From: Chloroflexota bacterium
GTDB taxonomy: Bacteria > Chloroflexota > Dehalococcoidia > UBA2979
Direction: 5' to 3'
Assembly (NCBI GenBank): GCA_027593235.1
Contig: JAQCIU010000008.1
Location: 1 to 64,000 of the forward strand
Length of the DNA stretch: 64,000 bases
Both the position numbers and the translations under genes were made by a program. Below the pieces are notes generated by a model. It made no database searches, was not told where the DNA came from, and saw only the letters and a program-made list of their open reading frames with translations. Shown here piece by piece: positions 1 through 64,000 of this stretch (positions are counted from its first letter, which is position 1; the number at the start of each line of letters is the position of its first letter).

Positions 1-1
1 A

Positions 2-63
2 CCGCGGACCAACGGCAAGGCAGAACGCTTCATCCAGACGCTGCTCCGCGGCTGGGCCTACGG
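2..63 (+). mobile_element. IS481-family transposase fragment (C-terminal part of integrase core), truncated; continues off the window's left edge
   Basis: Frame from nt 2 reads PRTNGKAERFIQTLLRGWAYG, the IS481-type PxTNGKAERFxxTL motif; similarity stops where the convergent ORF ends. Confidence 0.75.
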
Positions 64-1617
64 CTACGCGAAGCTGACAGTCACCGTCACCGCTTGGTCG
101 AGCGCGACGAAGAAGGCGTTGATGTCGCCTTCGTTTGTGGGATCGGCGATCGACTCGAATTCGGCGGCGAACGCGAAGTAGTCGCCGATCGGGTCGCTGG
201 TCGCGTAGGTACCGCCAGCAATTCCGCCGCTCCCGAAGCCGCCGATCGCGAACAGCGCGATCGCAGCGATGAAGGCGGCCCCGGCAATCAAGGCGATCGC
301 AAGGTTGCGAGAGAGGCCGAAACAGCCACCGGCGGCGACCGCGGGCGCCGCGGTCAGCGGGCTGGCGCTAACGCTCGTCGGTGACGGGGTGATCGGCGCG
401 CTCAACGGCGGCGGGGGTGTCTCCGCCGCCGCCGCCGCCGCCGCCGGTGCCGGTGGGGTGGCCGGCTCGGATCGGCCGACGCCTGAGAGCCGGGCCGCAG
501 CGGCTTCGTCCAGCGGTTCGGCATCGATGCGGAGGCGGCCGATCCGGGTGCCGCCGCGATCGGTCAGTTCTCGACGGATCACCCCGGTGTCGTCGGATGT
601 TTCGGTGATCACGCTGCCGTCGGGGAGCGTGATGGGGGTCGTGCGCTCTTCGCCGATGGAGGGACCTCGTGCGGCGTCTTCCTCGGCTGCCGCGGAGTCA
701 ACGAGGATCAGCGAGCCGTCGTCCGCTGTCACCGTCGCGTCGTGCCTCGATCCGTATGATTTCCAGGGGAGGCCAGACTCCACAAAGTCCCGGAGCCCTG
801 CCTTGATCGATGTATCGACCCCAGAGAATCGACCGTCGCCGGCGAGCAGCGCCTCCGCGATTCTCGCTTCGGCCGAGCGCTGTTCAACGGGGAGTTCGGA
901 ATCGAGGTCGGTTTCCTCTTGGTACTCGTACTCCTCAACGAGGTCCCGCCGGAGCGTTGATGGCAGTCGACCCCAGTCCTTCTCGAGTTGCGCTTCGCCG
1001 CCGTACTCGTTGTCGAACCAGTCCTGCAGCTCTTGGTCGGTCCAGTTGCCCGATCTCCTCCGCGGTTCCGGAACGGCGGAGGCGCCGAGCCGGCTCTCCG
1101 CGGCTGGCGCGCGTGCCGCGGGCTCGGCGGGCGCGTCGTCGTCTTCGAGTCCCGGCAGCGGTTCGTCGCCGGAGGTCTCCCCACCGACCCACTCGAGCGA
1201 GGGCTCCTCGCCGCTCGCTGCCTCGACGCCGCTGGTCCCGCCTCCGCCCGTCGCGCCGTCAAGGTCTTCCTCGAACTGTTCGATCAACCGTTCGAGGCCG
1301 TCGCCAATCACGATCTCGGGAACTGGAGCGGTGGTGGGGGGTGGCCGCGCGGGAGCGTGGGGTGGAGATTCAGGGCGCGGCGACGGTGTCTCGCCTCGGA
1401 GGACCGCGTCGATGAACGCGCCCCGGAGCAACTCTTTCTCGACGTCTGGGAGCGCGGACCAGAACCCGCGGGGATCGTCCCAGAGCGAATCCGGCCACCC
1501 GAAGGGCGGCCCGTTCTCGCCGAAGATGTTCGATCCTGCCAGCCAATCGCCGAAGCCCTTGCCGTCCTCGAAGGCGGTCTCGAACCACTCGTCCGGTGAC
1601 AGGAATGGAGATGTCAT
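64..1617 (-). CDS. Hypothetical acidic, Pro/Ala-rich membrane-anchored protein, possibly truncated at the 3' end
   Basis: Long ORF; ATG at 1617 preceded by GGGAG; one hydrophobic segment (LAIALIAGAAFIAAIALFAIGG) near the C-terminus; stop abuts the IS481 fragment. Confidence 0.6.
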   Translation of the reverse strand: MTSPFLSPDEWFETAFEDGKGFGDWLAGSNIFGENGPPFGWPDSLWDDPRGFWSALPDVEKELLRGAFIDAVLRGETPSPRPESPPHAPARPPPTTAPVPEIVIGDGLERLIEQFEEDLDGATGGGGTSGVEAASGEEPSLEWVGGETSGDEPLPGLEDDDAPAEPAARAPAAESRLGASAVPEPRRRSGNWTDQELQDWFDNEYGGEAQLEKDWGRLPSTLRRDLVEEYEYQEETDLDSELPVEQRSAEARIAEALLAGDGRFSGVDTSIKAGLRDFVESGLPWKSYGSRHDATVTADDGSLILVDSAAAEEDAARGPSIGEERTTPITLPDGSVITETSDDTGVIRRELTDRGGTRIGRLRIDAEPLDEAAAARLSGVGRSEPATPPAPAAAAAAAETPPPPLSAPITPSPTSVSASPLTAAPAVAAGGCFGLSRNLAIALIAGAAFIAAIALFAIGGFGSGGIAGGTYATSDPIGDYFAFAAEFESIADPTNEGDINAFFVALDQAVTVTVSFA

Positions 1618-1956
1618 CGTCGGCCCGCGGCTCCCTGCTCGCTTCGATGCGCACGCTCGGGATGCTGAACGCTGCAACGTGACGGCGGTGAAACTTGTGG
1701 CGACCTTACCGATCGCCTCACCACCCCTGCAACGCGGCATCCCGTTCGCGAGTCCGGCTCAAGGCACGATGACACCGGGTTGCGACGCGTGTTTCGCCCA
1801 AGGCCCGCTCGCATCCCTTCCCGGTCCAGGGATTGAGGTCGGCCGTCTGCCGGCAGGGGGTGGCGATCAGCCTGCCCCATCCAAGAGCATGTGATGGAGG
1901 AAACGCCGAGCGGCGCGCCGAGATATCGAGGGCTGATTACACGTTGGGGGTGGCAC

Positions 1957-2032
1957 TGGTGGAGATGAGGGGATTCGAACCCCTGACCTCTGCATTGCGA
2001 ACGCAGCGCTCTACCAACTGAGCTACATCCCC
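1957..2032 (-). tRNA. tRNA-Ala(CGC)
   Basis: GGGGATGTAGCTCAGTTGGTAGAGCG...CTGCG-TTCGCAA-TGCAG...GGTTCGAATCCCCTCATCTCCACCA; 76 nt cloverleaf with encoded CCA. Confidence 0.97.
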
Positions 2033-2191
2033 AGTGCCGAGCGACGAGTATACGGAGCGCCCTACCGCACGATCGACCGGGACCAACCCGACCTACGGCC
2101 GACCGAGGATCATCGATCCCCCGGGACCACGCCCCGGTCCAACAAGGCCAGCAAGCTGCGCCGTGAGCTGTCGCGTCGGAGAACGCCGAGG

Positions 2192-2848
2192 TTAGAGGTC
2201 CAGCAACCCCGGCAGCGGATCGATCACCATCTGCTTCGCCGCCAGGTCGACCGAGAGCACCACATCCTTGATCGCGGGGATCAGCGCGTCCTTCTGGCCG
2301 GGTCGTCTGACGAGGTACACATCGTTCGCGCCCGTGGTCAGCACGTCCGCCAACGTCCCGACCTCCGTGCCGTCGGTCGTCACCACCGTCAGGCCGCGCA
2401 GGTCATCGACGTAGTAGTCGCCCTCTGGGAGTGCCGGTAGTTCGTCCGCCTCGATCTCGATCACCGCGCCGCGCAGCGCCTCGGCGGCGGTGCGGCTCTC
2501 GAACCCTACGAAGCGGATCATCGGGTAGCCCTGCGGGCTGATCACCTCGAGCGCCACGCGCGGTTGCCCCGCGACGATCAGCCGGGCCCCGGTGACGAAG
2601 CGGGCATCGTTCGAGGTGAACGGCGTCACCCGCACGTGCCCCTTCAGCCCCCAGGTCGAGTTGATGCGACCGACCGCGATCCGCTCGCCCGACGGCTGCC
2701 CCGACGGTGCGGGCTGCCGCTCGTCCGAGGACTGCCCGGGCGGCTGCTCGGCCGGCTCCCCGGCAAGCTGCTGCGAGGACTGCTCCCCAGGACCCTGCTC
2801 AGACCCCTGGTCGGTGGTCTGATCGGGATCGGAGGTGGTGTCGGGCAC
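2192..2848 (-). CDS. rimM: 16S rRNA processing protein RimM with low-complexity N-terminal extension
   Basis: IAVGRINSTWGLKGHV, EGDYYVDDLRGL, TGANDV, LIPAI motifs; context rpsP-KH-rimM; start uncertain. Confidence 0.93.
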   Translation of the reverse strand: MPDTTSDPDQTTDQGSEQGPGEQSSQQLAGEPAEQPPGQSSDERQPAPSGQPSGERIAVGRINSTWGLKGHVRVTPFTSNDARFVTGARLIVAGQPRVALEVISPQGYPMIRFVGFESRTAAEALRGAVIEIEADELPALPEGDYYVDDLRGLTVVTTDGTEVGTLADVLTTGANDVYLVRRPGQKDALIPAIKDVVLSVDLAAKQMVIDPLPGLLDL

Positions 2849-2885
2849 GGCGAATTGAGGCGGAGACGCGGGCGTACGAGGCCTG

Positions 2886-3113
2886 CTAGTCGATATCGAG
2901 CGAAGCGCGCACGCCGGCGCGGACCGCCGCCACGTGCAGCAGCGAGCGGATCGCGTTCGCGCAACGCCCATCGCGGCCGATGATCCGGCCCTTGTCGTCG
3001 TCGGCCACGTTCAGGTGAATGATCACCCGATCGCCGCGATGCTCCTCGATCACCTCAACCTCGTCGGGCTTGGTGGCGAGCGAGCGGGCGATGTACTCGA
3101 TGAGTGCCTTCAT
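2886..3113 (-). CDS. khpA: KH domain RNA-binding protein (KhpA/YlqC)
   Basis: MKALIEYIARSL...DKGRIIGRDG; between rpsP and rimM. Confidence 0.92.
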   Translation of the reverse strand: MKALIEYIARSLATKPDEVEVIEEHRGDRVIIHLNVADDDKGRIIGRDGRCANAIRSLLHVAAVRAGVRASLDID

Positions 3114-3195
3114 GGCGTACCGATCCTCAGGAGCGTGTTCGGACCTGTTCGCTCGCCCGCGGCGATCCGCTGGCGAGCGTTCGGCCTGGTGTGGG

Positions 3196-3633
3196 CTAGC
3201 CCTCGGCGGGTGCGTCTCCGTCGGCGGACTCAACGGCGCTCGCCTCGGCCTCGGCGGCTGCTGCGGCAGCGGCGTCAGCCTCTGCCTTCGCGGCTGCTGC
3301 GGCATCGGCGGCGGCCTTCGCGGCGGCGGCGGCGGTTGCCTCGGCCTCGCGCTCCGCACGGCTCTGCGTCGTCACGCGCTTCGGCGGCGCGGCCTCCATC
3401 AGGCCCGCCTTGTGCAGCACGCGGTGCACCGTCTCGGACGGCTGCGCGCCGACGGACAGCCAGTGCTTCACCCGCTCCTCGTTCAGCACAACCGTGCTCG
3501 GCTGAGTACGCGGGTTGTATTGGCCAATCACCTCAATGAAGTCGCCATCACGCGGAGCGCGCTGATCGGCGACCACCACGCGGTAAAAGGGCTGCTTCTT
3601 CTTGCCGGTGCGGCGCAGTCTGATCCGTAGCAA
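3196..3633 (-). CDS. rpsP: 30S ribosomal protein S16 with Ala/Glu-rich tail
   Basis: [29 protein letters not shown]...GAQPSETV; TTG start after GGAGGA. Confidence 0.96.
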
Positions 3634-3755
3634 CGCATCCTCCGAGGCCATTCGGCGCGCACCAGAGCCGCGTTCCGAATCAATCCTGAGTGATCTAGAG
3701 CAATTGACAGTAATCGATCGCGCCCGCTGAGCCAATACGCGGGCGGCTACCTAGT

Positions 3756-4772
3756 CTACGCGAGGTTCCCCAGGCGTGTTGCCTGTGCCTGGGCGCCGAG
3801 TGCCAGCTCCATCGCCTTGAAACAGCGCGCCTGCGGCATCGCCGTCTCCGTCCGGTCCCGGATGTCCGCCGCCAGTTGCTCGAAATACGGCGTGCCTGCC
3901 TCCGAGGCGTCGATGTATTCGCAGCGGTCGCCGTTCACCAGGAACAGGTGGTCGGTTCCCTCGCGGCCGGCGACGTCCACGTACTTGCGCAGCTCCATGT
4001 AGCCCTCCGTCCCCAGGATCGTCAGCCGCCCGTCGCCCCACGTTGGCAGGGCGTCCGGCGTGAACCAGTCCAGCCGGAAGTACCCCTGTACCCCGTCGCC
4101 TCGCAGCAATACCTCGCCGAAGTCCTGCAGGCCCGGATCGCCGGCGTTCGCGAAGTTCCCCACGCTGGAGGTCACCACCTCGGCGTCCTCCAGCCCGGTC
4201 AGGAACAGGAACTGCTCCATGTGGTGCGATCCGATGTCGCACAGGATGCCGCCGTACCGCTCCTCCTCGAAGAACCAGTGCGGCCTCGTCTGCCGGTTCA
4301 AGCGGTGCGGGCCGAGCCCCACCGTCTGCACGACGCGCCCGATCGCGCCTGCTGCTATCAGCTCCGACGCCCGCGTCGTCGCCGCCGACTGGAAATGCTC
4401 CGAGTAGTTCACCGACCAGATGCGCCCGGTTTCCGACTGGACCTGCTTGATCGCCGAGAGCTGATCAAGCGTCGTGCAGCCCGGCTTGTCGACCATCACA
4501 TCCTTGCCCGCTCGCATCGCCCGGATCGCAAGCTCCGCGCGATCAGACGGCACAGCCGCGATCAGGATCAGATCCACCTCGGGATCATCGAACAGCGCAT
4601 CCGCTCGCCCGACACGCGGGAGTTCCGGGAACCGCCGCAACCAACCCTCAAGGGTGGGCGGCGCACCCTCCGTCCACCACCCCGCGCAGCGCGCGCCCAG
4701 CCCCTGCATGTACTCGAGCATCTCGTAGCAGTGCCGGTGGTCGATCCCCACCACGCCGACGGTCAACGCCAC
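3756..4772 (-). CDS. Gfo/Idh/MocA family oxidoreductase
   Basis: VGVVGIDHRH, AGKDVMVDKP, GGILCDIGSH motifs; GTG start after GGGAGG. Confidence 0.9.
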   Translation of the reverse strand: MALTVGVVGIDHRHCYEMLEYMQGLGARCAGWWTEGAPPTLEGWLRRFPELPRVGRADALFDDPEVDLILIAAVPSDRAELAIRAMRAGKDVMVDKPGCTTLDQLSAIKQVQSETGRIWSVNYSEHFQSAATTRASELIAAGAIGRVVQTVGLGPHRLNRQTRPHWFFEEERYGGILCDIGSHHMEQFLFLTGLEDAEVVTSSVGNFANAGDPGLQDFGEVLLRGDGVQGYFRLDWFTPDALPTWGDGRLTILGTEGYMELRKYVDVAGREGTDHLFLVNGDRCEYIDASEAGTPYFEQLAADIRDRTETAMPQARCFKAMELALGAQAQATRLGNLA

Positions 4773-4808
4773 CGCAGCCTCCCACTCACCCCGCTCAGGT
4801 CTCGCCGC

Positions 4809-5190
4809 CCCCACCCGGAGGTACCGCCCCCACCCGGAGGTACCGCGCACACCCTAGCCCCACCGAGCTTCCCCGTGTTTCCACCTCGCGGCGCCCGGTC
4901 CTGCGGAAGGCCTGGCAACTGAGGAGACCAGGTTTTGTCGCCCAGGACTCCCCCGGCCCTGGGCCAATCAGAGGAAAGTCGGCCGTAGGCCGATCAGAGA
5001 AGAGAAGCGGCGGCGGGCCAATCAAGAAGAGAAGCGCAGTCGATCGATCAGAGCAAAGGAAGCGCGGGTCCAAGCGATGAGATGGCCGGTCGGCCCGACA
5101 CTGAGGCCTCTAGATTGCCAGCGCCTTTGCCGCCGGCCCCCCTCGGCCGTAGGCCGATCGAGGAGGCAGGGCCGTAGGCCGATCAAGAAA
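4809..5190. repeat. Intergenic degenerate short-repeat cluster (GGCCGTAGGCCGATC x3 plus variants; CCCCACCCGGAGGTACCGC x2)
   Basis: Exact copies at 4981-4995, 5145-5159 and 5170-5184; GGGCCAATCA variants near 4961 and 5015. Confidence 0.6.
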
Positions 5191-5227
5191 GGGGAGCGAT
5201 GGCCCTACAACCCGGCGTCGACGTGTT

Positions 5228-6562
5228 CTAGAACCCCAGCAATCGGCCTAACCCACCAGCCCCTTTACCTCCGGCCATCGCCTGCATCAGTTTCTTGGCG
5301 TCTTTGAACTGGTTCAGCAGCCGGTTCACCTCGGCCGGCGTCGTGCCGGAGCCTTTGGCGACGCGACGGCGGCGCGAGCCGTTCAGGAGGTCGGGGTTGC
5401 GGCGTTCCGCCGGCGTCATCGACAGCACGATCGCCTCGCTGTGCGTGATGAACGACTCGTCCAGATCCACGCCCGCGATCTGTTTCGCCATCTGACCGCC
5501 GCCCGGCAGCATCTCCAGCAAGCCCGACAGTGGCCCCATGTTCTTCATCTGCTGCATCTGCACCAGGAAGTCCTCGAGGTTGAATTGCCCGCTCTTCATC
5601 CGCCGCGCGACATCTTTCATGTCGCGCTCGCCGACGGCCTGCTTCGCCTTCTCCACCAGCGACACCACGTCGCCCATCCCGAGGATGCGCGAGGCCATCC
5701 GGTCCGGGTGGAACTCCTCGAGGGCTTCGAGTCGCTCGCCCGTCGTGATCAGCTTGATCGGCAGGCCGGTCACCTCGCGGACGGACAGCATCGCGCCACC
5801 GCGCGTGTCCGAATCCACCTTCGTGACCACGATGCCCGTCCCCTCGATCTCCTGGTGGAACTCGCGAGCCAGCGTCACCGCCTCCTGGCCGGTCATCGCG
5901 TCCACGACGATCAGCACCTCGGTCGGGTCCAGTTCGTCCGCCAGCGCCGCCAGCGCATCCGCCAGCTCGTCCTCCAGCGCGACCGCGCCGACCGTGTCCA
6001 CGATCACCACGTTCGCGCCGGTGCGCTCGGCTTCCTTCAGGGCGCGCTTCACGATCTCTGCCGCGGGCGCCTGCTTCTCCTCGGCCCAGACGGGCACCTC
6101 GATCGACTTGCCCAGCACCTGTAGTTGCTCGCTCGCCGCCACGCGCTCGAAGTCGGTCGCCACCAGTAGAGGCTGGCGGCCCTCGTTTTTGTACTTCAGC
6201 GCCAGGCGGCCGCAGAGCGTCGTCTTTCCCGCGCCCTTTGAGCCGACGACCATGATTTTGGTCGGCCCCGCCTCCGCCTTCAGCAGCGGCTCGCTGTTCC
6301 CACCCAGGATCTCGACGAGCTGCGAGTTCACGATCCCGATCACTTGCTGCGCGGGCGTGATCGACTGCATCACCTCCTGGCCGACGGCGCGTTCCCGCAC
6401 CTTCGCGATGAACTCGCGCACGACCTTGAAGTTGACGTCGGCTTCCAGCAGCGCGATCCGCACCTCGCGAAGCGCCTCGTCCAGCACCTGCTCCGTGATC
6501 TTCCCCGAAGACCCGAGCCGGCGGAACGTCCCCTGCAGTCTGTCGGATAGTGAGTCGAGCAT
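5228..6562 (-). CDS. ffh: Signal recognition particle protein Ffh
   Basis: ALLEADVN, GAGKTT, DAMTGQ, TKVD, FHPDRMASRILGMGD and M-domain NGSRRRRVAKGSG. Confidence 0.96.
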   Translation of the reverse strand: MLDSLSDRLQGTFRRLGSSGKITEQVLDEALREVRIALLEADVNFKVVREFIAKVRERAVGQEVMQSITPAQQVIGIVNSQLVEILGGNSEPLLKAEAGPTKIMVVGSKGAGKTTLCGRLALKYKNEGRQPLLVATDFERVAASEQLQVLGKSIEVPVWAEEKQAPAAEIVKRALKEAERTGANVVIVDTVGAVALEDELADALAALADELDPTEVLIVVDAMTGQEAVTLAREFHQEIEGTGIVVTKVDSDTRGGAMLSVREVTGLPIKLITTGERLEALEEFHPDRMASRILGMGDVVSLVEKAKQAVGERDMKDVARRMKSGQFNLEDFLVQMQQMKNMGPLSGLLEMLPGGGQMAKQIAGVDLDESFITHSEAIVLSMTPAERRNPDLLNGSRRRRVAKGSGTTPAEVNRLLNQFKDAKKLMQAMAGGKGAGGLGRLLGF

Positions 6563-6641
6563 GTCGCCGATTGTATCGTCGTCTGGGCCCGACGGCTGGT
6601 TGGTTCGCCCTCGCGCTCGCCGACCTGCCGAGGGTGGTGGC

Positions 6642-8830
6642 CTAGTAGCCCACCGCGCCGCAGGCGAGCAGCGCGCCCACCTCGTCGCTCTCGAGGCCAA
6701 GCAGATCGTAGAGCACCGCCTCGGTGTGCTCGCCCAGCATCGGTGCCGCTCGAGGGGTGATCGAGCGGCGCGAAGAACCCGCTGGTGTGATCGGCGGCGT
6801 TGGCGGCCATGTCATCGCCGGTGACCGCGCGCGAGACCGGAACGCCCGCCGCCCGCCGCGCCGCTTCCACCTCGTCGACCGTGTGCGCCTCGGTCCACGC
6901 CGCCACGCGAGCATCGGGGTCGGCCGCATGCTCCAGCCGGCCCGCTGCCGTCGCGAACGTCGGATCGCCCGTCCACGGTTCGTCGATGGCTGATCGAAGC
7001 GCCCGCCACGGCTGGTCGTTCGTCACGGCGATCGCACACCAACGCTCCATGCCGTCGCTGTCCGTTGGTGATGGGGCACATGGGTACACACCGTGCCGCG
7101 CGGCGTCCGGAGAGCGGTTGCCGATCGGGCCGACGGTCCCCGGGAGCAATTGCTCCTGTAGGAACTTGTCGGCGATCAGTTCAGTCGCCACCTCATACTG
7201 GGCTCACTCGATGTACGCGCCCTCGCCGACACGATGTTGGCGGTTCGCTTCTTGATTTCTTAAAGGCTTTGTCCAAATGTCAATAGGTTGTTGTCTGGGT
7301 CAAGCAAGGAAAATTCCTTTTGTCCCCAAGGTTTGGTCTGCAATGTTACATTTGGATGAATTTCGGTTTTATTCTCAAGCATCGATTCATATAAACCGTC
7401 AATGTCGTTGGTTCTAATATAGACTTGTCCATAATTTTCTTTTGGGTCAAGTTCTCGAAATTCAAAAAAGTGAATTGCTATTTCGTCCTTTCGAACCATT
7501 AAATACCCTTTATAATCTCCTATTTCTTGAAAGTCCTAACTGGTTTATGTAATAATGCCTCGTAGCAGATTTATTACGCATTGGTAATTTCGAGTTAATA
7601 TTAGTTAGCATAGTTCCACTTTTATATTTATACGTTGCTTACGTTCAAATCCCCACTTGCGGACGACCGGCGCGCGCATGTTCTCCATCACCATGTCGCA
7701 GAGCGGCACGAGCTTCCCCACCACCTCGCGACCACGCTCCGTCGTCATGTCGACCGCGAGGCTGCGCACCCGAGGTTGAGCTGGTTGAAGCTGGGTGCGT
7801 CATTTACTCGTACCAGCCGCAGGAAGTCCAGTCGTTGCTGTGACTCGATCTTGATCACGTCGGCCCCGAGCAGCGCGAGCTGTTCGGCTGCCTCGGGAAC
7901 CACGGCGCCGACACCCAGATCGAGGACGCGCAGGCCGCGGAGCGGCTGTCGATCGTCGGACGGCGTCAGTGCCGCGCTCCTGCGCTGCCTCGGCTCTGTG
8001 CCGGGGTCCTGCCCCTCGGGGCTACCTGCGTTACGCGCCTCGGCCGTATCCGCGCCCAGCGCCGGCGCCGGGCGCGGCGCCTCCGAGGGCAGCGCGTCGC
8101 CGAAGAGGTAGGGCTCGCGCTGGAGTCGCAGCTCGCCCAGATCCGGATTCGGTGACCGGCACGAAGAACGCACGCTCGAGGACGTGACGGTCCGCCATCA
8201 CGTCCGCCACGCCGTTGACCGGCGTGATCGTCAGCCCGAGGGCTTGTCCTTCCTCGAACAATTCCGCGCGAGTGCGCTGCACGGTGACCGGTTCGGCGAT
8301 CAGCCGCACCGCGTCCGCGTGGTCTCGCCGGAACTGTGGGCCCGCTCACTCCTCACCGCAGAGCGCCTCGGGGCTGCCGAGCAGCGCGACCAGCGCGCCC
8401 CACTGCCGAGGCGTCCCGCTCAGCACGCGGACGTAGCCATCGCTCGCCGGGAAGATCGGCTGACCGGTCGGTCCGAGGCGCTTCGTGATGATCCCCTGTC
8501 CGCCAGTTTCGAGGCCATGGGAATGCAAGGGCCGCGTCCACGGTGTCACGCCGGCGATCGCCCCCTCGCGCACCGAGATCCGCGCGACCGGAGGCCGTCG
8601 CCCCGCCATCACCTCGCGATAACCGAGCGCGACGAGCATCGCCGCATAGATCCCGCTGGTATCGACCGCCAGCCATGAGGGCGCGTTGCAGGGTGGCTTG
8701 TCCGGCCAGCCGCTCGAGGCCAGGCCGCCGCTTGCCGCGAACGCCACGACTGAGGCCGCCGCGAGGCCCTCGGGATCATCGAGCTCGATGTGGATCGGCG
8801 TCTCCAGCCCGTCGAACAACGACGGCATCC
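6642..8830 (-). pseudogene. Fragmented two-domain CoA-transferase family III (CaiB/BaiF), interrupted by an AT-rich insert
   Basis: Pieces in several frames: PLRGLRVLDLG..LALLGADVIKIES, ENMRAPVV, GEGAYIE*, APMLGEHTEAVL, IFPASDGYV; frameshifts and stops. Confidence 0.8.
7260..7611 (-). pseudogene. Low-GC VOC/glyoxalase-bleomycin-resistance family gene with a +1 frameshift near 7535
   Basis: MLTNINSKLPMRNKSATRHYYINQLG / FQEIGDYKGYLMVRKDEIAIHFF...KPWGQKEFSLLDPDNNLLTFGQ; strongly AT-rich against a GC-rich background. Confidence 0.8.
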
Positions 8831-9098
8831 AGCGCGGCGATCTGTTCCGGGGGTTGCTGCTGTCGTCATTCGTCCTCTGGTTCACCCTCACCATCTGGAC
8901 CCGCGCCCACTTCGCCCGCCTGTACCCCGACGCCGCCCGCTGGCGTTCGATCTGCTCGCCTGGGGCCTCGTCTACCTCGGCATCTTCGTCATCGGTCTAA
9001 CCGTCGCATTTGTCGTGATCCGCGTGTGGCGCCGCTTCCGGCTGGCCGCCTATTGGCTGCTCACGCGCGCGATCCCCGAGAGCCCCCGACGCTTCTGA
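8830..9098 (+). pseudogene. Remnant of a membrane protein C-terminus (frameshifted)
   Basis: Two hydrophobic stretches in different frames (LLLSSFVLWFTLTIW; LLAWGLVYLGIFVIGLTVAFVV); no clear start. Confidence 0.35.
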
Positions 9099-9177
9099 CG
9101 CGCGCGCCTACGGCCTGCCCGTACACGGGAGCGTGTTGATCACCACAAATCCGATGCTGGTGAGTCTCAGGTGCCCG

Positions 9178-9768
9178 CTAGAACAGCGATTCGCAGGCCG
9201 GCTCGGCCCGAAGCGCTGTCTTGAGGTCTCCGCTTGCCGCAGCGAACGCGGCCCGCGCGTCTAGATCGTCGGCATACGAGGCGAGCACCGTCTCGAGGGC
9301 AGCGTCGAGTTCCGCGTGGGACGTTGCCTCTCCGGCGATCGATCGTCCTTCAGTCAGCGCGTCCTGGTAATCACGCTCACCTTGAATCATCACTTCGAGG
9401 AACTCCTCGTCGCCAGCGGGCGCGTCCAGTGAGTTGAATCGGTCGAGCAAGTCCACGCTCTGCGACGACAACTCGGCCATCAGCGCTCGCACGGCGACCG
9501 CCCGATCGTCAAACGACTCGCTTTCCAGCCCATCGGCGTACGTGTCGATCGACGTGAGTCCCTCGTCGAGGTTCCCTGCCTGCGCTTCGCAGAGCTCGAG
9601 GGCGTAGCCGGCATACGCGCTGGCAGGCGTGGACTCGCTTGCCGGATCGTCTGTCCCGTCGCCCGTGCACGCGACAAGGAGGAGCATGCACGCCGCGACC
9701 ATGGCGACACGTATCGCGCCCGCACCATGGCGAAGGCTTCGCCAGTGACTGCACCGAACGCGAACCAT
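9178..9768 (-). CDS. Hypothetical lipoprotein
   Basis: Lipobox LLLVA-C followed by TGDG; starts 2 nt after the upstream stop. Confidence 0.65.
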   Translation of the reverse strand: MVRVRCSHWRSLRHGAGAIRVAMVAACMLLLVACTGDGTDDPASESTPASAYAGYALELCEAQAGNLDEGLTSIDTYADGLESESFDDRAVAVRALMAELSSQSVDLLDRFNSLDAPAGDEEFLEVMIQGERDYQDALTEGRSIAGEATSHAELDAALETVLASYADDLDARAAFAAASGDLKTALRAEPACESLF

Positions 9769-9770
9769 GC

Positions 9771-11774
9771 TTATTCCAGCTCCGCCTGGCAGCCCGCCTC
9801 GATCGATTGCGACATCAGCTGCCCTGCGAAGGGGTCGAGCTTGCGCAGCGCTGGTATGACGAACGCTGCAATGTTCACGGGATCGGTGATCCATTCGCTG
9901 AATTCCGCCATCGCTCTGTCGCGTCCCCACGGGTCATTCGGGTACACCTCGTACCAGCGGTTGTTCTCCCCATCGAAGGTTCGCTTGCCGCTCAACCCGT
10001 CCGCCATCCGCGCGGGCCAAGTCTCGTCGATGTCTGACTCGAGGGGATTGTACGTGACGAAGCCCAGCAGGGCTTGATGCACCCTCTCCCGGGCCAGGCA
10101 CCCACCCTCTACCGTCAACTCGAGGAGGCGTTTGGTCTGCTCGTCAGCCATGTCGGCGAAGGTTTTGATCTTCGCGGCCATCTCGGCGACATCGTCCAGT
10201 CGGTCGCCACCGAAGTCCTTGAGCGTTTCCCCTACCTCGCGGTATGTCTCGTTCTCGCGGCGAATCCGCTCTCCCTCAGCCGAGAGCGCGGATTCGACCG
10301 CTTCGCTCGTCCACGAGGCTCCACCGGCGATCGCACGCCGCGCGGTGTCGTAGAGTTCCGTCCTCCTCTCGGCAACCTCGCCCTGGGTATCGAGGAACGC
10401 GGAGACGGCCCGGCTCGCGAAATCAACGACGGCACCACGTCGTTCGTCGGTCTCCGGTTCCCGCATCTGGAGGAATGTCAGCGCCCCGTTTCGGTCCGCC
10501 GGGGAGAGCGCGACCTCGTTGTCCCAGCGTCCGGCGGGCGGCCCGACCTCCGCAACGGTTGCCCCGCCGAGCAGCCGCTCGAGTTGCTCATCGGAATACC
10601 CGCCGTACGAGCCGATCGTGAAGAAGCGGTCTTCGGGCGTGAGTCCGTTCACACCCTCGCCCACGAACCCCTGCCAGGTTTCCGCTGATGGATCGAAAGG
10701 CAGCCCCGCGACGGCGAACATCTCTCGCAGGTCCGCCAGCAGGTCTGACCGGAACTCCGGCGGATTCGCCGCCTGCTCCTCGATCGCGAGCTGGTCCTCC
10801 CAGATCCGATCGACGTCCTTGAGCCGGTCGTACTCCGAGACCCGCCCCCGAGGTGACGCCTGCGCGTCCTGCCCGAGCCCGTCGTTCCAGATGCGCGCGT
10901 CCTGCGCCAGCGCGTTGTAGGCCGACGGCCGGTTGCCGCCCTTCGTCTCTTCGAGGGCTAGCGTGTCGTCCCACAGCCGCGCCTCGGCGCCCGGCGAGAG
11001 CAACGAGGGCTGCGCCAACGTCCGCGGTGTCTCGCCGGCCGGCGCCTGGCGCAGCGCGGCGTTGCGCGCGTCCAGCTCGCGTTCGCGGGTGAACGACTCG
11101 AACGCTTCGAGGCCCATCGGGATCTTTTCGGCTTCGGCGCGGATGCGCGCCTTGCGCTGGCGGTCGTCGTCCGCCTCGAACGTTCGCTGCAATGTGCGCG
11201 TGACCGAGGGCAGTTCGGCGACCCGGCGCCTGCTGCCGGCGTCGGCGTCGACCAGCGCCTCGATGGTCGCGAGTGCTTCGTCACCGCCCGGTACCACGCT
11301 GAAGGCGTTCCGCAGCGAGCGGTTGCGATCCTTCAGGCGCTGCTCGTCCTCGAACGCGTCGAGCGCGCGTCGGGTCCCGCTCGCACCTGGCTCGAGCCGG
11401 TTCAGGCCTTGCTGCTCGCCGCGTTCCCGCTCGAGCTGCACTTCCTGCTGGTGAGCGCGTCGTTCCTGCTCGCGATCGCGTTCGCGCTGACGTTCGAGGG
11501 CAGCCTGGCGTCGTTCTTCCTCGCGGAACCGCGCCTCCGCGCGCGCGATCGCTTCCTGGCGGACGCGTTCCTGTTCGCGCCGGCGTTCCTCCTCACGGAG
11601 CCGTGCGCTCTGCCGCTCCAGCTCGCGCTGGCGTTCGACCTCGCGGAACAACGCGCGCTGTCGCTCCTCCTCGCGCAGCCGCGCGCGCTCGGCGGCTTGG
11701 CCGTCGTAGGCACGCTCTTGTTCGGCTAGCCCGGCCGCAAACAGGAGTTCTTCGGCGTCTCGAGACAGAGTCAA
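9771..11774 (-). CDS. Hypothetical protein with Arg/Glu-rich coiled-coil N-terminus and three short internal repeats
   Basis: 667-aa ORF, TTG start after GGGGAG; repeats ARLWDDTL/ARIWNDGL/DRIWEDQL. Confidence 0.7.
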   Translation of the reverse strand: MTLSRDAEELLFAAGLAEQERAYDGQAAERARLREEERQRALFREVERQRELERQSARLREEERRREQERVRQEAIARAEARFREEERRQAALERQRERDREQERRAHQQEVQLERERGEQQGLNRLEPGASGTRRALDAFEDEQRLKDRNRSLRNAFSVVPGGDEALATIEALVDADAGSRRRVAELPSVTRTLQRTFEADDDRQRKARIRAEAEKIPMGLEAFESFTRERELDARNAALRQAPAGETPRTLAQPSLLSPGAEARLWDDTLALEETKGGNRPSAYNALAQDARIWNDGLGQDAQASPRGRVSEYDRLKDVDRIWEDQLAIEEQAANPPEFRSDLLADLREMFAVAGLPFDPSAETWQGFVGEGVNGLTPEDRFFTIGSYGGYSDEQLERLLGGATVAEVGPPAGRWDNEVALSPADRNGALTFLQMREPETDERRGAVVDFASRAVSAFLDTQGEVAERRTELYDTARRAIAGGASWTSEAVESALSAEGERIRRENETYREVGETLKDFGGDRLDDVAEMAAKIKTFADMADEQTKRLLELTVEGGCLARERVHQALLGFVTYNPLESDIDETWPARMADGLSGKRTFDGENNRWYEVYPNDPWGRDRAMAEFSEWITDPVNIAAFVIPALRKLDPFAGQLMSQSIEAGCQAELE

Positions 11775-11909
11775 GGTGTCGCTCCCCGCTGAGGGCGCGC
11801 GCAGCTAGGCCTGCGCCGCTCACCTCGAGGCTCGCGACTGCCCGATTGCTAATCAACGCACGAGGGGCGGGAGTGTGGCGCACAACAAAGGCGGCCAGGT
11901 CAGCCCGGC

Positions 11910-11970
11910 CGCCTGTCATTCGAGGGCTGCGTGGCATTCGAGGGCTAGCCCAGCCCTCGAATGACAGGCG
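11910..11970. repeat. Perfect 20-bp inverted repeat (REP-like hairpin / possible terminator) downstream of gap
   Basis: CGCCTGTCATTCGAGGGCTG (11910-11929) and its reverse complement (11951-11970); loop holds a further CATTCGAGGGCT copy. Confidence 0.75.
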
Positions 11971-11981
11971 CCCGGAGGGCG

Positions 11982-12995
11982 CTACTTCAAACCACGCTCC
12001 GCGAGCATCGCGACGACGTCCGTCAGTCGGCAGGAGTAGCCCCACTCGTTGTCGTACCACTCGAGCGTCTTCGCCATCCCGCCGTCGACCAGCATCGTCG
12101 ATGGCGCATCGAAGATCGCGGAGTGTGGGTTCTCCTTGAAGTCGCTGGAGACCAGCTCTTCTCGTTCGTAGGCCAGGTAGCCCTTCAGCCGGCCTCCAGC
12201 CGCGGACAGGAACGCCTCGTTGATCTCACCGATCGACGGCGTATCGCGCAGGTTGGTGGTGAGGTCGACCAGCGACACTGTCGGCGTCGGCACGCGCAGC
12301 GCCATACCGTCGAACTTGCCGGCCAGTTCGGGAATGATCCGGCCGACGGCGCTGGAGGCGCCGGAGCTGGTGGGGATGATGTTGAGCGCGGCCGCGCGGG
12401 CACGCCGTAGGTCCTTGTGCGAGTTGTCGACCAGGTTCTGGTCGCCCGTGTACGAGTGCACGGTGGTCATGAAGCCGCGCTCGATGGTGAACGCGTCGTG
12501 CAGCACCTTCACCGCGACCACGACGCAGTTGGTCGTGCACGAACCGGCGGAGATGACGTGGTGGTCAGCGGCCGAGTACTGCTCGTCGTTGATCCCCATG
12601 ATGACGGTCCAGTCCTCGCCCTTCGCCGGTGAGGAGATGATGACTTTCTTCACCCCGTCGTGCAGGTGCGTGCCGGCCGACTCGCCGGTGCGGTAGTGGC
12701 CGGTGGATTCGATCACCACGTCCACGTTCGCTTTGCCCCAGGGGATGTCCTTCGGGTCGTTCTCGTTGAAAACGTGCACCTCGTGGCCATCGACCGTGAA
12801 CGAATCGGTGCCGTCCACGATCTCCGCGGGGAAGCGGCCGTAGTCGGAGTCGTGGCGCAGCAGGTGGGTGCGGATGTGCACCGGGCCGCGGTTGATTGCG
12901 ACGATCTCGAAGTCGTCGCGGCGGTTTTGCCACCACGCGCGGAACGCGGCGCGCCCGGTTCGCCCGAAGCCGTTGATGCCTACACGTACGGTCAT
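11982..12995 (-). CDS. gap: Type I glyceraldehyde-3-phosphate dehydrogenase
   Basis: GINGFGRTG, SCTTNC, HKDLRRARA, WYDNEWGY. Confidence 0.96.
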   Translation of the reverse strand: MTVRVGINGFGRTGRAAFRAWWQNRRDDFEIVAINRGPVHIRTHLLRHDSDYGRFPAEIVDGTDSFTVDGHEVHVFNENDPKDIPWGKANVDVVIESTGHYRTGESAGTHLHDGVKKVIISSPAKGEDWTVIMGINDEQYSAADHHVISAGSCTTNCVVVAVKVLHDAFTIERGFMTTVHSYTGDQNLVDNSHKDLRRARAAALNIIPTSSGASSAVGRIIPELAGKFDGMALRVPTPTVSLVDLTTNLRDTPSIGEINEAFLSAAGGRLKGYLAYEREELVSSDFKENPHSAIFDAPSTMLVDGGMAKTLEWYDNEWGYSCRLTDVVAMLAERGLK

Positions 12996-13178
12996 TGCGC
13001 TGCTCCTGCTCGACCGAAAGGGGACTCCTCGTCAGGCGCGCGCTTGCACCGCCCGCGGCACGCCCAACCCTACCTGTCTTCGATGCTAAACATGGCCCGT
13101 TCAAGCCGCATCAGATAAGTGTCAAAAGCGGCGAGGATGAGCGACGGGAGTCACGACGGCAGTCGCCCCGCCGCTCGG

Positions 13179-13634
13179 TCACCTCGTGGAGTCGTAGCCC
13201 TCGGACTCCTCCGCGACCAACGACAGCGCCGGCGCGACCGGAGGCGGCGAGACGGGCGGCGCTGCAATCCCGGTGCTGCGGGCGATCGAGGCGGCCAGCC
13301 AGCGGTTCAGGCTCACGTTCTCCTGCGCGGCCCGCATCGTCGCGCGCCGGTGCAGTTCCGGATTCAGCCGCAGTTGAAGCCGCCCCGAGAACTGTCGCGT
13401 CTCGAGCGGCTCCGGAATCTCCAGACCGCCTTCGAGGCGCACCTCGATGATCGCCTCCAGCGCCTCTTTCGCGCCCGCGATCGCCTCGTTCGGATCGGCT
13501 CCCTCGTTGATCGCGCCGGGCACCTCGAGCACAGCCGAGGTCCATACGTCTCCCGGCTCGTACTGGAACAGGGTGAAGGTGTACGGGCGCGCCGCCAGTT
13601 CCGCGGCCTCTCGTTGGATCGCGCTATCCGCCAT
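13179..13634 (-). CDS. hicB: HicB family antitoxin (HicB domain plus ribbon-helix-helix)
   Basis: EVPGAINEGADPNEAI..., FSGRLQLRLNPELHRR...VSLN; overlaps hicA. Confidence 0.88.
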   Translation of the reverse strand: MADSAIQREAAELAARPYTFTLFQYEPGDVWTSAVLEVPGAINEGADPNEAIAGAKEALEAIIEVRLEGGLEIPEPLETRQFSGRLQLRLNPELHRRATMRAAQENVSLNRWLAASIARSTGIAAPPVSPPPVAPALSLVAEESEGYDSTR

Positions 13635-13872
13635 TTGGGTGCTCCTCCTCCGCCAGCAGCGCGTCCTTCGCGATCTGCCGCATTGTTCCGGTGCCGACGC
13701 CATCGGTATGGCGAGGCAGGTACACCTGAGCGCTGCCCCGCGTCCAGACGTCGTGGTTGCCGCCATGCCGCTCAAGACTCCAGCCAGCGCCCTGGAGCGC
13801 GCGGACCAGGTCCCGCGGCTTCGTGCCGCCGGGCTGCCTCACGATCTCTTCGAGGGTCTTGCGAGGCGGCAT
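13624..13872 (-). CDS. hicA: HicA family toxin
   Basis: 82 aa; GWSLERHGGNH (catalytic His) and VYLPRH motifs, upstream of hicB. Confidence 0.88.
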   Translation of the reverse strand: MPPRKTLEEIVRQPGGTKPRDLVRALQGAGWSLERHGGNHDVWTRGSAQVYLPRHTDGVGTGTMRQIAKDALLAEEEHPNGG

Positions 13873-13874
13873 TC

Positions 13875-13932
13875 AGTATCACTATCGCAACTATACGTAG
13901 TGCCCAAGTTGGTGTCAATAACGACACTATCG
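13875..13932 (-). promoter_or_regulatory. Sigma70-type hicAB promoter with probable operator repeats
   Basis: TTGACA (13918-13913), 17 bp, TATAGT (13895-13890); GATAGTG repeated on both sides and a GTGTC/GACAC palindrome over the -35. Confidence 0.75.
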
Positions 13933-13957
13933 AGGGCCGCCTACCTTCACGAGGCCG

Positions 13958-16365
<2,408 letters not shown>

Positions 16366-16423
16366 TCATCGGGGAGTAGATTCGTCGAGCCGCGGCAATT
16401 GCCGTGGCTCTGAGGAGGCCATT

Positions 16424-16717
16424 GTGTATGGAACCGTCGCGCGCCTGCGCGTACAGGACGGCAAACAAGGCGAGTTCGAGGCCGAGCTGAAGCGATTCGA
16501 GGCCCGCAACGTTCCGGGTTTCGTCCGGACGCTGCTCTACCGGATGGACGCGAACGCCAGCGAACTGATGATGGTCTTCGCGTTCACCGACAAGGCTGCC
16601 TACACCGCCAACGCGAACAGCCCGGAGCAGGGCACCAGCTACGCCGCCCTCCGCGCCACCCTCGCCGCGGACCCTGAATGGAACGATGGCGAGATCGTGA
16701 TGGAGTCCATCGCCTGA
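16424..16717 (+). CDS. Small ABM/dimeric alpha-beta barrel family protein
   Basis: YGTVARLRV...AYTANANSPEQ...DPEWNDGEI; GTG after GAGGAGG. Confidence 0.75.
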   Translation: MYGTVARLRVQDGKQGEFEAELKRFEARNVPGFVRTLLYRMDANASELMMVFAFTDKAAYTANANSPEQGTSYAALRATLAADPEWNDGEIVMESIA

Positions 16718-16742
16718 TCCACTTCACCTGCTGAGACCGACA

Positions 16743-16767
16743 AACGGCCGCCCGAAGGGCGGCCGTT
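16743..16767. terminator. Hairpin between convergent genes (probable bidirectional terminator)
   Basis: AACGGCCGCCC-GAA-GGGCGGCCGTT. Confidence 0.7.
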
Positions 16768-16792
16768 CTGCTGCGTGCTACGAGTCGACTGC

Positions 16793-17761
16793 CTACCCCA
16801 GCGCCACCGAGGCGGGATCGAATCCCGCCGCGCGCACCGCTTCGACGAGCGCTGCGCCCTCGGCGTCGCCCAGCTCGACCATCGGCGGCCGCACCGTCTT
16901 CCACGCCGCGTCCCCTCGCCCGGAGGCAAGTAGCCACTTCTGTCCCGGCACCGGCTGCTCGGTCTCCAGCGCGCGTCGGATCGCCGTCGCCAGAGTTTGG
17001 CGCTCCTCGGCGGACCCATCGTCCGCCACCCACGCGTCCCACACCGCGCGCGACCCCGAGGGATTCACGTTCGACGTCGCCGTGATGCACCCGGCCCCGC
17101 CTGCCTCGAGCCCCTGCAGCAGAAAGATCTCCGAGCCCGGGAAGATCGCCAGCGAAGGGAAGCGATCGATCATCGCCTCGGTGTTCGACCAGTCGCCGGA
17201 GGAATCCTTCACCCCCGCGATCGCCTCGCCGTAGCGCTCGACCAGCAGGTCCAGCAGCCCCAGCGTGACCGGCACGCCGGTCAACCGTGGGAAGTGATAG
17301 AGGAACACGCGCAGCTCGGGGTCAGCGACCCGCTCAATCACCGTGCCGAAGGCGCGCGCCAGCCCCTCGTCGCTCATCCCCTTGTAGTAGAACGGCGGCA
17401 GCATCAGCACCCGGTGCACCTCGTGCGACACCGCATGCTCCGTCAACCGCACCGAGTCCGGGAACGCGCAGCACCCTGTCCCGACCATCAGTCGGTCCGC
17501 CGGAATCCCGCCCGCGATCGCCGCATCGAGGAGCGCCATCCGTTCCTCGACCGAGAACGAATTCGCCTCGGAGGTCGTCCCGAACAGCGCGAGCCCGTGG
17601 CACCCCTGCTCCAGCACCCACCGCGCCTGCTCCAGGAACCGCGCCGCATCGACGCCGTACTCAGAATCCACCGGCGTCAGCACCGGCGACCACACCCCCA
17701 GCGCCGGCAACCCCTCGAGGCGTGCAACTGCGGCAGCGTGATCGGTCGTGGCGATGGTCAT
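16793..17761 (-). CDS. Dihydrodipicolinate synthase/N-acetylneuraminate lyase family aldolase
   Basis: GTTSEA, PPFYYK, LYHFP, GVKDSSGD. Confidence 0.9.
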   Translation of the reverse strand: MTIATTDHAAAVARLEGLPALGVWSPVLTPVDSEYGVDAARFLEQARWVLEQGCHGLALFGTTSEANSFSVEERMALLDAAIAGGIPADRLMVGTGCCAFPDSVRLTEHAVSHEVHRVLMLPPFYYKGMSDEGLARAFGTVIERVADPELRVFLYHFPRLTGVPVTLGLLDLLVERYGEAIAGVKDSSGDWSNTEAMIDRFPSLAIFPGSEIFLLQGLEAGGAGCITATSNVNPSGSRAVWDAWVADDGSAEERQTLATAIRRALETEQPVPGQKWLLASGRGDAAWKTVRPPMVELGDAEGAALVEAVRAAGFDPASVALG

Positions 17762-17934
17762 GGCGTGCTCCTCGGGCGTTGCGCGTGCTGCACGAAGCAT
17801 CGCGGACGGCGCGGATCGCGACAAGCGAAGCAGGTGGACGCGTGGGCGATCGCCGATTCACCGCCTGCCGCCGCTTGTTGCTATCGTGCTCCCGCAATCG
17901 GGTCGATTGGAATGCGCCGCACCAGGAGCTGTTG

Positions 17935-18039
17935 ATGCGTTACGAGAAGCCGCGGATCGACCGCAAGGGTCTCATCGCCCGCATGATTGTGAAGTCGTCG
18001 CCGTGTGACCTGCCGGACCACGCCAGCGCGCCCGTCTAG
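17935..18039 (+). CDS. 34-aa orphan peptide with YxxP motif (RiPP-precursor-like)
   Basis: AGGAG RBS, ATG, MRYEKPRIDRKGLIARMIVKSSPCDLPDHASAPV*, TG-n-TATCGT upstream and a hairpin right after. Confidence 0.6.
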   Translation: MRYEKPRIDRKGLIARMIVKSSPCDLPDHASAPV

Positions 18040-18060
18040 TCAACCTCCGGAGACCAAACC

Positions 18061-18090
18061 GAAACGGCCACCCGCAAGGGTGGCCGTTTC
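18061..18090. terminator. Rho-independent terminator-like hairpin after the small peptide
   Basis: GAAACGGCCACCC-GCAA-GGGTGGCCGTTTC. Confidence 0.75.
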
Positions 18091-18233
18091 ACGTTCCGCC
18101 GTCCCGCTGCCTCTGGGTTTGCGACTGCTACGCCTCAGGTCGATCGGCGCGGGATCTCGAGATTGCGGGCTAGCGAACGGCCCCAGCACAACATCGCGAC
18201 CCCAGGACCGCAGGTCAAAAGGGACGAAGTCCC

Positions 18234-19199
18234 CTAGCGGGCGCGGGGGTGGACGTTTTCGTAGACCTCGCGGAGGTGCGAGTCGGCGAGCTGGGTGTAC
18301 ACCTGCGTCGTCGACACGTTCGCGTGGCCCAGCAGCTCCTGCACGTCGCGGACGGACGCGCCGCCTCGCAGCAGGTGAGTGGCGAAGGAGTGGCGCAGCG
18401 TGTGCGGCGTCACGTGGGTCTTGATGCCCGCGGCCTTCGCGTAGTTCTTCAGGATCAGCCAGAAACCCTGGCGCGTCAGCCGCTCGCCGCGCCGGTTCAC
18501 GAACAGCGCGTTCTGCGTGCGCGACTTCAGCAGTGCCGGGCGCGCCTGATCGAGGTACCGCTCCAGCGCATCCACCGCGTTCGCGTGCACCGGGATCGTG
18601 CGCTCCTTGGCGCCCTTGCCCACGCACCGCACGTACGCCTCGTCCTTGATGTGCAGGCTGTCGAGGTTCAGCGAGACCAGTTCCGTCACGCGCATCCCGG
18701 TCGCGTAGGTCAGCTCCAGCATCGCCGCGTCGCGGACCGCCTCGGGGGTGTCGTGCTTGCGCGGCTCCAGCAGCAGCGCGTCCATCTCGCCGGTCGTCAT
18801 TGGCTTCGGCACCGGCTTCGGTGCACGCGGCGAATCGATCTGCGCCGTTGGGTTCGTGGTGAGGTCGCCGCCATCCAGCAGGAACGCGCAGAACGACTTC
18901 ACCGCGGCGACCTTGCGGGCCACCGTCGCCTTCGCGTATTCGCGCCGGTTCAGATCCGCCAGGTAGTCGACGACGAGCTGACGATCGATCGCCTTCGCGT
19001 CGATCGTCGTGCTGATGCGCCCGGTCCCGGTGCCGTCCTTCGAACCGTTTCGGGCGCCCTCAAGCAACGTCGAGGATCGACGTTCCAGCGCGAAACGGGA
19101 GAACCCGGTGAGGTCGTTGCGGTAGGCGTCGATCGTGTTCTTCGAGGAGCCACGCTCTGCGGAGAGGTAGTGGAAAAAGTCTTCCACGCGGTCCTGCAC
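18234..19199 (-). CDS. xerD: Tyrosine recombinase XerD
   Basis: YATGMRVTEL, GKGAKER, TRQGFW, HTLRHSFATHLL, LLGHANVSTTQVY. Confidence 0.92.
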   Translation of the reverse strand: MQDRVEDFFHYLSAERGSSKNTIDAYRNDLTGFSRFALERRSSTLLEGARNGSKDGTGTGRISTTIDAKAIDRQLVVDYLADLNRREYAKATVARKVAAVKSFCAFLLDGGDLTTNPTAQIDSPRAPKPVPKPMTTGEMDALLLEPRKHDTPEAVRDAAMLELTYATGMRVTELVSLNLDSLHIKDEAYVRCVGKGAKERTIPVHANAVDALERYLDQARPALLKSRTQNALFVNRRGERLTRQGFWLILKNYAKAAGIKTHVTPHTLRHSFATHLLRGGASVRDVQELLGHANVSTTQVYTQLADSHLREVYENVHPRAR

Positions 19200-19400
19200 G
19201 GGGTCCTCCGAACTGAGCCCCCACCCCACGCGTTGTCGCCATCCATGGCTCGACGCGACTCTAACTGTCCGGCGCTCAGTGCGGCGACCGGCGGGGGGAG
19301 TGCCTTCACTGGTTTACATATATCGGAGCCGGTAGGTCCGCGTCTAATTAACGTCCACGTGATGGATCATCACCGCGAGCGCACTTCGGTGATACGAGCG

Positions 19401-20033
19401 TCAGTCCTCGAATCCGTACTCACCGCGCAGCGGGACGAACCGGCAGCCTCCCAGCGAGCGTCGCTCCAGCCGCGCTCCGTGCTTCGTCGCCACCACCAAC
19501 TCCTGCGCATCGCGGCTTCCGATCGGCGCGACCATGCGACCGCCTTCGGCGAGCTGGTCGATCAGCGGTGGCGCCAGCTCTGGCGCCGCCGCCGTTACGA
19601 GTATCGCGTCGTACGGCCCGCGCTCCGGCGCGCCCAGTTCGGCCCCGGCGGCCAGCACGATCACGTTGTCGATCCCGAGGTCCCGCAGCAGCTCCGCCGC
19701 TCCCTCGCGCAGCGCGTCCACCACCTCCACGCTGACGATCTCGTGTGCCAGATGTGACAGCACCGCCGCCTGGTACCCCGACCCCGTCCCGATTTCCAGC
19801 ACCCGATCGGTCGAGGACAGCGCCGCCGCCTCCGTCATCACCGCCACGATCGTCGGTTGCGAGATCGTCTGGCTGTGCCCGATCGAAAGCGCCCGATCCT
19901 CCCAGGCGTGCTGGCGCAGCGAGGGCGGCACGAAGCGATCGCGAGGCACCGCGCGCAGTGCGCTGAGCACCGCCGGATCGCGTACCTCCCGCGAAACCTC
20001 GAGGATCAATCGATCGATCGCGTCCATTGCCAT
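19401..20033 (-). CDS. pcm: Protein-L-isoaspartate O-methyltransferase
   Basis: QTISQP, VLEIGTGSGYQAA, PYDAILVTAA, RFVPL. Confidence 0.95.
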   Translation of the reverse strand: MAMDAIDRLILEVSREVRDPAVLSALRAVPRDRFVPPSLRQHAWEDRALSIGHSQTISQPTIVAVMTEAAALSSTDRVLEIGTGSGYQAAVLSHLAHEIVSVEVVDALREGAAELLRDLGIDNVIVLAAGAELGAPERGPYDAILVTAAAPELAPPLIDQLAEGGRMVAPIGSRDAQELVVATKHGARLERRSLGGCRFVPLRGEYGFED

Positions 20034-20085
20034 CTGGTCCGCCCTTACGACGGACGCCGCGTCGCCGAGGCCGTCAGACCGGCGA

Positions 20086-22119
20086 TCACAGAGAGCGTTT
20101 CACCGTCTCCGCCAGGCTGGTCGTGAACCCCAACGTCGAGGCGACCTCGTCCACTGTCGCCTCCCGAATGCCCCTCACCGAGCCGAACTTGCGCAGCAGC
20201 GCGCGCTTCCGCTTCGGCCCGATCCCCGGAATCGTGTCGAGGATCGACTGCGTCGCCTTCTTGCCGCGGACTTGCCGGTGATAGGTGATCGCGAAGCGGT
20301 GTGCCTCGTCGCGGATCCGCTGCACCAGGTACAGCGCCTCCGAGTCCCGGGGCAGCATGATCGGCTCCGACACGTCCTTCACGAAAATCTCTTCGTGCTG
20401 CTTCGCCAGCCCACAGACCGGCACGTCGGGCAGATCGAGGTTGCGCATCACATCGAGGACCGCGCCGAGCTGCCCCTTGCCGCCGTCGATAATCACGAGG
20501 TCCGGCACTGCGTCCCACGGCGACGCGTCGTCCGGTAGTTCTTCGGGTAGCTCGGCGTCCTCGAGGTCTGGCGCGATCGGCGCCGCCGCCGTTTCCGAGG
20601 CCATCGGCAGCTCGATCACGGCGTCGACCGGCACGATCGCCGGCGTGTCGCCCTCGCTCGACCCGTCCTCGTCCGCGCTTGTCAGGAGAGCGCCCACCGC
20701 GTGCGCCTCGGCGGCGGTCTCGATCGCGCGCGCGTCTTTCCGACGCTTGGCGATCGTCTTGAAGCGCCGCCCGAGGACTTCCTTCATCGAGGCGAAGTCG
20801 TCCTGCCCCTCGACCGTCTTGATCCGGAACCGGCGATACTCGCTCGTCGCCGGCACGCCGTTCTCGAACACCACCATCGACGCGACCGTGCTCGTCCCCT
20901 GGATCGTCGAGATGTCGTAGCACTCGATTCGCCGAGGCTGGCTCGGCAAATCGAGCTGCTCTTGCAGCAACTCCAGCGCGCTCGCCGTCTTGTCGCGATC
21001 GGCGATCCAGCGCGCGTGGTGCATCGTCAGCGCCTCGCGCGCGTTCTCCTCGGCGGTCGCGACCAGCCCTCGACGTTCGCCGCGCTCCGGCACCGCCAGT
21101 TCCACCGCGCCCTGCCGCCGCTCGCGCAGCATCACCTCCAGGTCGTCGCGGTCGTCCGGCACGTTCGACAACAGCAACGTCCGAGGCACGTAGGTCGCCG
21201 ACTCGTAGAACTGCGCCAGGAACGCCCCCAGCACCTCACCGTCGCTGGCGTCCATCGTCCCGTCCATCATGAATGAGTCCGTGTCCGCCACCACCGTGCC
21301 GCGTACGAAGAACGCCTGCACACAGGTCTCGTCGCCCTGCCGGGACAGCGCGAACACGTCCGCGTCCATCGGCTTTGTCGACGCCATCTGCTGGCGCTCG
21401 GTCACCCGTCGGATCGCCTCCGCCTGATCGCGCAACCGCGCCGCGCGCTCAAACGATAGGTCCTCGGAAGCCCGCTCCATGTCGGCGACCACGCGCCGCA
21501 GCACCTCGTCGGAGCGCCCCTCCAGGAACAGGATCGTCTCCGCGATCACCTCCTCGTATTCCTCCTTCGTGCAGTACGCCGTGCACGGCGCGATGCAGCG
21601 CTGAATGAAATAGTCCAGGCACGGCCGCGGGTCCGTCCCCGTGATCTCCTTCGTGCAGGAGCGCCACGGAAACAGCTTCTTCACCACCGACAACGTCCGC
21701 CGCACCGACCCCGCCGACGCATACGGGCCGAAGTAGCGCGCCCCGTCCGTCTCGACGCGACGGGTAATCGTCACGCGCGGCCAGGCGCTCTGCACATCCA
21801 CCTTCAGGTACGGGTAGTGCTTGTCGTCCTTCAGTCGAACGTTGTGCACCGGCTGATGCCGCTTCACCAGCGTCGCTTCGAGGTGGAGCGCCTCCGCCTC
21901 GTTCCGCGTCACCACGTGCTCAATCTTCCGAGCACGCTCCGCCAGCGCCCGCACCTTCGGCTCAAGACTCCTCGAAGACCCGAAGTACGATCGCACCCGC
22001 GACCGCAGGTTCGTCGCCTTCCCGATGTAGATCACATCGTCAGCGGCGTCGCGCATGATGTAGACGCCCGGCTTCTCCGGCAGCGTCCGAACCTGGTGCA
22101 TGATCTGGCTGTCTGGCAC
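20086..22119 (-). CDS. uvrC: Excinuclease ABC subunit C
   Basis: GIY-YIG PGVYIM..YIGKA, RIECYDIS, IDGGKGQL, RIRDEAHRFA, HhH; acidic insertion before PDLVIIDGG. Confidence 0.97.
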   Translation of the reverse strand: MPDSQIMHQVRTLPEKPGVYIMRDAADDVIYIGKATNLRSRVRSYFGSSRSLEPKVRALAERARKIEHVVTRNEAEALHLEATLVKRHQPVHNVRLKDDKHYPYLKVDVQSAWPRVTITRRVETDGARYFGPYASAGSVRRTLSVVKKLFPWRSCTKEITGTDPRPCLDYFIQRCIAPCTAYCTKEEYEEVIAETILFLEGRSDEVLRRVVADMERASEDLSFERAARLRDQAEAIRRVTERQQMASTKPMDADVFALSRQGDETCVQAFFVRGTVVADTDSFMMDGTMDASDGEVLGAFLAQFYESATYVPRTLLLSNVPDDRDDLEVMLRERRQGAVELAVPERGERRGLVATAEENAREALTMHHARWIADRDKTASALELLQEQLDLPSQPRRIECYDISTIQGTSTVASMVVFENGVPATSEYRRFRIKTVEGQDDFASMKEVLGRRFKTIAKRRKDARAIETAAEAHAVGALLTSADEDGSSEGDTPAIVPVDAVIELPMASETAAAPIAPDLEDAELPEELPDDASPWDAVPDLVIIDGGKGQLGAVLDVMRNLDLPDVPVCGLAKQHEEIFVKDVSEPIMLPRDSEALYLVQRIRDEAHRFAITYHRQVRGKKATQSILDTIPGIGPKRKRALLRKFGSVRGIREATVDEVASTLGFTTSLAETVKRSL

Positions 22120-22179
22120 GCATTAAGGGTAACGCCGCTGATCCGGGTCCGAGAGGGCGGATCCGCGAGCCTGATGATC

Positions 22180-22513
22180 CCCTCATTCCGACCGTCGACC
22201 GCGCCGTGAATGCGCCCCGGCTGAACCCCAGGAAGTACAGCTCGTCGCCGTCCTCGTAGTGCTCGCACACCCAGCGGTAGCCCTGCTGCACATTCATCGA
22301 GAGGCCCGACCCAAACGCGCCGCCCATCAGCGAGTCAACCGTGCGCCCGAACCACCCCTTCCGGTTCCCCTCCTCGGTCACCCCCACGCCTTCGTCGTAG
22401 TAGACGACCTGCCCCTCCCGGGAGAGCGCGTTCTTGAAGCGGAACACGTTGGTGTCGTCTGACGAATCATTGAAGGTTCCATCGCAGAGGACCACGAGTT
22501 TCCTTGGTGCCAT
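22180..22513 (-). pseudogene. Truncated DUF2235 (Tle1-like alpha/beta hydrolase), N-terminal third only
   Basis: LVVLCDGTFN, TNVFRF, YYDEGVG, GFSRGAFTARS then loss of similarity, with the ORF running into uvrC. Confidence 0.8.
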
Positions 22514-22623
22514 CGATCCACCTCCCCTTCGAAGGGATGACTGCCGGGGTATTGCGAGTGTAATTTCGATCGCGTGTCTATCGTTCCGCTGGCCGGGCAT
22601 CGTCAGATTCGAGGTGAGGGCCG

Positions 22624-23085
22624 ATGAACAGCAGTAAGTCGCCGATCGGACCGATCAGTCAGTTCTTCGGCTCGTACGGCCCGGACCTCCTGATTCTCGG
22701 GATCATCGTGGCGGTAGCGAGCGCCATCTCATCGGCCTCGGGGATTGTCGCGAACTGGGTTGCGCAATCGATCGCCGGCGCCAGTCTCATCGCGCTTGCG
22801 GCCGCCCGGTTCCATCAGGTCCTCAGGGCGTCCGTATACGAAGTCGTAAAGCGCACCGGGCTCTGGCTCCTGGAGAAGCTGCCTATCAAGACCGGCGCGG
22901 CGATTGCTGGCGCAGTCGTGTTGGTCGTGACGCTGCTCGTGCTTCTCGCCGTCGGTGTTGTCACTGGTTCCGGCGGGTACCGGATCGCCGTCATCGTCGC
23001 GATCAGCGTTGCCGTCATCGGTCTTGGCGGTCACGCACTCTGGTATCGCCGGCTCAGCGCCCAGTGGCGGGCATTCAATCCCTGA
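22624..23085 (+). CDS. Hypothetical membrane protein (about 4 TM)
   Basis: GAGG RBS; four hydrophobic segments. Confidence 0.65.
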   Translation: MNSSKSPIGPISQFFGSYGPDLLILGIIVAVASAISSASGIVANWVAQSIAGASLIALAAARFHQVLRASVYEVVKRTGLWLLEKLPIKTGAAIAGAVVLVVTLLVLLAVGVVTGSGGYRIAVIVAISVAVIGLGGHALWYRRLSAQWRAFNP

Positions 23086-23124
23086 GGCTCCCGTTCGGGA
23101 CTCCATTGCCGCGGATCGGCGACC

Positions 23125-23844
23125 ATGGGTCCAATGACGGCCTCCCCCGCGCTCCTCACCATCCCCTCCCCCCGCGGCTCCATCCACTGCGCCCTGACCC
23201 TCCCCGAGGTGCCCGCGCCACTTCCGAGGAATGCGGTCGCAGACCCGGGGCTGTCGAGGACCAACGACCCTCCGAGGACCAACAAGCCCCCGAAGAGGGG
23301 CGTGGTCATGGTCGGCGGAGGTGACGGCGGCCTCGACGGTCCTGCCGAGGCGCTCTACCCCACGCTCGCCGAAGACCTCGCCGTGCTCGGCATCGCCACC
23401 CTCCGCGTCGACTTCCGCATCCACCAGTTCCCCGGCGACATCGAGGAAGGCGTCCACGACCTCCTCGCCGGCGTCGACGCGCTGCTCGCGCGCGGCATCG
23501 AGCGGATCGGCGTCCTCGGCCACTCCTTCGGCGGCGCCGTCGCCATCGAGGCCGCCGCGCGGCAACCGAGGATCGCCAGCGTCGTCACCCTCGCCACCCA
23601 GACCGCCGGCGCCGAGCGCGTCGCCTCGGTCGCCCCGCGCCCGCTGCTCCTGATCCACGGCCTCGCCGACGACCGCCTCAAGCCGGCGCTCTCGCGCCAG
23701 CTCTACCGCCTCGCCGGCAACCCGAAGCGCCTCGAACTCCTCGAGGGCGCCACCCACTCCCTCCGCCAGCGGCGGGAGGACGTGCGGGTGCTCGTCCGCG
23801 ACTGGTTCGCGGAGACGTTAACGGTAGACTCCCGTCGTGGCTGA
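23125..23844 (+). CDS. Alpha/beta fold hydrolase
   Basis: GHSFGG nucleophile elbow, LLIHGLADD, GATH. Confidence 0.88.
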   Translation: MGPMTASPALLTIPSPRGSIHCALTLPEVPAPLPRNAVADPGLSRTNDPPRTNKPPKRGVVMVGGGDGGLDGPAEALYPTLAEDLAVLGIATLRVDFRIHQFPGDIEEGVHDLLAGVDALLARGIERIGVLGHSFGGAVAIEAAARQPRIASVVTLATQTAGAERVASVAPRPLLLIHGLADDRLKPALSRQLYRLAGNPKRLELLEGATHSLRQRREDVRVLVRDWFAETLTVDSRRG

Positions 23845-24253
23845 CTCGAACCTCACCCATCGCACTCAGGCGCAGGAAAGACTGACCCCAGCCATCGGCA
23901 TGCGACGGCTGGTCCTGCTCGCGCTGCTCGGCCTCGGTTCGCTGGCGCTGGTGATATGGCTACGGGATTTGGCATGGCTGCGTGGGGCCGCGCTCCCGGT
24001 CTGGATCTTCTCCACGGCCTACCCGCTCCGTGGCGTGAACAGATGGTGGGCCACCCTCGTGGCCTTGCTGCTGTTCGACTTCAGCTTCGCCGGTGTGCTC
24101 CGCGATACCGCGCAATGGGGCGTAGGGCGATTGCTTCTCTCACTCTCCATTCTGGGCTTGGCGAATCTGCTGTTCGTTTGGACCGATCGGCGAATCATGC
24201 GGCAGGAGGCCGCCAAAATCGCGATCAGTCGGCAATCGTCTGGAAGGCCGTAG
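23837..24253 (+). CDS. Hypothetical membrane protein
   Basis: Several hydrophobic segments; overlaps the hydrolase stop; lies between two copies of the hydrolase 3' end. Confidence 0.55.
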   Translation: MADSNLTHRTQAQERLTPAIGMRRLVLLALLGLGSLALVIWLRDLAWLRGAALPVWIFSTAYPLRGVNRWWATLVALLLFDFSFAGVLRDTAQWGVGRLLLSLSILGLANLLFVWTDRRIMRQEAAKIAISRQSSGRP

Positions 24254-24305
24254 CGCGGGGGTTCTCCGCCGTCCGAGGCCCGTCCCCCCTTCGGGCCGGT
24301 GCGGT

Positions 24306-24383
24306 CTCCGCCAGGGCCGCGAGGACGTCCGTACCCTCGTGCGCGACTGGTTCGCGGAGACGCTGGCGCCGCCAAACGGCTAG
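24306..24383 (+). repeat. Second, diverged copy of the hydrolase 3' end (direct repeat of 23761-23817)
   Basis: LRQGREDVRTLVRDWFAETLAPPNG* versus LRQRREDVRVLVRDWFAETL. Confidence 0.8.
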
Positions 24384-24502
24384 CGGTGAACGGCTAACGC
24401 AATCCTCACTGAGTGCCGACAATAGAGGAGGCACCAGCGCGCGGACAGAGCCCGCTGCCGGCACGGAGGTGTGATGCCGCCGACCTGGGTACTGTTTCCC
24501 TC

Positions 24503-25729
24503 GGCGGATTCAAGCGGTCAGCGCAAGCAGCTCGGTGAGCTTCTCTGATGGTGTCATGGCGCCGAGCGTCTTGCGCGGGCGGTTGTTGAGACTGCGCGCA
24601 ATCCTGGCGAGGTCCTTGGCGGTCTGCACCGATAGGTCGGTTCCTTTGGGGAGGTACTGGCGCAGCAGGCCGTTGGTGTTCTCGTTGGAGCCGCGCTGCC
24701 ACGGGCTGTGCGGATCGCAGAAGTAGACCTGGATCCCGGTGTCGATGGTGAACTGCGCGTGGCGCAGCATCTCCTTGCCCTGATCCCAGGTGATCGTGCG
24801 GCGCAGCGTTTCAGGCAACGTCGTGATCGCCTGCTGCATCGCCTCGCTGACCTGCTCGGCTGAGCGGCCGTCGGGTAGGTGCAGCAGCATCAGGAAGCGC
24901 GTGGTGCGCTCGACCAGCGTGCCCACGGCCGAGCGGTTGCCCGCCCCCATGATGAGGTCACCCTCCCAGTGGCCAGGCACGGCGCGGTCTGCGACTTCGG
25001 CGGGACGCTCGGAGATCATCACCATGTTGGCGATCTTGCCGCGCGTCTCGAGGCGGCTACGCGGACGACGCCTGGCGCGTCCGCTGCGTAGACAGCGGTG
25101 CAGCTCGCGACGTAGTTCTCCGCGCCCCTGCACAAACAACGACAGGTAGATCGTCTCGTGGCTCACCCACATCATCGAATCGTGGGGGAACTCGAGCCGC
25201 AAGCGCAGCGCGATCGCTTCAGGTGACCACCACGCTTCCAGCCACGCCGTCACCTGCGTCGCGAGCGGCGGGTGGGCCAGCTTCGGCCGCTTTGGGCGTC
25301 GGGCCTGTGCTGCGGCACGGCCATGCGCGCGCCAGGCCTGATAGCCGGCCCGGCCACCATTCGCCGCGACCTCACGCGAGACCGTCGATGCGGCTCGTCC
25401 GATGCGCCTGGCAATCAGCGTGAAGCACTCCGCCCGCTCCAGACCGGCGCGGATCTCTTCGCGCTCGCCCAGCGATAGACGTGCCGGCGAGGGGTCCCAC
25501 GCCGTCGCGCCGCGTGCGACCGGCTCGCGCCTGAGCACGTTGCTGACGGCGTGTCTCGAACGCTCGACCATCGACCCGATCTCGCGCAGGGTGTGACCTC
25601 TGCCAGCGAGTCGCCTGACCTCCCGCTCCAGCTCCGGAGACAACTGCTTCCCCATCGACGCCCTCCTTGACGAGCTCCCCAAGAACCTTGGTGCTCACCA
25701 ACTCGTTGCGTCGATCCCTTGAACCCGCC
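24503..25729 (-). mobile_element. IS30-family insertion sequence
   Basis: Imperfect terminal IRs GGCGGATTCAAGCGGTCAGCGCAA / GGCGGGTTCAAGGGATCGACGCAA around a transposase; no target duplication evident. Confidence 0.9.
24510..25655 (-). CDS. IS30-family transposase
   Basis: SHETIY, GHWEGDL, TWDQGKEM, PWQRGSNENTNGLLRQY. Confidence 0.95.
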   Translation of the reverse strand: MGKQLSPELEREVRRLAGRGHTLREIGSMVERSRHAVSNVLRREPVARGATAWDPSPARLSLGEREEIRAGLERAECFTLIARRIGRAASTVSREVAANGGRAGYQAWRAHGRAAAQARRPKRPKLAHPPLATQVTAWLEAWWSPEAIALRLRLEFPHDSMMWVSHETIYLSLFVQGRGELRRELHRCLRSGRARRRPRSRLETRGKIANMVMISERPAEVADRAVPGHWEGDLIMGAGNRSAVGTLVERTTRFLMLLHLPDGRSAEQVSEAMQQAITTLPETLRRTITWDQGKEMLRHAQFTIDTGIQVYFCDPHSPWQRGSNENTNGLLRQYLPKGTDLSVQTAKDLARIARSLNNRPRKTLGAMTPSEKLTELLALTA

Positions 25730-25963
25730 CTGCCAGTCGAGGTCCCGCAGGATCCAGGCGAGGTTCTCCTCCGACTGGCCGTTGCCATAGCCGGGTGCCG
25801 TGTCGATCCAGTTGCTGCCGCCGTCGCGTGCATGCCGCACCGTCTCGAGGCGCTCGTCGCGCTCACCTCGAAAGACTCCGCCGCCCACGGCGCCGGCGCC
25901 AAAGACGATCTCGGAGATCTGCAGGCCCGTCTTGCCGAGCGGTCGGGTCGGTAGCGTGGTCAT
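25730..25963 (-). pseudogene. Aldo/keto reductase N-terminal fragment truncated by IS30
   Basis: RPLGKTGLQISEIVFG, NWIDTAPGYGNGQSEE then the IS30 IR. Confidence 0.85.
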
Positions 25964-26083
25964 TGGCTGCTCCATCCACTCCGTGCGAGGCGAGGCGGGC
26001 CGATCATACGGACCCCGCTCCGTCAGCTCACCGTCAGAACCGTGATAATCGCTATAGTGCGGCCCAACAGAGGGAGCCTCGCC

Positions 26084-28264
26084 ATGAACAACCCCACCGA
26101 ACGAGTCCAACTCGCCGGGCTCGCGGTCGCGCCGGTTCTGCACCGTTTCATCGAAAAGGAAGCGCTCCCGGGGTTGGCGGTCGACGCGACGACGTTCTGG
26201 CAGGGCCTCGCCGATCTCATCCACACCTTCGCCCCGCGTAACCGTGCATTGCTCGATCGACGCTCTGAGCTACAGGGCGCCATCGACTCATGGCACCGGC
26301 GCCACCAGGGCGCGGACTTCGATCCCGCGGCGTACCGCGCCTTCCTCGAGGAGTCGGGCTACCTCCAGGCGGAGGGCCCGGATTTCTCGATCGACACCGA
26401 GCACGTCGACGACGAGATCGCCCACATCCCCGGACCGCAGCTTGTCGTTCCGATCACCAACGCCCGCTACGCGATCAACGCCGCGAACGCCCGCTGGAAC
26501 TCCCTCTACGACGCGCTGTACGGCACTGACGCCCTCGGTGACACGCCGTCCGCGGGCGCGTACGACCCGGAGCGCGGCGCACGCGTGATCGCCTGGACGC
26601 GCGCGTTGCTGGATGACGTCGCGCCGCTCGCCTCCGGTTCGCACGCAAACGCCGAGGCCTATGCCGTCGTCGCCGGTCACCTCGCCGTCACGATGCCAGG
26701 CGCTGGAGCGGTCAATCTGCGTGATCCTCGGCAGTTCGTCGGGTTCACGGGGGTGGCAGGTACGCCTGCGTCCGTGCTCCTCGCCATCAACAATCTCCAC
26801 GTCGAGCTGGTGATCGATCGCGACCACGAGGTCGGGCGCACGGACCGCGCGGGGATCGCGGACGTCGTCGTCGAGTCCGCCGTCACCGCAATCATGGATT
26901 GCGAGGACTCCGTCGCCACCGTCGACGCGGAGGACAAGACGCTCGCCTATCACAACTGGCTGGGCCTCAACCGCGGCGATCTCACCCAGCGGGTCACCAA
27001 GGATGGCGCCACCTTCATCCGCACCCTCGCACCCGATCGCGCCTTCACCTCGCCGGATGGCGCGCCGTTCACACTGCAGGGCCGCTCGCTGATGCTCGTC
27101 CGCAACGTCGGGCACCTCACCACCACCGACGCCATCCTCGACAACGGCGGAACCGAGATCCCCGAGGGACTGCTCGACTCGATGGTGACGGTGCTCTGCG
27201 CGATGCACGACATCGCGAAGTCGGACGGCCCGCGCAGCTCGCACGCCGGGTCGATCTACGTCGTCAAACCGAAGATGCACGGCCCGGCTGAGGTCGCCTT
27301 CACCAACGATGTCTTCACCCACATCGAGGGGGTCCTCGGCCTCGCGCCGAACACCGTGAAGCTCGGAATCATGGACGAGGAGCGGCGCACCACGCTGAAC
27401 CTCAAGGAGTGCGTTCGCGCCGCGAAGTCTCGTGTCGCCTTCATCAACACCGGCTTCCTCGATCGCACCGGCGACGAGATTCACACCTCGATCGAGGCGG
27501 GCCCGATGGTCCGCAAGACCGCCATGCGCGCCGAACAGTGGATCACGGCCTACGAGGATTGGAACGTCGACATCGGTCTCGCCTGTGGCCTCCCCGGTCG
27601 CGCGCAGATCGGCAAAGGCATGTGGGCGTCACCCAACGAGATGGCGCGGATGCTCAAGGAGAAGATCGGCCACCCCCAGGCCGGCGCGAATTGCGCCTGG
27701 GTCCCCTCACCCACCGCCGCGACGCTCCACGCCACGCACTACCTGCGCGTCGACGTACTCGCGAGGCAGGCCGAGATCGCGGCGGGCGGTCGACGTGCGA
27801 CGGTTGACGATCTCCTCCACATCCCCGTCGCAGCAAGCACCGACTGGTCGCCCGACGAGATCCGCGAGGAGATCGAGAACAACGCGCAGGGCATCCTTGG
27901 CTACACCGTTCGCTGGATCGATCAGGGCATTGGCTGCTCGACCGTCCCCGACATCCACGACGTCGGCCTGATGGAAGACCGCGCGACCTGCCGCATCTCC
28001 TCGCAGCACATCGCCAACTGGCTGCACCACCGCGTCGTCGACAAGGCCACCGTGCGCGCCGCGTTCGAACGAATGGCCGCCGTGGTTGATCGCCAAAACG
28101 AGGCCGACCCGCTCTACTCCCCGATGGCGCCGGACTTCGACGGACACGCCTTCGAGGCCGCACTCGCGCTCGTCCTCGAGGGCCGCGAACAACCCTCCGG
28201 CTACACTGAGCCGATCCTCCACGAACGCCGCCGGCTGCGAAAAGCTGAACTCGGCGGCGACTAG
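26084..28264 (+). CDS. glcB: Malate synthase G
   Basis: [50 protein letters not shown]. Confidence 0.97.
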
Positions 28265-28340
28265 CGCCGCTCCTCGAGGCCGTCGCGGTTCTCGAGGGCC
28301 GGCGCACCGCCCGACTCTCCCCCAGGCGAAGGAGCCACGC

Positions 28341-28772
28341 ATGCCCTCGATCTCACACGACCAGGCGCGCCAGATCGTTACCGCCGCGCTCGCCCACGCG
28401 CGCTCCGCCAACATGAACCCGCTCGCGGTCCTGGTGCTCGATGCCGGCGGTCACGCCGTCGCCTTCGAGCGCGAAGACGGCGCATCCAACCTCCGGTTCC
28501 AGGTCGCCGACGGCAAGGCCTATGGCGCCCTCGGCATGGGCGTCGGCTCACGGGCGCTCTTCGAGCGCGCCCAGCAGCAGGCGTTCTTCGTGCAGGCAGT
28601 CAACGGCGCCTTCGGCGGCCGGATGATCCCCGTCCCCGGCGGCGTGCTCGTCCGCGACGGCTCCGGCGCACTCCTCGGAGCCGTCGGCGTCTCCGGCGAT
28701 AACTCCGACAATGACGAAGCCGCCGCCGTCGCCGGCATCACCGCAGCCAGCCTCACCGCCGAAACCGGCTAG
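28341..28772 (+). CDS. glcG: GlcG/HbpS family heme-binding protein
   Basis: AVLVLDAGG, PGGVLVR, GAVGVSGD.S..DE; directly after glcB. Confidence 0.88.
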   Translation: MPSISHDQARQIVTAALAHARSANMNPLAVLVLDAGGHAVAFEREDGASNLRFQVADGKAYGALGMGVGSRALFERAQQQAFFVQAVNGAFGGRMIPVPGGVLVRDGSGALLGAVGVSGDNSDNDEAAAVAGITAASLTAETG

Positions 28773-29034
28773 GGGCCTTCGGCCCTCGATGACGCTTCGC
28801 GCCTCCAAACGGAGCCTCGATCGGGCGCACTGGCGAGGCGCAGCATCCGTACCGACCCTGCTGGGCGCCGCGCGCGTGGGACGATCGAGCGACTAGGGCT
28901 CCGCGCGGGCCAGGCGGGTCGATTCACTCCGCAAGCACCGCCGCACCCGCGCTCTCATCACCTCAACCACCCCGCTTGTCCGCACCCCCGCCACGCCCCC
29001 GAGGCGCGAAGCGTCATCGAGGGCCGAAGGCCCC
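28772..29034. repeat. 263-bp element bounded by perfect 34-bp inverted repeats (MITE/REPIN-like)
   Basis: GGGGCCTTCGGCCCTCGATGACGCTTCGCGCCTC (28772-28805) and its exact reverse complement (29001-29034). Confidence 0.8.
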
Positions 29035-29035
29035 C

Positions 29036-30679
29036 TTAGGGGGCTGGGTAGCGGGCCAGCGTGTTCTCTTCCTTCGTCATGAACTCCAGCAGCGCGGGCC
29101 GCCCCTTCGCCATCTCCGCCTCCGCACGCCGCAGCGCCGGCACGATCTCCGAGGGGTCCGACACTCGCTCGCCGTAGGCGCCGAGTGCGGTCGCGACGTT
29201 CGCATACTCCCCGTACAGCTCCGTGAAGCCGTATAGCTCAACGGCGGTCTGGTAGCGGGCCGGGTACCCCGACAGCACCTGGTTGTTCAGCACGATCGTC
29301 AGCACCGGAATCCCGAGGCGCACCCCGGTCTCGAGGTCCATGCCAGCCATGCCGATCGCGGCGTCACCCATGAAGTTGATGAACATCCGCTCCGGCGCGG
29401 CCAGCTTCGCCCCGAGCACCAACCCGAGCGAGTAGCCGAGCTGTGTCGAGTTGCCCCAGCCGAGGTAACCACGCGCCACCGTCGGCTCCCAGAACGGGAT
29501 GAGTTGGTCACGCGGGTGTCCCGAGTCGTGCGTCACGGTCGTGTTGTCGAGGTCCACCGCGTGCATCACGTCGTGCATGATTCGGTACGGGTTCAGCGGC
29601 TGCTCGTCCGAGGTGAGGAGCGGCATCCACTCCTCCATGAACTCGTCCTTCACCTGCTTCACCTCGGCGGCCGCGGGGCCACCGCGCTTGCCGTCGTCGC
29701 CGGCCTGCGCCTTGACCTCCGCGATCATCTGCGCCAGTACGAGCTGGGCGTCGCCGATGATCGCGTGATCCAGGTGGTGGTCCTTGTTCAGGTCCAGCTC
29801 GTCGACCGTCGACTGCACCATCACCTTGCCGCGCGGGATCGCGGAGGACGCCAGGTTCGTCGTGAAGCTCGCGCCAATGCCGAAGACCGCGTCCGACGCA
29901 TCGAGGTAGTGCCGCGCCATCTTCGTCTTCGTGTTGGCGGCGGCGCCGAGGGCGAGCGGGTGGTTCTCCGGGAACGCGCTCTTCCCGGAGTTCGTCACCG
30001 CGACCGGTGCGTCCAACAGCTCCGCCAGCTCAACGAGCTGATCGGTCGCCTCCGCCCAGAGCACGCCCTGCCCGGCGAAGATCATCGGCTTCTTCGCGGC
30101 GAGCAGCGCCGTCACCGAGGACTTCACGTCCGCGGGATCACCCGCGCTGCGATGTGCCTGCACCGTCCGGTACTCGATGGCGGCGTCGCCCATCTCCTCC
30201 ATCGCGACGTCGCTGGGCACCTCCAGCAGGACGGGCGCACCGCGACCGGCGCGCAGGAAGGTGTGGGCGCGTCGCATGATCTCGGGGATGCGCTCTGTCT
30301 GGTTGATCTGCGTCGCCCACTTGGTGACGCCCGCGTAGTTCGCCGGTGCGCTGAAGTCCGGGTGGGAGCCCTGGCGCCCTCGTGCGGTCCCGCCGGGGAT
30401 CACGAGGATCGGGACGCCGTCCGAGTACGCGTGTGCGATACCGCCGTAGGCGTTCTCGATGCCCGGACCGGCCTGCGTGACGACGACCCCGTTGCGTCGT
30501 CCGTTGAACATCCGGGTGTAGCCGTCCGCCATGTTCACCGTCGCCCGCTCGGTGCGCGACATCATCGGTCGAATACCCGCGGCAGCCGCCGCGTGGATGA
30601 GCTGGTTGTCGGGGAAGCAGAAGAGGTACTCCGTACCCTCCGCTTTCAGGATCTGGGCGATCGCGTCATTGCCGCGCAT
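29036..30679 (-). CDS. Thiamine pyrophosphate-dependent enzyme (acetolactate synthase-like superfamily)
   Basis: MADGYTR, QAGPG, GDAA...VLNN TPP-binding motif. Confidence 0.9.
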   Translation of the reverse strand: MRGNDAIAQILKAEGTEYLFCFPDNQLIHAAAAAGIRPMMSRTERATVNMADGYTRMFNGRRNGVVVTQAGPGIENAYGGIAHAYSDGVPILVIPGGTARGRQGSHPDFSAPANYAGVTKWATQINQTERIPEIMRRAHTFLRAGRGAPVLLEVPSDVAMEEMGDAAIEYRTVQAHRSAGDPADVKSSVTALLAAKKPMIFAGQGVLWAEATDQLVELAELLDAPVAVTNSGKSAFPENHPLALGAAANTKTKMARHYLDASDAVFGIGASFTTNLASSAIPRGKVMVQSTVDELDLNKDHHLDHAIIGDAQLVLAQMIAEVKAQAGDDGKRGGPAAAEVKQVKDEFMEEWMPLLTSDEQPLNPYRIMHDVMHAVDLDNTTVTHDSGHPRDQLIPFWEPTVARGYLGWGNSTQLGYSLGLVLGAKLAAPERMFINFMGDAAIGMAGMDLETGVRLGIPVLTIVLNNQVLSGYPARYQTAVELYGFTELYGEYANVATALGAYGERVSDPSEIVPALRRAEAEMAKGRPALLEFMTKEENTLARYPAP

Positions 30680-30817
30680 GGGTGCTCCTCGTCATCAACC
30701 GTGAGTCACGCCACCGTGGCCGCGGAACGCAGCCAGGGGGCGCGGTCTGAACCGGCTGAAACTACACCACTGACGGAATCAGGCGAACACCAGGCCCCGA
30801 AGGGGCGGGGGCGAGCA

Positions 30818-31846
30818 CTAGCGCGGGGGGGCAACTCCGACGGAACCGGTCTCATGCCACTCGGCGAGATCCAGCAACGTGATGTTCTCGGGCGCTTTCC
30901 CGTTCATCCACGATTCGACGATCGCCAACGCGCGTCGCCCGAACTCCACCGTGTCCACATTGATCGACGACAGCGGCGGATCCATGAGCCCCACCGTGTA
31001 GCGAGAATCCGTGAAGGTCGCCACGGAACGGTCTCGCGGGATCGATTCGCCGCGCTCCCGCATGGCACGATTCAGCCCGGCGACGTGGCGGCTGTGCGCA
31101 AAGATCGCCGTCGCCGTCGATTCCGCTTCCAGGATCGTCGCCAGTGCCTCGTGCAGTTCCGTGGGTGAGAGATTGAATACCACCGGGCACCGCACCGGCT
31201 CCAGCCCCGCCTCTCGCGCCGCCGACTCAACGTACCGCCAGCGGTTGGACAGGCTCCCGATGTTCTCCAGGTACAGCACACGCTGGTGACCCAGGGCGCG
31301 CAACCGGCGCATCCCTTCCGTCAGTGGCGCCACCTGGGGCGTGATCGCGACCGGGATATCGCGCACCTCGCGCTCACGGCCGAACAGGCCCAGCGTCGGC
31401 ACACCGGCGCGCACGAAGGGCTCCAGATCCGGGCGCAGCGAGGCCCGCAGTCCGGAGAGCATCAACGCATCGACACGTCGCTCGTAGAGCCGCTGGACGT
31501 ATCGCCGCGAATGCTCGATGTCCCCGTCCGCATTGGCCACGATCACGGAATACCCAATCGCGTCCGCCGCAGCCGTCAGCCCGCTCAGGATGTCCAGGTA
31601 AACCGGACCATCCATCCGCTCGAAGAGCACACCGATCGTCAGCGTCCGCGACAACCGCAGGCTGCGCGCGCCGACGTTCGCGCGGTAGTTGAGCCGCTCG
31701 GCCGCCTCGCTGACGCGCTGGCTGAGATCCGGGCTGACCGGCCGGCTGCCGGTCAGCGCGCGCGAGGCGGTACTGATCGACACCCGCGCCTCAGCGGCCA
31801 CGTCTCGCAACGTCGCCACGTGCCGTTCATCGTTGTCGAGGGTCAT
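30818..31846 (-). CDS. LacI family transcriptional regulator
   Basis: TLRDVAAEARVSISTASRAL...LNYRAN HTH; PPLSSI. Confidence 0.93.
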   Translation of the reverse strand: MTLDNDERHVATLRDVAAEARVSISTASRALTGSRPVSPDLSQRVSEAAERLNYRANVGARSLRLSRTLTIGVLFERMDGPVYLDILSGLTAAADAIGYSVIVANADGDIEHSRRYVQRLYERRVDALMLSGLRASLRPDLEPFVRAGVPTLGLFGREREVRDIPVAITPQVAPLTEGMRRLRALGHQRVLYLENIGSLSNRWRYVESAAREAGLEPVRCPVVFNLSPTELHEALATILEAESTATAIFAHSRHVAGLNRAMRERGESIPRDRSVATFTDSRYTVGLMDPPLSSINVDTVEFGRRALAIVESWMNGKAPENITLLDLAEWHETGSVGVAPPR

Positions 31847-31994
31847 GATTCTGATTATCCCCTGACTGCCGCCCAAACGCGACGCCTCGAGCCCTCCGCC
31901 CGTCTCTTATAACGATCGCTGGCCGCCGAGCCGACGCTCGAAGCCGAACCTCCCCCTCACAACTCCCTACGCGATGACCCAACCCACGCCGTCC

Positions 31995-32031
31995 GGGACG
32001 GAGGTCACGTCCATCACCAGACGTTTGTCCC
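31995..32031. promoter_or_regulatory. Two tandem DosR/DevR-like boxes upstream of nosZ
   Basis: GGGAC-GGAG-GTCAC (31995-32008) and CAGAC-GTTT-GTCCC (32018-32031). Confidence 0.45.
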
Positions 32032-32126
32032 TTCGTTCACAGACCAATCCGATCAACGTTGAGTACGCAAGAAGTCGATCGGATCGAACAAGCCCGATCG
32101 GGTCGAAATGGGAACGGAAGGACCGG

Positions 32127-34076
32127 ATGAAGCGACTATTGCTGGTTGGACTCACCGCAATCGCGGCGTTGTCGCTCTATGCCTGCACTGGCGGGGATGA
32201 CGACAGCGGCGGATTGACTGGATCGGCGCAGGAAATCGCAAAGGACCGCGGCCTCACTGACGCGGACGTTCAAGCCGCCTTGAAGACATTCGTGCCGTCG
32301 GGTGGACGCGACGACTACGTCATGTTCGCGTCTGGCGGACACTCCGGTTCGGTCTTCGCGATCGGCATCCCGTCGATGCGTCTGCTGAAGAGCATCGCTG
32401 TCTTCACGCCGGAGGCGTGGCAGGGCTACGGCATCGGCGGGTCGGCCACCGAAGCGACCTTGGATGCCGGGAACTTCAATGACACGGAGATCCGCTGGGG
32501 TGACACGCACCACCCCGCACTGTCGGAAACTGCCGGCGACTACGACGGCCAGTTTTTGTTCATCAATGACAAGGCCGGCGCCCGCGTCGGGGTAATCGAT
32601 TTGAAGGACTTCGAGACGAAGCAGATCGTCAAAAACCCCTTCTCGACGATCGACCACGGCGGCACCTTCGTGACCCCGGACACCGAATGGGTGATCGAGG
32701 GCCCGCAGTACGCCCACCCGATCGGTGGCGCCTACGCCCCGTTGGACCAGTACAACGAGGTGTACCGCGGCTACATCATGTTCTGGAAGTTCGACCGGGA
32801 GGCTGGCCGCATCGACGAGAGTCGGTCCTTCGGCATGGAGCTCCCGCCGTACTGGCAGGACCTCTGTGACGTCGGCAAGCTCGACTCCGCCGGATGGCTC
32901 TTCTGTGGCTCGCTCAACTCCGAGCGCGCGACCGGTGGCATCGAGAGCGGCAACCCGCCCTTCGAGGTTGGCGTCTCCCAGAACGACACGGACTTCCTCC
33001 ACGTGATCAACTGGGAGAAGGCTGCGGAAATCGCCTCAAACGCGGCGAACACCGAGACCTTCAACGGCATGCCCTACATCACCACGGACACCGCCATCGC
33101 TGAAGACCTGCTCTTCCTGGTGCCGGAACCGAAGAGCCCTCACGGTTCGGACGTCACCCCGGATGGCAAGTTCGTGATCGTCTCTGGCAAGTTGGACCCG
33201 ACGATTACGGGCTACTCGTTCGCGAAGATTCAGGCTGCGATCAGTGCCGGCTCCGGTGACCCGGATCCGTACGGCATCCGCATCCTCCCCTTCGACGAGG
33301 TGATGGAAGCACAGATCGAAGTTGGCCTTGGGCCGCTACACACCCAGTTCGCTGGTAACGGCATCGCCTACACCAGCCTCTTCCTGGACAACGCGGTCTC
33401 CAAGTGGCGCTTCGGCGACACCTGGGAGCTGATCTCGACCACGCCCACCCAATACAACGTCGGCCACATCGCGGCCGCCGAGGGTGACACCGTGTCTCCG
33501 GACGGCAACTACCTGGTTTCGCTCAACAAATGGGCCACGGACCGCTTCACCACGGTTGGGCCGCTCTTGCCGCAGAACCTCCAGCTACTCGACATTTCGA
33601 TCGAGACGCCGCAGGTGATCTACGACATGGCCATGGGTGTCGGTGAACCGCACTACGCGCAGATCATCAAGGCCGACAAGCTGCAGGCCTGGGAGGTCTA
33701 CCCGGAGATCGGCTGGGATCCGCACACCGGTGCGGTCGACCCGAACGCTGCGCTCCCTGGACAGGAACGCGTGGAGCGCAACGGCAACAACGTCGAGATC
33801 TGGATGACCGCGATTCGGAGTCACTTCACTCCGGAGAACGTCGAGATCAAGGCTGGTGACAAGGTCACCTGGCACATCACGAACATCGAGCGGGCCTACG
33901 ACGCCACGCACGGGTTCGCGCTGCCGGGACACAACATCACCTTGAGCCTTGAGCCCGGTGAAGCGGCGACATTCGAGTTCGAAGCCAAGAACTCTGGTGT
34001 CTTCAACTTCTACTGCACCGAGTTCTGCTCGGCACTGCACCTGGAGATGATGGGACACCTGCTGATCGAGCCATAG
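32127..34076 (+). CDS. nosZ: Clade II (Sec-dependent, lipoprotein) nitrous-oxide reductase
   Basis: Lipobox LYA-C, no twin-Arg; CuZ His motifs DTHHP, DHGG, PHG, GPLH, VGH, EPH; CuA THG...CTEFCSALHLEM. Confidence 0.97.
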   Translation: MKRLLLVGLTAIAALSLYACTGGDDDSGGLTGSAQEIAKDRGLTDADVQAALKTFVPSGGRDDYVMFASGGHSGSVFAIGIPSMRLLKSIAVFTPEAWQGYGIGGSATEATLDAGNFNDTEIRWGDTHHPALSETAGDYDGQFLFINDKAGARVGVIDLKDFETKQIVKNPFSTIDHGGTFVTPDTEWVIEGPQYAHPIGGAYAPLDQYNEVYRGYIMFWKFDREAGRIDESRSFGMELPPYWQDLCDVGKLDSAGWLFCGSLNSERATGGIESGNPPFEVGVSQNDTDFLHVINWEKAAEIASNAANTETFNGMPYITTDTAIAEDLLFLVPEPKSPHGSDVTPDGKFVIVSGKLDPTITGYSFAKIQAAISAGSGDPDPYGIRILPFDEVMEAQIEVGLGPLHTQFAGNGIAYTSLFLDNAVSKWRFGDTWELISTTPTQYNVGHIAAAEGDTVSPDGNYLVSLNKWATDRFTTVGPLLPQNLQLLDISIETPQVIYDMAMGVGEPHYAQIIKADKLQAWEVYPEIGWDPHTGAVDPNAALPGQERVERNGNNVEIWMTAIRSHFTPENVEIKAGDKVTWHITNIERAYDATHGFALPGHNITLSLEPGEAATFEFEAKNSGVFNFYCTEFCSALHLEMMGHLLIEP

Positions 34077-34100
34077 CGAAAGGACCCACGAACAACAGCA

Positions 34101-34220
34101 GGATTCGACTGCGCTCGAATCGAGGCCTGGGGGCGAGGGCTTCGGCTCTCTCCCCCTCCCACCCATGGTGGGAGCCGGGCCGAGCGCCCCGGAGGCGGAA
34201 CAGCCCCCCGCCTCCGGGGC
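34101..34220 (+). other. Cluster of stable hairpins in the nosZ-nosB intergenic region
   Basis: GATTCGA..TCGAATC, GAGGGC-TTCG-GCTCTC, CTCCCACC-CAT-GGTGGGAG, GCCCCGGAGGCGG..CCGCCTCCGGGGC. Confidence 0.55.
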
Positions 34221-34240
34221 CACAGGAAAGAGAGAGCGAT

Positions 34241-34936
34241 ATGGACATGACGGACGTCCGAAGTGGACTCGCCCGCCCACTTGAGGGCCTGCGAACAGCG
34301 GCCGGCACGCTCCGTCGGTCCGCCTGGGCTCCAACCAGACGCTGGATCGCGGTGTACGGGGACCGCTGGTTCCCGATCGCTGCCGCCCTGCTCATCACTG
34401 CATCGATCTTCTTCCCGTACTGGCGCCTGAAGCTCAACGCACCGCAGTACCCGCGGGGCCTGGAGGCGAGCATCGGGATCCGCGACGTCGCCGGTGATGT
34501 CAGCGAAATCGACGGCCTCAACCACTACATAGGCATGCGCCCGCTCGCCGAGGGCGGGAAGCTGGAACTCAGCATCTCCATCTACGCCATTCCCGCGATG
34601 GCCGGCCTTGCCGCACTTGCCGCGATCCGCCGGCGTCGGTTCTGGCTCTTCGCGCTTCCGGCCATCGCCTACCCGGTGGTCTTCACCGCGGATCTCTACT
34701 ACTGGTTGTATGACTTCGGACACACTCTTGATCCAACTGCGGCACTCTCGAACGCCTTCGATGAATTCACACCCACCCTCATCGGACCGGGTCGCGTCGG
34801 CCAATTCACCACGTTCTCCTTCTACGAGATCGGCTTTGGCATGGCCTTCCTCGGTTCGGTGCTCCTCGTCATCTCCACTGTCGTGCGCGTTCGACGCGAG
34901 CGCGCCGCCGACCGTCTCACCATGGCAGGCGCCTGA
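34241..34936 (+). CDS. nosB: NosB-like polytopic membrane protein of clade II nos clusters
   Basis: PYWRLKLNAPQYPRGL, EIDGLNHYIGM, YDFGHTLDP; about 4 TM; right after nosZ. Confidence 0.82.
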   Translation: MDMTDVRSGLARPLEGLRTAAGTLRRSAWAPTRRWIAVYGDRWFPIAAALLITASIFFPYWRLKLNAPQYPRGLEASIGIRDVAGDVSEIDGLNHYIGMRPLAEGGKLELSISIYAIPAMAGLAALAAIRRRRFWLFALPAIAYPVVFTADLYYWLYDFGHTLDPTAALSNAFDEFTPTLIGPGRVGQFTTFSFYEIGFGMAFLGSVLLVISTVVRVRRERAADRLTMAGA

Positions 34937-34938
34937 CC

Positions 34939-36675
34939 GTGATCGCCGCGCTCGTCGCGGTCATCCTGCTCGTCTCAGCTGACGGGCCCTACACCTCGAT
35001 CCCCGAGGCGCTGGCCGTTGCCCAGCCCGGCGACACGATCCTCGTTCACGGCGGCGTGCACCCCGCGCTGCTGATCGACAAGTCCGTCACGATCCGCGGC
35101 GAAGCCGGCGCCGTCATCGATGGCGGCGGTCTTGGCGACGTCGTGACGATCGACGCGCCCGATGTCACCCTCGAGGGCTTCGAACTCCGCCGTTCCGGGC
35201 GCGTGCTCTACCAGGAGCACGCCGGCGTCACCGTGCTACAGCCACGCGTCACCGTCCGCGACAACGACATCCACGACGTACTGTTCGGCGTGTTCGTGAA
35301 GCGCGGAGACCACGCGCTGATCCAGGGCAACCACGTCACCGGTTACGACTACCTGGATGTCCACTCGCGCGGCGATGGGTTGCGCGCCTGGTACAGCGTC
35401 GGCGCCCGCTTCATCGAGAATCGCGTTGAACGCACCAGGGATGTGATCCTCTGGTTCTCCAACGACGCCGTGGTCAAGGACAACGTCATCTCCGATGGGC
35501 GCTACGGCCTCCACTTTATGTACGACGACGGCATGGTCGTCAGCGGGAACCACGTCCACGACAACTCCGTCGGCATGTTCCTCATGTACTCGTCGAATGT
35601 CGCGGTGCGCGACAACTTGATCACGGACAACTCCGGGCCCAGCGGGTACGGCATCGGCCTCAAAGAGGTCGCCAACCTGGACGTCACCGGCAACGTCTTG
35701 CTGCGCAATCGCATCGGAGTCTCGTTCGACACTGTCCCGCATGGGCAGGACGCGTTCGCGACATTCACGGGCAACCTCGTCGCGTTCAACCTCGCCGGCA
35801 TGTCCTTCCAGCCCGACACGAAGCGCGTCGAACTGCTGACCAATAGCTTCGACCGCAATGGCACGCAAATCGAAATCCGTGGCGGTGGCGATCTTGCTGG
35901 GAACGTCTGGAACGCAGACCGTGGCAACTACTGGAGCGACTACGTCGGCTACGACGCGGATCGCGACGGCATCGGCGACCTCGCCTACGAGCCGCAGTCG
36001 CTCTTTGAATCGTTGCGTGACGAGGATCCCGTCCTCGCGCTCTTCAACTTCAGCCCCGCGGCACTCGCCGTAGACTTCGCCGCCCGCGCCGTCCCGAACC
36101 TCCGGCCCAGTCCCAAGGTGGTGGACGCCGCCCCGCTCACCGATAACCTCGCTCCACCCTGGTTCGAAGCCGGACGGAGCGCTCGCCTGCCGCTGGCGAC
36201 CGTGACCATCGTGTTGCTCACACTTGGCGTTGTGGTCACCCGCGGTATGTCGCGCGGATTCGAGGCCGGCACGACGCGTGCACGAGATGAGGATGCTTCG
36301 ATGGCGATGGATGACGTGAGCGCCATCCTCAGCGCGCGCGGGCTCACCAAACGCTACGGCGATCGCACCGTTCTCAACGCCCTCGATCTCACCGTCCGGC
36401 GTGGTGAAGCGGTCGCGCTCTGGGGTGGCAACGGCGCCGGCAAGACCACCGCCATCCGCTGCATCGTCGGCGTCGTTCGCCATGACGGTGATGTCTACGT
36501 CGATGGCGCCCACCTCGCCGAGGAGCCGCGCGCCGTCCGCCGTGCAATCGGTTACGTCCCCCAGGATCAGCAGCTCACCGATCTGCCGGCTCGCGAGCTG
36601 CTCTCCTTCTTCGGCGCGCTTCGCGGCGTCCCCGCTGACGAGGTGGGTGCAACCGCGATCCTCGTCGGCATCTAG
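34939..36675 (+). CDS. nosD: NosD fused through a TM helix to the N-terminal half of a NosF ABC ATPase; ends at an in-frame TAG
   Basis: Beta-helix with RGDG..WYS, GRYGLHFMY, GNYWSDY.GYD...DGIGD; then TM; then Walker A GGNGAGKTT and IGYVPQ. Confidence 0.9.
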   Translation: MIAALVAVILLVSADGPYTSIPEALAVAQPGDTILVHGGVHPALLIDKSVTIRGEAGAVIDGGGLGDVVTIDAPDVTLEGFELRRSGRVLYQEHAGVTVLQPRVTVRDNDIHDVLFGVFVKRGDHALIQGNHVTGYDYLDVHSRGDGLRAWYSVGARFIENRVERTRDVILWFSNDAVVKDNVISDGRYGLHFMYDDGMVVSGNHVHDNSVGMFLMYSSNVAVRDNLITDNSGPSGYGIGLKEVANLDVTGNVLLRNRIGVSFDTVPHGQDAFATFTGNLVAFNLAGMSFQPDTKRVELLTNSFDRNGTQIEIRGGGDLAGNVWNADRGNYWSDYVGYDADRDGIGDLAYEPQSLFESLRDEDPVLALFNFSPAALAVDFAARAVPNLRPSPKVVDAAPLTDNLAPPWFEAGRSARLPLATVTIVLLTLGVVVTRGMSRGFEAGTTRARDEDASMAMDDVSAILSARGLTKRYGDRTVLNALDLTVRRGEAVALWGGNGAGKTTAIRCIVGVVRHDGDVYVDGAHLAEEPRAVRRAIGYVPQDQQLTDLPARELLSFFGALRGVPADEVGATAILVGI

Positions 36676-37179
36676 GATCACCTGCAGAAGCGCCCAAACG
36701 AACTCTCCGGCGGGCTCCGCCAGCGGCTCGCGCTGGCCATCGCCCTCCTCGGCGATCCGCCGCTCCTGCTCCTCGACGAACCGACCGCCAACCTCGACGC
36801 CGCGACACGCGAATCGATCTTCGCGCTGCTGGACGCGAAGCGAAGCCGCGGCACCACCGTCGTCTTCACGACCCACCGCGCGGACGAGGTGATCGCCTTC
36901 GCCGATCGCGTCATCACGCTGCAAGACGGTCGCGTCATCGCGGAGGAGGCCGCGGACGCCTTCGCCCGCAACCTGGACGGTGCGACCAACAACCTGCTGA
37001 TCCGCGTCGCCGAGGACGATGTCACCCGCGCGCACGCGCTGCTGGCGGCGGCGGGGCTCAACGTCACCGCTCGCGCCGGCTGGCTCACCGTCCGCGACGC
37101 ATCCCCCGATCGGCCGCTCCACGTCCTCTTCATCGAGGGCATCGCCGTCCTCGAGTCAGCAATCGGGAGCCAACGATGA
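36301..37179 (+). pseudogene. nosF: NosF ABC ATPase domain split by TAG at 36673-36675 (nonsense mutation, sequencing error or readthrough)
   Basis: Same frame continues after TAG with ELSGGLRQRL, LLLDEPTANLD, TTH to TGA at 37179, which overlaps the nosY start. Confidence 0.8.
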
Positions 37180-38003
37180 GCCCGCATACGGTCGGCCTGA
37201 TCGCCCGCCTGGAGTTCCAGGCAGCGCTCCGCAACTGGTGGCTCGTCCTTTACGCCGCCATCTTCACCGTCCTCGCTGGTGGCGTGTCCTATCTCTCCGC
37301 CGGCGGACTCTCCGGCCTCGAGGCCGGTCAATTCGGGCGCACCGCCGCCGCGCTCACCAACGTCGTGCTGCTCGTCGTCCCGCTCTTCGGCCTGATCGCG
37401 GGCGCCATCTCACTCGCCGCGGATCGGGAACGTGGGCTCCTCGCCTACTACCTGGCGCAACCGATCTCCGCGGCGGAGCTGTTCTGGGGCAAATACCTCG
37501 GAACCGCCGCGGCGCTTCTCGTGGGGCTCGCTGTCGGCTTCGCGGCGGCCGCGCTCGCACTCGCCCGAGGTGGGGCGCTCGATGCCATCGACCTCGTGTG
37601 GCTGATCGCGCTCTCCGCGCTGCTGATGCTCGCGGCGTACTCGGTCGGGACCCTGATTTCCGTGCTCTCGCGCCGCAGCGCCATGGCCCTCGGCGTTGCC
37701 GTCTTCGCCTGGGTCACATTGCTCTTCCTCGGCGACCTGGGCCTGATGGCTACGGTCGTCGCGACACGCCTCGATCTCCGGATCGTCATCGGTATCGCGC
37801 TGCTCAACCCGGCCGAGGCCTTCAAGATCGCCAGCATCGATCAGGTCGGCAGCTCGCTCGACGCGCTCGGCCCCGCTGGCAACTACCTCGTCACCAACCT
37901 CGGGCGTGGACTGCGCCCGCTGCTCCTCGCGCTGCTCGCCTCCTGGATCGTGATCCCCTCGCTGCTCGCGATGCTGCGCTTTGAGCGCGACGACGCGATC
38001 TAA
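37176..38003 (+). CDS. nosY: NosY ABC transporter permease
   Basis: Multi-TM; DRERGLL..YLAQPIS...GKY, LLNP; ATGA overlap with nosF. Confidence 0.9.
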   Translation: MSPHTVGLIARLEFQAALRNWWLVLYAAIFTVLAGGVSYLSAGGLSGLEAGQFGRTAAALTNVVLLVVPLFGLIAGAISLAADRERGLLAYYLAQPISAAELFWGKYLGTAAALLVGLAVGFAAAALALARGGALDAIDLVWLIALSALLMLAAYSVGTLISVLSRRSAMALGVAVFAWVTLLFLGDLGLMATVVATRLDLRIVIGIALLNPAEAFKIASIDQVGSSLDALGPAGNYLVTNLGRGLRPLLLALLASWIVIPSLLAMLRFERDDAI

Positions 38004-38016
38004 GGTGGCCCGAACG

Positions 38017-38442
38017 ATGCGCGCCATCGCTGTCACCTGTGCCCTCGTGGTTCTGATGTCGCTGACCGCCGCCTGCAACGACGAGGCGCTGAACGAGTTT
38101 GGCGCCGCCGGCGCCGGTCAATCCTCGGTCACCGTTCAGCTCTACGACGGGTGGATCGGCAGCCCGGAAACGGATCAGGCGATCGGACCGGGGCTCCCGC
38201 TCCAGGTCACACTCCACCCCCACAACGACGTCACGATCCACGTCATCAACATGGGCGCCGCAGTCCACGCATTCGCCCTCTACGCCGACGAGGCCGGTAC
38301 CGAGCTCCTGGTGCAATCGCAGGCGCTGCCGCCCGGGGCGACCGAGGAATTACGGTTCCACTTTCACGACGCGCAGATCGCCTACTTCTTCGATGACGGC
38401 CATCGCAAGGACATGCGGGGAGAGTTCCATGTCTACGAGTAA
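38017..38442 (+). CDS. Cupredoxin-like lipoprotein lacking the type-1 copper Cys
   Basis: Lipobox LTAA-C; VTIHVIN...HAF, LPPG, YFFDDGHRKDMRGEFHV. Confidence 0.6.
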   Translation: MRAIAVTCALVVLMSLTAACNDEALNEFGAAGAGQSSVTVQLYDGWIGSPETDQAIGPGLPLQVTLHPHNDVTIHVINMGAAVHAFALYADEAGTELLVQSQALPPGATEELRFHFHDAQIAYFFDDGHRKDMRGEFHVYE

Positions 38443-39067
38443 CGTCGACTGGCTTCGGTGGACGACGATCGCGGTGTTCGTGGTCGCAATCGCCATGGCT
38501 GCAGTCATCGCCTGGGATCGCCTGGGGGGGACGTCCGCGGACCCGCACATCTTCGCCAGCGTGGTCTACGACCCGGCCGAAACCATGCCGGACTTCACGC
38601 TGACCGCTCAGGACGGCACGCCATTCACGCTCAGCGAGCAGCGCGGCGAAGTCGTCGCCCTCTATTTCGGCTACACCCACTGCCCCGATGTCTGCCCGCT
38701 CACCCTCAGCAACCTCGCCCGCGTCCGCAACGGCCTGCCCGAGGACCTCCGCGAGGACCTCCAAGTCGTCATGGTCACAGTCGATCCCACCCGCGACACC
38801 GTCGAGGTGATGGCCGACTACGTCCCGGTCTTCGACGCCAGCTTCATCGGCATCAGCGGTACGCCGGCGGAGGTGGAGCGGGTCCTCGGCAGCTGGCGCA
38901 TCCCCGTCGAACTGGGCGAACCGGACGCCGCGGGCAACTACGCCGTCGGGCACCCCGCCTACACGTTGATCCTCGATCGTGAGGGTCGGCGCCTGCTCAA
39001 GATGAACCAGATCATCACCTTCGAGCAGATGGCGGCGGACCTGCGCGCGGTCCTCGAACAGAGCTAG
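38429..39067 (+). CDS. SCO1/SenC family copper chaperone
   Basis: N-terminal TM; FGYTHCPDVCP, VTVDP.RD, distal His (YAVGH). Confidence 0.93.
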   Translation: MSTSNVDWLRWTTIAVFVVAIAMAAVIAWDRLGGTSADPHIFASVVYDPAETMPDFTLTAQDGTPFTLSEQRGEVVALYFGYTHCPDVCPLTLSNLARVRNGLPEDLREDLQVVMVTVDPTRDTVEVMADYVPVFDASFIGISGTPAEVERVLGSWRIPVELGEPDAAGNYAVGHPAYTLILDREGRRLLKMNQIITFEQMAADLRAVLEQS

Positions 39068-39127
39068 CGGCAGCGGGCTCCCTCGCTTGCCCATCACGCG
39101 AATCGCACGCCGCTTCCGACACGCAAA

Positions 39128-39152
39128 GACGCCGGCCCTCTCGGGCCGGCGT
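39128..39152. terminator. Hairpin between convergent SCO and cytochrome c genes
   Basis: GACGCCGGCCC-TCTC-GGGCCGGCGTC. Confidence 0.65.
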
Positions 39153-39179
39153 CGCCGATTCCACGCGGAATCTGTTGAG

Positions 39180-39602
39180 CTACGGCGCCGTGCGAATGAA
39201 CTGGACCAATGCGTCGATCTCCGCCGTGCTCAGCCCCGTGTCGCTCCAGGCCGGCATCACCGTCCCGGCCCGCCCGTTTGTGATCGTGTCGCGGTAGAAG
39301 TCATCGCTCTCCGTCAGCACGTCAGGAGTCAGCGGGAGCCCGAGCCCCGTGATCACTTGCCGATCCGCACCGTGGCACGCCGAGCAGTTCAGCGTGTAGA
39401 ACTCCTGGGCGGTCTTTCCGCCAAAGAGCACTCCATCATCACCGCCGCCGGCCGTCTCCGTTGCCGCAGCCGTGGCCGCGGTGGTCTCGGTCGCCGCGGC
39501 AGTGGCATCGCCGTCGTCGTCGCCGCCACCGCAGGCCGCAAACGCCACCGTACCGATCACCGCCAGCCCCACGACTGCAATCTTCACGCTCGGGAACCGC
39601 AT
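39180..39602 (-). CDS. Lipoprotein monoheme class I cytochrome c
   Basis: Lipobox FAA-C, Ala/Thr linker, CSACH, distal Met VMPAW. Confidence 0.92.
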   Translation of the reverse strand: MRFPSVKIAVVGLAVIGTVAFAACGGGDDDGDATAAATETTAATAAATETAGGGDDGVLFGGKTAQEFYTLNCSACHGADRQVITGLGLPLTPDVLTESDDFYRDTITNGRAGTVMPAWSDTGLSTAEIDALVQFIRTAP

Positions 39603-39635
39603 CGATCTGCTCCTTTTGTATCTCGCACGATCGTC

Positions 39636-39695
39636 GGTCCAATCGTCCCCTCGATCTATGGACCAAATGGACCTCCTCCTCGGGACCTTCGCCCC
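39636..39695. promoter_or_regulatory. Three tandem DosR/DevR-like boxes in the divergent cytochrome c / regulator promoter
   Basis: GGTCC-AATC-GTCCC (39636), GGACC-AAAT-GGACC (39660), GGGAC-CTTC-GCCCC (39682); 22-24 bp spacing. Confidence 0.45.
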
Positions 39696-39785
39696 TCCCG
39701 GCTGCTCGGCGATCGCGCCTCGACCCGCGTTAACAAGCAGCCAACGAAACAGCGCCAGAGTGGTTGAAGGAACCGAAGGGGTCGC

Positions 39786-40469
39786 ATGGCAAGCATCCTC
39801 GTCGTCGAAGATGACCCCACGATCCGCGATGTCGTGGTCTATCAACTCCAGGCGGCCGGCCACGATCTCCACACCGCCGACGACGGCGTCGACGCCGTCG
39901 ATCAGTTCCGCGCGAACAAGCCCGACCTGGTCATCCTCGATCTGATGCTTCCCCGACTTCCCGGCCTCGACGTGTTGCGCATTCTGCGTCGGGAGTCGAC
40001 CGCGCCGGTGATCGTGACCAGCGCGCGCACACGAGAGGCGGACAAGCTCGCGGGCTTCGAACTGGGCGCGGATGACTACGTGACCAAGCCATTCGGCATC
40101 CGCGAGTTACTCGCCCGCGTAGAGGCCAACCTCAAGCGGACCTTGCCGCCACGCAGAACCGGCGAGCGAGCGCCATCGTCGATCGACGTCGATGACGGCA
40201 GCCACACCGTGAGGCGCCACGGCGAGCGGGTCGCGCTCACACCGAAAGAGTTCGAATTACTCAGCTTCCTGGTGCGGCACCCGAACCAGGTCTGCTCCCG
40301 GGACCTGATCTTGGAATCCGCCTGGGGCTATGCCTACCCGGGCGAGACCCGCACCGTCGATGTGCACATGCACTGGCTCCGCCAGAAGCTGGAGGACAAC
40401 CCTGTCAGCCCGGCGCACCTGATCACGGTCCGCAACTACGGATACATGTTCGTTCCGGACCCCGCGTGA
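39786..40469 (+). CDS. OmpR/PhoB family response regulator (no adjacent kinase)
   Basis: LVVEDD, LDLMLP, GADDYVTKPF, LTPKEFELL, RTVDVH. Confidence 0.95.
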   Translation: MASILVVEDDPTIRDVVVYQLQAAGHDLHTADDGVDAVDQFRANKPDLVILDLMLPRLPGLDVLRILRRESTAPVIVTSARTREADKLAGFELGADDYVTKPFGIRELLARVEANLKRTLPPRRTGERAPSSIDVDDGSHTVRRHGERVALTPKEFELLSFLVRHPNQVCSRDLILESAWGYAYPGETRTVDVHMHWLRQKLEDNPVSPAHLITVRNYGYMFVPDPA

Positions 40470-40698
40470 TGATCGATCCGAGCGATGCATTTCGTTTGTT
40501 CGGATCAGCGCTGGTGGCTTGTGCGGCGATCGACTTCGTCGGGTACGATGGTTTCAACGGATCGAGAGATCTGTTACCTCAGTTCCACTCCCGGGTCGTC
40601 TCATCCGAACACCACGTCGAGCAGCTGAGCATCAAGCGTTTGCCGCAAGTGCGGCGGACAAAGTAGCCGGCTATGTGCCGGCGTGGAGTTCAAGTTTT

Positions 40699-41055
40699 AT
40701 GTCCCAGAGAATCTACGTGGGGAACTTCCCCTACTCGGCCACTGAAGAAGAGGTCGAGAAGCTGTTCGGTCAGTACGGCGAGGTCATCTCGTGCGCGCTG
40801 CCGACCGACCGCGAGACCGGTCGCCCGCGCGGCTTCGGTTTCGTTGAAATGTCCAACGAGGATGCCGCGAAGGCCATCCAGGCCCTGGACGGCACCGACT
40901 TCGGTGGCCGCTCCCTGGCCGTTTCCGAGGCTCGCCCCCGTGAAGACCGTGGCGGTTCCCGCGGCGGCGGCGGTGGTGGTGGCTACGGCGGCGGCGGCGG
41001 TGGTGGTGGTTACGGCGGCGGCGGCGGCGGTGGTGGTCGCGACCGCCGTTACTAG
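40699..41055 (+). CDS. RRM RNA-binding protein with Gly-rich tail
   Basis: RNP2 IYVGNF, RNP1 RGFGFVEM, GGGGGGGY repeats. Confidence 0.95.
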   Translation: MSQRIYVGNFPYSATEEEVEKLFGQYGEVISCALPTDRETGRPRGFGFVEMSNEDAAKAIQALDGTDFGGRSLAVSEARPREDRGGSRGGGGGGGYGGGGGGGGYGGGGGGGGRDRRY

Positions 41056-41164
41056 GCCCGCAGGGGCGTAGCCCCAGCACACGCACCCCTTCCGATCACG
41101 CCGAGCGTGGCATTCGCCACATCAGGATGGCTTCGGCACCAACGATCGACCGAGGATTGCAACG

Positions 41165-41193
41165 ACAGAGCCCGGCTTCGGCCGGGCTCTGTT
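41165..41193. terminator. Hairpin terminator between RRM gene and tRNA
   Basis: ACAGAGCCCGGC-TTCG-GCCGGGCTCTGT. Confidence 0.75.
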
Positions 41194-41257
41194 GCGTTCA
41201 GTGGTGCTGCGTTTAGTGGCGTCGGGTTCGACCACGACCGCACTCGGCCGGGGCCCA

Positions 41258-41295
41258 GCTAGCTGGTGAAAGAGACCGCTAGCTGGTGAAAGAGA
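41258..41295. repeat. 18-bp tandem direct repeat next to the tRNA-Arg 3' end
   Basis: GCTAGCTGGTGAAAGAGA at 41258-41275 and 41278-41295. Confidence 0.7.
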
Positions 41296-41296
41296 G

Positions 41297-41372
41297 TGGT
41301 ACGCCGGGAAGGATTTGAACCCTCGACCCTCAGATCCGAAGTCTGATGCTCTATCCCCTGAGCTACCGGCGC
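41297..41372 (-). tRNA. tRNA-Arg(TCG)
   Basis: GCGCCGGTAGCTCAGGGGATAGAGCA-TCAGA-CTTCGGA-TCTGA...GGTTCAAATCC...GTACCA. Confidence 0.95.
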
Positions 41373-41497
41373 ACGTTGAACGAACCGGGATCGGTCACAC
41401 GACCGAACTACCCCGCGCGATCACAGAAGAGGCTACGGGGGCGACGCCGGTCGCGCGAGCGCCCCGCCGACGTCGGCGTGTCGAGGACCAACCGGAT

Positions 41498-41998
41498 CTA
41501 TTGAGCGGGAGCGTCGGACGTCCGGCGCGTTGCGCGCAGGATCGCAGTGACCAGCAGGCCAATCACGGCGCCGCCGCCGAAGCCGAGGGCCGCCCCAAGG
41601 ATCAGCAGCGCGCCGAGCTGGACATCCAGCTCGATCAACGAGCCGACGGCAAACGTTCCGGCAGCTCCCAGGGCCATCCACGCGGCGCCGACCACGGCCG
41701 GCAACAGGGTGCCGATCGCGAGGCCTGGACCGATCGATCGCCCGCCGCGATTCAGGCGTCGGGCACCGACGACGGCCGAGGCGAGTGCGGGTGCCAGCCC
41801 GAAGCCAAACAGCGTGGCCATGACCAACGCCGCTTCGCCGGCGTCCAGAGTCTCGGTTCCCCCGCTGGCGAGTCCAAGCGCCGCGCCGAGCAGCGCGCCG
41901 ATTGGCGTCATGAAGATGCCGCGTCGGAGACCAACCCCAATCGCGACCCCGACGGTTCCGCCCTCGACGCTGCCGTGGGGTGGTGCCTGGGCGATCAC
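41498..41998 (-). CDS. Hypothetical Gly/Ala-rich membrane protein
   Basis: About 4 hydrophobic segments; GTGA overlap with the DUF192 gene. Confidence 0.65.
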   Translation of the reverse strand: MIAQAPPHGSVEGGTVGVAIGVGLRRGIFMTPIGALLGAALGLASGGTETLDAGEAALVMATLFGFGLAPALASAVVGARRLNRGGRSIGPGLAIGTLLPAVVGAAWMALGAAGTFAVGSLIELDVQLGALLILGAALGFGGGAVIGLLVTAILRATRRTSDAPAQ

Positions 41999-42342
41999 TC
42001 GTCGAAGTCCAGGCGATCGCCGGGTCGGAGCTTCGCGGCCGCCCCGCTGGGGAGTTCAATCACGCCAACCGCGGAGCCACCGCCCCAGGCCATACCGATC
42101 CACGGCCGAACGTTCAGTGCGACGCGCGTGACCCGGTTCTCCTTGTCGAAGAACACGGCATCGATGGCGAAGCGCATGAACATCATGTGGATCGACTTGC
42201 AGGGCCTGATCACCAGGCCGCCGCCATCCTCGAGTCCACGGCGGCCCATCAGACCGCGGAAGCGGGTCCAGTGCGTGGAAGCCTCCTCCGCCTGACGCGC
42301 GAGAACTGTCTGCTCACTGTCATCGTGAATGCGAATCAGCAT
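41995..42342 (-). CDS. DUF192 family protein
   Basis: RFRGLMGR, IHMMFMRFAIDAVFFD, VIELPSG. Confidence 0.9.
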   Translation of the reverse strand: MLIRIHDDSEQTVLARQAEEASTHWTRFRGLMGRRGLEDGGGLVIRPCKSIHMMFMRFAIDAVFFDKENRVTRVALNVRPWIGMAWGGGSAVGVIELPSGAAAKLRPGDRLDFDE

Positions 42343-42812
42343 CTGCCTACCAGCTCCACGGCGAACACGATCTCGTCTGGATCGCACCGTATCGAGCAAT
42401 GACGGCCCTCGCGGTATCCGAGGCGTAAGAACTCGATCGGAAATCGCTCGTTCTGTTGATATCTCGGCGATTTCCGCTGTTCGCCTTGGCTGCACGACCG
42501 GTAACGTGGACGCGTCATCCGAGTGTCCGGACATGAGGTCCGGTGGCGAGGAATGGACTGAGGTCGCCAGGGAAGGGCGGCGAGGCTGAATCCTCGTCGC
42601 AGCGCGTCAACGACGCGCACGGCGGTCCGTTCCGATGGCGCGAGCGCACACGTCCCAATGGCGGGTTGGACGTGTACCCCGGCTGCTCCCGCAGCACGCC
42701 GGATGACTGGCCGCCACAGGTGAGAGCTTGTGGTTTACGGGATTGCCGTTCCATCGTTCTTCGGCCTTCGTGCCGCTGCTCGTTCTGTGCACCTGGCGAA
42801 GGTGAGCTGAAC

Positions 42813-44456
42813 GTGCTGGACCGCCCCGGATTCGGCGCACCGCGCCCCGGCGCAAGCTCGCTGGTCGGCGAGTACCGACAGGCGCTGGCCGCGCTGCGCG
42901 AGATCACGCAAGACTTCGAATCGCGGGTGCGCCGGCTGGAACGAAGCGTCCAGGGCGCCGAGGCGGCCACGGGGATCGCCGAGGGTGCCGCGGAGCTGGA
43001 GGTCAGGTGCCTCGGCTCCTTCGAGCTGCGGCTGAACGGTGAGCGCCTGGATCTGCCGGCCAGCGGACGACCACTGACGGTCCTCAAAGTATTGGCGGAC
43101 CGCGGCGGCCGCCCGACCCCTCGCGAGGTACTGGTCGAGGCACTGTGGCCGGGCATCGCGACGGACGCCGGGGCGAACCGGCTGCGGGTCGCGATTCACG
43201 CGCTGCGCAAGCACATCGAGGTCGACACTGACATCGTCAGTTTCGAGCAAGGCCACTACCTGCTGAACGCAACCTCGATCGAGATCGACGCGGAACGCTT
43301 CGAGGAGTTGGTGACAGCGGGCAGCGCGAGTGAGCGCGCCGGTCAAGCCGATGCTGCGCTGCAGTTGTATGAACAGGCCGCCGATCTCTACCGCGGCGAT
43401 TACTTCGAGGACGAGCCCTACGAGGACTGGCCGCTCCTCCGCCGTCAGCACCTCCGCGACCTCTATCTCAACCTGGTGGTCAAGCTGGCCGTGCTGGCGC
43501 TGGAACGCGGCGACTACGACGCGTGCATCATGCATTGCCACGAAATCGTGCGGCAGGACGATTGCAGCGAGGATGCCTACCGCCTGCTGATGCTGGCGCA
43601 TGGACTCCGCGGCAACCGCGCTCGCGCGCTCCGCTGGTACGACCTCTGCGTGAAGACGCTGGCCCGCGAGCTCAACGTCGAGCCCTCCGCGGCAACGCAG
43701 CAGCTCCGCACCGAGATCCTTAATGAGCCGCTGGATGACGGTCGTCGCTCGGTGCGACAGCGCCTCGGCCTCGGCATCTTCGCAGGCCTCGGCGCCGCGT
43801 TCACCGCGCTCTCCATGGAGAAGGCCGCGGTCGCCGCAGCGCTGCTGATCGTCAGCGTCGTCAGCGCCACCGCTGCCGGAACAGCCCTCGTCGCGCGCCA
43901 CGACCGGACCGGCGGAACGACCATCGCCGAAGAGCGAGCTGCCCGCCCGAGCGCCGTGGTTCACGGCGAGCTGGCAGCGTCCGCCACCGCGATTCTGCAT
44001 CCGCCGCTGACCTTCGATATCGACGTGCTGCTGGACGCAAAGCCCGGCGATCCCGCCCCCACCAGCTCGGAAGCCGATCCGGTCGCCGCCGCATCGCCGC
44101 TCGGTAGCGGCCCAGACGGGGATGTTGAGCCCGCGAAGGAACAGAAGGACAAGGGAAATCCGGCGAACCCCGGCGCTCAACACGAGCCCGGACCTCCCGA
44201 GGGCGCAGGACCGCCCGATAGCGCCGGCCCTCCCGAATGGGCAGGGCCCCAAGAGAACGCTGGACCGGCCGATGCGATCGTCTCCGCGATCCAGGAACTG
44301 GGAATCGGCGGCGTCGCGATGGGAACCCGCGGCAAGCGATCACGCTTCGCCAAGGCCTTGCTCGGTAGCTGCGCCGAAGACGTGGTGCGCCGGAGTAACG
44401 TTCCCGTCTTGATCGTCAAAGAGGGCACAGTCGCAGGTGTGCCCGAACCGAGCTGA
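42813..44456 (+). CDS. SARP/BTAD transcriptional activator fused to TM segment, Pro-rich linker and a USP C-terminal half
   Basis: VRCLGSF, REVLVEALWP, LYRGDY, EDAYRLLM, L..ELNVEPS; then TM; tail ADAIV..MGTRG..LLGSCAEDVVRRSNVPVLIVK. Confidence 0.8.
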   Translation: MLDRPGFGAPRPGASSLVGEYRQALAALREITQDFESRVRRLERSVQGAEAATGIAEGAAELEVRCLGSFELRLNGERLDLPASGRPLTVLKVLADRGGRPTPREVLVEALWPGIATDAGANRLRVAIHALRKHIEVDTDIVSFEQGHYLLNATSIEIDAERFEELVTAGSASERAGQADAALQLYEQAADLYRGDYFEDEPYEDWPLLRRQHLRDLYLNLVVKLAVLALERGDYDACIMHCHEIVRQDDCSEDAYRLLMLAHGLRGNRARALRWYDLCVKTLARELNVEPSAATQQLRTEILNEPLDDGRRSVRQRLGLGIFAGLGAAFTALSMEKAAVAAALLIVSVVSATAAGTALVARHDRTGGTTIAEERAARPSAVVHGELAASATAILHPPLTFDIDVLLDAKPGDPAPTSSEADPVAAASPLGSGPDGDVEPAKEQKDKGNPANPGAQHEPGPPEGAGPPDSAGPPEWAGPQENAGPADAIVSAIQELGIGGVAMGTRGKRSRFAKALLGSCAEDVVRRSNVPVLIVKEGTVAGVPEPS

Positions 44457-44520
44457 ACCGAACTGAACTAACCACGAAAACCGGCGCCATCGATCTGGCG
44501 CCACCAATGGACGGAACGTC

Positions 44521-45025
44521 ATGCGGATTCTGATCGCCCTCACTGGCCACGACATCGACGAGGACATCGCTGCCGCGGCCGCGCGGATGTTCGGCGCGGC
44601 CGGTAACCAGATCATCGCCGTCCACGTCGCCCACCCGCGCGACGCGCGCTCGACTTATGAGCGACTCGAGTCCACGGACACCGCCGCCCGCGGCGCGGAC
44701 CTGAGCGCGATGACCAGCGACCGATCGCTCGCCGGCCCGACCGAGGGCGCCGAACAGGCGGTCGCCCGTCTCCAGTCAGAGTTCGCCGATCACGTCGAGC
44801 TGCTCACCTCGAAGTACCTCGCCGGGTTCGAGGTGGAGCGCCATCTGGTCGTCAACACCAGCGCCGCCGATGCGATCGTCGATGCGGTGAGCAGCTACTC
44901 GATCGACGCGGTCACGATGGGGAGCCGCGGCGTTGCTCGGCACCGAGACCGAGAGCGTGATCCGTCGCGTGATGGTCCCCGTTACCGTCGTAAAACAGGG
45001 TACGGTCGCAGCAACCAGCGACTGA
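44521..45025 (+). pseudogene. Universal stress protein with a small deletion/frameshift near 44932
   Basis: MRILIAL..VHV..ADAIV..MGSRG, then LLGTETESVIRRVMVPVTVVK* in another frame. Confidence 0.8.
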
Positions 45026-45037
45026 CCGGAGCGCGCC

Positions 45038-45526
45038 GTGGACGACACCCCCGCCTCGCCACTCGTTGACGAGGCGGCTCGCACCGCGCTCCAACGCGCG
45101 ATGGCCCTGCATTCCGGCGGCGAGATCGACGCCGCGCTCGCAGCCGCCGAGGAATCAGTGGCGTTAGTCCCGGGCTACGCGGACGCCCACGCCTACCTGG
45201 GCAACACGCTGGTGACGCGCAAACGTCGCTTCCGCGATGGCCTGGCTGCGATGATGCGTGCGGCGGAACTGGCGCCCGGCGACGCGGCGATCCTCTATAC
45301 GGCGGGCTGGTGCCACGAATACGTGGCGAACGCGTTGGAGCGCCCGCGCGCGCGCCATCAGCAGGTCGAGGCCGACGCGCCCAGCCTCTACGCCACCGCA
45401 CACCAGTACTTCCGACGGGCCTTGGCCGCCAACCCGGACGCCCAGTTGAAGGGCGATATCGAGGACATGCTGGACGTGGTTGCAGCGGCGACAGGCGAAC
45501 CGTGGGAGGATGCGCCTGAGATTTGA
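45038..45526 (+). CDS. Tetratricopeptide repeat protein
   Basis: PGYADAHAYLG, AAELAP, FRRALAANP TPR-like motifs. Confidence 0.75.
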   Translation: MDDTPASPLVDEAARTALQRAMALHSGGEIDAALAAAEESVALVPGYADAHAYLGNTLVTRKRRFRDGLAAMMRAAELAPGDAAILYTAGWCHEYVANALERPRARHQQVEADAPSLYATAHQYFRRALAANPDAQLKGDIEDMLDVVAAATGEPWEDAPEI

Positions 45527-45537
45527 GAGACTAGGTC

Positions 45538-46353
45538 ATGCCTGAACTCACCTTCGAAGACGGTTTCTCGCTGCACTACGAGCTGCACGGCCCGCCGGCG
45601 GGCTCCGCTCCGGCAGTGATCCTTGCGCACGGCGCCGGCGGCAACGGCATGTCCTGGTGGCAGCAGGTCCCCGCGTTCGCGGATCGCTACACCGTGGTCA
45701 CGTTCGATCACCGCGCCTTCGGCCGCTCCCCGGATATCGAGGACGGCCCCGGTCGGATCGCCTTCGGTACGGACTTGCGAGGGCTCCTCGATCATCTCGG
45801 GCTCGATCGGGTCCACTTCGTCGCGCACTCGATGGGTGGTCGCACGGCATTCAGCATCGTCTCGCGCGAGCCGGAGCGAATCGCGTCGCTGACCTATTCC
45901 GGAACCAATGGCGGCTGCGTCGACGATCGGTACCGGGAACTGAAGCGACGCTTGGAAGAAGACGGAACGCTAGCCGGTTCGCTGCTCCAACGCGCACTGG
46001 CGGATGGTTACGCCGAGCGCGAACCCGCGATGCAGTACCTGTATCGCCGCATCCGCAGCATTAATCCGCCGCGCGCGCGCGACTTCCTCGCTCCGAGCGG
46101 GCGGATGATCAACTACCGCGGCTCAACCGCTCAGCGCTTACGCGACGGCGGCTGGCCGATCCTCTGGATCGTCGGTGAACACGATCGGGTGATCGCGGCG
46201 GATCTGATCCGCATCTCGCACGGTCTGACGCCAGGCTCGCAGCTCGAGGTCGTCCCCGAGGCCGGGCACTCCGCCTACTTCGAGCAGCCGGATCGCTGGA
46301 ACAGCGCGGTGCGCGGTTTCGTCGATTCCGTCGAGGCCAGCGCCGCCGGCTGA
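45538..46353 (+). CDS. Alpha/beta fold hydrolase
   Basis: HGAGG, DHRAFGRS, AHSMGG, GEHD, AGHS.YFEQP. Confidence 0.92.
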   Translation: MPELTFEDGFSLHYELHGPPAGSAPAVILAHGAGGNGMSWWQQVPAFADRYTVVTFDHRAFGRSPDIEDGPGRIAFGTDLRGLLDHLGLDRVHFVAHSMGGRTAFSIVSREPERIASLTYSGTNGGCVDDRYRELKRRLEEDGTLAGSLLQRALADGYAEREPAMQYLYRRIRSINPPRARDFLAPSGRMINYRGSTAQRLRDGGWPILWIVGEHDRVIAADLIRISHGLTPGSQLEVVPEAGHSAYFEQPDRWNSAVRGFVDSVEASAAG

Positions 46354-46364
46354 GGTCGCCCCGG

Positions 46365-47210
46365 TTAGCTGGCGAGCGCGGTCCGCTCGTCGCCCAGCAG
46401 CGACTCGACATGCACCAGGCGTTCGTCGATCGCCTGCACCTCGGCGCGGAATCGGGCCTCGATCAGTTCCCGCTGATCCCTCAGGCGCGCGCGTTCAGCG
46501 GCGAGCGCTCCAGCCAGGCCGGATTGCGAGGGCGGTGCCGCCGTCTCGACACGGGCCGGGCGGGTTTGTTCCTGTACACGCTCCATCACGGGTGGCTCCT
46601 CGGGTGCGCTGGGGCTGATTGTTGGCGGGCGCGGAATCAATGGGTGACTGGAGTTGGCTGCTTCGCGGTTGGACGCCGCGACATCCGCGGCGTCGTCGCT
46701 GGTCGTGGCAACCGGTGGTGCCTGCGCGATCATCTCGCGCGGGGTTGGCAGCGTGAGCGGTCGCAGCGGTTCAAGCGTCGCGGCTGACTCCTGCTCCGCG
46801 ACCAACTCGATCGGTGCAGTCTCGATCGGTACCGCCGCCACCACCGCTGGCGGCGGCGTCACGACCGTCGGCGGCGCGCGCTCGATCACCTCGCTTGGCT
46901 CGCGTGCGGCGACGGCGTCGGCCACCTCATCGTCGGCAGCATGCTCGTGGTCGTCGTCGGTCGGGTAGCCCGATTCGCCATCGGTTGGGAACAGTGGGCC
47001 AATGCCCATCAGCCGTTCCACCTCCTGCGCGCAACGCACGCAGTAGCGCTTGCCGTTTTCCAGCAGTGTCAGCTCGATGCCGCGGCGATGACAGCCCGCG
47101 CACTGCGGGGCAAGGTCGGGGGCGACGGTCGCGTGATCGTCCGGCTCCTCGGCGACCGCCGTCGCGCGGGCTTCGTCGAGTTCCGCCTCGATCACCTGTT
47201 CCTCGGACAT
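46365..47210 (-). CDS. Hypothetical protein with CxxC...CxxC motif and C-terminal coiled coil
   Basis: CAGC...YCVRC, Pro/Ala-rich linker, helical C-terminus; downstream of riboswitch. Confidence 0.7.
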   Translation of the reverse strand: MSEEQVIEAELDEARATAVAEEPDDHATVAPDLAPQCAGCHRRGIELTLLENGKRYCVRCAQEVERLMGIGPLFPTDGESGYPTDDDHEHAADDEVADAVAAREPSEVIERAPPTVVTPPPAVVAAVPIETAPIELVAEQESAATLEPLRPLTLPTPREMIAQAPPVATTSDDAADVAASNREAANSSHPLIPRPPTISPSAPEEPPVMERVQEQTRPARVETAAPPSQSGLAGALAAERARLRDQRELIEARFRAEVQAIDERLVHVESLLGDERTALAS

Positions 47211-47273
47211 CAGAGGACCAGCCGATCGCGACGATCGCGGGAGGTGAGGGGGGTGGTGGCCACGCTCTGTCCC

Positions 47274-47361
47274 TTCGGTAGGCCGGCTGCCCTGTCGATC
47301 CGCGTGGATCGAGGTAGGCCCGTGCCTTTGCGTCGCCGCTTTTCAGCGGGTTTGCCGTTTC
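47274..47361 (-). ncRNA. c-di-GMP-I (GEMM) riboswitch
   Basis: Minus strand AACGGCAAACCCGCT-GAAA-AGCGGCGACGCAAAGGCACGGGCCTAC...GGCAGCCGGCCTACCGAA fits the GGCAAAC..GAAA..GACGCAAAG..CCTA..AGC..TACCG consensus. Confidence 0.85.
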
Positions 47362-47470
47362 GAGAACCGGCGCCAGGGCCGGCCTGCCGTTCGTATCCGC
47401 GGAGCACGCGCACACGACAGGCGATACCCAATTATCGGTAGAGCGCCCCCCCGACTGAACGCACGCAGGA

Positions 47471-48457
47471 TCAGCGCTCTGAAACCTCGTTCTCCAGCGG
47501 TTCGTCGCGCAGCCAGTGCTGCAGATTCCGCAAGAAGTAGCCATCCAGTCGCCGGTGCGCCGCCGCCACCGACTCCGAGTTGTGCGGCGTCACGATCACG
47601 TTCGGCAGCGCCCAGAGCGGAGACACCACCGGCAACGGCTCCTCCTCGAACACATCGAGATACGCACCGCCGATCCGTCCGTCCGCCAGGCGCTCGATCA
47701 TCGAGGCCTCGTCGATGATCTGGCCGCGCGCAATATTGACGATCCGCGCGCCGGGCGGCAGGAGATCGAGCGCCGTCGCGTCGATCAGCCCGCGCGTCTG
47801 CGGCGTCAACGGCGCGGCCAGGATCAGCCAGTCGGCCCTCGGCAGCACCTCCGCCAGGCGCTCGGGCGGCACCAGCTCGTCGACCGGATCGTCCGCGCGG
47901 CGGGGACTGCGCCGCACCGCGATCACCTGGAGGTGGAGCGCCTGCGCCAACCGTGCGATCTCTGATCCGATCGCGCCGAGACCCACGATCACGGCCGTCT
48001 GACCACGCAGATCGGCCGGCTCGGCACCGTGCGGATGGCGCGACCACTCCCGCTCCCGCTGCGCCTCTGCCCAGCGCGGGAAGCCGCGCGCTAGCTGGAG
48101 AAGTCCGCCGATCGCGGACCAGGCGATCGGCTCCGCCATCGCCCCGGAGACATTGGTGAGCCGGACCCCGCCGGCAAGCAACCGTCCGAAGACATCGTCA
48201 TCAATGCCGACGTGGGGCAGATGCACCCACCGCAGGTTCGGCGCCCGCGTCGCGCTGCCGTAGAACCGCCGTGAGCCGCTCGGGTCCTCCTCGGGAATCG
48301 GCGGCGTCGCGATCTCGACGCGCTCGAGATCCGCGGCCGGGACCCGCTCCCCCGGTGCGGGGACGAAGACCGGCTCCACGCGCTCGCCGCCGTCCATCGC
48401 GGCGATCGCCCCGGCGTAGCGTTCGTATAGTTCAGGCGTGATCAGCAGCACCGACAT
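47471..48457 (-). CDS. D-2-hydroxyacid dehydrogenase family protein
   Basis: IVGLGAIG, PLTPQTRGLID, VNIARG, LDVFEEEPL, TPH. Confidence 0.93.
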   Translation of the reverse strand: MSVLLITPELYERYAGAIAAMDGGERVEPVFVPAPGERVPAADLERVEIATPPIPEEDPSGSRRFYGSATRAPNLRWVHLPHVGIDDDVFGRLLAGGVRLTNVSGAMAEPIAWSAIGGLLQLARGFPRWAEAQREREWSRHPHGAEPADLRGQTAVIVGLGAIGSEIARLAQALHLQVIAVRRSPRRADDPVDELVPPERLAEVLPRADWLILAAPLTPQTRGLIDATALDLLPPGARIVNIARGQIIDEASMIERLADGRIGGAYLDVFEEEPLPVVSPLWALPNVIVTPHNSESVAAAHRRLDGYFLRNLQHWLRDEPLENEVSER

Positions 48458-48555
48458 CGCAACTCCGTGGTTCGCAGCCTGGGACTGACTCAGTCTACGG
48501 AGCGCGCAAACGCCCGCGTTGCTGCGCTACGCTGCACACCTGAACAGGGGGCGGG

Positions 48556-49401
48556 ATGACCACCGAGACCGTGATCGACGCGACCGATGCCACCTTCCAG
48601 GCGGAAGTCCTGGATCGCTCTCACCAGGTTCCGGTGGTGGTCGATTTCTGGGCCGAATGGTGCGGACCCTGCCGGGTGCTAGGTCCGGTGCTCGAACAGG
48701 TGGCGGCTGAGCTCGGTGACGCCGTTCAACTGGTAAAGCTCGACACCGACGCGAACCAGCGCGTCGCCGCGCAGTACGGCATCCGCAGCATTCCCGCGGT
48801 CAAGGCGTTCCGAGATGGTGTGATGGTCGACGAGTTCGTTGGCGCGCTACCCGAACCCGAGGTGCGCGCCTTCTTCGATCGCATCCGCCCGACGGAGGCC
48901 GACGCGCTCACCGCCGCCGGCGAAGCGGCGCTCGGCGCCGGCGATCTGGCTGCGGCGCAAGCCCAGTTCGAGGCGGCACTCGCGATCAATCACGCTCACG
49001 CCGATGCCACAATCGGACTCGCAATCGCCTCCGTCGAACAGGGGAACGTCGATCGCGCCGAGGAACTGGCGTTGCGCGTTCCCGCGCAGCCGCGCGCTGC
49101 ACGCGTGCTGGCGCGCGTCAATCTGCTGCGCGCGGCCGTCGGCATCGACCGTGCAGCACTCGAGGATCGACTCGCGGCGAACGAGGCGGACCTCGATGCG
49201 CACTACCAGCTCGGGGCGCACATGCTCGCGGTCGGCGAGTGGGAGCCCGGCTTCGAGCACCTGCTGGAGGTGCTGATCCGCGACCGCAAGTTCGCGGACG
49301 ATGGCGCCCGACGGCGCTTCATCGAGGGTCTCGATCTCCTCGGCGCGGCGCATCCGGTCGCCGTGGAGTACCTGCGAAGGCTGACGAACGTGCTCTTCTA
49401 G
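48556..49401 (+). CDS. Thioredoxin-TPR chaperedoxin (CnoX/YbbN family)
   Basis: VDFWAEWCGPC plus TPR C-terminus ending RRLTNVLF. Confidence 0.92.
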   Translation: MTTETVIDATDATFQAEVLDRSHQVPVVVDFWAEWCGPCRVLGPVLEQVAAELGDAVQLVKLDTDANQRVAAQYGIRSIPAVKAFRDGVMVDEFVGALPEPEVRAFFDRIRPTEADALTAAGEAALGAGDLAAAQAQFEAALAINHAHADATIGLAIASVEQGNVDRAEELALRVPAQPRAARVLARVNLLRAAVGIDRAALEDRLAANEADLDAHYQLGAHMLAVGEWEPGFEHLLEVLIRDRKFADDGARRRFIEGLDLLGAAHPVAVEYLRRLTNVLF

Positions 49402-50360
49402 CGACCCAGTACCGCGTCGATTGCCGAGGCGATCTCCTCGGCTTCCATGATGCCCTCGAACTTCGCGGCGACCGTGCCGTCCGGGTTCAGCACGAAGACG
49501 AACGGCTCGGCGAGTAGCCCCCACTCCTCGACAGTCGGCAGCGGGACGAGGCTTCCCTCCCGCGCCTGCTGGAGGTCGAACGGCTCCACGTGGATGAACT
49601 CAACGACATCCGCATACTCCGCCTGCACGGGGAGGATTACTTCGTCCATCACCGGACCGCAGAAGCGTGTCTGGCAGAACGCCGGCGTGACAAAGGCGAC
49701 GACCACGGGCTTCCCGGTGTCCAACGCCTCCGCGATCGTCAGCTCGTGCAATTCCGGGTGTGGCAGGGTGCTGGAATCGATCTCGCTCACATCGGCAACG
49801 TCGCGCAGCGTCAGTTGCTCGCTGCGCGGGACCGCCGCGCCAATCGCCGGTTCGCTGCTGGCCTCGACCCAGAACTCGGAGCGCATGCCCTCGTGCCGCT
49901 CACCATCGATCTCGGCGTCGACCTCCATGCCCCACCAGCCGACGGTGTCGAACTCCACATTCGCCACATAGACAGTCGATTCAACGCCGCTGTGGACGTG
50001 GACTGATCCGTCCGTGTGCACGTGATCGCCCTCGGCGCCGATCGTCCGCGGCGTGGCCACCTGCTCCGTGGTCAACTCCGCGACGCTCGGTTCGTCCTCG
50101 GGGCGTTCGGCCAGGCGATAGAACCGCACGGTCACTGTGGCGCCGGAGAGCAATGCGCCCTCGCTGGTCAGTGCAATCGAGACGCGGTTCGGTCCAAGAC
50201 CAAACGGCGAATTCGCGAGGATCGGGTAGTACGGGGCGCCCTCGTTGCTGCGGGCGACGCCCCGGGCGTCCCAGCCGCCCGCCTCGCTGCCACCGCAACT
50301 CACGAGGACTGCGAGCAGCCCGGCGAGCAGGAACGGCAGGGTGCGGCGTCGAATCAGCAT
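49398..50360 (-). CDS. Lipoprotein with thioredoxin-like C-terminal domain
   Basis: Lipobox LVS-C; HVH..HVH segment; TPAFCQTRFCGP, FIHVE, EP(F)VFV. Confidence 0.75.
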   Translation of the reverse strand: MLIRRRTLPFLLAGLLAVLVSCGGSEAGGWDARGVARSNEGAPYYPILANSPFGLGPNRVSIALTSEGALLSGATVTVRFYRLAERPEDEPSVAELTTEQVATPRTIGAEGDHVHTDGSVHVHSGVESTVYVANVEFDTVGWWGMEVDAEIDGERHEGMRSEFWVEASSEPAIGAAVPRSEQLTLRDVADVSEIDSSTLPHPELHELTIAEALDTGKPVVVAFVTPAFCQTRFCGPVMDEVILPVQAEYADVVEFIHVEPFDLQQAREGSLVPLPTVEEWGLLAEPFVFVLNPDGTVAAKFEGIMEAEEIASAIDAVLGR

Positions 50361-50470
50361 GGCGCGCTCCTCGAGGGCCAGGCGACCGCCGGCACAGGGG
50401 GTGGGGTACGCAGAGGATTGACCCGATCGCAGGCAGGAACAAGTGACGGCGATCCCAGTTCCGGTGAGCG

Positions 50471-51004
50471 TTAGACCTCTTGGCGCAGGTACGCCGTGGC
50501 AAGCGCGTCGGCGTACTCGTTCCAGAGCGACCCGTCGTGCGCGCGGATCCAGCGGATCCGTGCACTCGGACGCTCCTGTGAGAGCTGGTAGGCACGCTGC
50601 ACGAGATCAAGGTTCTTCACCGGCCCGGTGGTCCGGCGCCAACCGCGCTTCTCCCAACCGGACGCCCACTTCGTGAGCGTGTCGACGACCAGCTTGCTGT
50701 CGGTATAGAGATCCGCGGAGTCATCGGGACCGAGCATCTCCAGACCGACGATCATTGCCTGGAACTCCATGCGGTTGTTGGTCGTCGCCGGATCGAATCC
50801 GTGCTGCTCCTCGACCACCGCGCCATCGTCGACGCGGACGGTGCCCCAGCCACCCGGCCCGGGGTTCCCGGAGCAGGAGCCGTCGGTGAAGATCCCGGTC
50901 TGCGGGCCATCGCGAAAGCGCTCCAGCACCTCATCGGTGGTGAGCGATTGCGCACGGGTGACGGATTGGCCGCGCCGCGCCGGCTGGCCTCGGAAGTTAC
51001 TCAC
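50471..51004 (-). CDS. rnhA: Ribonuclease HI
   Basis: FTDGSCSGNPGPGGWG, TTNNRME, TDS, VKNLDL, WIRAH, NEYAD. Confidence 0.95.
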   Translation of the reverse strand: MSNFRGQPARRGQSVTRAQSLTTDEVLERFRDGPQTGIFTDGSCSGNPGPGGWGTVRVDDGAVVEEQHGFDPATTNNRMEFQAMIVGLEMLGPDDSADLYTDSKLVVDTLTKWASGWEKRGWRRTTGPVKNLDLVQRAYQLSQERPSARIRWIRAHDGSLWNEYADALATAYLRQEV

Positions 51005-51009
51005 GCTGG

Positions 51010-52569
51010 CTACTCAAGACTGACTCCGTTGTAGAGCATCACCGGATCGCCGCCGAAGACGTCACTTTCGAGGTTGGCGACCACGACGACGGGGCGGTCC
51101 GCGACCACCACGGCGCTGCCCACCCAGCCATCCGGCAAGGCACCGTTCTCCCATTGCACGAACGTGCGTTGTCCATCCACCCGCGCCGCGCCGGGCGGGA
51201 AGAGCCCATCCGGGAACTGCTTGGAGTAGTAGATCACCGTGACGTGGGCGACCGATCCGTCGAACGAGAGCACGCGGAACCAGGAGTTCCACCCTCGGGA
51301 GGCGCCCCACGGTCCGTAGTTCTTGTTCAGCACCGGCAGCACCACCTGGCGGGACGCTTCCTCGGCGGTGAATCCTCGGTAGTCGGCGAACGCGCCATTG
51401 GGCGAGATGCGCTGCGCAACCACGGCGATCGGATCGACCGCCTCCATGCGCACGGTGCCGAAGAACGTCGATGGCAGCGGTTGCCCCGGTGGGAGACAGC
51501 CGATCGCCCCGTCTGAACGCTGGTCGCAGGTCAACGACCCCGCGACCGTCACGGTGTGCTCGATCTCAATGCGTTCGCCCGCGGCGTTCTTGCCATCGAA
51601 GAGCAACGTCACTTCGTTCGGCACGCTGGGCGTGCCGCTGAGAATGCGGAAGCGGGTCGACCAGGTCGTCTGTCCCTGACTCGCGTTGCGATCGACCAGC
51701 GGCAACAGCACGACGTGACTCAGCTCGTCCGTCCCGATGCTGCGCGATGTCGCGAGCCCGGCGCTGGTGCGGCTCCGCGTGTCGACGGTGACCGCCAGCG
51801 TCTGCGATCCCGCCTCGATGCCACTGTCAGTGCGGAACGTCTCGACGACCGCCGATCCGTCGAATCCCAGCGGCACCGCCATCGATCGCTCGTCGCGCAC
51901 CAGCGTCGCCCGAGGCGCAACCAGCACCCCGCCGGACGCGCAACCGGCGCCCGGCGTCGCCGGATCCAGCGCGACCGAACTCGTCGATCCCGGCTTGTAG
52001 TAGCGGACCCCGACGCACGCCGCGTTCGTGTCGCTGCTGTTTTCGATCGTGATGCGCGAGACGTGACTCGCCGTGTTCTGGACAATCGGCAGGTACTGCG
52101 ACCCGCCGGATGACCCAAGCCGGAGCGCGTCGCCACCGATCTGGAAGCTGCCATTGGACAGGAACGCGTCCCGCGCCAGCATCGCAACGAACGGCTGATC
52201 GACCGTCACGAACGCGGAACCCTGGTATCCGGGCTTCAATTCATCCAACGACTGCTGGAAGAACGACCATCCGAACCCGGGGCGGAGAGCCGCGCACCCG
52301 TCCACCTCAGGACACCCGTCGGAGCCAACCAGATTGCCGCTGCGATCGTAAAAGTCGAGTTGGATCGTTGCCGCGCTCGTCCCGACATTCTGGATCCGAA
52401 TCCAGGAGTTCTCGACCGGCAGGGTGAGGGATTGCGCACCCAGTGACTGGGCACTCACGGCGCCGGCGAGTAGCGCAAACGCGAGCAGCCCCAGCAGGAC
52501 CCACTTGCGCGCGGGCAGGGATCGACCATGAAACGGTCGCAGGTGCACCTGTTGGCGCTCTCTCCACAC
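51010..52569 (-). CDS. Secreted beta-rich hypothetical protein with repeated domains
   Basis: Signal peptide; repeated IRIQN/ITIEN/FRIL..., GSAxV..DxP units; start uncertain. Confidence 0.75.
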   Translation of the reverse strand: MWRERQQVHLRPFHGRSLPARKWVLLGLLAFALLAGAVSAQSLGAQSLTLPVENSWIRIQNVGTSAATIQLDFYDRSGNLVGSDGCPEVDGCAALRPGFGWSFFQQSLDELKPGYQGSAFVTVDQPFVAMLARDAFLSNGSFQIGGDALRLGSSGGSQYLPIVQNTASHVSRITIENSSDTNAACVGVRYYKPGSTSSVALDPATPGAGCASGGVLVAPRATLVRDERSMAVPLGFDGSAVVETFRTDSGIEAGSQTLAVTVDTRSRTSAGLATSRSIGTDELSHVVLLPLVDRNASQGQTTWSTRFRILSGTPSVPNEVTLLFDGKNAAGERIEIEHTVTVAGSLTCDQRSDGAIGCLPPGQPLPSTFFGTVRMEAVDPIAVVAQRISPNGAFADYRGFTAEEASRQVVLPVLNKNYGPWGASRGWNSWFRVLSFDGSVAHVTVIYYSKQFPDGLFPPGAARVDGQRTFVQWENGALPDGWVGSAVVVADRPVVVVANLESDVFGGDPVMLYNGVSLE

Positions 52570-52716
52570 CCCACCACAAGGCCGAGGAAGCAGTCGCCCC
52601 CCGATGATACGTCAGAGGGCCACCGCGAGCGCCAGTGCTGGGGCAGTCCGGTGTGCTGGTCGGCGGTGAATGCCGATGCTACGCTGCCTCGCTGAACGCC
52701 GCACGCGTTCTCTTCG

Positions 52717-52793
52717 CGGGGTGTAGCTCAGCTTGGCAGAGCGCTTCGTTCGGGACGAAGAGGCCCCCAGTTCAAATCTGGGCACCCCGACCA
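52717..52793 (+). tRNA. tRNA-Pro(CGG)
   Basis: CGGGGTGTAGCTCAGCTTGGCAGAGCG-CTTCG-TTCGGGA-CGAAG...CCCAGTTCAAATCTGGGCACCCCGACCA. Confidence 0.96.
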
Positions 52794-53034
52794 TCATTCC
52801 CACGTCCGATTCGCGTACCACCGTTGCGGCTGGTTCCGGATTCGGACGATCGGTTGACCCTCGGCAACCCGCATCATGCATGGCATCTCAGGGTGCGTAT
52901 GTTTCGGGTTTCGTCCGATATATGGTCAAACGTGAATTGACGACGAGATTGATGGAAACCTTTCGCCCTCATCGTGCGTTCTGAGGGCGAGCGGGTGCGC
53001 CCCTGCAAACTCCCCTCAACATCAGGACGGCCAG

Positions 53035-53952
53035 ATGGTTCAACGAGCCGAGACCGCGAGCCCACGTCGGCGTAAGCAACTCACCGACGAATCGATCCGT
53101 ATGGCGGTCGCAGGCGACTGGAAAGGCGCTGCCGCCGCCAACTCCGCGATCCTCGACGATTTTCCCGACGATATCGAGGCGGCGAACCGCCTCGGCAAGG
53201 CACTGACGGAACTCGGTCAGCCCAAGAAGGCGATCGACGCGTACCAGCGAGCGCTCGCGATCGACTCCTTCAACAGCATCGCGCGCAAGAACCTCGAACG
53301 ACTCGAGGCGGCGGACGCGGCGGCCAAGGGTGTGCAAGCGGCGAAGCCGGCGAAGGCCAAGAGCGCGGCCGCCGAGCGCGGCACCGGCGTACTCGTCTCC
53401 TCCGCGACGGCCGCCGAGTTCCGCCTCCAGCAAGCGAACCCCGCCGAGATCGCGAAGCTCGATCCGGGCGACCCAGCCACATTGCAGGCCAACGCGCGCG
53501 GTGTCGCGGTCCTCTCCGCCGAGGGCGTGATCCTCGGATACATCGAGCCAAAGGCCGGGCTACGCCTACGCCGGATGATCGAGGGCGGCAACACCTACGA
53601 TGTGAAGATCCGGGCGGTCGACGCCGACGGGCACGCGATCGTCTTCATCCGCGAGGTGCGCCGCGATCCGTCACTGGTCGGCCAGGCCTCCTTCCTCGCA
53701 TCGGCGGAAACCCGTCGCAAGGCGCCGCGCGCCTACACCCGACGCTCCGCGCTGGTCGACGAGGATGAGCCAGACTTCGGCGACGATGACGACGAAGACG
53801 ACGACCCGCGGGCGGAACTGCGCGAGGTCGCGGATGTCGAGGACATCGACGACGACGTCGACATCACCGACGAGATCGACGCGGACGATGACGACGGCGA
53901 CGATCCCGCCGACACGGACGACGACTTCGAGGGCGACGCCCAGGACAGCTAG
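53035..53952 (+). CDS. TPR protein with highly acidic C-terminal tail
   Basis: AANRLGKAL..AIDAYQRALAID..NSIARKNL; Asp/Glu-rich end. Confidence 0.82.
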   Translation: MVQRAETASPRRRKQLTDESIRMAVAGDWKGAAAANSAILDDFPDDIEAANRLGKALTELGQPKKAIDAYQRALAIDSFNSIARKNLERLEAADAAAKGVQAAKPAKAKSAAAERGTGVLVSSATAAEFRLQQANPAEIAKLDPGDPATLQANARGVAVLSAEGVILGYIEPKAGLRLRRMIEGGNTYDVKIRAVDADGHAIVFIREVRRDPSLVGQASFLASAETRRKAPRAYTRRSALVDEDEPDFGDDDDEDDDPRAELREVADVEDIDDDVDITDEIDADDDDGDDPADTDDDFEGDAQDS

Positions 53953-53985
53953 GGAGAGCGAGGCGCTGAACAGCCTCAGCCCCGG

Positions 53986-54597
53986 CTAGAGCAGTCCGTG
54001 CGCGGACAGCTCCGTACGCAATACATCCGCGCCCTGGAACAGATTCGCCTGGAGCCCGGCAAGTCGGGCGTTCTCCAGGTACTCCGGCGTGTCGTCGATG
54101 AACAGCGTCGTGCTCGGCTCGCCGCTGACCTCTGCAAGTACAAGCCCGAACACGGTCGGTCCGGTCTTGCCGGTGCCAAACTGGCAGGAGAAGAACGCGC
54201 GCTCCCCGAAGAGCGCCGCCACGTCTGGCGCCATCCTTGCGAGGTGATCGCGAAGCACCGGCCCGTTGTTCGTGAGCATCGCGATCGTCGCGCGCTCGCC
54301 GACCGCCCGCGCCAGTTCGATCACTTCGAGGTTCTGCGACATTCCGGCCTGCCGCGCGGCGACCCAGAGTTCCGTCGAAACCGGGGCATCGAGCAACCTC
54401 GAAAACTCCGCCAGGTAGCCGGCGCTGTCGTACGCGCCATCATCGGCGCGGGCATCGAAGCCGGAGCTGAAGGCCCGCCGCTCGATCTCCGCCGCGTCCA
54501 CGCCGGTCTCGGCGGCGAGCACCGCGAGGCGCCGCTCGAAGTCGTAGTGCGACAGCACCCCATCGAGGTCGAACAGCACCGTCTCGATCACCGTCAT
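53986..54597 (-). CDS. HAD family phosphatase
   Basis: VLFDLDGVL, LTNN, TLFIDD..N..A...GL. Confidence 0.9.
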   Translation of the reverse strand: MTVIETVLFDLDGVLSHYDFERRLAVLAAETGVDAAEIERRAFSSGFDARADDGAYDSAGYLAEFSRLLDAPVSTELWVAARQAGMSQNLEVIELARAVGERATIAMLTNNGPVLRDHLARMAPDVAALFGERAFFSCQFGTGKTGPTVFGLVLAEVSGEPSTTLFIDDTPEYLENARLAGLQANLFQGADVLRTELSAHGLL

Positions 54598-54666
54598 GCG
54601 CCCTCCGCGGGCCAGCGTACGACCACGCGCGACGCCCTGGCGCTGCGACGGAGCTACCATGCGGCC

Positions 54667-55446
54667 GTGAGCAACGCCGACCGACCGCGCATCCTGATTA
54701 CCCGCGCCGAGGACGTCCTCGGCGAGCGCTGGGACGATTACGCCGCGTGCATCGCACGCGCTGGCGGCGATCCGATCGCCGCCGATCTCCCCGCCGCCAC
54801 TGCCGAGGGCGGTCGTGGCATCGAGGCGTTCGGAGCGTTCGACGGCCTCGTCGTCACCGCCGGCGTGGATATCGATCCGACGCGCTACGGCCAGCCGCGT
54901 TCGGACCGCGTCCGCGAGATCGAACCGCGACGCGACGCGTTCGAGGAAGCATTGCTCGAGGCCGCGCGCGCCGCCGATCTCCCGATCCTCGCAATCTGTC
55001 GGGGCATCCAGGTGCTTAACACCTCGCGCGGCGGGACGCTCTTGCAGCACCTCGAAGAACGCGATCCGCATCGCGCGCGGCGCGGCCCGGACGGCGAGTC
55101 GATCGATTCCGGCTGGCACGACGTTGCAGTCCAGGCCGGTTCGCTGCTCGCGCGCGTCACCGGCGCCGACAGCCTCCACGTGAACTCCCGACACCACCAG
55201 GCGGTGCTCACCTCCACGGTCGCGCCCGACCTCGTCGCGACGGGGACCGCCGAGCAGGAGGTGGTCGAAGCGCTCGAGGACCCGGCGCTCACCTGGGCGC
55301 TCGGTATCCAGTGGCACCCGGAACGACCGGAGATGGCGGACAATCCAGCGATGCACAACGCCTCGATCGCGATCTTCGAAGCCTTCGTCGCGGCCTGCCA
55401 CGCGCGTCGCCAGCATGCAGCGGTCGACGCGAGCTCCGCTCGATGA
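54667..55446 (+). CDS. Peptidase C26 / gamma-glutamyl-gamma-aminobutyrate hydrolase family
   Basis: AICRGIQ, VNSRHHQAV, GIQWHPE. Confidence 0.92.
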   Translation: MSNADRPRILITRAEDVLGERWDDYAACIARAGGDPIAADLPAATAEGGRGIEAFGAFDGLVVTAGVDIDPTRYGQPRSDRVREIEPRRDAFEEALLEAARAADLPILAICRGIQVLNTSRGGTLLQHLEERDPHRARRGPDGESIDSGWHDVAVQAGSLLARVTGADSLHVNSRHHQAVLTSTVAPDLVATGTAEQEVVEALEDPALTWALGIQWHPERPEMADNPAMHNASIAIFEAFVAACHARRQHAAVDASSAR

Positions 55447-55934
55447 CAGCCCCGTTCCTCTACTTCGGTTACGGCTCGAACCTCGACGAGGCGCGACTGC
55501 ACCTCCACTGCCCATCCGCGCGGCTGGTCACCACCGCCCGACTCGGCGGCTACCGCCTGGCGTTCAGCATCGAGAGCAAGAACACCTGGCACGGTGGCGT
55601 CGGCGACATCCGTCAGCAGCCGGGGAGCGAGGTATGGGGCGCGCTCTGGGTGATTGACGACGAACACGCCGAGCCACTCGATCGCCAGGAAGGTGTGTTC
55701 CGCGATCCGCCCGCCTATCGCCGGATCACGATCGACCTCGAAACCGCCGCCGGCGACCGCGTCACCTGCCGCACCTACCAGGTCGTCGCACCGGAGCCGG
55801 AGGGGTTCCTCCCCTCACCCGCCTACCGCGACACGATCCTCCGCGGCGCCCGCGCTATCGGCCTGCCGGCGGAGTACCTCCGCACCCTCGAGGCGATCCG
55901 CGACAACGGGCACGTCGGCGGCGGACCGCACTAA
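55443..55934 (+). CDS. Gamma-glutamylcyclotransferase family protein
   Basis: YFGYGSNL, VWGALW, LDRQEG, PSPAY. Confidence 0.9.
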   Translation: MTAPFLYFGYGSNLDEARLHLHCPSARLVTTARLGGYRLAFSIESKNTWHGGVGDIRQQPGSEVWGALWVIDDEHAEPLDRQEGVFRDPPAYRRITIDLETAAGDRVTCRTYQVVAPEPEGFLPSPAYRDTILRGARAIGLPAEYLRTLEAIRDNGHVGGGPH

Positions 55935-56032
55935 CACCGTCCGCTGTTCGGCACGGTCGGGCCTGGCGACCTCGAAGTGATCACCCGGGTTCGCACCTCG
56001 TGCTCTCCTGCGTCGTACCTCACCATGGATCG

Positions 56033-56896
56033 ATGGAAGTGCGCTGGATCGTCGACAATGCCCTGAACTTCGCGCCGCACGTCGCGGTGCTGGCGCTCGC
56101 CGTGGTCGCGTACTCGGTCTTCGGCCGCCACTGGTCGCTCGCGATTGTGTCGATGGTCGTCGTGGTCTTCGCCGGCGCCTACATTGCGCGCTCCGACGCA
56201 CTCCTCGCACGCGCGCACGACTGTCCCGCCACCCCACGCCTGCGCATCGCCACCTTCAACGTGCAGGCCGGCGCCGCCGATTTCGACGCGTTCGCGCAGC
56301 TCGTCGAAGAACAAGACGTGCAAATCGTGGTGCTCGAGGAGATGACCTTCAACGCCTCCTTCTACGCGAGCGCGCTCTACGAGCGGTACCCCTACCGCGT
56401 CGCGTCTTCGCCCCGCTGGATCGAGGTCCTTTCGACCGTGCCGCTGGACTCCGTTGGGTCGTTCAACGTCTTCGGGCAGTCTGAAGCGCGGCGCATCTGG
56501 CGCGCCACGCTCACCGAGCCGTTCCAGACTGACCTCTACTTTTTCCACGCGATGACCTCGCGCTCCGCCTTTCTGCACAACATCCGCTCCGATCAGTACG
56601 CGGTGCTCGAAGAGGTGCTCGACCAGTCACCCGGTCCGGCGATCGTCGTCGGCGACATGAATGCGACGGTGCTCGATCCCAGCTTCGGCGCGCTGCTCCG
56701 CAGTACCGGCCTGCGCACCGGCGTCGACGGCCGCCGCGACGCGGCGTCGTGGCCAAGCGGGCTCGGTTGGCTCGGCCTGCGCATCGATCACGTCCTCCAG
56801 CGCGGCTTCGAGGTCTGCGACGCCAGCCGAGGATCATCGTTCGGATCGGATCACCGGCCCGTGATCGTTGAGCTTGCAGAGACCCCACCGGCCTGA
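56033..56896 (+). CDS. Endonuclease/exonuclease/phosphatase family membrane protein
   Basis: N-terminal TM; LRIATFNV, VVGDMN, IDH, GSDH.P. Confidence 0.88.
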   Translation: MEVRWIVDNALNFAPHVAVLALAVVAYSVFGRHWSLAIVSMVVVVFAGAYIARSDALLARAHDCPATPRLRIATFNVQAGAADFDAFAQLVEEQDVQIVVLEEMTFNASFYASALYERYPYRVASSPRWIEVLSTVPLDSVGSFNVFGQSEARRIWRATLTEPFQTDLYFFHAMTSRSAFLHNIRSDQYAVLEEVLDQSPGPAIVVGDMNATVLDPSFGALLRSTGLRTGVDGRRDAASWPSGLGWLGLRIDHVLQRGFEVCDASRGSSFGSDHRPVIVELAETPPA

Positions 56897-56965
56897 GCTC
56901 CCTCCCTCACGGGAACCAAACAATCGCCAGCGGTGTACCCCTCTCAGGAAGCCTGGGAGGACACG

Positions 56966-57919
56966 ATGACACCATCACAACAACACTGGATCCCCGCGTT
57001 CGGACTGCTCGCCGCCGCTGCGCTCGGCACCGTCGCGCTCACCCTTGATCGCGGTGATCCCGCGAACCTCGCGGCCGACGCCTCCGCGCAACCGCCGGCG
57101 AGTGCCCCAATCGCGGCTGTCCATCCGATCGAGGTGCTCACCCGTCCCGCCGCGATCCGCGAAGCGGCCGCGATCGAGGCGGCGGCTCCGCGTCCCGTCG
57201 GTGTGCTCACCTACCTGGACGGGGAGGGAAGCTACGTCGCGGTGAACGCCAGCGACCTCGCGAGTCACCTCGAAGTCACCGAGCCCGCCTCGGCGATCGC
57301 TGGACCGACCAGCACCGGGGACCGCTATCCCTCGCCAGACGGCCGCTACGAAGCGATCGTCCGGCGGGTCGAACTCGGCACCTGGATCGATGTCTTCGAC
57401 CGTGGCACCCCTGTCTTCTCTGATGGCATCGCCGGACCGGACGATCAGACCCTGGTCGCCGGGACGAAGGCGCTGGCCGCGGCCGTAGATGGGATCCCAC
57501 TGACGATCGCCTGGTCCCCGGACTCCCGCTACCTCGCGTACGGCAGCATCACCGGCGCCCCGTACGCACTGGCCCTCGTGCGTACCGATAACTGGTCGAG
57601 CAGCTACAACCGCGTGGCGGGCGGCTACGTCGGTGAACTGGCGTGGGCTCCCGACTCCAGCCGGCTCGCGATCTCCACGTACGAACCAGACCGCAGCAAC
57701 CACACCGTGCTGATCTACAACCCGCAGCAGCCCGTTCCGCGGCGCCTCATCGATGGCTGTCGCATCGTCTGGGCGCCTGATGCGCGGTTCATCGCGGTTC
57801 ATCGCGAACCCGGCGACGAGACTGGCGTCTGGATCTCCTCCCCGGACGGGAAGACGCGGATCGAAGCGACGGCGGACCCGAACGCCTTCCCCATCTCGTG
57901 GACGGTCACAGCTTCGTAA
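56966..57919 (+). CDS. Exported TolB/PD40-like beta-propeller protein
   Basis: Signal/TM; repeated SPDG, WSPDS, WAPDS, WAPD. Confidence 0.75.
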   Translation: MTPSQQHWIPAFGLLAAAALGTVALTLDRGDPANLAADASAQPPASAPIAAVHPIEVLTRPAAIREAAAIEAAAPRPVGVLTYLDGEGSYVAVNASDLASHLEVTEPASAIAGPTSTGDRYPSPDGRYEAIVRRVELGTWIDVFDRGTPVFSDGIAGPDDQTLVAGTKALAAAVDGIPLTIAWSPDSRYLAYGSITGAPYALALVRTDNWSSSYNRVAGGYVGELAWAPDSSRLAISTYEPDRSNHTVLIYNPQQPVPRRLIDGCRIVWAPDARFIAVHREPGDETGVWISSPDGKTRIEATADPNAFPISWTVTAS

Positions 57920-58069
57920 CCAGGCTCCGTACCCGGTCGATCACCCAGCGCCGATCGGCCAGTTAGGCCCGCAATAGCGGGCTTAACTGGTAAACTTTGG
58001 GTACTCCCCTTGAAGTGATCCGAGTCTGGGTGCGGCCGCCGATCGCAGCCGCCAACCGACGGAGTGCGC

Positions 58070-60604
58070 ATGGTTCAGGACCCGCCCGACACAACGGACA
58101 CGACCGAGGTCAGCGAAGTCGTCCGCATCGAAGACGAGATGCGTGTCTCGTACCTCGATTACGCGATGTCCGTCATCGTTTCGCGCGCCCTCCCGGACGT
58201 CCGCGACGGCCTCAAGCCGGTGCAACGTCGAATCCTCTTCGGGATGCTCGAATTGGGCCTCGGACCCAACTCCGCCTTCAAGAAGACCGCCCGTGTCACC
58301 GGCGAGGTGATGGGCAAGTTCCACCCGCACGGCGACTCCGCCATCTACGACGCCCTGGTCCGCCTGGCCCAGGACTTCACCATGCGTTACCCGCTGATCA
58401 CCGGTCAGGGGAACTTCGGCTCCGTCGACGGCGACCCGCCCGCGCAGATGCGCTACACCGAGGCGAAACTCGCCCCGATCGCCACCGAGCTGCTCGTCGA
58501 CATCGATCGCAACACGGTCGACTTCCAACCCAACTTCGACGACTCGCTCAGTGAGCCGATCGTCCTCCCAGCGCGCCTGCCCAACCTGCTCCTCAACGGC
58601 GGCAGCGGCATCGCCGTGGGCATGGCGACCAACATCCCGCCCCACAACCTCAACGAGATCTGCAGCGCCATCCAGCTGATCATCCAGAAGCCGGAAGTGA
58701 CGCTCGACGAACTCATGGAGATCGTGAAGGGGCCGGACTTCCCGACCGCCGGCGCGATCTTCAACCAGGCCGAGATCCGGCAGGCATACGCCACCGGACG
58801 CGGGCGCGTCACCATGCGCGCCGTGATGGCGATGGAGGAGTCGGCACAGGGCCGCACCCAGGTCATCGTCACCGAACTGCCCTACCAGGTGAACAAGGCG
58901 AACCTGCTGGAACGCATCGCCGACCTCGTGCGCGCGAAGCGCATCGAAGGCATCTCCGATCTGCGCGATGAGTCCGACCGCCACGGCATGCGGATGGTGA
59001 TCGAGCTGTCGCGCGGCGCGTCCTTCAACACCGTCCGCAACCTCCTCTACAAGCACACCGCCCTCCAGTCGACGTTCTCCGTGAACATGCTCGCGCTCGA
59101 CAACGGCCAGCCGAAGACGCTGACGCTGAAAGAAGCGCTGAAGGCATTCATCGATCACCGACGTGAGGTGATCCGTCGCCGCGCCGAGTTCGACCTCGAA
59201 AAGGCGCGCGAACGCGCTCACATCCTCGAAGGCCTGCTCAAGGCGCTCGACCTCCTCGATGAGGTGATCGCCGCGATCCGCGGGGCCGCATCCGCCGACG
59301 CCGCGAAGACCGCGCTACAGGCGACACCGTTCGAACTGAGCGAACGACAGGCGCAGGCCGTCCTCGACATGCAGCTTCGCCGGCTCGCACAGCTCGAAAG
59401 CCAGAAGATCCAGGAAGAGTTCGACGAGCTGATGACCCTGATCGGCGAGCTCGAGGCTCTGCTCGCGAACCCAGGGATGATCGACGACGTGATCCTCGCG
59501 GACTGCACCGAGCTCAAGGAAAAGTACGGCGACGCCCGCCGCACTCAGGTCTTCGCTGCCGCCGTCGAGGACTTCTCTGAGGAAGACCTCGTTCCGCATC
59601 AGCAGATCGCCGTCACCATCTCCGACCGCGGCTACATGAAGCGCGTCCCGCTGGAGACCTACCGTGTGCAGCGTCGCGGCGGGCGTGGCGTGACCGGCAT
59701 GACCACCCGCGAGGAAGACGTTGTTGCGCACCTGATCGTGTGTGACACACACGATTCGCTACTGATGTTCACCCGCAACGGCAAGGTGTTCTCGCTCAAG
59801 GGCTTCGAGGTCCCGGAGGGCTCGCGCCAGGCGCGCGGCCTCCCCGTCGTGAACCTGATCGAGATGGACGCCGAGGATGCCGTCACTGCGGTGGTGGTCG
59901 TCCAGGACTTCAAGCGTGACTCACTCGTCCTCGCGACCGAGCAGGGCGAGGTGAAGCGCACCCCGCTCGTTCAGTTCGCCGCGGTGCGCCGTGCCGGCCT
60001 GATCGCGATGAACCTCAAACCGGACGACTCGCTGCTCACCGCGCGCGCGGCCAGCGAAGCCGATGACGTCATCCTGGTGTCCTCCGACGGGCAGGCGATG
60101 CGCTTCAACGTCGGCACACTGCGGGTCGCCTCACGCGCATCGGGTGGTGTCCGTGGCATGCGGCTACGCACCGGCGCGATGCTGATCGCCCTCGTCGTCG
60201 ATGTGGACGGCGACGATCTGCTCGTGGTCACCGAGCGAGGCATGGGCAAGCGCACGCCGATCGAGGAGTACCCAAGCAAGGGCCGTGGCGGTCAGGGTGT
60301 GCTCACGTTCCGTGTCAGCGACCGCACCGGACCGATCGCGGTCGCCGCGGTGGTTGCCGCGGACGAGGAGCTGATGCTGGTCTCCAGCGACGGCATCGTC
60401 ATGCGCACGCGTGCCGACACCATCAGCCAGCAGGGCCGCTCCACGCGCGGCGTTCAGGTGATGAACATCGCCGGCGACGATAGCGTCGCCTCACTCGCCC
60501 GCATCGACCTCGGTGCTGGAACCAGCGGCAGCGGCAGCGGAGGCGGTTCGACCGCAGGCGACATCGATGATGACGATGATGCAGCGGAGGACGAGCGCGA
60601 GTAA
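58070..60604 (+). CDS. gyrA: DNA gyrase subunit A
   Basis: [19 protein letters not shown], GyrA box QRRGGRG, acidic tail. Confidence 0.98.
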
Positions 60605-60651
60605 TCGCCCTCGCCTCCAGCGGCCCCTTCCGAGATCCCTAGAATCGATCG

Positions 60652-61704
60652 ATGACCGAAGCTCCACACGACCGCGCGTCCAGCACGCCGCCCGAACAGG
60701 CCGCCGAAACGCCCGGTGAGTTCGCGCTGATCGCGAGGATCCTCGATCGCCTCGGCGACGCCGCCGCGACCGACATCCTCGTCCCGCCCGGCGACGACGC
60801 CGCCGTCTGGCTTGCCGCCAACGGAGCGGTCGTCGCGACGATCGACGCCCTGACCGAGGGCAACCACTGGCGTGCCGACACCATGTCGTTCGAGGACGTC
60901 GGGTGGCGCACCGTCGCCGCTAACGTCTCGGACCTCGCGGCGATGGGCGCGCAGCCCGGCTACCTCCTCGTCGCCGCGTGCCTCGGCCCGACGATCACGC
61001 CCGCCGACCTCGATGCCTTCATCGACGGCATGGCCGCCGCGTGCCGCGCGCACGGTGTGCGTGTCGCCGGCGGCGACATCGTCCGAGGCCAGGCGACCAT
61101 GTTCACGGTCGCCGCCTACGGGAGCGTCGCCCTCGAGGATGGCAAAGCTCGCACGCTGCGCCGGGGCGCCGCTCGCCTCGGCGACCTCGTCGCGGTCTCG
61201 GGCCATCCCGGCGCCTCCGCCGCCGGCCTCGCCGTGATCGAACGTGGCGACGCGAATCGACCCGAGGCGCAACCACTCGTCGAGGCACATCGACGGCCGC
61301 ACGCCCGCACCGCGATCGGGCTCGACGCACTGGCGGCTCGGATCTCCTGCGCCATCGACGTCTCGGACGGACTCCTCCAGGACCTCGATCACATCGCCGA
61401 GCAATCGGCACTCGGCATCGAGATCGACTGCGCGGCGATCCCGCTGCACCCCGCGGCGGTGGCGTTGCTCGGGGAACACGAGGCGCTCGATCTCGCGCTC
61501 GGCGGCGGCGAGGACTTCGAGCTGATCGTGGTCGGCCCGGACTCGGCGCTCGACGCCCTCGGCGATCGCGTGACGGTGATCGGGCGCGTCGTGCCCGCGC
61601 ACCCGGGTGAGACCGTCGCCCTCGATAAACACGGGACACCGCTGGTGCCCCGCCGGCGCGGCTGGGACCAGCTCGCCGTCCACGACGGCGGGAGCACATC
61701 GTGA
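60652..61704 (+). CDS. thiL: Thiamine-monophosphate kinase
   Basis: GEFALI, GDDAA, NVSDLAAMG, IDVSDGL, GGEDFEL. Confidence 0.95.
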   Translation: MTEAPHDRASSTPPEQAAETPGEFALIARILDRLGDAAATDILVPPGDDAAVWLAANGAVVATIDALTEGNHWRADTMSFEDVGWRTVAANVSDLAAMGAQPGYLLVAACLGPTITPADLDAFIDGMAAACRAHGVRVAGGDIVRGQATMFTVAAYGSVALEDGKARTLRRGAARLGDLVAVSGHPGASAAGLAVIERGDANRPEAQPLVEAHRRPHARTAIGLDALAARISCAIDVSDGLLQDLDHIAEQSALGIEIDCAAIPLHPAAVALLGEHEALDLALGGGEDFELIVVGPDSALDALGDRVTVIGRVVPAHPGETVALDKHGTPLVPRRRGWDQLAVHDGGSTS

Positions 61705-62189
61705 GCACCGCCAACCGCGTGATCTTCGAGAGCACCAGCGCCGCGCGGACGCGCAGCTTCGGCAAGAAGCTCGCCCGCCTGCTCCGTTCGGGCGACGTGG
61801 TGCTGCTCCAGGGACCGCTTGGTGCTGGGAAGACCGCACTCACCCAGGGCATCGGCGCCGGGCTCGGCCTCGAGTCGGCGGTCACCAGCCCCACCTTCAT
61901 CCTGATGGCCGCGCACCCCACCGCGGGGGATCGCCCTTCGCTCTACCACGCGGATCTCTACCGCCTCACCGATCCCGCTGAGGTCGCCGACCTCCGCCTG
62001 GACGAGCAGGCCACGGATGGCGTGCTCGTCGTCGAGTGGCCGCAGCGTGCGTTCGACGAGCTGCCGCCAGAGCACCTGTTGATCGTGATCGAGACCGACC
62101 CGGCGCACTCGAATACCCGGAAGCTCACCTGCGTCGCCTCGGGCGCTCGCTACCAGCAGCTCCTGGACGGACTGCAGGCGCGTCGATGA
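61701..62189 (+). CDS. tsaE: tRNA threonylcarbamoyladenosine biosynthesis ATPase TsaE
   Basis: GPLGAGKT, SPTF, HADLYRL, VEW. Confidence 0.95.
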   Translation: MSTANRVIFESTSAARTRSFGKKLARLLRSGDVVLLQGPLGAGKTALTQGIGAGLGLESAVTSPTFILMAAHPTAGDRPSLYHADLYRLTDPAEVADLRLDEQATDGVLVVEWPQRAFDELPPEHLLIVIETDPAHSNTRKLTCVASGARYQQLLDGLQARR

Positions 62190-62911
62190 GCACCACCCCG
62201 CGGACCACCCCGCGGCTCGTGCTGGCGATCGACACCGCCTCCGCCGCCGCCTCCGTGGCACTGGGCGACGGCGACACGCTCCGCGCAGAACGCCGCTGGA
62301 CGATCGAGACGACGATCTCCCAGGAACTACTCGCGGCGGTGGCCGCACTGCTCAGCGAGGCCGGCGTGCACCGCGCCGCCATCGAGGCGCTTGCCGTCTG
62401 CGTCGGCCCCGGCGGCTACGGCGGCCTGCGCGCCGGCGTGGCTACCGCGCAGGGCATGGCGCTCGCCCTCGGTGTACCGCTCGCGGCGGTGTCACGCCTC
62501 GAGGCCGACGCGGCGCCGTACCTGGCCGCGGCGCCACCCGGTCGGGCAGTCGTCGCGGTGCACGATGCCGGCCGCTCCGGACTCGCCTGGGCGGCCTACG
62601 CCCGCCCGGCCCCCGGAGCACCGGAGGTCGCGCTGATGGGGCCGACGATGACCAGCGCGGTCGAGTGCGCACAGACAGCACCAGCCGGCGCCATCTGGTG
62701 CGGCGAACTCAGCGACACGCTCGCCGAGGCACGTAGCGCAGCCCAACGGGAGGGCGATTCGATCGCAGCACCCAGCTCCGCATCACGAGCGGCCGCCGTC
62801 CTCGAACTCGCGCGCAAGCGCGCTAGCTACGATGATCCGGGTCTGGCGGACGTCATCTACCTCCGCCCGCCCTCAATCACGCGACCGAACACGCCGCCGG
62901 CGCAGCGCTAG
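62186..62911 (+). CDS. tsaB: tRNA threonylcarbamoyladenosine biosynthesis protein TsaB
   Basis: LAIDTAS, GPGGYGGLRAG, YLR; follows tsaE. Confidence 0.9.
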   Translation: MSTTPRTTPRLVLAIDTASAAASVALGDGDTLRAERRWTIETTISQELLAAVAALLSEAGVHRAAIEALAVCVGPGGYGGLRAGVATAQGMALALGVPLAAVSRLEADAAPYLAAAPPGRAVVAVHDAGRSGLAWAAYARPAPGAPEVALMGPTMTSAVECAQTAPAGAIWCGELSDTLAEARSAAQREGDSIAAPSSASRAAAVLELARKRASYDDPGLADVIYLRPPSITRPNTPPAQR

Positions 62912-62940
62912 AGCGCCGTCACCGCACAAAAGGATTCCCC

Positions 62941-63390
62941 GTGGAACGCACTCTCATCCTCGTCAAGCCGGACGCCATGCAGCGCGGCCTCGCGTTCGAA
63001 GTCCTCGGCCGCCTCGAGCGCCGTGGCCTCAAGCTCGCCGGCCTCCGCCTGCTCCAGGTCGACGAGGCGATGGCGAAGCGCCACTACGGCGAGCACGAGG
63101 GGAAGCCCTTCTTCAACGGCCTCGTCGCCTACATCACTGCCTGCCCGATCGTCGCCGCGGTTTTCGAGGGCACCAACGCCGTCGCCGCCGCGCGACAGAC
63201 GATGGGCTCGACCAAGCCCACCGAGGCCGCCCCCGGCACCGTCCGCGGCGACCTCGGCATCGAGATCGGTCGCAACCTCGTCCACGGCTCCGACAGCCCG
63301 GAAAGCGCCGAGCGCGAGATCGGCATCTTCTTCGAGGGCCAGACCGTCACCACCTGGGACCGCGCGACCGATCCCTGGGTGTTCGAGTAG
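62941..63390 (+). CDS. ndk: Nucleoside diphosphate kinase
   Basis: ERTLILVKPDA, GTVRGD, NLVHGSDS. Confidence 0.98.
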   Translation: MERTLILVKPDAMQRGLAFEVLGRLERRGLKLAGLRLLQVDEAMAKRHYGEHEGKPFFNGLVAYITACPIVAAVFEGTNAVAAARQTMGSTKPTEAAPGTVRGDLGIEIGRNLVHGSDSPESAEREIGIFFEGQTVTTWDRATDPWVFE

Positions 63391-63505
63391 CCCAGGCTCG
63401 CCCGCCCGCCGGTCCAGTTGCCGTGTCGCCTGCATCGCGGATCCGACAACCAGGCAACCCGGCGCGGTCTCAGCTCGCCCCCGCCGCACCGACCAAACGA
63501 CCGCA

Positions 63506-64000
63506 GTGACCGCCCTCCAAGATGTCCAACGATTCTGGTCGGCACGGGCGGCCCAGTTCGACGACGAACCGGATCACGGCCTGGCCGCTCCGTATGTCCG
63601 AGACGCGTGGCGCGACCTCCTGCGTCAAGCGCTCCCCGGTGCGCAGCGGCGAGTCTTGGACCTCGGTTGCGGCACCGGCTCGCTCAGCCTCCTGATCGCC
63701 GAAGCCGGACATCGGGTCACGGGAATCGACCTCTCGCGACAGATGGTGCAGCTCGCCGATCAGAAGCTCGTCGCGAGCGGGCAGCGGGCGAACTTCATCG
63801 TCGGCGATGCAGCGGACCCGCCGTTCGCGCCAGGCACGTTCGACGTGGTCTTGTGCCGCCATCTGCTCTGGACGCTGCCGGACCCGCAGGCCGCGCTAGC
63901 GAGGTGGCAGCGGGTCCTCCGCCCCTCGGGGACGCTCGTCGCCATCGAGGGCCGTTGGGCCGCGCCGGACGCCCCGCGGCACGCGGAGCTGCCCTGGGAC
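63506..64000 (+). CDS. Class I SAM-dependent methyltransferase (runs off the window)
   Basis: FDDEPDHGL, VLDLGCGTG, FDVVLCRHLLW, L.P.G; GTG start at 63506. Confidence 0.88.
   Translation, partial: MTALQDVQRFWSARAAQFDDEPDHGLAAPYVRDAWRDLLRQALPGAQRRVLDLGCGTGSLSLLIAEAGHRVTGIDLSRQMVQLADQKLVASGQRANFIVGDAADPPFAPGTFDVVLCRHLLWTLPDPQAALARWQRVLRPSGTLVAIEGRWAAPDAPRHAELPWD

What the first reader, a model, noticed from the sequence alone, without database searches (positions are those of the whole stretch)
31995..40469. Unusual all-membrane-tethered clade II N2O-respiration module
Seen: nosZ carries a lipoprotein signal and no C-terminal cytochrome domain. It is followed by nosB, a nosD-TM-nosF fusion, nosY, a cupredoxin-like lipoprotein and SCO, plus a convergent lipoprotein cytochrome c. 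Known: clade II clusters normally use NosL for copper delivery and often NosG/H or Rieske/cytochrome b for electron supply; none of these, nor nosR, is present here. Inference: a minimal monoderm-adapted N2O sink in which every exported part is membrane anchored, with an alternative copper-delivery and electron-donor set, in a probable Dehalococcoidia-like host.
Basis: partly seen in the sequence, partly recalled or inferred. Interest (0 to 1): 0.8.

Follow-up and report, generated by a model that had tools for sequence, protein, structure and literature searches.

The report
Nitrous-oxide reductase operon, NosL swapped, nosF broken
This is a membrane-anchored nitrous-oxide reductase gene cluster of a kind common in Chloroflexota, unusual in that the usual copper chaperone NosL is replaced by a rare cysteine-less cupredoxin lipoprotein plus a dedicated SCO protein, and in that an essential maturation gene carries a premature stop codon in this strain.

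Summary
The genes are there as described: lipoprotein clade II NosZ without a cytochrome domain, nosB, a nosD-TM-nosF fusion, nosY, a cupredoxin-like lipoprotein, SCO1 and a convergent lipoprotein cytochrome c. NosL, NosR (FMN_bind) and NosH (NrfD) were not found anywhere in the 89.66%-complete genome.

A syntenic relative (L091) has GAG (Glu) there. TAG is the genome's commonest stop, no suppressor tRNA was found, and an independent metagenome holds the same allele. N2O reduction is probably lost or crippled in this strain.

Most of the 'unusual' traits are ordinary in this NosZ lineage. A lipobox on NosZ occurs in 52 of 80 related loci and the NosD-NosF fusion in 21 of 64. A NosC-type cytochrome c is common next to nos genes, and a bc complex lies elsewhere in the genome.

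What is distinctive is copper delivery. NosL follows nosY in 49 of 58 related loci. Here and in L091 that place holds a rare lipoprotein family with a cupredoxin fold, the type-1 Cys replaced by an invariant Asp and extra invariant His, followed by a second SCO. One database protein fuses the two domain types.

Verdict: new variant of a known kind, moderate interest.

The parts
30818..31876 (-). LacI-family regulator, divergent from nosZ. It is a neighbour whose link to nos is unproven.
   Evidence: Pfam LacI plus Peripla_BP_3. Conserved upstream of nosZ in L091 at 64% identity. The adjacent TPP enzyme is also conserved at 90%, so this may be plain synteny.
32124..34076 (+). nosZ: clade II (Sec-type) nitrous-oxide reductase with a lipoprotein signal and no C-terminal cytochrome c domain.
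   Evidence: TIGR04246 788.5 bits against a cut-off of 625. N-terminus MKRLLLVGLTAIAALSLYAC. All lineage-invariant His (129, 130, 178, 293, 340, 406, 448, 510) and the CuA residues H596, C631, C635, H639 and M642 are kept.
34241..34936 (+). nosB-like integral membrane protein.
   Evidence: No Pfam or NCBIfam hit. tblastn homologues lie between nosZ and nosD in nearly all related loci. Hydrophobic segments seen.
34939..36672 (+). nosD (exported beta-helix), one TM helix (residues 415-433), and the N-terminal half of the nosF ATPase (Walker A, Q-loop).
   Evidence: TIGR04247 365 bits; PF00005 covers profile positions 1-71 of 137 only. TM helix.
36673..36675 (+). In-frame TAG stop inside the nosF ATPase domain.
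   Evidence: L091 has GAG (Glu) at this codon. None of 60 aligned orthologues has a stop there. An X3 contig covers 36433-36899 with 0 differences.
36676..37179 (+). C-terminal half of nosF (ABC signature LSGG, Walker B, H-loop, C-terminal domain), in the same frame after the stop. The first in-frame start codon comes only at 36889.
   Evidence: It is 82% identical to the matching part of the intact 745-aa-type fusion in L091.
37176..38003 (+). nosY, ABC-2 type permease. Its start overlaps the nosF stop by 4 nt.
   Evidence: PF12679 76.9 bits; six or more hydrophobic segments.
38017..38442 (+). Cys-less cupredoxin-like lipoprotein, in the place that NosL holds in relatives. A TTG start at 37981 is also possible.
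   Evidence: Lipobox LTAAC. hhalign against classical nos-linked cupredoxins gives 97.6% probability, with the type-1 Cys aligned to invariant Asp126. AlphaFold2 mean pLDDT 85.2; Foldseek top hits are cupredoxin-like domain proteins, auracyanin and azurin.
38429..39067 (+). SCO1/SenC-type copper chaperone / thiol-disulfide protein with an N-terminal TM anchor. It overlaps the preceding gene by 14 nt.
   Evidence: PF02630 131.7 bits; CPDVC motif. A second SCO with PCuAC and CtaG lies on C35.
39128..39153 (.). Perfect 11-bp GC-rich hairpin between the convergent stops of SCO and the cytochrome c gene.
   Evidence: The consensus terminator scan did not score it, because it has no T run.
39180..39602 (-). 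Monohaem class I cytochrome c lipoprotein (NosC-like) with an Ala/Thr/Glu-rich tether, convergent with the operon.
   Evidence: PF13442 and PF00034. Lipobox AFAAC and CSACH motif. 79% identical in the same position and orientation in L091.

Best explanation
The region is a clade II nos operon of the lipoprotein-NosZ lineage shared by Chloroflexota and Actinomycetota: nosZ-nosB-nosD~F-nosY-cupredoxin-like lipoprotein-sco, closed by a hairpin and a convergent NosC-like lipoprotein cytochrome c.

Inferred electron path: quinol, then the bc-type complex on contig C74, then the tethered cytochrome c, then CuA of NosZ.

Inferred copper path: in this small sub-lineage nosL has been replaced, at the same position after nosY, by two genes. 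One is a rare lipoprotein with a cupredoxin fold whose type-1 Cys is an invariant Asp and which carries extra invariant His and Asp (H69, D71, H84, H115, H117, D118, D126). The other is a dedicated SCO1 paralogue. The pair most likely captures copper at the outer face of the membrane. It would hand copper to NosZ CuA through SCO, as PCuAC or YtkA does with Sco for cytochrome oxidase, and perhaps to NosD for CuZ.

Shown: in this genome the fused nosD~F gene carries a GAG-to-TAG nonsense change. It removes the ABC signature, Walker B and H-loop from the only NosF.

Inferred: NosDFY cannot hydrolyse ATP, NosZ would lack CuZ, and the strain has recently lost most or all N2O reduction. Close relatives keep an intact module.
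For: Identity of the genes.

Conserved module:
- L091 has the same order and orientation from the TPP enzyme and LacI through nosZ (86%), nosB (77%), nosD (83%), nosF (74-82%), nosY (85%), the lipoprotein (51%) and SCO (72%) to the convergent cytochrome c (79%).
- Both flanks are conserved too.

NosL replaced:
- A local NosL HMM finds NosL in 49 of 58 related loci that have at least 1 kb after nosY.
- The 9 without are 8 Gemmatimonadota loci and L091.
- There is no hit in the six frames of the whole genome, and no Pfam NosL.

The lipoprotein:
- 13 homologues in 5.8 billion clusters; 19 clusters at E<=1e-3 among 1.84 billion representatives.
- Apart from G000 itself, the class sample (400 genomes) gave only weak hits of at most 41 bits, and the phylum sample (400 genomes) gave no hit at E<=1e-8.
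- Cupredoxin fold.
- The Cys ligand is Asp in all 13 and all 15 aligned members.

Link to SCO:
- The two genes overlap by 14 nt.
- P0135 is a natural fusion of this domain with SCO1 (PF02630, 87.3 bits).
- The genome's other SCO sits with PCuAC and CtaG on C35.
- By equal contig lengths, three further homologues share contigs with 744-745 aa NosD~F proteins.

The stop:
- Seen; GAG in L091.
- Stop usage is TAG 1514, TGA 872, TAA 346.
- 0 of 56 tRNAs has a CUA anticodon.
- An X3 contig from another study covers 36433-36899 with 0 differences.
- There is no second nosF, nosD or nosY; other ABC ATPases are at most 37% identical.

The event is recent:
- The part after the stop is 82% identical to L091.
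- The strain differences listed for X4 and X5 in nosZ, nosDF and nosY are 14 synonymous to 4 non-synonymous and 15 to 2.

From papers:
- Loss of nosD, nosY or nosF gives enzyme without CuZ (PMC13685413, passage read).
- In Geobacillus thermodenitrificans NosL is replaced by a YtkA-domain protein (PMC13068155, passage read).
Against: - No copper binding, partner or expression data exist for the lipoprotein or for this SCO.
- The contexts known for the lipoprotein family are few and closely related: the window, L091, and three contigs inferred only from equal lengths.
- SCO proteins usually serve cytochrome oxidase.
- L036 has both NosL and SCO after nosY, so SCO need not replace NosL.
- All other genes of the operon are intact, and the TAG allele is present in two samples of different years. 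That would also fit a tolerated or partly read-through stop.
- The differences shown for X4 and X5 were truncated. I could not see whether those slightly divergent strains carry TAG.
- No intact allele above 90% identity was found, so the stop is not known to be confined to one clone.
- The genome is 89.66% complete, so absences are not proven.
Confidence: 0.6

Rival explanations
1. The module works in this strain. Either the TAG is leaky, with low-level read-through giving enough full-length NosD~F for a maturation machine needed only in small amounts, or NosZ is matured without NosF.
For: All other nos genes are intact and the NosZ metal ligands are complete. The allele occurs unchanged in samples of two studies. 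The frame after the stop is undamaged.
Against: TAG is the commonest stop in the genome (1514 of 2732 counted). There is no tRNA with a CUA anticodon among 56 and no start codon until 36889. nosF loss gives CuZ-less enzyme in studied systems (PMC13685413, passage read). An undamaged downstream frame is equally expected from a recent mutation.
Confidence: 0.2
2. The cupredoxin-like lipoprotein, SCO and cytochrome c serve other copper enzymes, the aa3 oxidase on C66 or NirK on C61, and lie next to nos only by synteny.
For: SCO is classically a CuA chaperone of cytochrome oxidase. The genome has one COX1 and one NirK. A paper suggests that Nos-type copper relays may serve NirK in Parageobacillus (PMC13068155, passage read).
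Against: A separate SCO-PCuAC-CtaG cluster exists on C35. The lipoprotein gene starts 13 nt after nosY and overlaps sco by 14 nt. The same arrangement is kept in L091. It occupies the exact NosL position. Three homologues appear to share contigs with NosD~F.
Confidence: 0.1
3. The cupredoxin-like lipoprotein is an electron carrier to NosZ, an alternative donor, rather than a copper-handling protein.
For: It is homologous (hhalign 97.6%) to classical lipoprotein cupredoxins. These stand directly upstream of nosZ in five of the six other nos clusters from relatives, and just after nosY in the sixth, L009.
Against: The type-1 Cys ligand is Asp in every member aligned (13 of 13; 15 of 15). The C-terminal His and Met ligands are not kept in the wider family. 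A cytochrome c donor is already present.
Confidence: 0.07
4. The TAG is an assembly or sequencing error.
For: The genome is a metagenome-assembled draft of 78 contigs.
Against: Contigs of an independent run of another study and year match 36433-36899 without any difference. A 96-aa ORF that starts after the stop was called on another 28-kb contig (P0152).
Confidence: 0.03

Closest known systems
Clade II nos clusters of Chloroflexota and Acidimicrobiia MAGs (nosZ-nosB-nosD-nosF-nosY-nosL-cytochrome c)
   Same: Same NosZ lineage (54-68% identity) and the same core order. Lipobox on NosZ in 52 of 80 loci. NosD-NosF fusion in 21 of 64. Monohaem cytochrome c next to the cluster. No nosR or nosGH.
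   Different: NosL is present after nosY in 49 of 58 of them. Here it is replaced by the Cys-less cupredoxin-like lipoprotein plus SCO. The cytochrome c is convergent instead of co-directional. nosF carries a stop.
Gram-positive nos clusters of Bacillus azotoformans and Geobacillus thermodenitrificans (PMC3475470, section 16 read; PMC13068155, passage read)
   Same: Membrane-associated N2O reduction. Lipoprotein cytochrome c NosC. A four-TM protein after nosZ. NosD with a C-terminal TM helix. No nosGH. A senC/SCO1 paralogue next to one nos cluster. NosL replaced by another lipoprotein copper protein (YtkA domain) in Geobacillus. nosL is absent from most thermophilic Bacillota nos clusters (PMC11388526, passage read).
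   Different: NosZ itself was not predicted to be a lipoprotein there. The replacement chaperone there is a YtkA domain, not a cupredoxin. NosD and NosF are separate proteins.
Sco with PCuAC (or Bacillus Sco with YtkA/CtaK), the CuA assembly pair
   Same: A membrane-tethered Sco sits next to a small exported copper-binding beta-sandwich protein. The genome's own SCO-PCuAC-CtaG cluster on C35 shows the canonical form.
   Different: The small partner has no PCuAC or YtkA match at E<=1 in any of 13 members. It has a cupredoxin fold with a His/Asp-rich motif set. The presumed target is NosZ rather than CoxB.
NosL (PF05573)
   Same: A lipoprotein encoded directly after nosY; presumed copper supply to NosDFY and NosZ.
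   Different: No sequence similarity (no PF05573 hit in 13 members) and a different fold.
Type-1 cupredoxins (auracyanin, azurin) and Cupredoxin_1-type domains (PDB 4hcf, FtrB 8vuk)
   Same: The fold: Foldseek probability 1.00, target-normalised TM-score up to 0.80. The N-terminal His ligand is kept.
   Different: Cys ligand replaced by invariant Asp. Extra invariant H69, D71, H115, H117 and D118. That FtrB-like domains also lack the Cys is my recollection; no call tested it.

Membership tests
Clade II (Sec-type) NosZ | Match to the Sec-dependent NosZ model above its curated cut-off | tested here: met
   TIGR04246 788.5 bits against 625. The Tat-type model TIGR04244 scores 344 against 625, and clade III L-NosZ 196 against 700.
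Clade II (Sec-type) NosZ | Sec-type rather than twin-arginine signal directly before the hydrophobic core | tested here: met
   MKRLLLVGLTAIAALSLYAC has no RR next to the h-region and is conserved in L091. No signal-peptide predictor was available.
Clade II (Sec-type) NosZ | nosB directly downstream, no nosR | tested here: met
   The NosB homologue at 34241-34936 is conserved by position. No FMN_bind domain in the genome.
Clade II (Sec-type) NosZ | CuZ and CuA ligand residues | tested here: met
   Eight lineage-invariant His and the CuA set H, C, C, H, M are all present. I did not map them onto a solved structure.
NosDFY maturation ABC system | NosD beta-helix protein | tested here: met
   TIGR04247 365.1 bits against 300.
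NosDFY maturation ABC system | Complete NosF ATPase (Walker A, Q-loop, signature, Walker B, H-loop in one polypeptide) | tested here: not met
   An in-frame TAG at 36673-36675 separates Walker A and the Q-loop from the signature, Walker B and H-loop.
NosDFY maturation ABC system | NosY ABC-2 permease | tested here: met
   PF12679 76.9 bits.
NosL | PF05573 domain encoded in the cluster or the genome | tested here: not met
   No match in the genome. The local HMM of 30 NosL sequences finds nothing in six frames at E<=10, yet finds NosL in 49 of 58 related loci. Genome 89.66% complete.
SCO1/SenC | PF02630 domain with CxxxC and a membrane anchor | tested here: met
   131.7 bits against 22.8; CPDVC; TM helix at residues 12-30.
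Type-1 (blue) copper cupredoxin | Cupredoxin fold | tested here: met
   hhalign 97.6%. AlphaFold2 pLDDT 85.2 and Foldseek hits to cupredoxins. The Pfam PF13473 score for this protein is below the cut-off (14.5 against 27).
Type-1 (blue) copper cupredoxin | His, Cys, His, Met/Gln ligand set | tested here: not met
   Cys aligns with invariant Asp126. The C-terminal His and Met are not conserved in the wider family.
PCuAC / YtkA copper chaperones | PF04314 or PF13115 domain | tested here: not met
   No such hit at E<=1 in any of 13 family members.
NosGH / Rieske-cytochrome b electron module inside the nos cluster | NrfD-type NosH, or Rieske and cytochrome b genes in the cluster | tested here: not met
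   No NrfD in the genome. Cytochrome b, Rieske and cytochrome c genes lie on C74, not in the cluster.

The most novel reading that the evidence does not exclude
The Cys-less cupredoxin-like lipoproteins form a new class of extracytoplasmic copper chaperone. Their marks are the motif set H-x-D, N-x-G-x3-H, H-F-H-D and an Asp in place of the type-1 Cys. With a dedicated Sco partner they would replace NosL and supply copper to both centres of a membrane-tethered NosZ. One natural protein fuses the two.
Probability: 0.3. Interest if true: 0.65.

Novelty: new variant of a known kind. Interest (0 to 1): 0.45.

Why it matters
How clade II N2O reductases obtain their twelve copper ions outside the well-studied proteobacterial NosL-NosDFY route is poorly known. 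nosZ counts in metagenomes are nevertheless widely read as N2O-sink capacity.

This locus offers two things. The first is a concrete, testable candidate for a NosL-independent copper route: a rare cupredoxin-derived lipoprotein working with a dedicated Sco. The second is a caution. A MAG with a perfect nosZ can still carry a broken maturation gene, so scoring nosZ alone would overstate its N2O-reducing potential.

Tried and rejected
- Complex prediction of the NosD exported domain with the mature lipoprotein gave no verdict (median ipSAE 0.30, mark 0.32). I count it neither for nor against binding.
- The PDB sequence search with the family profile gave only chance matches.
- The class-level genome search with alignment A4 was uninformative. 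The profile included the SCO domain of the fusion protein P0135, so almost all of the 60 matching genomes matched SCO.
- The few cupredoxin-part hits (L092, L096, L097) are ordinary Cys-containing cupredoxins away from nos genes.
- Read laying: X4 and X5 cover the TAG position, but the table of differences was cut ('244 more are not shown'). Whether those strains carry the stop is unknown.
- Two searches for an intact near-identical nosF allele found none above 83% identity. They found only the 96-aa ORF after the stop.
- The sigma-70 promoter scan found 0 sites (0.7 expected). The terminator scan found 4 (3.3 expected), none at the operon end.
- Rfam found no RNA element in 31000-41500 apart from a tRNA.
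- A Tat signal for NosZ was considered, because the longest ORF (from 31974) holds 'TRRLSL'. I rejected it: that motif lies 36 residues before the hydrophobic core and is not kept in L091.
- TAG recoding (pyrrolysine or a suppressor) was considered and rejected on stop usage and the tRNA set.
- A paper search for NosD-NosF fusion phrases returned only 'nosDFY'-type word matches.

Full report
**What is in the sequence**

Between 32124 and 39602 the window holds, on the plus strand:
- nosZ (32124-34076)
- a nosB-like membrane gene (34241-34936)
- a nosD gene that runs through one transmembrane helix into an ABC ATPase (34939-37179)
- nosY (37176-38003)
- a small lipoprotein gene (38017-38442)
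- an SCO1/SenC gene (38429-39067)

On the minus strand, convergent with these, is a monohaem cytochrome c lipoprotein gene (39180-39602).

- NosZ scores 788.5 bits on the Sec-type clade II model TIGR04246 (cut-off 625). It scores far below the cut-offs of the Tat-type and clade III models.
- It keeps every His that is invariant in its lineage, and the CuA ligands.
- Its N-terminus MKRLLLVGLTAIAALSLYAC ends in a lipobox, and the protein ends with the CuA domain.
- NosD has an N-terminal hydrophobic segment and a C-terminal helix before the ATPase. The lipoprotein and the cytochrome c have lipoboxes, and SCO has an N-terminal helix.
- The genes are tightly packed. nosY overlaps nosF by 4 nt and sco overlaps the lipoprotein gene by 14 nt.
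- A perfect 11-bp hairpin (39128-39153) lies between the two convergent stops.

I do not count it as part of the module.

The nosD-nosF frame contains an in-frame TAG at 36673-36675.
- Walker A (GGNGAGKTT) and the Q-loop lie before it.
- The signature LSGG, Walker B (LLLLDEPT) and the H-loop lie after it in the same frame.
- There is no in-frame start codon until 36889.
- In an alignment with 60 orthologues the column holds ordinary residues (A 12, T 11, E 9, G 6, S 6, D 4, Q 3 and others) and no stop.
- The close relative L091 reads GAG (Glu) in the context VGIEDHL. The change is therefore a single G-to-T substitution.

TAG is not recoded here.
- It is the commonest stop of long high-GC3 ORFs in the genome (1514, against TGA 872 and TAA 346).
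- None of the 56 tRNAs found has a CUA anticodon.

The stop is not an assembly slip.
- Contigs of a run from another study and year (X3) cover 36433-36899 with no difference.
- A 96-aa ORF that begins after the stop was called on another 28-kb contig.

There is no backup. No second nosF, nosD, nosY or nosB exists in the assembly, and other ABC ATPases are at most 37% identical. In studied systems, loss of nosD, nosY or nosF yields enzyme without CuZ (PMC13685413, passage read).

The event looks recent.
- The 167 codons after the stop are 82% identical to L091.
- The strain differences shown for X4 and X5 in nosZ, nosDF and nosY are mostly synonymous: 14 to 4 and 15 to 2 (only the listed subset of differences could be scored).

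I could not see whether X4 and X5 carry the stop, and I found no intact allele above 83% identity.

**How unusual is the architecture**

I collected 80 loci with related NosZ from species-representative genomes (54-85% identity), one metagenome locus (L091), and seven loci from the genome's own relatives.
- The order nosZ-nosB-nosD-nosF-nosY is nearly universal.
- A lipobox-like motif precedes mature NosZ in 52 of 80 loci. These include nearly all loci titled Chloroflexota or Acidimicrobiia (regular-expression test only).
- NosD and NosF are one open frame in 21 of 64 loci where both were found.
- Monohaem cytochromes c stand next to the cluster in many loci, usually after nosL. The window's cytochrome c resembles those in seven of them at 26-34% identity.
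- None of these clusters has nosR, or nosGH-like genes, among the ORFs scanned.

Anchoring, the fusion, the missing NosGH/NosR and a cytochrome c donor are therefore the norm for this lineage. They echo what is described for Bacillus (PMC3475470, section 16 read): lipoprotein NosC, a four-TM protein after nosZ, a C-terminal helix on NosD, a senC paralogue beside a nos cluster, and membrane-bound activity. Haloarchaeal NosZ has also been predicted to be a Tat lipoprotein (PMC8301774, passages read). Chloroflexota MAGs with clade II nosZ plus nosB, no norBC and sometimes nirK are reported (PMC11409646, passages read), and so are Dehalococcoidia MAGs with clade II nosZ (PMC10982107, passages read).

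**What is distinctive: copper delivery**

A local HMM built from 30 NosL sequences finds NosL in 49 of 58 loci that have at least 1 kb after nosY, almost always directly after nosY. The nine without are eight Gemmatimonadota loci and L091. The same HMM and Pfam PF05573 find nothing in the whole genome (completeness 89.66%).

In the window and in L091, the place after nosY is taken by the small lipoprotein and SCO. L091 is a syntenic region of a related organism.
- The flanking TPP enzyme and a hydrolase are 90% identical.
- It keeps the whole module with an intact 745-aa-type NosD~F.

The lipoprotein belongs to a rare family.
- 13 proteins in the 5.8-billion-cluster collection.
- 19 clusters at E<=1e-3 among 1.84 billion representatives.
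- No strong hit besides the genome itself in 400 genomes of the class and 400 of the phylum.

It has a cupredoxin fold.
- 9 of 13 members touch PF13473 at E<=1, this one at 14.5 bits, below the cut-off.
- The nearest language-model clusters are sulfocyanin and cupredoxin families.
- A profile comparison with the classical lipoprotein cupredoxins of relatives gives 97.6% probability.
- An AlphaFold2 model (mean pLDDT 85.2) matches cupredoxin-like domain proteins, auracyanin and azurin.

In the profile alignment the N-terminal His ligand is kept. The Cys ligand is an Asp that is invariant in all aligned members. The C-terminal His and Met are not kept in the wider family. H69, D71, H115, H117 and D118 are additional invariant residues. 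That excludes a blue-copper electron carrier and suggests a remodelled His/Asp metal site.

Three observations tie the lipoprotein to SCO:
- the overlapping genes;
- a database protein (P0135, 337 aa) that fuses this domain to an SCO1 domain;
- the genome's other SCO, which sits in a canonical SCO-PCuAC-CtaG cluster on C35. The nos-linked SCO is thus a second, dedicated copy with its own small partner.

This is an inference, since contexts could not be read.

Replacement of NosL by another lipoprotein copper protein has a precedent in Geobacillus thermodenitrificans, where it is a YtkA domain (PMC13068155, passage read). nosL is also missing from most thermophilic Bacillota nos clusters (PMC11388526, passage read). 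In my NosZ tree (FastTree, midpoint root, supports not read) the window, L011 and L091 form a clade next to a Caldilineaceae-type clade. Two loci of that clade carry NosL-YtkA fusions.

**Rest of the genome**
- One haem-copper oxidase only (C66), so no Nor was seen.
- NirK on C61 at 348.5 bits, above its cut-off.
- No nirS, no narG above the cut-off, no NrfD.
- A cytochrome b / Rieske / cytochrome c cluster on C74.

The likely electron path is therefore quinol, bc complex, tethered cytochrome c, CuA.

**Host**

The nearest named NosZ locus (85%) is titled a Dehalococcoidia MAG. NosZ occurs in 7 of 40 relatives searched: 5 of 24 in the same family and 0 of 3 in the same genus.

Six of those seven have a very different nos type, with NosZ about 50% identical. 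Where my gene calls resolve them, the order is classical lipoprotein cupredoxin, nosZ, nosL, nosB fused to nosD, nosF, nosY. L007 has nosB and nosD as separate ORFs with no NosL call, no NosL ORF was called in L010, and in L009 the cupredoxin lies after nosY. The nos region has a lower G+C (0.62-0.65) than the window's usual 0.67-0.69.

**Verdict**

The interpretation overstates how unusual the anchoring and the electron supply are, and it assumes a working sink. The real points of interest are a candidate NosL-independent copper route, built from a cupredoxin-derived lipoprotein and a dedicated Sco, and a recent nonsense mutation in the only nosF.

Function of the lipoprotein is inferred, not shown. 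The single complex prediction gave no verdict. Supplementary files of the papers were closed and may hold cluster maps that bear on novelty.

Noticed in passing
whole genome G000: TAG is the commonest stop codon of long high-GC3 ORFs (1514, against TGA 872 and TAA 346) in a genome of about 68% G+C. TGA usually dominates at such G+C; that expectation is recalled, not tested.
   Followed up: partly
L004, L006, L007, L008, L009, L010 (relatives of the same family and class): A second nos cluster type occurs in the same taxonomic family, with NosZ only about 50% identical to the window's. Its order is classical Cys-containing lipoprotein cupredoxin, nosZ, nosL, nosB fused to nosD (about 675 aa), nosF, nosY, and no cytochrome c was seen among the ORFs scanned. 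L007 has nosB and nosD as separate ORFs, and in L009 the cupredoxin lies after nosY.
   Followed up: partly
protein P0135 (337 aa): A natural fusion of the Cys-less cupredoxin-like domain with an SCO1/SenC domain.
   Followed up: partly
L014 8104-9321 and L051 17274-18539: NosL fused to YtkA-like copper-chaperone domains, after nosY, in the Caldilineaceae-type sister clade of the window's NosZ.
   Followed up: no
L077 14685-16814 and L027 about 14136-14773: nosF is also disrupted in two other MAGs. L077 (Poribacteria) has an insertion of about 1.3 kb between the ATPase halves. L027 has a frameshift.
   Followed up: no
window 24510-25682 (-) and 41300-41372 (-): An IS30-family transposase lies 6.4 kb upstream of the nos operon and a tRNA gene 1.7 kb downstream of it. 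The nos genes have a lower G+C (0.62-0.65) than their surroundings. This hints at acquisition, although L091 shares both flanks.
   Followed up: partly
window 32047-32084: An 11-nt inverted repeat (91% complementary, 16 nt apart) lies in the 247-nt gap between the LacI-family gene and nosZ. It could be an operator or a leader structure.
   Followed up: no
window 40519-41055 (+): An RRM-domain RNA-binding protein with a long Gly-rich C-terminal tail, just after the response regulator.
   Followed up: no
G000 C26:32184-32351 and the tRNA set: A Rieske-domain match has one in-frame TGA, and the genome has a tRNA-Sec (anticodon TCA).
   Followed up: no
L036 about 15953-17416: A Chloroflexota MAG has nosY-nosL-SCO1, so SCO is added to a nos cluster that keeps NosL.
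   Followed up: partly

Follow-up and report, generated by a model that had tools for sequence, protein, structure and literature searches.

Results

A nos cluster with a fused nosD-nosF gene

The window, the whole 64,000-nt stretch that was analysed, carries on its forward strand a nos cluster in the order nosZ, nosB-like, nosDF, nosY and SCO1. The nosZ gene (31974..34076) is intact and ends in TAG. Its product matches TIGR04246 over profile positions 1-578 with 788.1 bits (cut-off 625), against 343.8 bits for TIGR04244, which assigns it to the Sec-dependent clade II nitrous-oxide reductases, and no other nosZ occurs in the genome. It is followed by a gene for a nosB-like membrane protein of 231 aa (34241..34936) that gave no Pfam or NCBIfam match and contains the stretch LNHYIGM, which is described as conserved in NosB in the available text of PMC9697520. 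The nosDF gene begins 863 nt downstream of nosZ with a GTG at 34939 and closes with a TGA at 37177-37179 that overlaps the ATG of nosY (ATGA). The nosY gene (37176..38003) is intact and encodes an ABC-2 type permease (Pfam ABC2_membrane_2, 2.1e-21). Next comes a gene for a copper chaperone of the SCO1/SenC type (38099..39067; Pfam SCO1-SenC 6e-38, residues 164-297), at the place where nosL often sits; its true start is probably further in than 38099. A search of the genome, which is 89.7% complete, gave no match to NosL (PF05573), and the SCO1/SenC product may take the NosL role. Elsewhere in the genome nirK is present (348.5 bits, cut-off 296.3), and a second NosD is absent, a single strong match being found.

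The nosDF gene is a 746-codon fusion of nosD and nosF that encodes a beta-helix, a membrane helix and an ATPase. Its 5' part belongs to the NosD family, with a full-length match to the curated model (TIGR04247, 364.2 bits, cut-off 300; residues 21-401 aligned to profile positions 1-376 of 377) and a match to Pfam NosD PF05048 at 9.9e-37. No stop separates the NosD part from the ATPase part; a hydrophobic helix at residues 417-434 (36187-36240) is followed by a short linker that leads straight into the ATPase. From the GTG the frame runs for 578 residues to an amber codon, TAG, at 36673-36675 on the forward strand, and then for 167 further residues to the TGA (...ILVGI-TAG-DHLQKRPNELSGG...; the codons over 36667-36684 read GGC ATC TAG GAT CAC CTG). 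The amber is codon 579, in frame with the GTG, and no other stop interrupts the frame from 34939 up to the natural TGA.

The amber codon lies within the ABC ATPase domain, between the Q-loop and the signature and 10 codons upstream of LSGG. The 5' part (34939..36672) thus holds the NosD beta-helix, the membrane helix, the linker and the ATPase half with Walker A (GGNGAGKTT, 36424-36450) and the Q-loop (36553-36567), and the 3' part (36676..37179) holds the signature (LSGGL, 36703-36717), Walker B (LLLLDEP, 36763-36783), the H-switch (TTHR, 36868-36879) and the C-terminal domain. The motifs on both sides all fit the invariant columns of a 31-sequence alignment. This bears out a preliminary description of the locus, which had placed an in-frame amber inside the ATPase domain with the signature, Walker B and His switch following it intact and in frame. 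ABC_tran (Pfam) is matched over profile positions 1-71 of 137 before the TAG (1.3e-13) and over 101-137 of 137 after it (E 2.6e-9), so that the PF00005 motifs do not share one open frame and the whole domain is not encoded as the gene stands. The same description had called the domain NosF. The locus next to nosZ does encode an ABC ATPase together with nosD and nosY, but as part of a NosD-NosF fusion and not as a separate nosF; the name NosF rests on this context and on fused homologues, with no NosF-specific model among the matches and the best ABC models below cut-off. After the TAG no canonical in-frame restart occurs before a GTG at 36889, 72 codons on and beyond the H-switch. A CTG three codons past the TAG, behind AGGA, was considered as a restart and the case was too weak to propose.

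The fusion in related sequences

With the read-through protein as query, PF05048 and PF00005 were both found in 120 of the 120 homologues among the matches listed. These were 713-832 aa long with one exception, P0126, which at 578 aa is the window's own product and the sole truncated form among the matches listed. The closest of those listed are 78-80% identical (P0124, P0125, P0127 and L026) and uninterrupted, and those partial sequences that most closely match the ATPase part likewise extend back into the NosD C-terminus. No Met stands at the NosD/NosF junction in the closest homologues, so that a conserved internal start is lacking. Six more distant relatives, at 34-39% identity and belonging to the same family or class, have a separate nosF, and their NosD ends about 10 residues past the equivalent helix. 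Judged from these protein comparisons, fusion of NosD and NosF is usual within this clade and common in databases, and a complex built from such chains would contain two NosD per F2Y2 core. A literature search found no published discussion of NosD-NosF fusion or of nonsense alleles of nos accessory genes; the fusion that it did retrieve is one of NosB with NosL.

The fused type is 78-80% identical to metagenome proteins and 40-45% identical to proteins labelled Chloroflexi or Anaerolineae, and for three genomes of the same genus there was no NosD-part match among the rows listed (relatives G001-G040). A search for related loci in metagenome contigs returned nine, of which only L026 (80%) and L027 (64%) were close. 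L026 is a 116-kb metagenome contig with an identical gene order and an uninterrupted nosDF of 745 codons that is 80% identical to that of the window; the remaining genes are 86% (nosZ), 74% (nosB-like), 82% (nosY) and 72% (SCO1) identical, with no stops. In the window as in L026 the SCO1/SenC gene follows nosY. A frameshift in the L027 nosDF was rejected as a lesion, the break coinciding with two N in the record. No near-identical strain was found by this search, the five loci from genome contigs being ABC genes of 26-37% identity, and a degenerate DNA pattern around codon 579 had 0 matches in metagenome contigs, a collection from which near-identical records are perhaps left out.

The amber allele and its sense counterpart in public runs

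The source genome is a 78-contig metagenome bin that is 89.7% complete, which made an assembly error plausible, and a consensus error had been among the explanations first offered for the stop. Parts of the region 35200-38000 were present in 20 public runs from 10 studies (24 runs were listed in the search, all DNA); four were compared, all as assembled contigs, which drop rare variants. In run X1 (2016, aquatic) an 11,006-nt contig of depth 32.4 matches the window at every position of 36100-37200, and in run X3 (2023, estuary) a contig of depth 12.3 covers 36433-36899, likewise without a difference; both runs carried a flag that the window may derive from them. Run X6 (2022, marine sediment), which was not flagged, has two contigs that keep the T at 36673 and that differ from the window at 6 positions in 126 nt and 3 in 217 nt (depths 4.62 and 3.57). 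Furthermore, the 578-aa truncated protein is recorded from three contigs (JGI, ENA and Logan), whose overlap with the X runs is possible. The T at 36673 is therefore real, and the suggestion of a consensus error falls. The amber allele occurs in runs dated 2016, 2022 and 2023 from three studies, labelled aquatic, marine sediment and estuary; it is widespread and not private to one assembly.

The sense counterpart was found in run X4 (2024, freshwater), which belongs to a fourth study and where a contig over 36345-36927 (depth 4.7, 14 differences, 97.6% identity) has G at 36673 and hence GAG at codon 579. A single contig at a depth below 5, as for both X4 and X6, may carry errors, but the G is credible despite the low depth because it restores the codon of L026, which is GAG at the equivalent position, and the Glu found in eight of the nine closest homologues. 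Over the 30 aligned homologues Glu occupies the column in 11, the residues seen being E, A, T, S, D, V, R, L and G. Thirteen differences of the X4 contig are listed; 11 are synonymous and the others are the TAG codon itself and T547P, Pro being the residue of the two closest homologues retrieved. The event is GAG to TAG, one G-to-T transversion, which settles the earlier proposal of a nonsense change from GAG or CAG in favour of the former. The gene shows what is expected of a nonsense pseudogene: a sense codon in close relatives, the stop in independent data and no recoding machinery among the genes found.

The X6 contig shares the X4 variants 36573A, 36577C and 36648C yet keeps the TAG, and the sharing of three variants of the GAG strain places the amber allele on a second background. 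The assembly of X3 divides into two branches at 36870-37078 that share identical flanks. The minor branch (depth 4.2) has 11 differences in 36900-37048, nine of them synonymous, and it joins, as does the major branch (depth 9.38), the single TAG-bearing contig, whose depth of 12.3 is close to the sum of the two. The pattern in X3 suggests recombination between strains inside nosDF and a third, mosaic haplotype with TAG. For X6 as for X3, contigs cannot prove phasing.

TAG as a terminator in this genome

Over the whole genome, TAG closes 1255 (56.5%) of the 2222 long coding-like frames, as against 687 for TGA and 280 for TAA; the early remark that many genes here end in TAG is borne out. TAG is thus the commonest terminator in a genome of 68% G+C. 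Such a preference is unusual for a G+C-rich bacterium. RF1 is present (505.7 bits, cut-off 423). ARAGORN at its default setting gave 56 tRNAs and one tmRNA, and among the 56 tRNAs of this 89.7% complete genome none has the anticodon CTA (CUA). CTA calls that appeared when the thresholds were set at 85% and 70% were discarded as noise, the totals then being 2745 and 35008 calls compared with 57 by default. A tRNA-Sec (anticodon TCA) lies on contig C32 at 91255-91351. In the genome search PylS reached 25.3 bits against a cut-off of 178.15 and PylD 28.6 against 150.05, each passing its cut-off in one of 14 control genomes in control searches. The locus resembles pyrrolysine-type amber decoding in that its conserved coding frame contains an in-frame TAG, and is unlike it in that tRNA-CUA, PylS and PylD were not found and TAG is the main terminator.

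A genome-wide screen for stops followed in frame by coding-like sequence (114 TAG, 20 TGA and 19 TAA) cannot separate adjacent same-frame genes from interrupted ones, and it missed nosDF owing to its GC3 threshold. As it could not discriminate, paralogues were screened instead. With ten ABC ATPases as tblastn queries, 47 ABC ATPase places were found in the genome, and a stop inside the domain occurs in nosDF only, the other 46 having none. Two other ABC alignments contained stops, a TGA and a TAG, which lie past natural gene ends. TAG usage, RF1, the lack of tRNA-CUA, PylS and PylD among the genes found, and paralogues free of internal stops together make general or dedicated recoding very unlikely, in agreement with the preliminary description, which had doubted general recoding.

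Conservation on either side of the stop

Relative to L026, dN/dS comes to 0.14 beyond the TAG, compared with 0.16 in the NosD part and 0.27 in the front half of the ATPase. The three closest intact homologues are 80-83% identical to the window's sequence beyond the TAG and 82-83% identical in NosD. No second lesion was found in the cluster, nosZ, the nosB-like gene, nosY and SCO1 all being open relative to L026. An intact cluster and the lack of decay downstream mean either that the lesion is recent relative to these divergences or that the downstream part is still used.

Discussion

The cluster is like the NosDFY system of Pseudomonas stutzeri in that a NosD beta-helix protein, an ABC ATPase and an ABC-2 permease are encoded beside nosZ, as set out in the available text of PMC13685413. 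It differs from the NosDF2Y2 complex described there in that a membrane helix links NosD and NosF within a single polypeptide, and from P. stutzeri in being a Sec-dependent clade II cluster with a nosB-like gene and SCO1, without NosL, and with an ATPase half that a TAG interrupts. Its domain order recurs in fused NosD-NosF proteins from uncultured bacteria, several of them labelled 'nitrous oxide reductase family maturation protein NosD' (NCBI; Chloroflexi and Anaerolineae bins); the listed ones are uninterrupted, unlike the copy in the window. The nos cluster itself may, to judge from sequence comparison, have been acquired sideways.

We propose that the amber codon marks a real, naturally segregating GAG to TAG knockout allele of nosDF, so that nosZ would be present with CuZ maturation lost, a reading of the sequence to which we give a probability of about 0.75. 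The kind of event is ordinary, a point nonsense mutation. Translation would terminate at the TAG at 36673-36675 and the product would be a periplasmic NosD with the membrane helix and an ATPase stump that retains Walker A and the Q-loop. Such a stump, without the signature, Walker B, the H-switch and the C-terminal domain, would be expected to form no ATP sandwich and to hydrolyse no ATP. According to the available text of PMC13685413, copper transfer from NosL to NosD and on to the enzyme is driven by ATP binding and hydrolysis, and disruption of nosD, nosF or nosY yields N2O reductase without CuZ. A NosDFY machine unable to cycle would leave NosZ without its CuZ centre and hence no N2O reduction; from the gene content, the carrier strain probably cannot mature NosZ. 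As the stop of nosDF overlaps the start of nosY (ATGA), termination some 500 nt upstream of the overlap would probably also lower nosY translation.

The conservation downstream of the stop and the several haplotypes fit a young or neutral knockout, and would also fit a tolerated leaky stop. Leaky termination is the only serious rival. It would have near-cognate tRNAs read the TAG and supply enough full-length NosDF for slow CuZ assembly, with function near-neutral or weakened. The undecayed part after the TAG and the cluster free of a second lesion speak for it, as does the recurrence of the allele on several haplotype backgrounds in runs of three studies. The column of codon 579 tolerates nine residues, so that any inserted amino acid would do, and the near-cognate Gln-CUG, Glu-CUC, Lys-CUU and Tyr-GUA tRNAs are all present. 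However, basal readthrough in bacteria is usually well under 1%, no known readthrough-promoting element was found, and the RNA fold after the TAG is barely better than its shuffles (z = -2.06, with 3 of 200 as good). RF1 is present and TAG is the commonest stop, which also argues against a leaky codon. NosF is moreover needed as two copies per complex, as stated in the available text of PMC13685413. On balance we regard leakage as unlikely, though the first alternative to be kept in mind.

Another possibility is that the amber allele is maintained and not merely drifting, through a leaky lowering of dose or through loss being favoured in oxic waters. The argument for maintenance draws on the two to three haplotype backgrounds, the three studies between 2016 and 2023, the lack of a second lesion and the strong purifying selection after the stop, and we consider it unlikely. 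If leakage maintained the allele, the stop would lower the dose of a fusion that otherwise imposes two NosD on each complex. If loss of maturation were favoured in oxic waters, the nos genes would be kept by recombination with GAG strains.

An assembly or consensus error, with GAG in the organism and the T arising as an artefact, has the fragmented metagenome bin and the G of run X4 to recommend it. It would require the same error in the separately built contigs of X1, X3 and X6, at depths of 32.4, 12.3, 4.62 and 3.57, and in the three further database contigs that encode the 578-aa form, and the X4 contig, which differs at 13 other places, represents another strain and not a correction; the explanation is highly improbable. 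Equally improbable is programmed recoding by a dedicated suppressor tRNA or a pyrrolysine system, which has in its favour only the open conserved frame after the TAG and the incomplete bin, outside which a suppressor tRNA is possible given 89.7% completeness, and against it a tRNA set without CTA, PylS and PylD scores far under cut-off, the termination of 56.5% of long frames by TAG, 46 of 47 ABC ATPase paralogues with no internal stop, and homologues with ordinary residues at the column of codon 579, with GAG in close strains.

If the knockout reading holds, it bears on surveys of N2O sinks, which score the presence of nosZ as an N2O reducer; here nosZ is intact, but a single base change interrupts the maturation ATPase. 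Carriers with nirK could be net sources of N2O and not sinks, and accessory nos genes need checks at the level of codons. The TAG and GAG forms provide a natural allele pair for gauging the amount of NosF activity that CuZ assembly requires.

Damage to nos maturation genes may be recurrent, the instances at hand being isolated cases and not a rate. A 68% relative, P0066 (471 aa, from a 493-kb contig), consists of the NosD C-terminal part and NosF as far as the beginning of Walker B, followed in frame by NosY residues 182-275. Its NosY portion has 65% identity (E 2e-31). At the level of the protein, P0066 could be an apparent deletion of the back half of the ATPase and the front half of NosY, or an assembly chimera. 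Downstream of the nos cluster in the window, a gene for a small RRM-domain RNA-binding protein (40519-41055; PF00076 3.3e-23; NF058537 100.1 bits, cut-off 100) lies just after a response-regulator gene (39786-40469).
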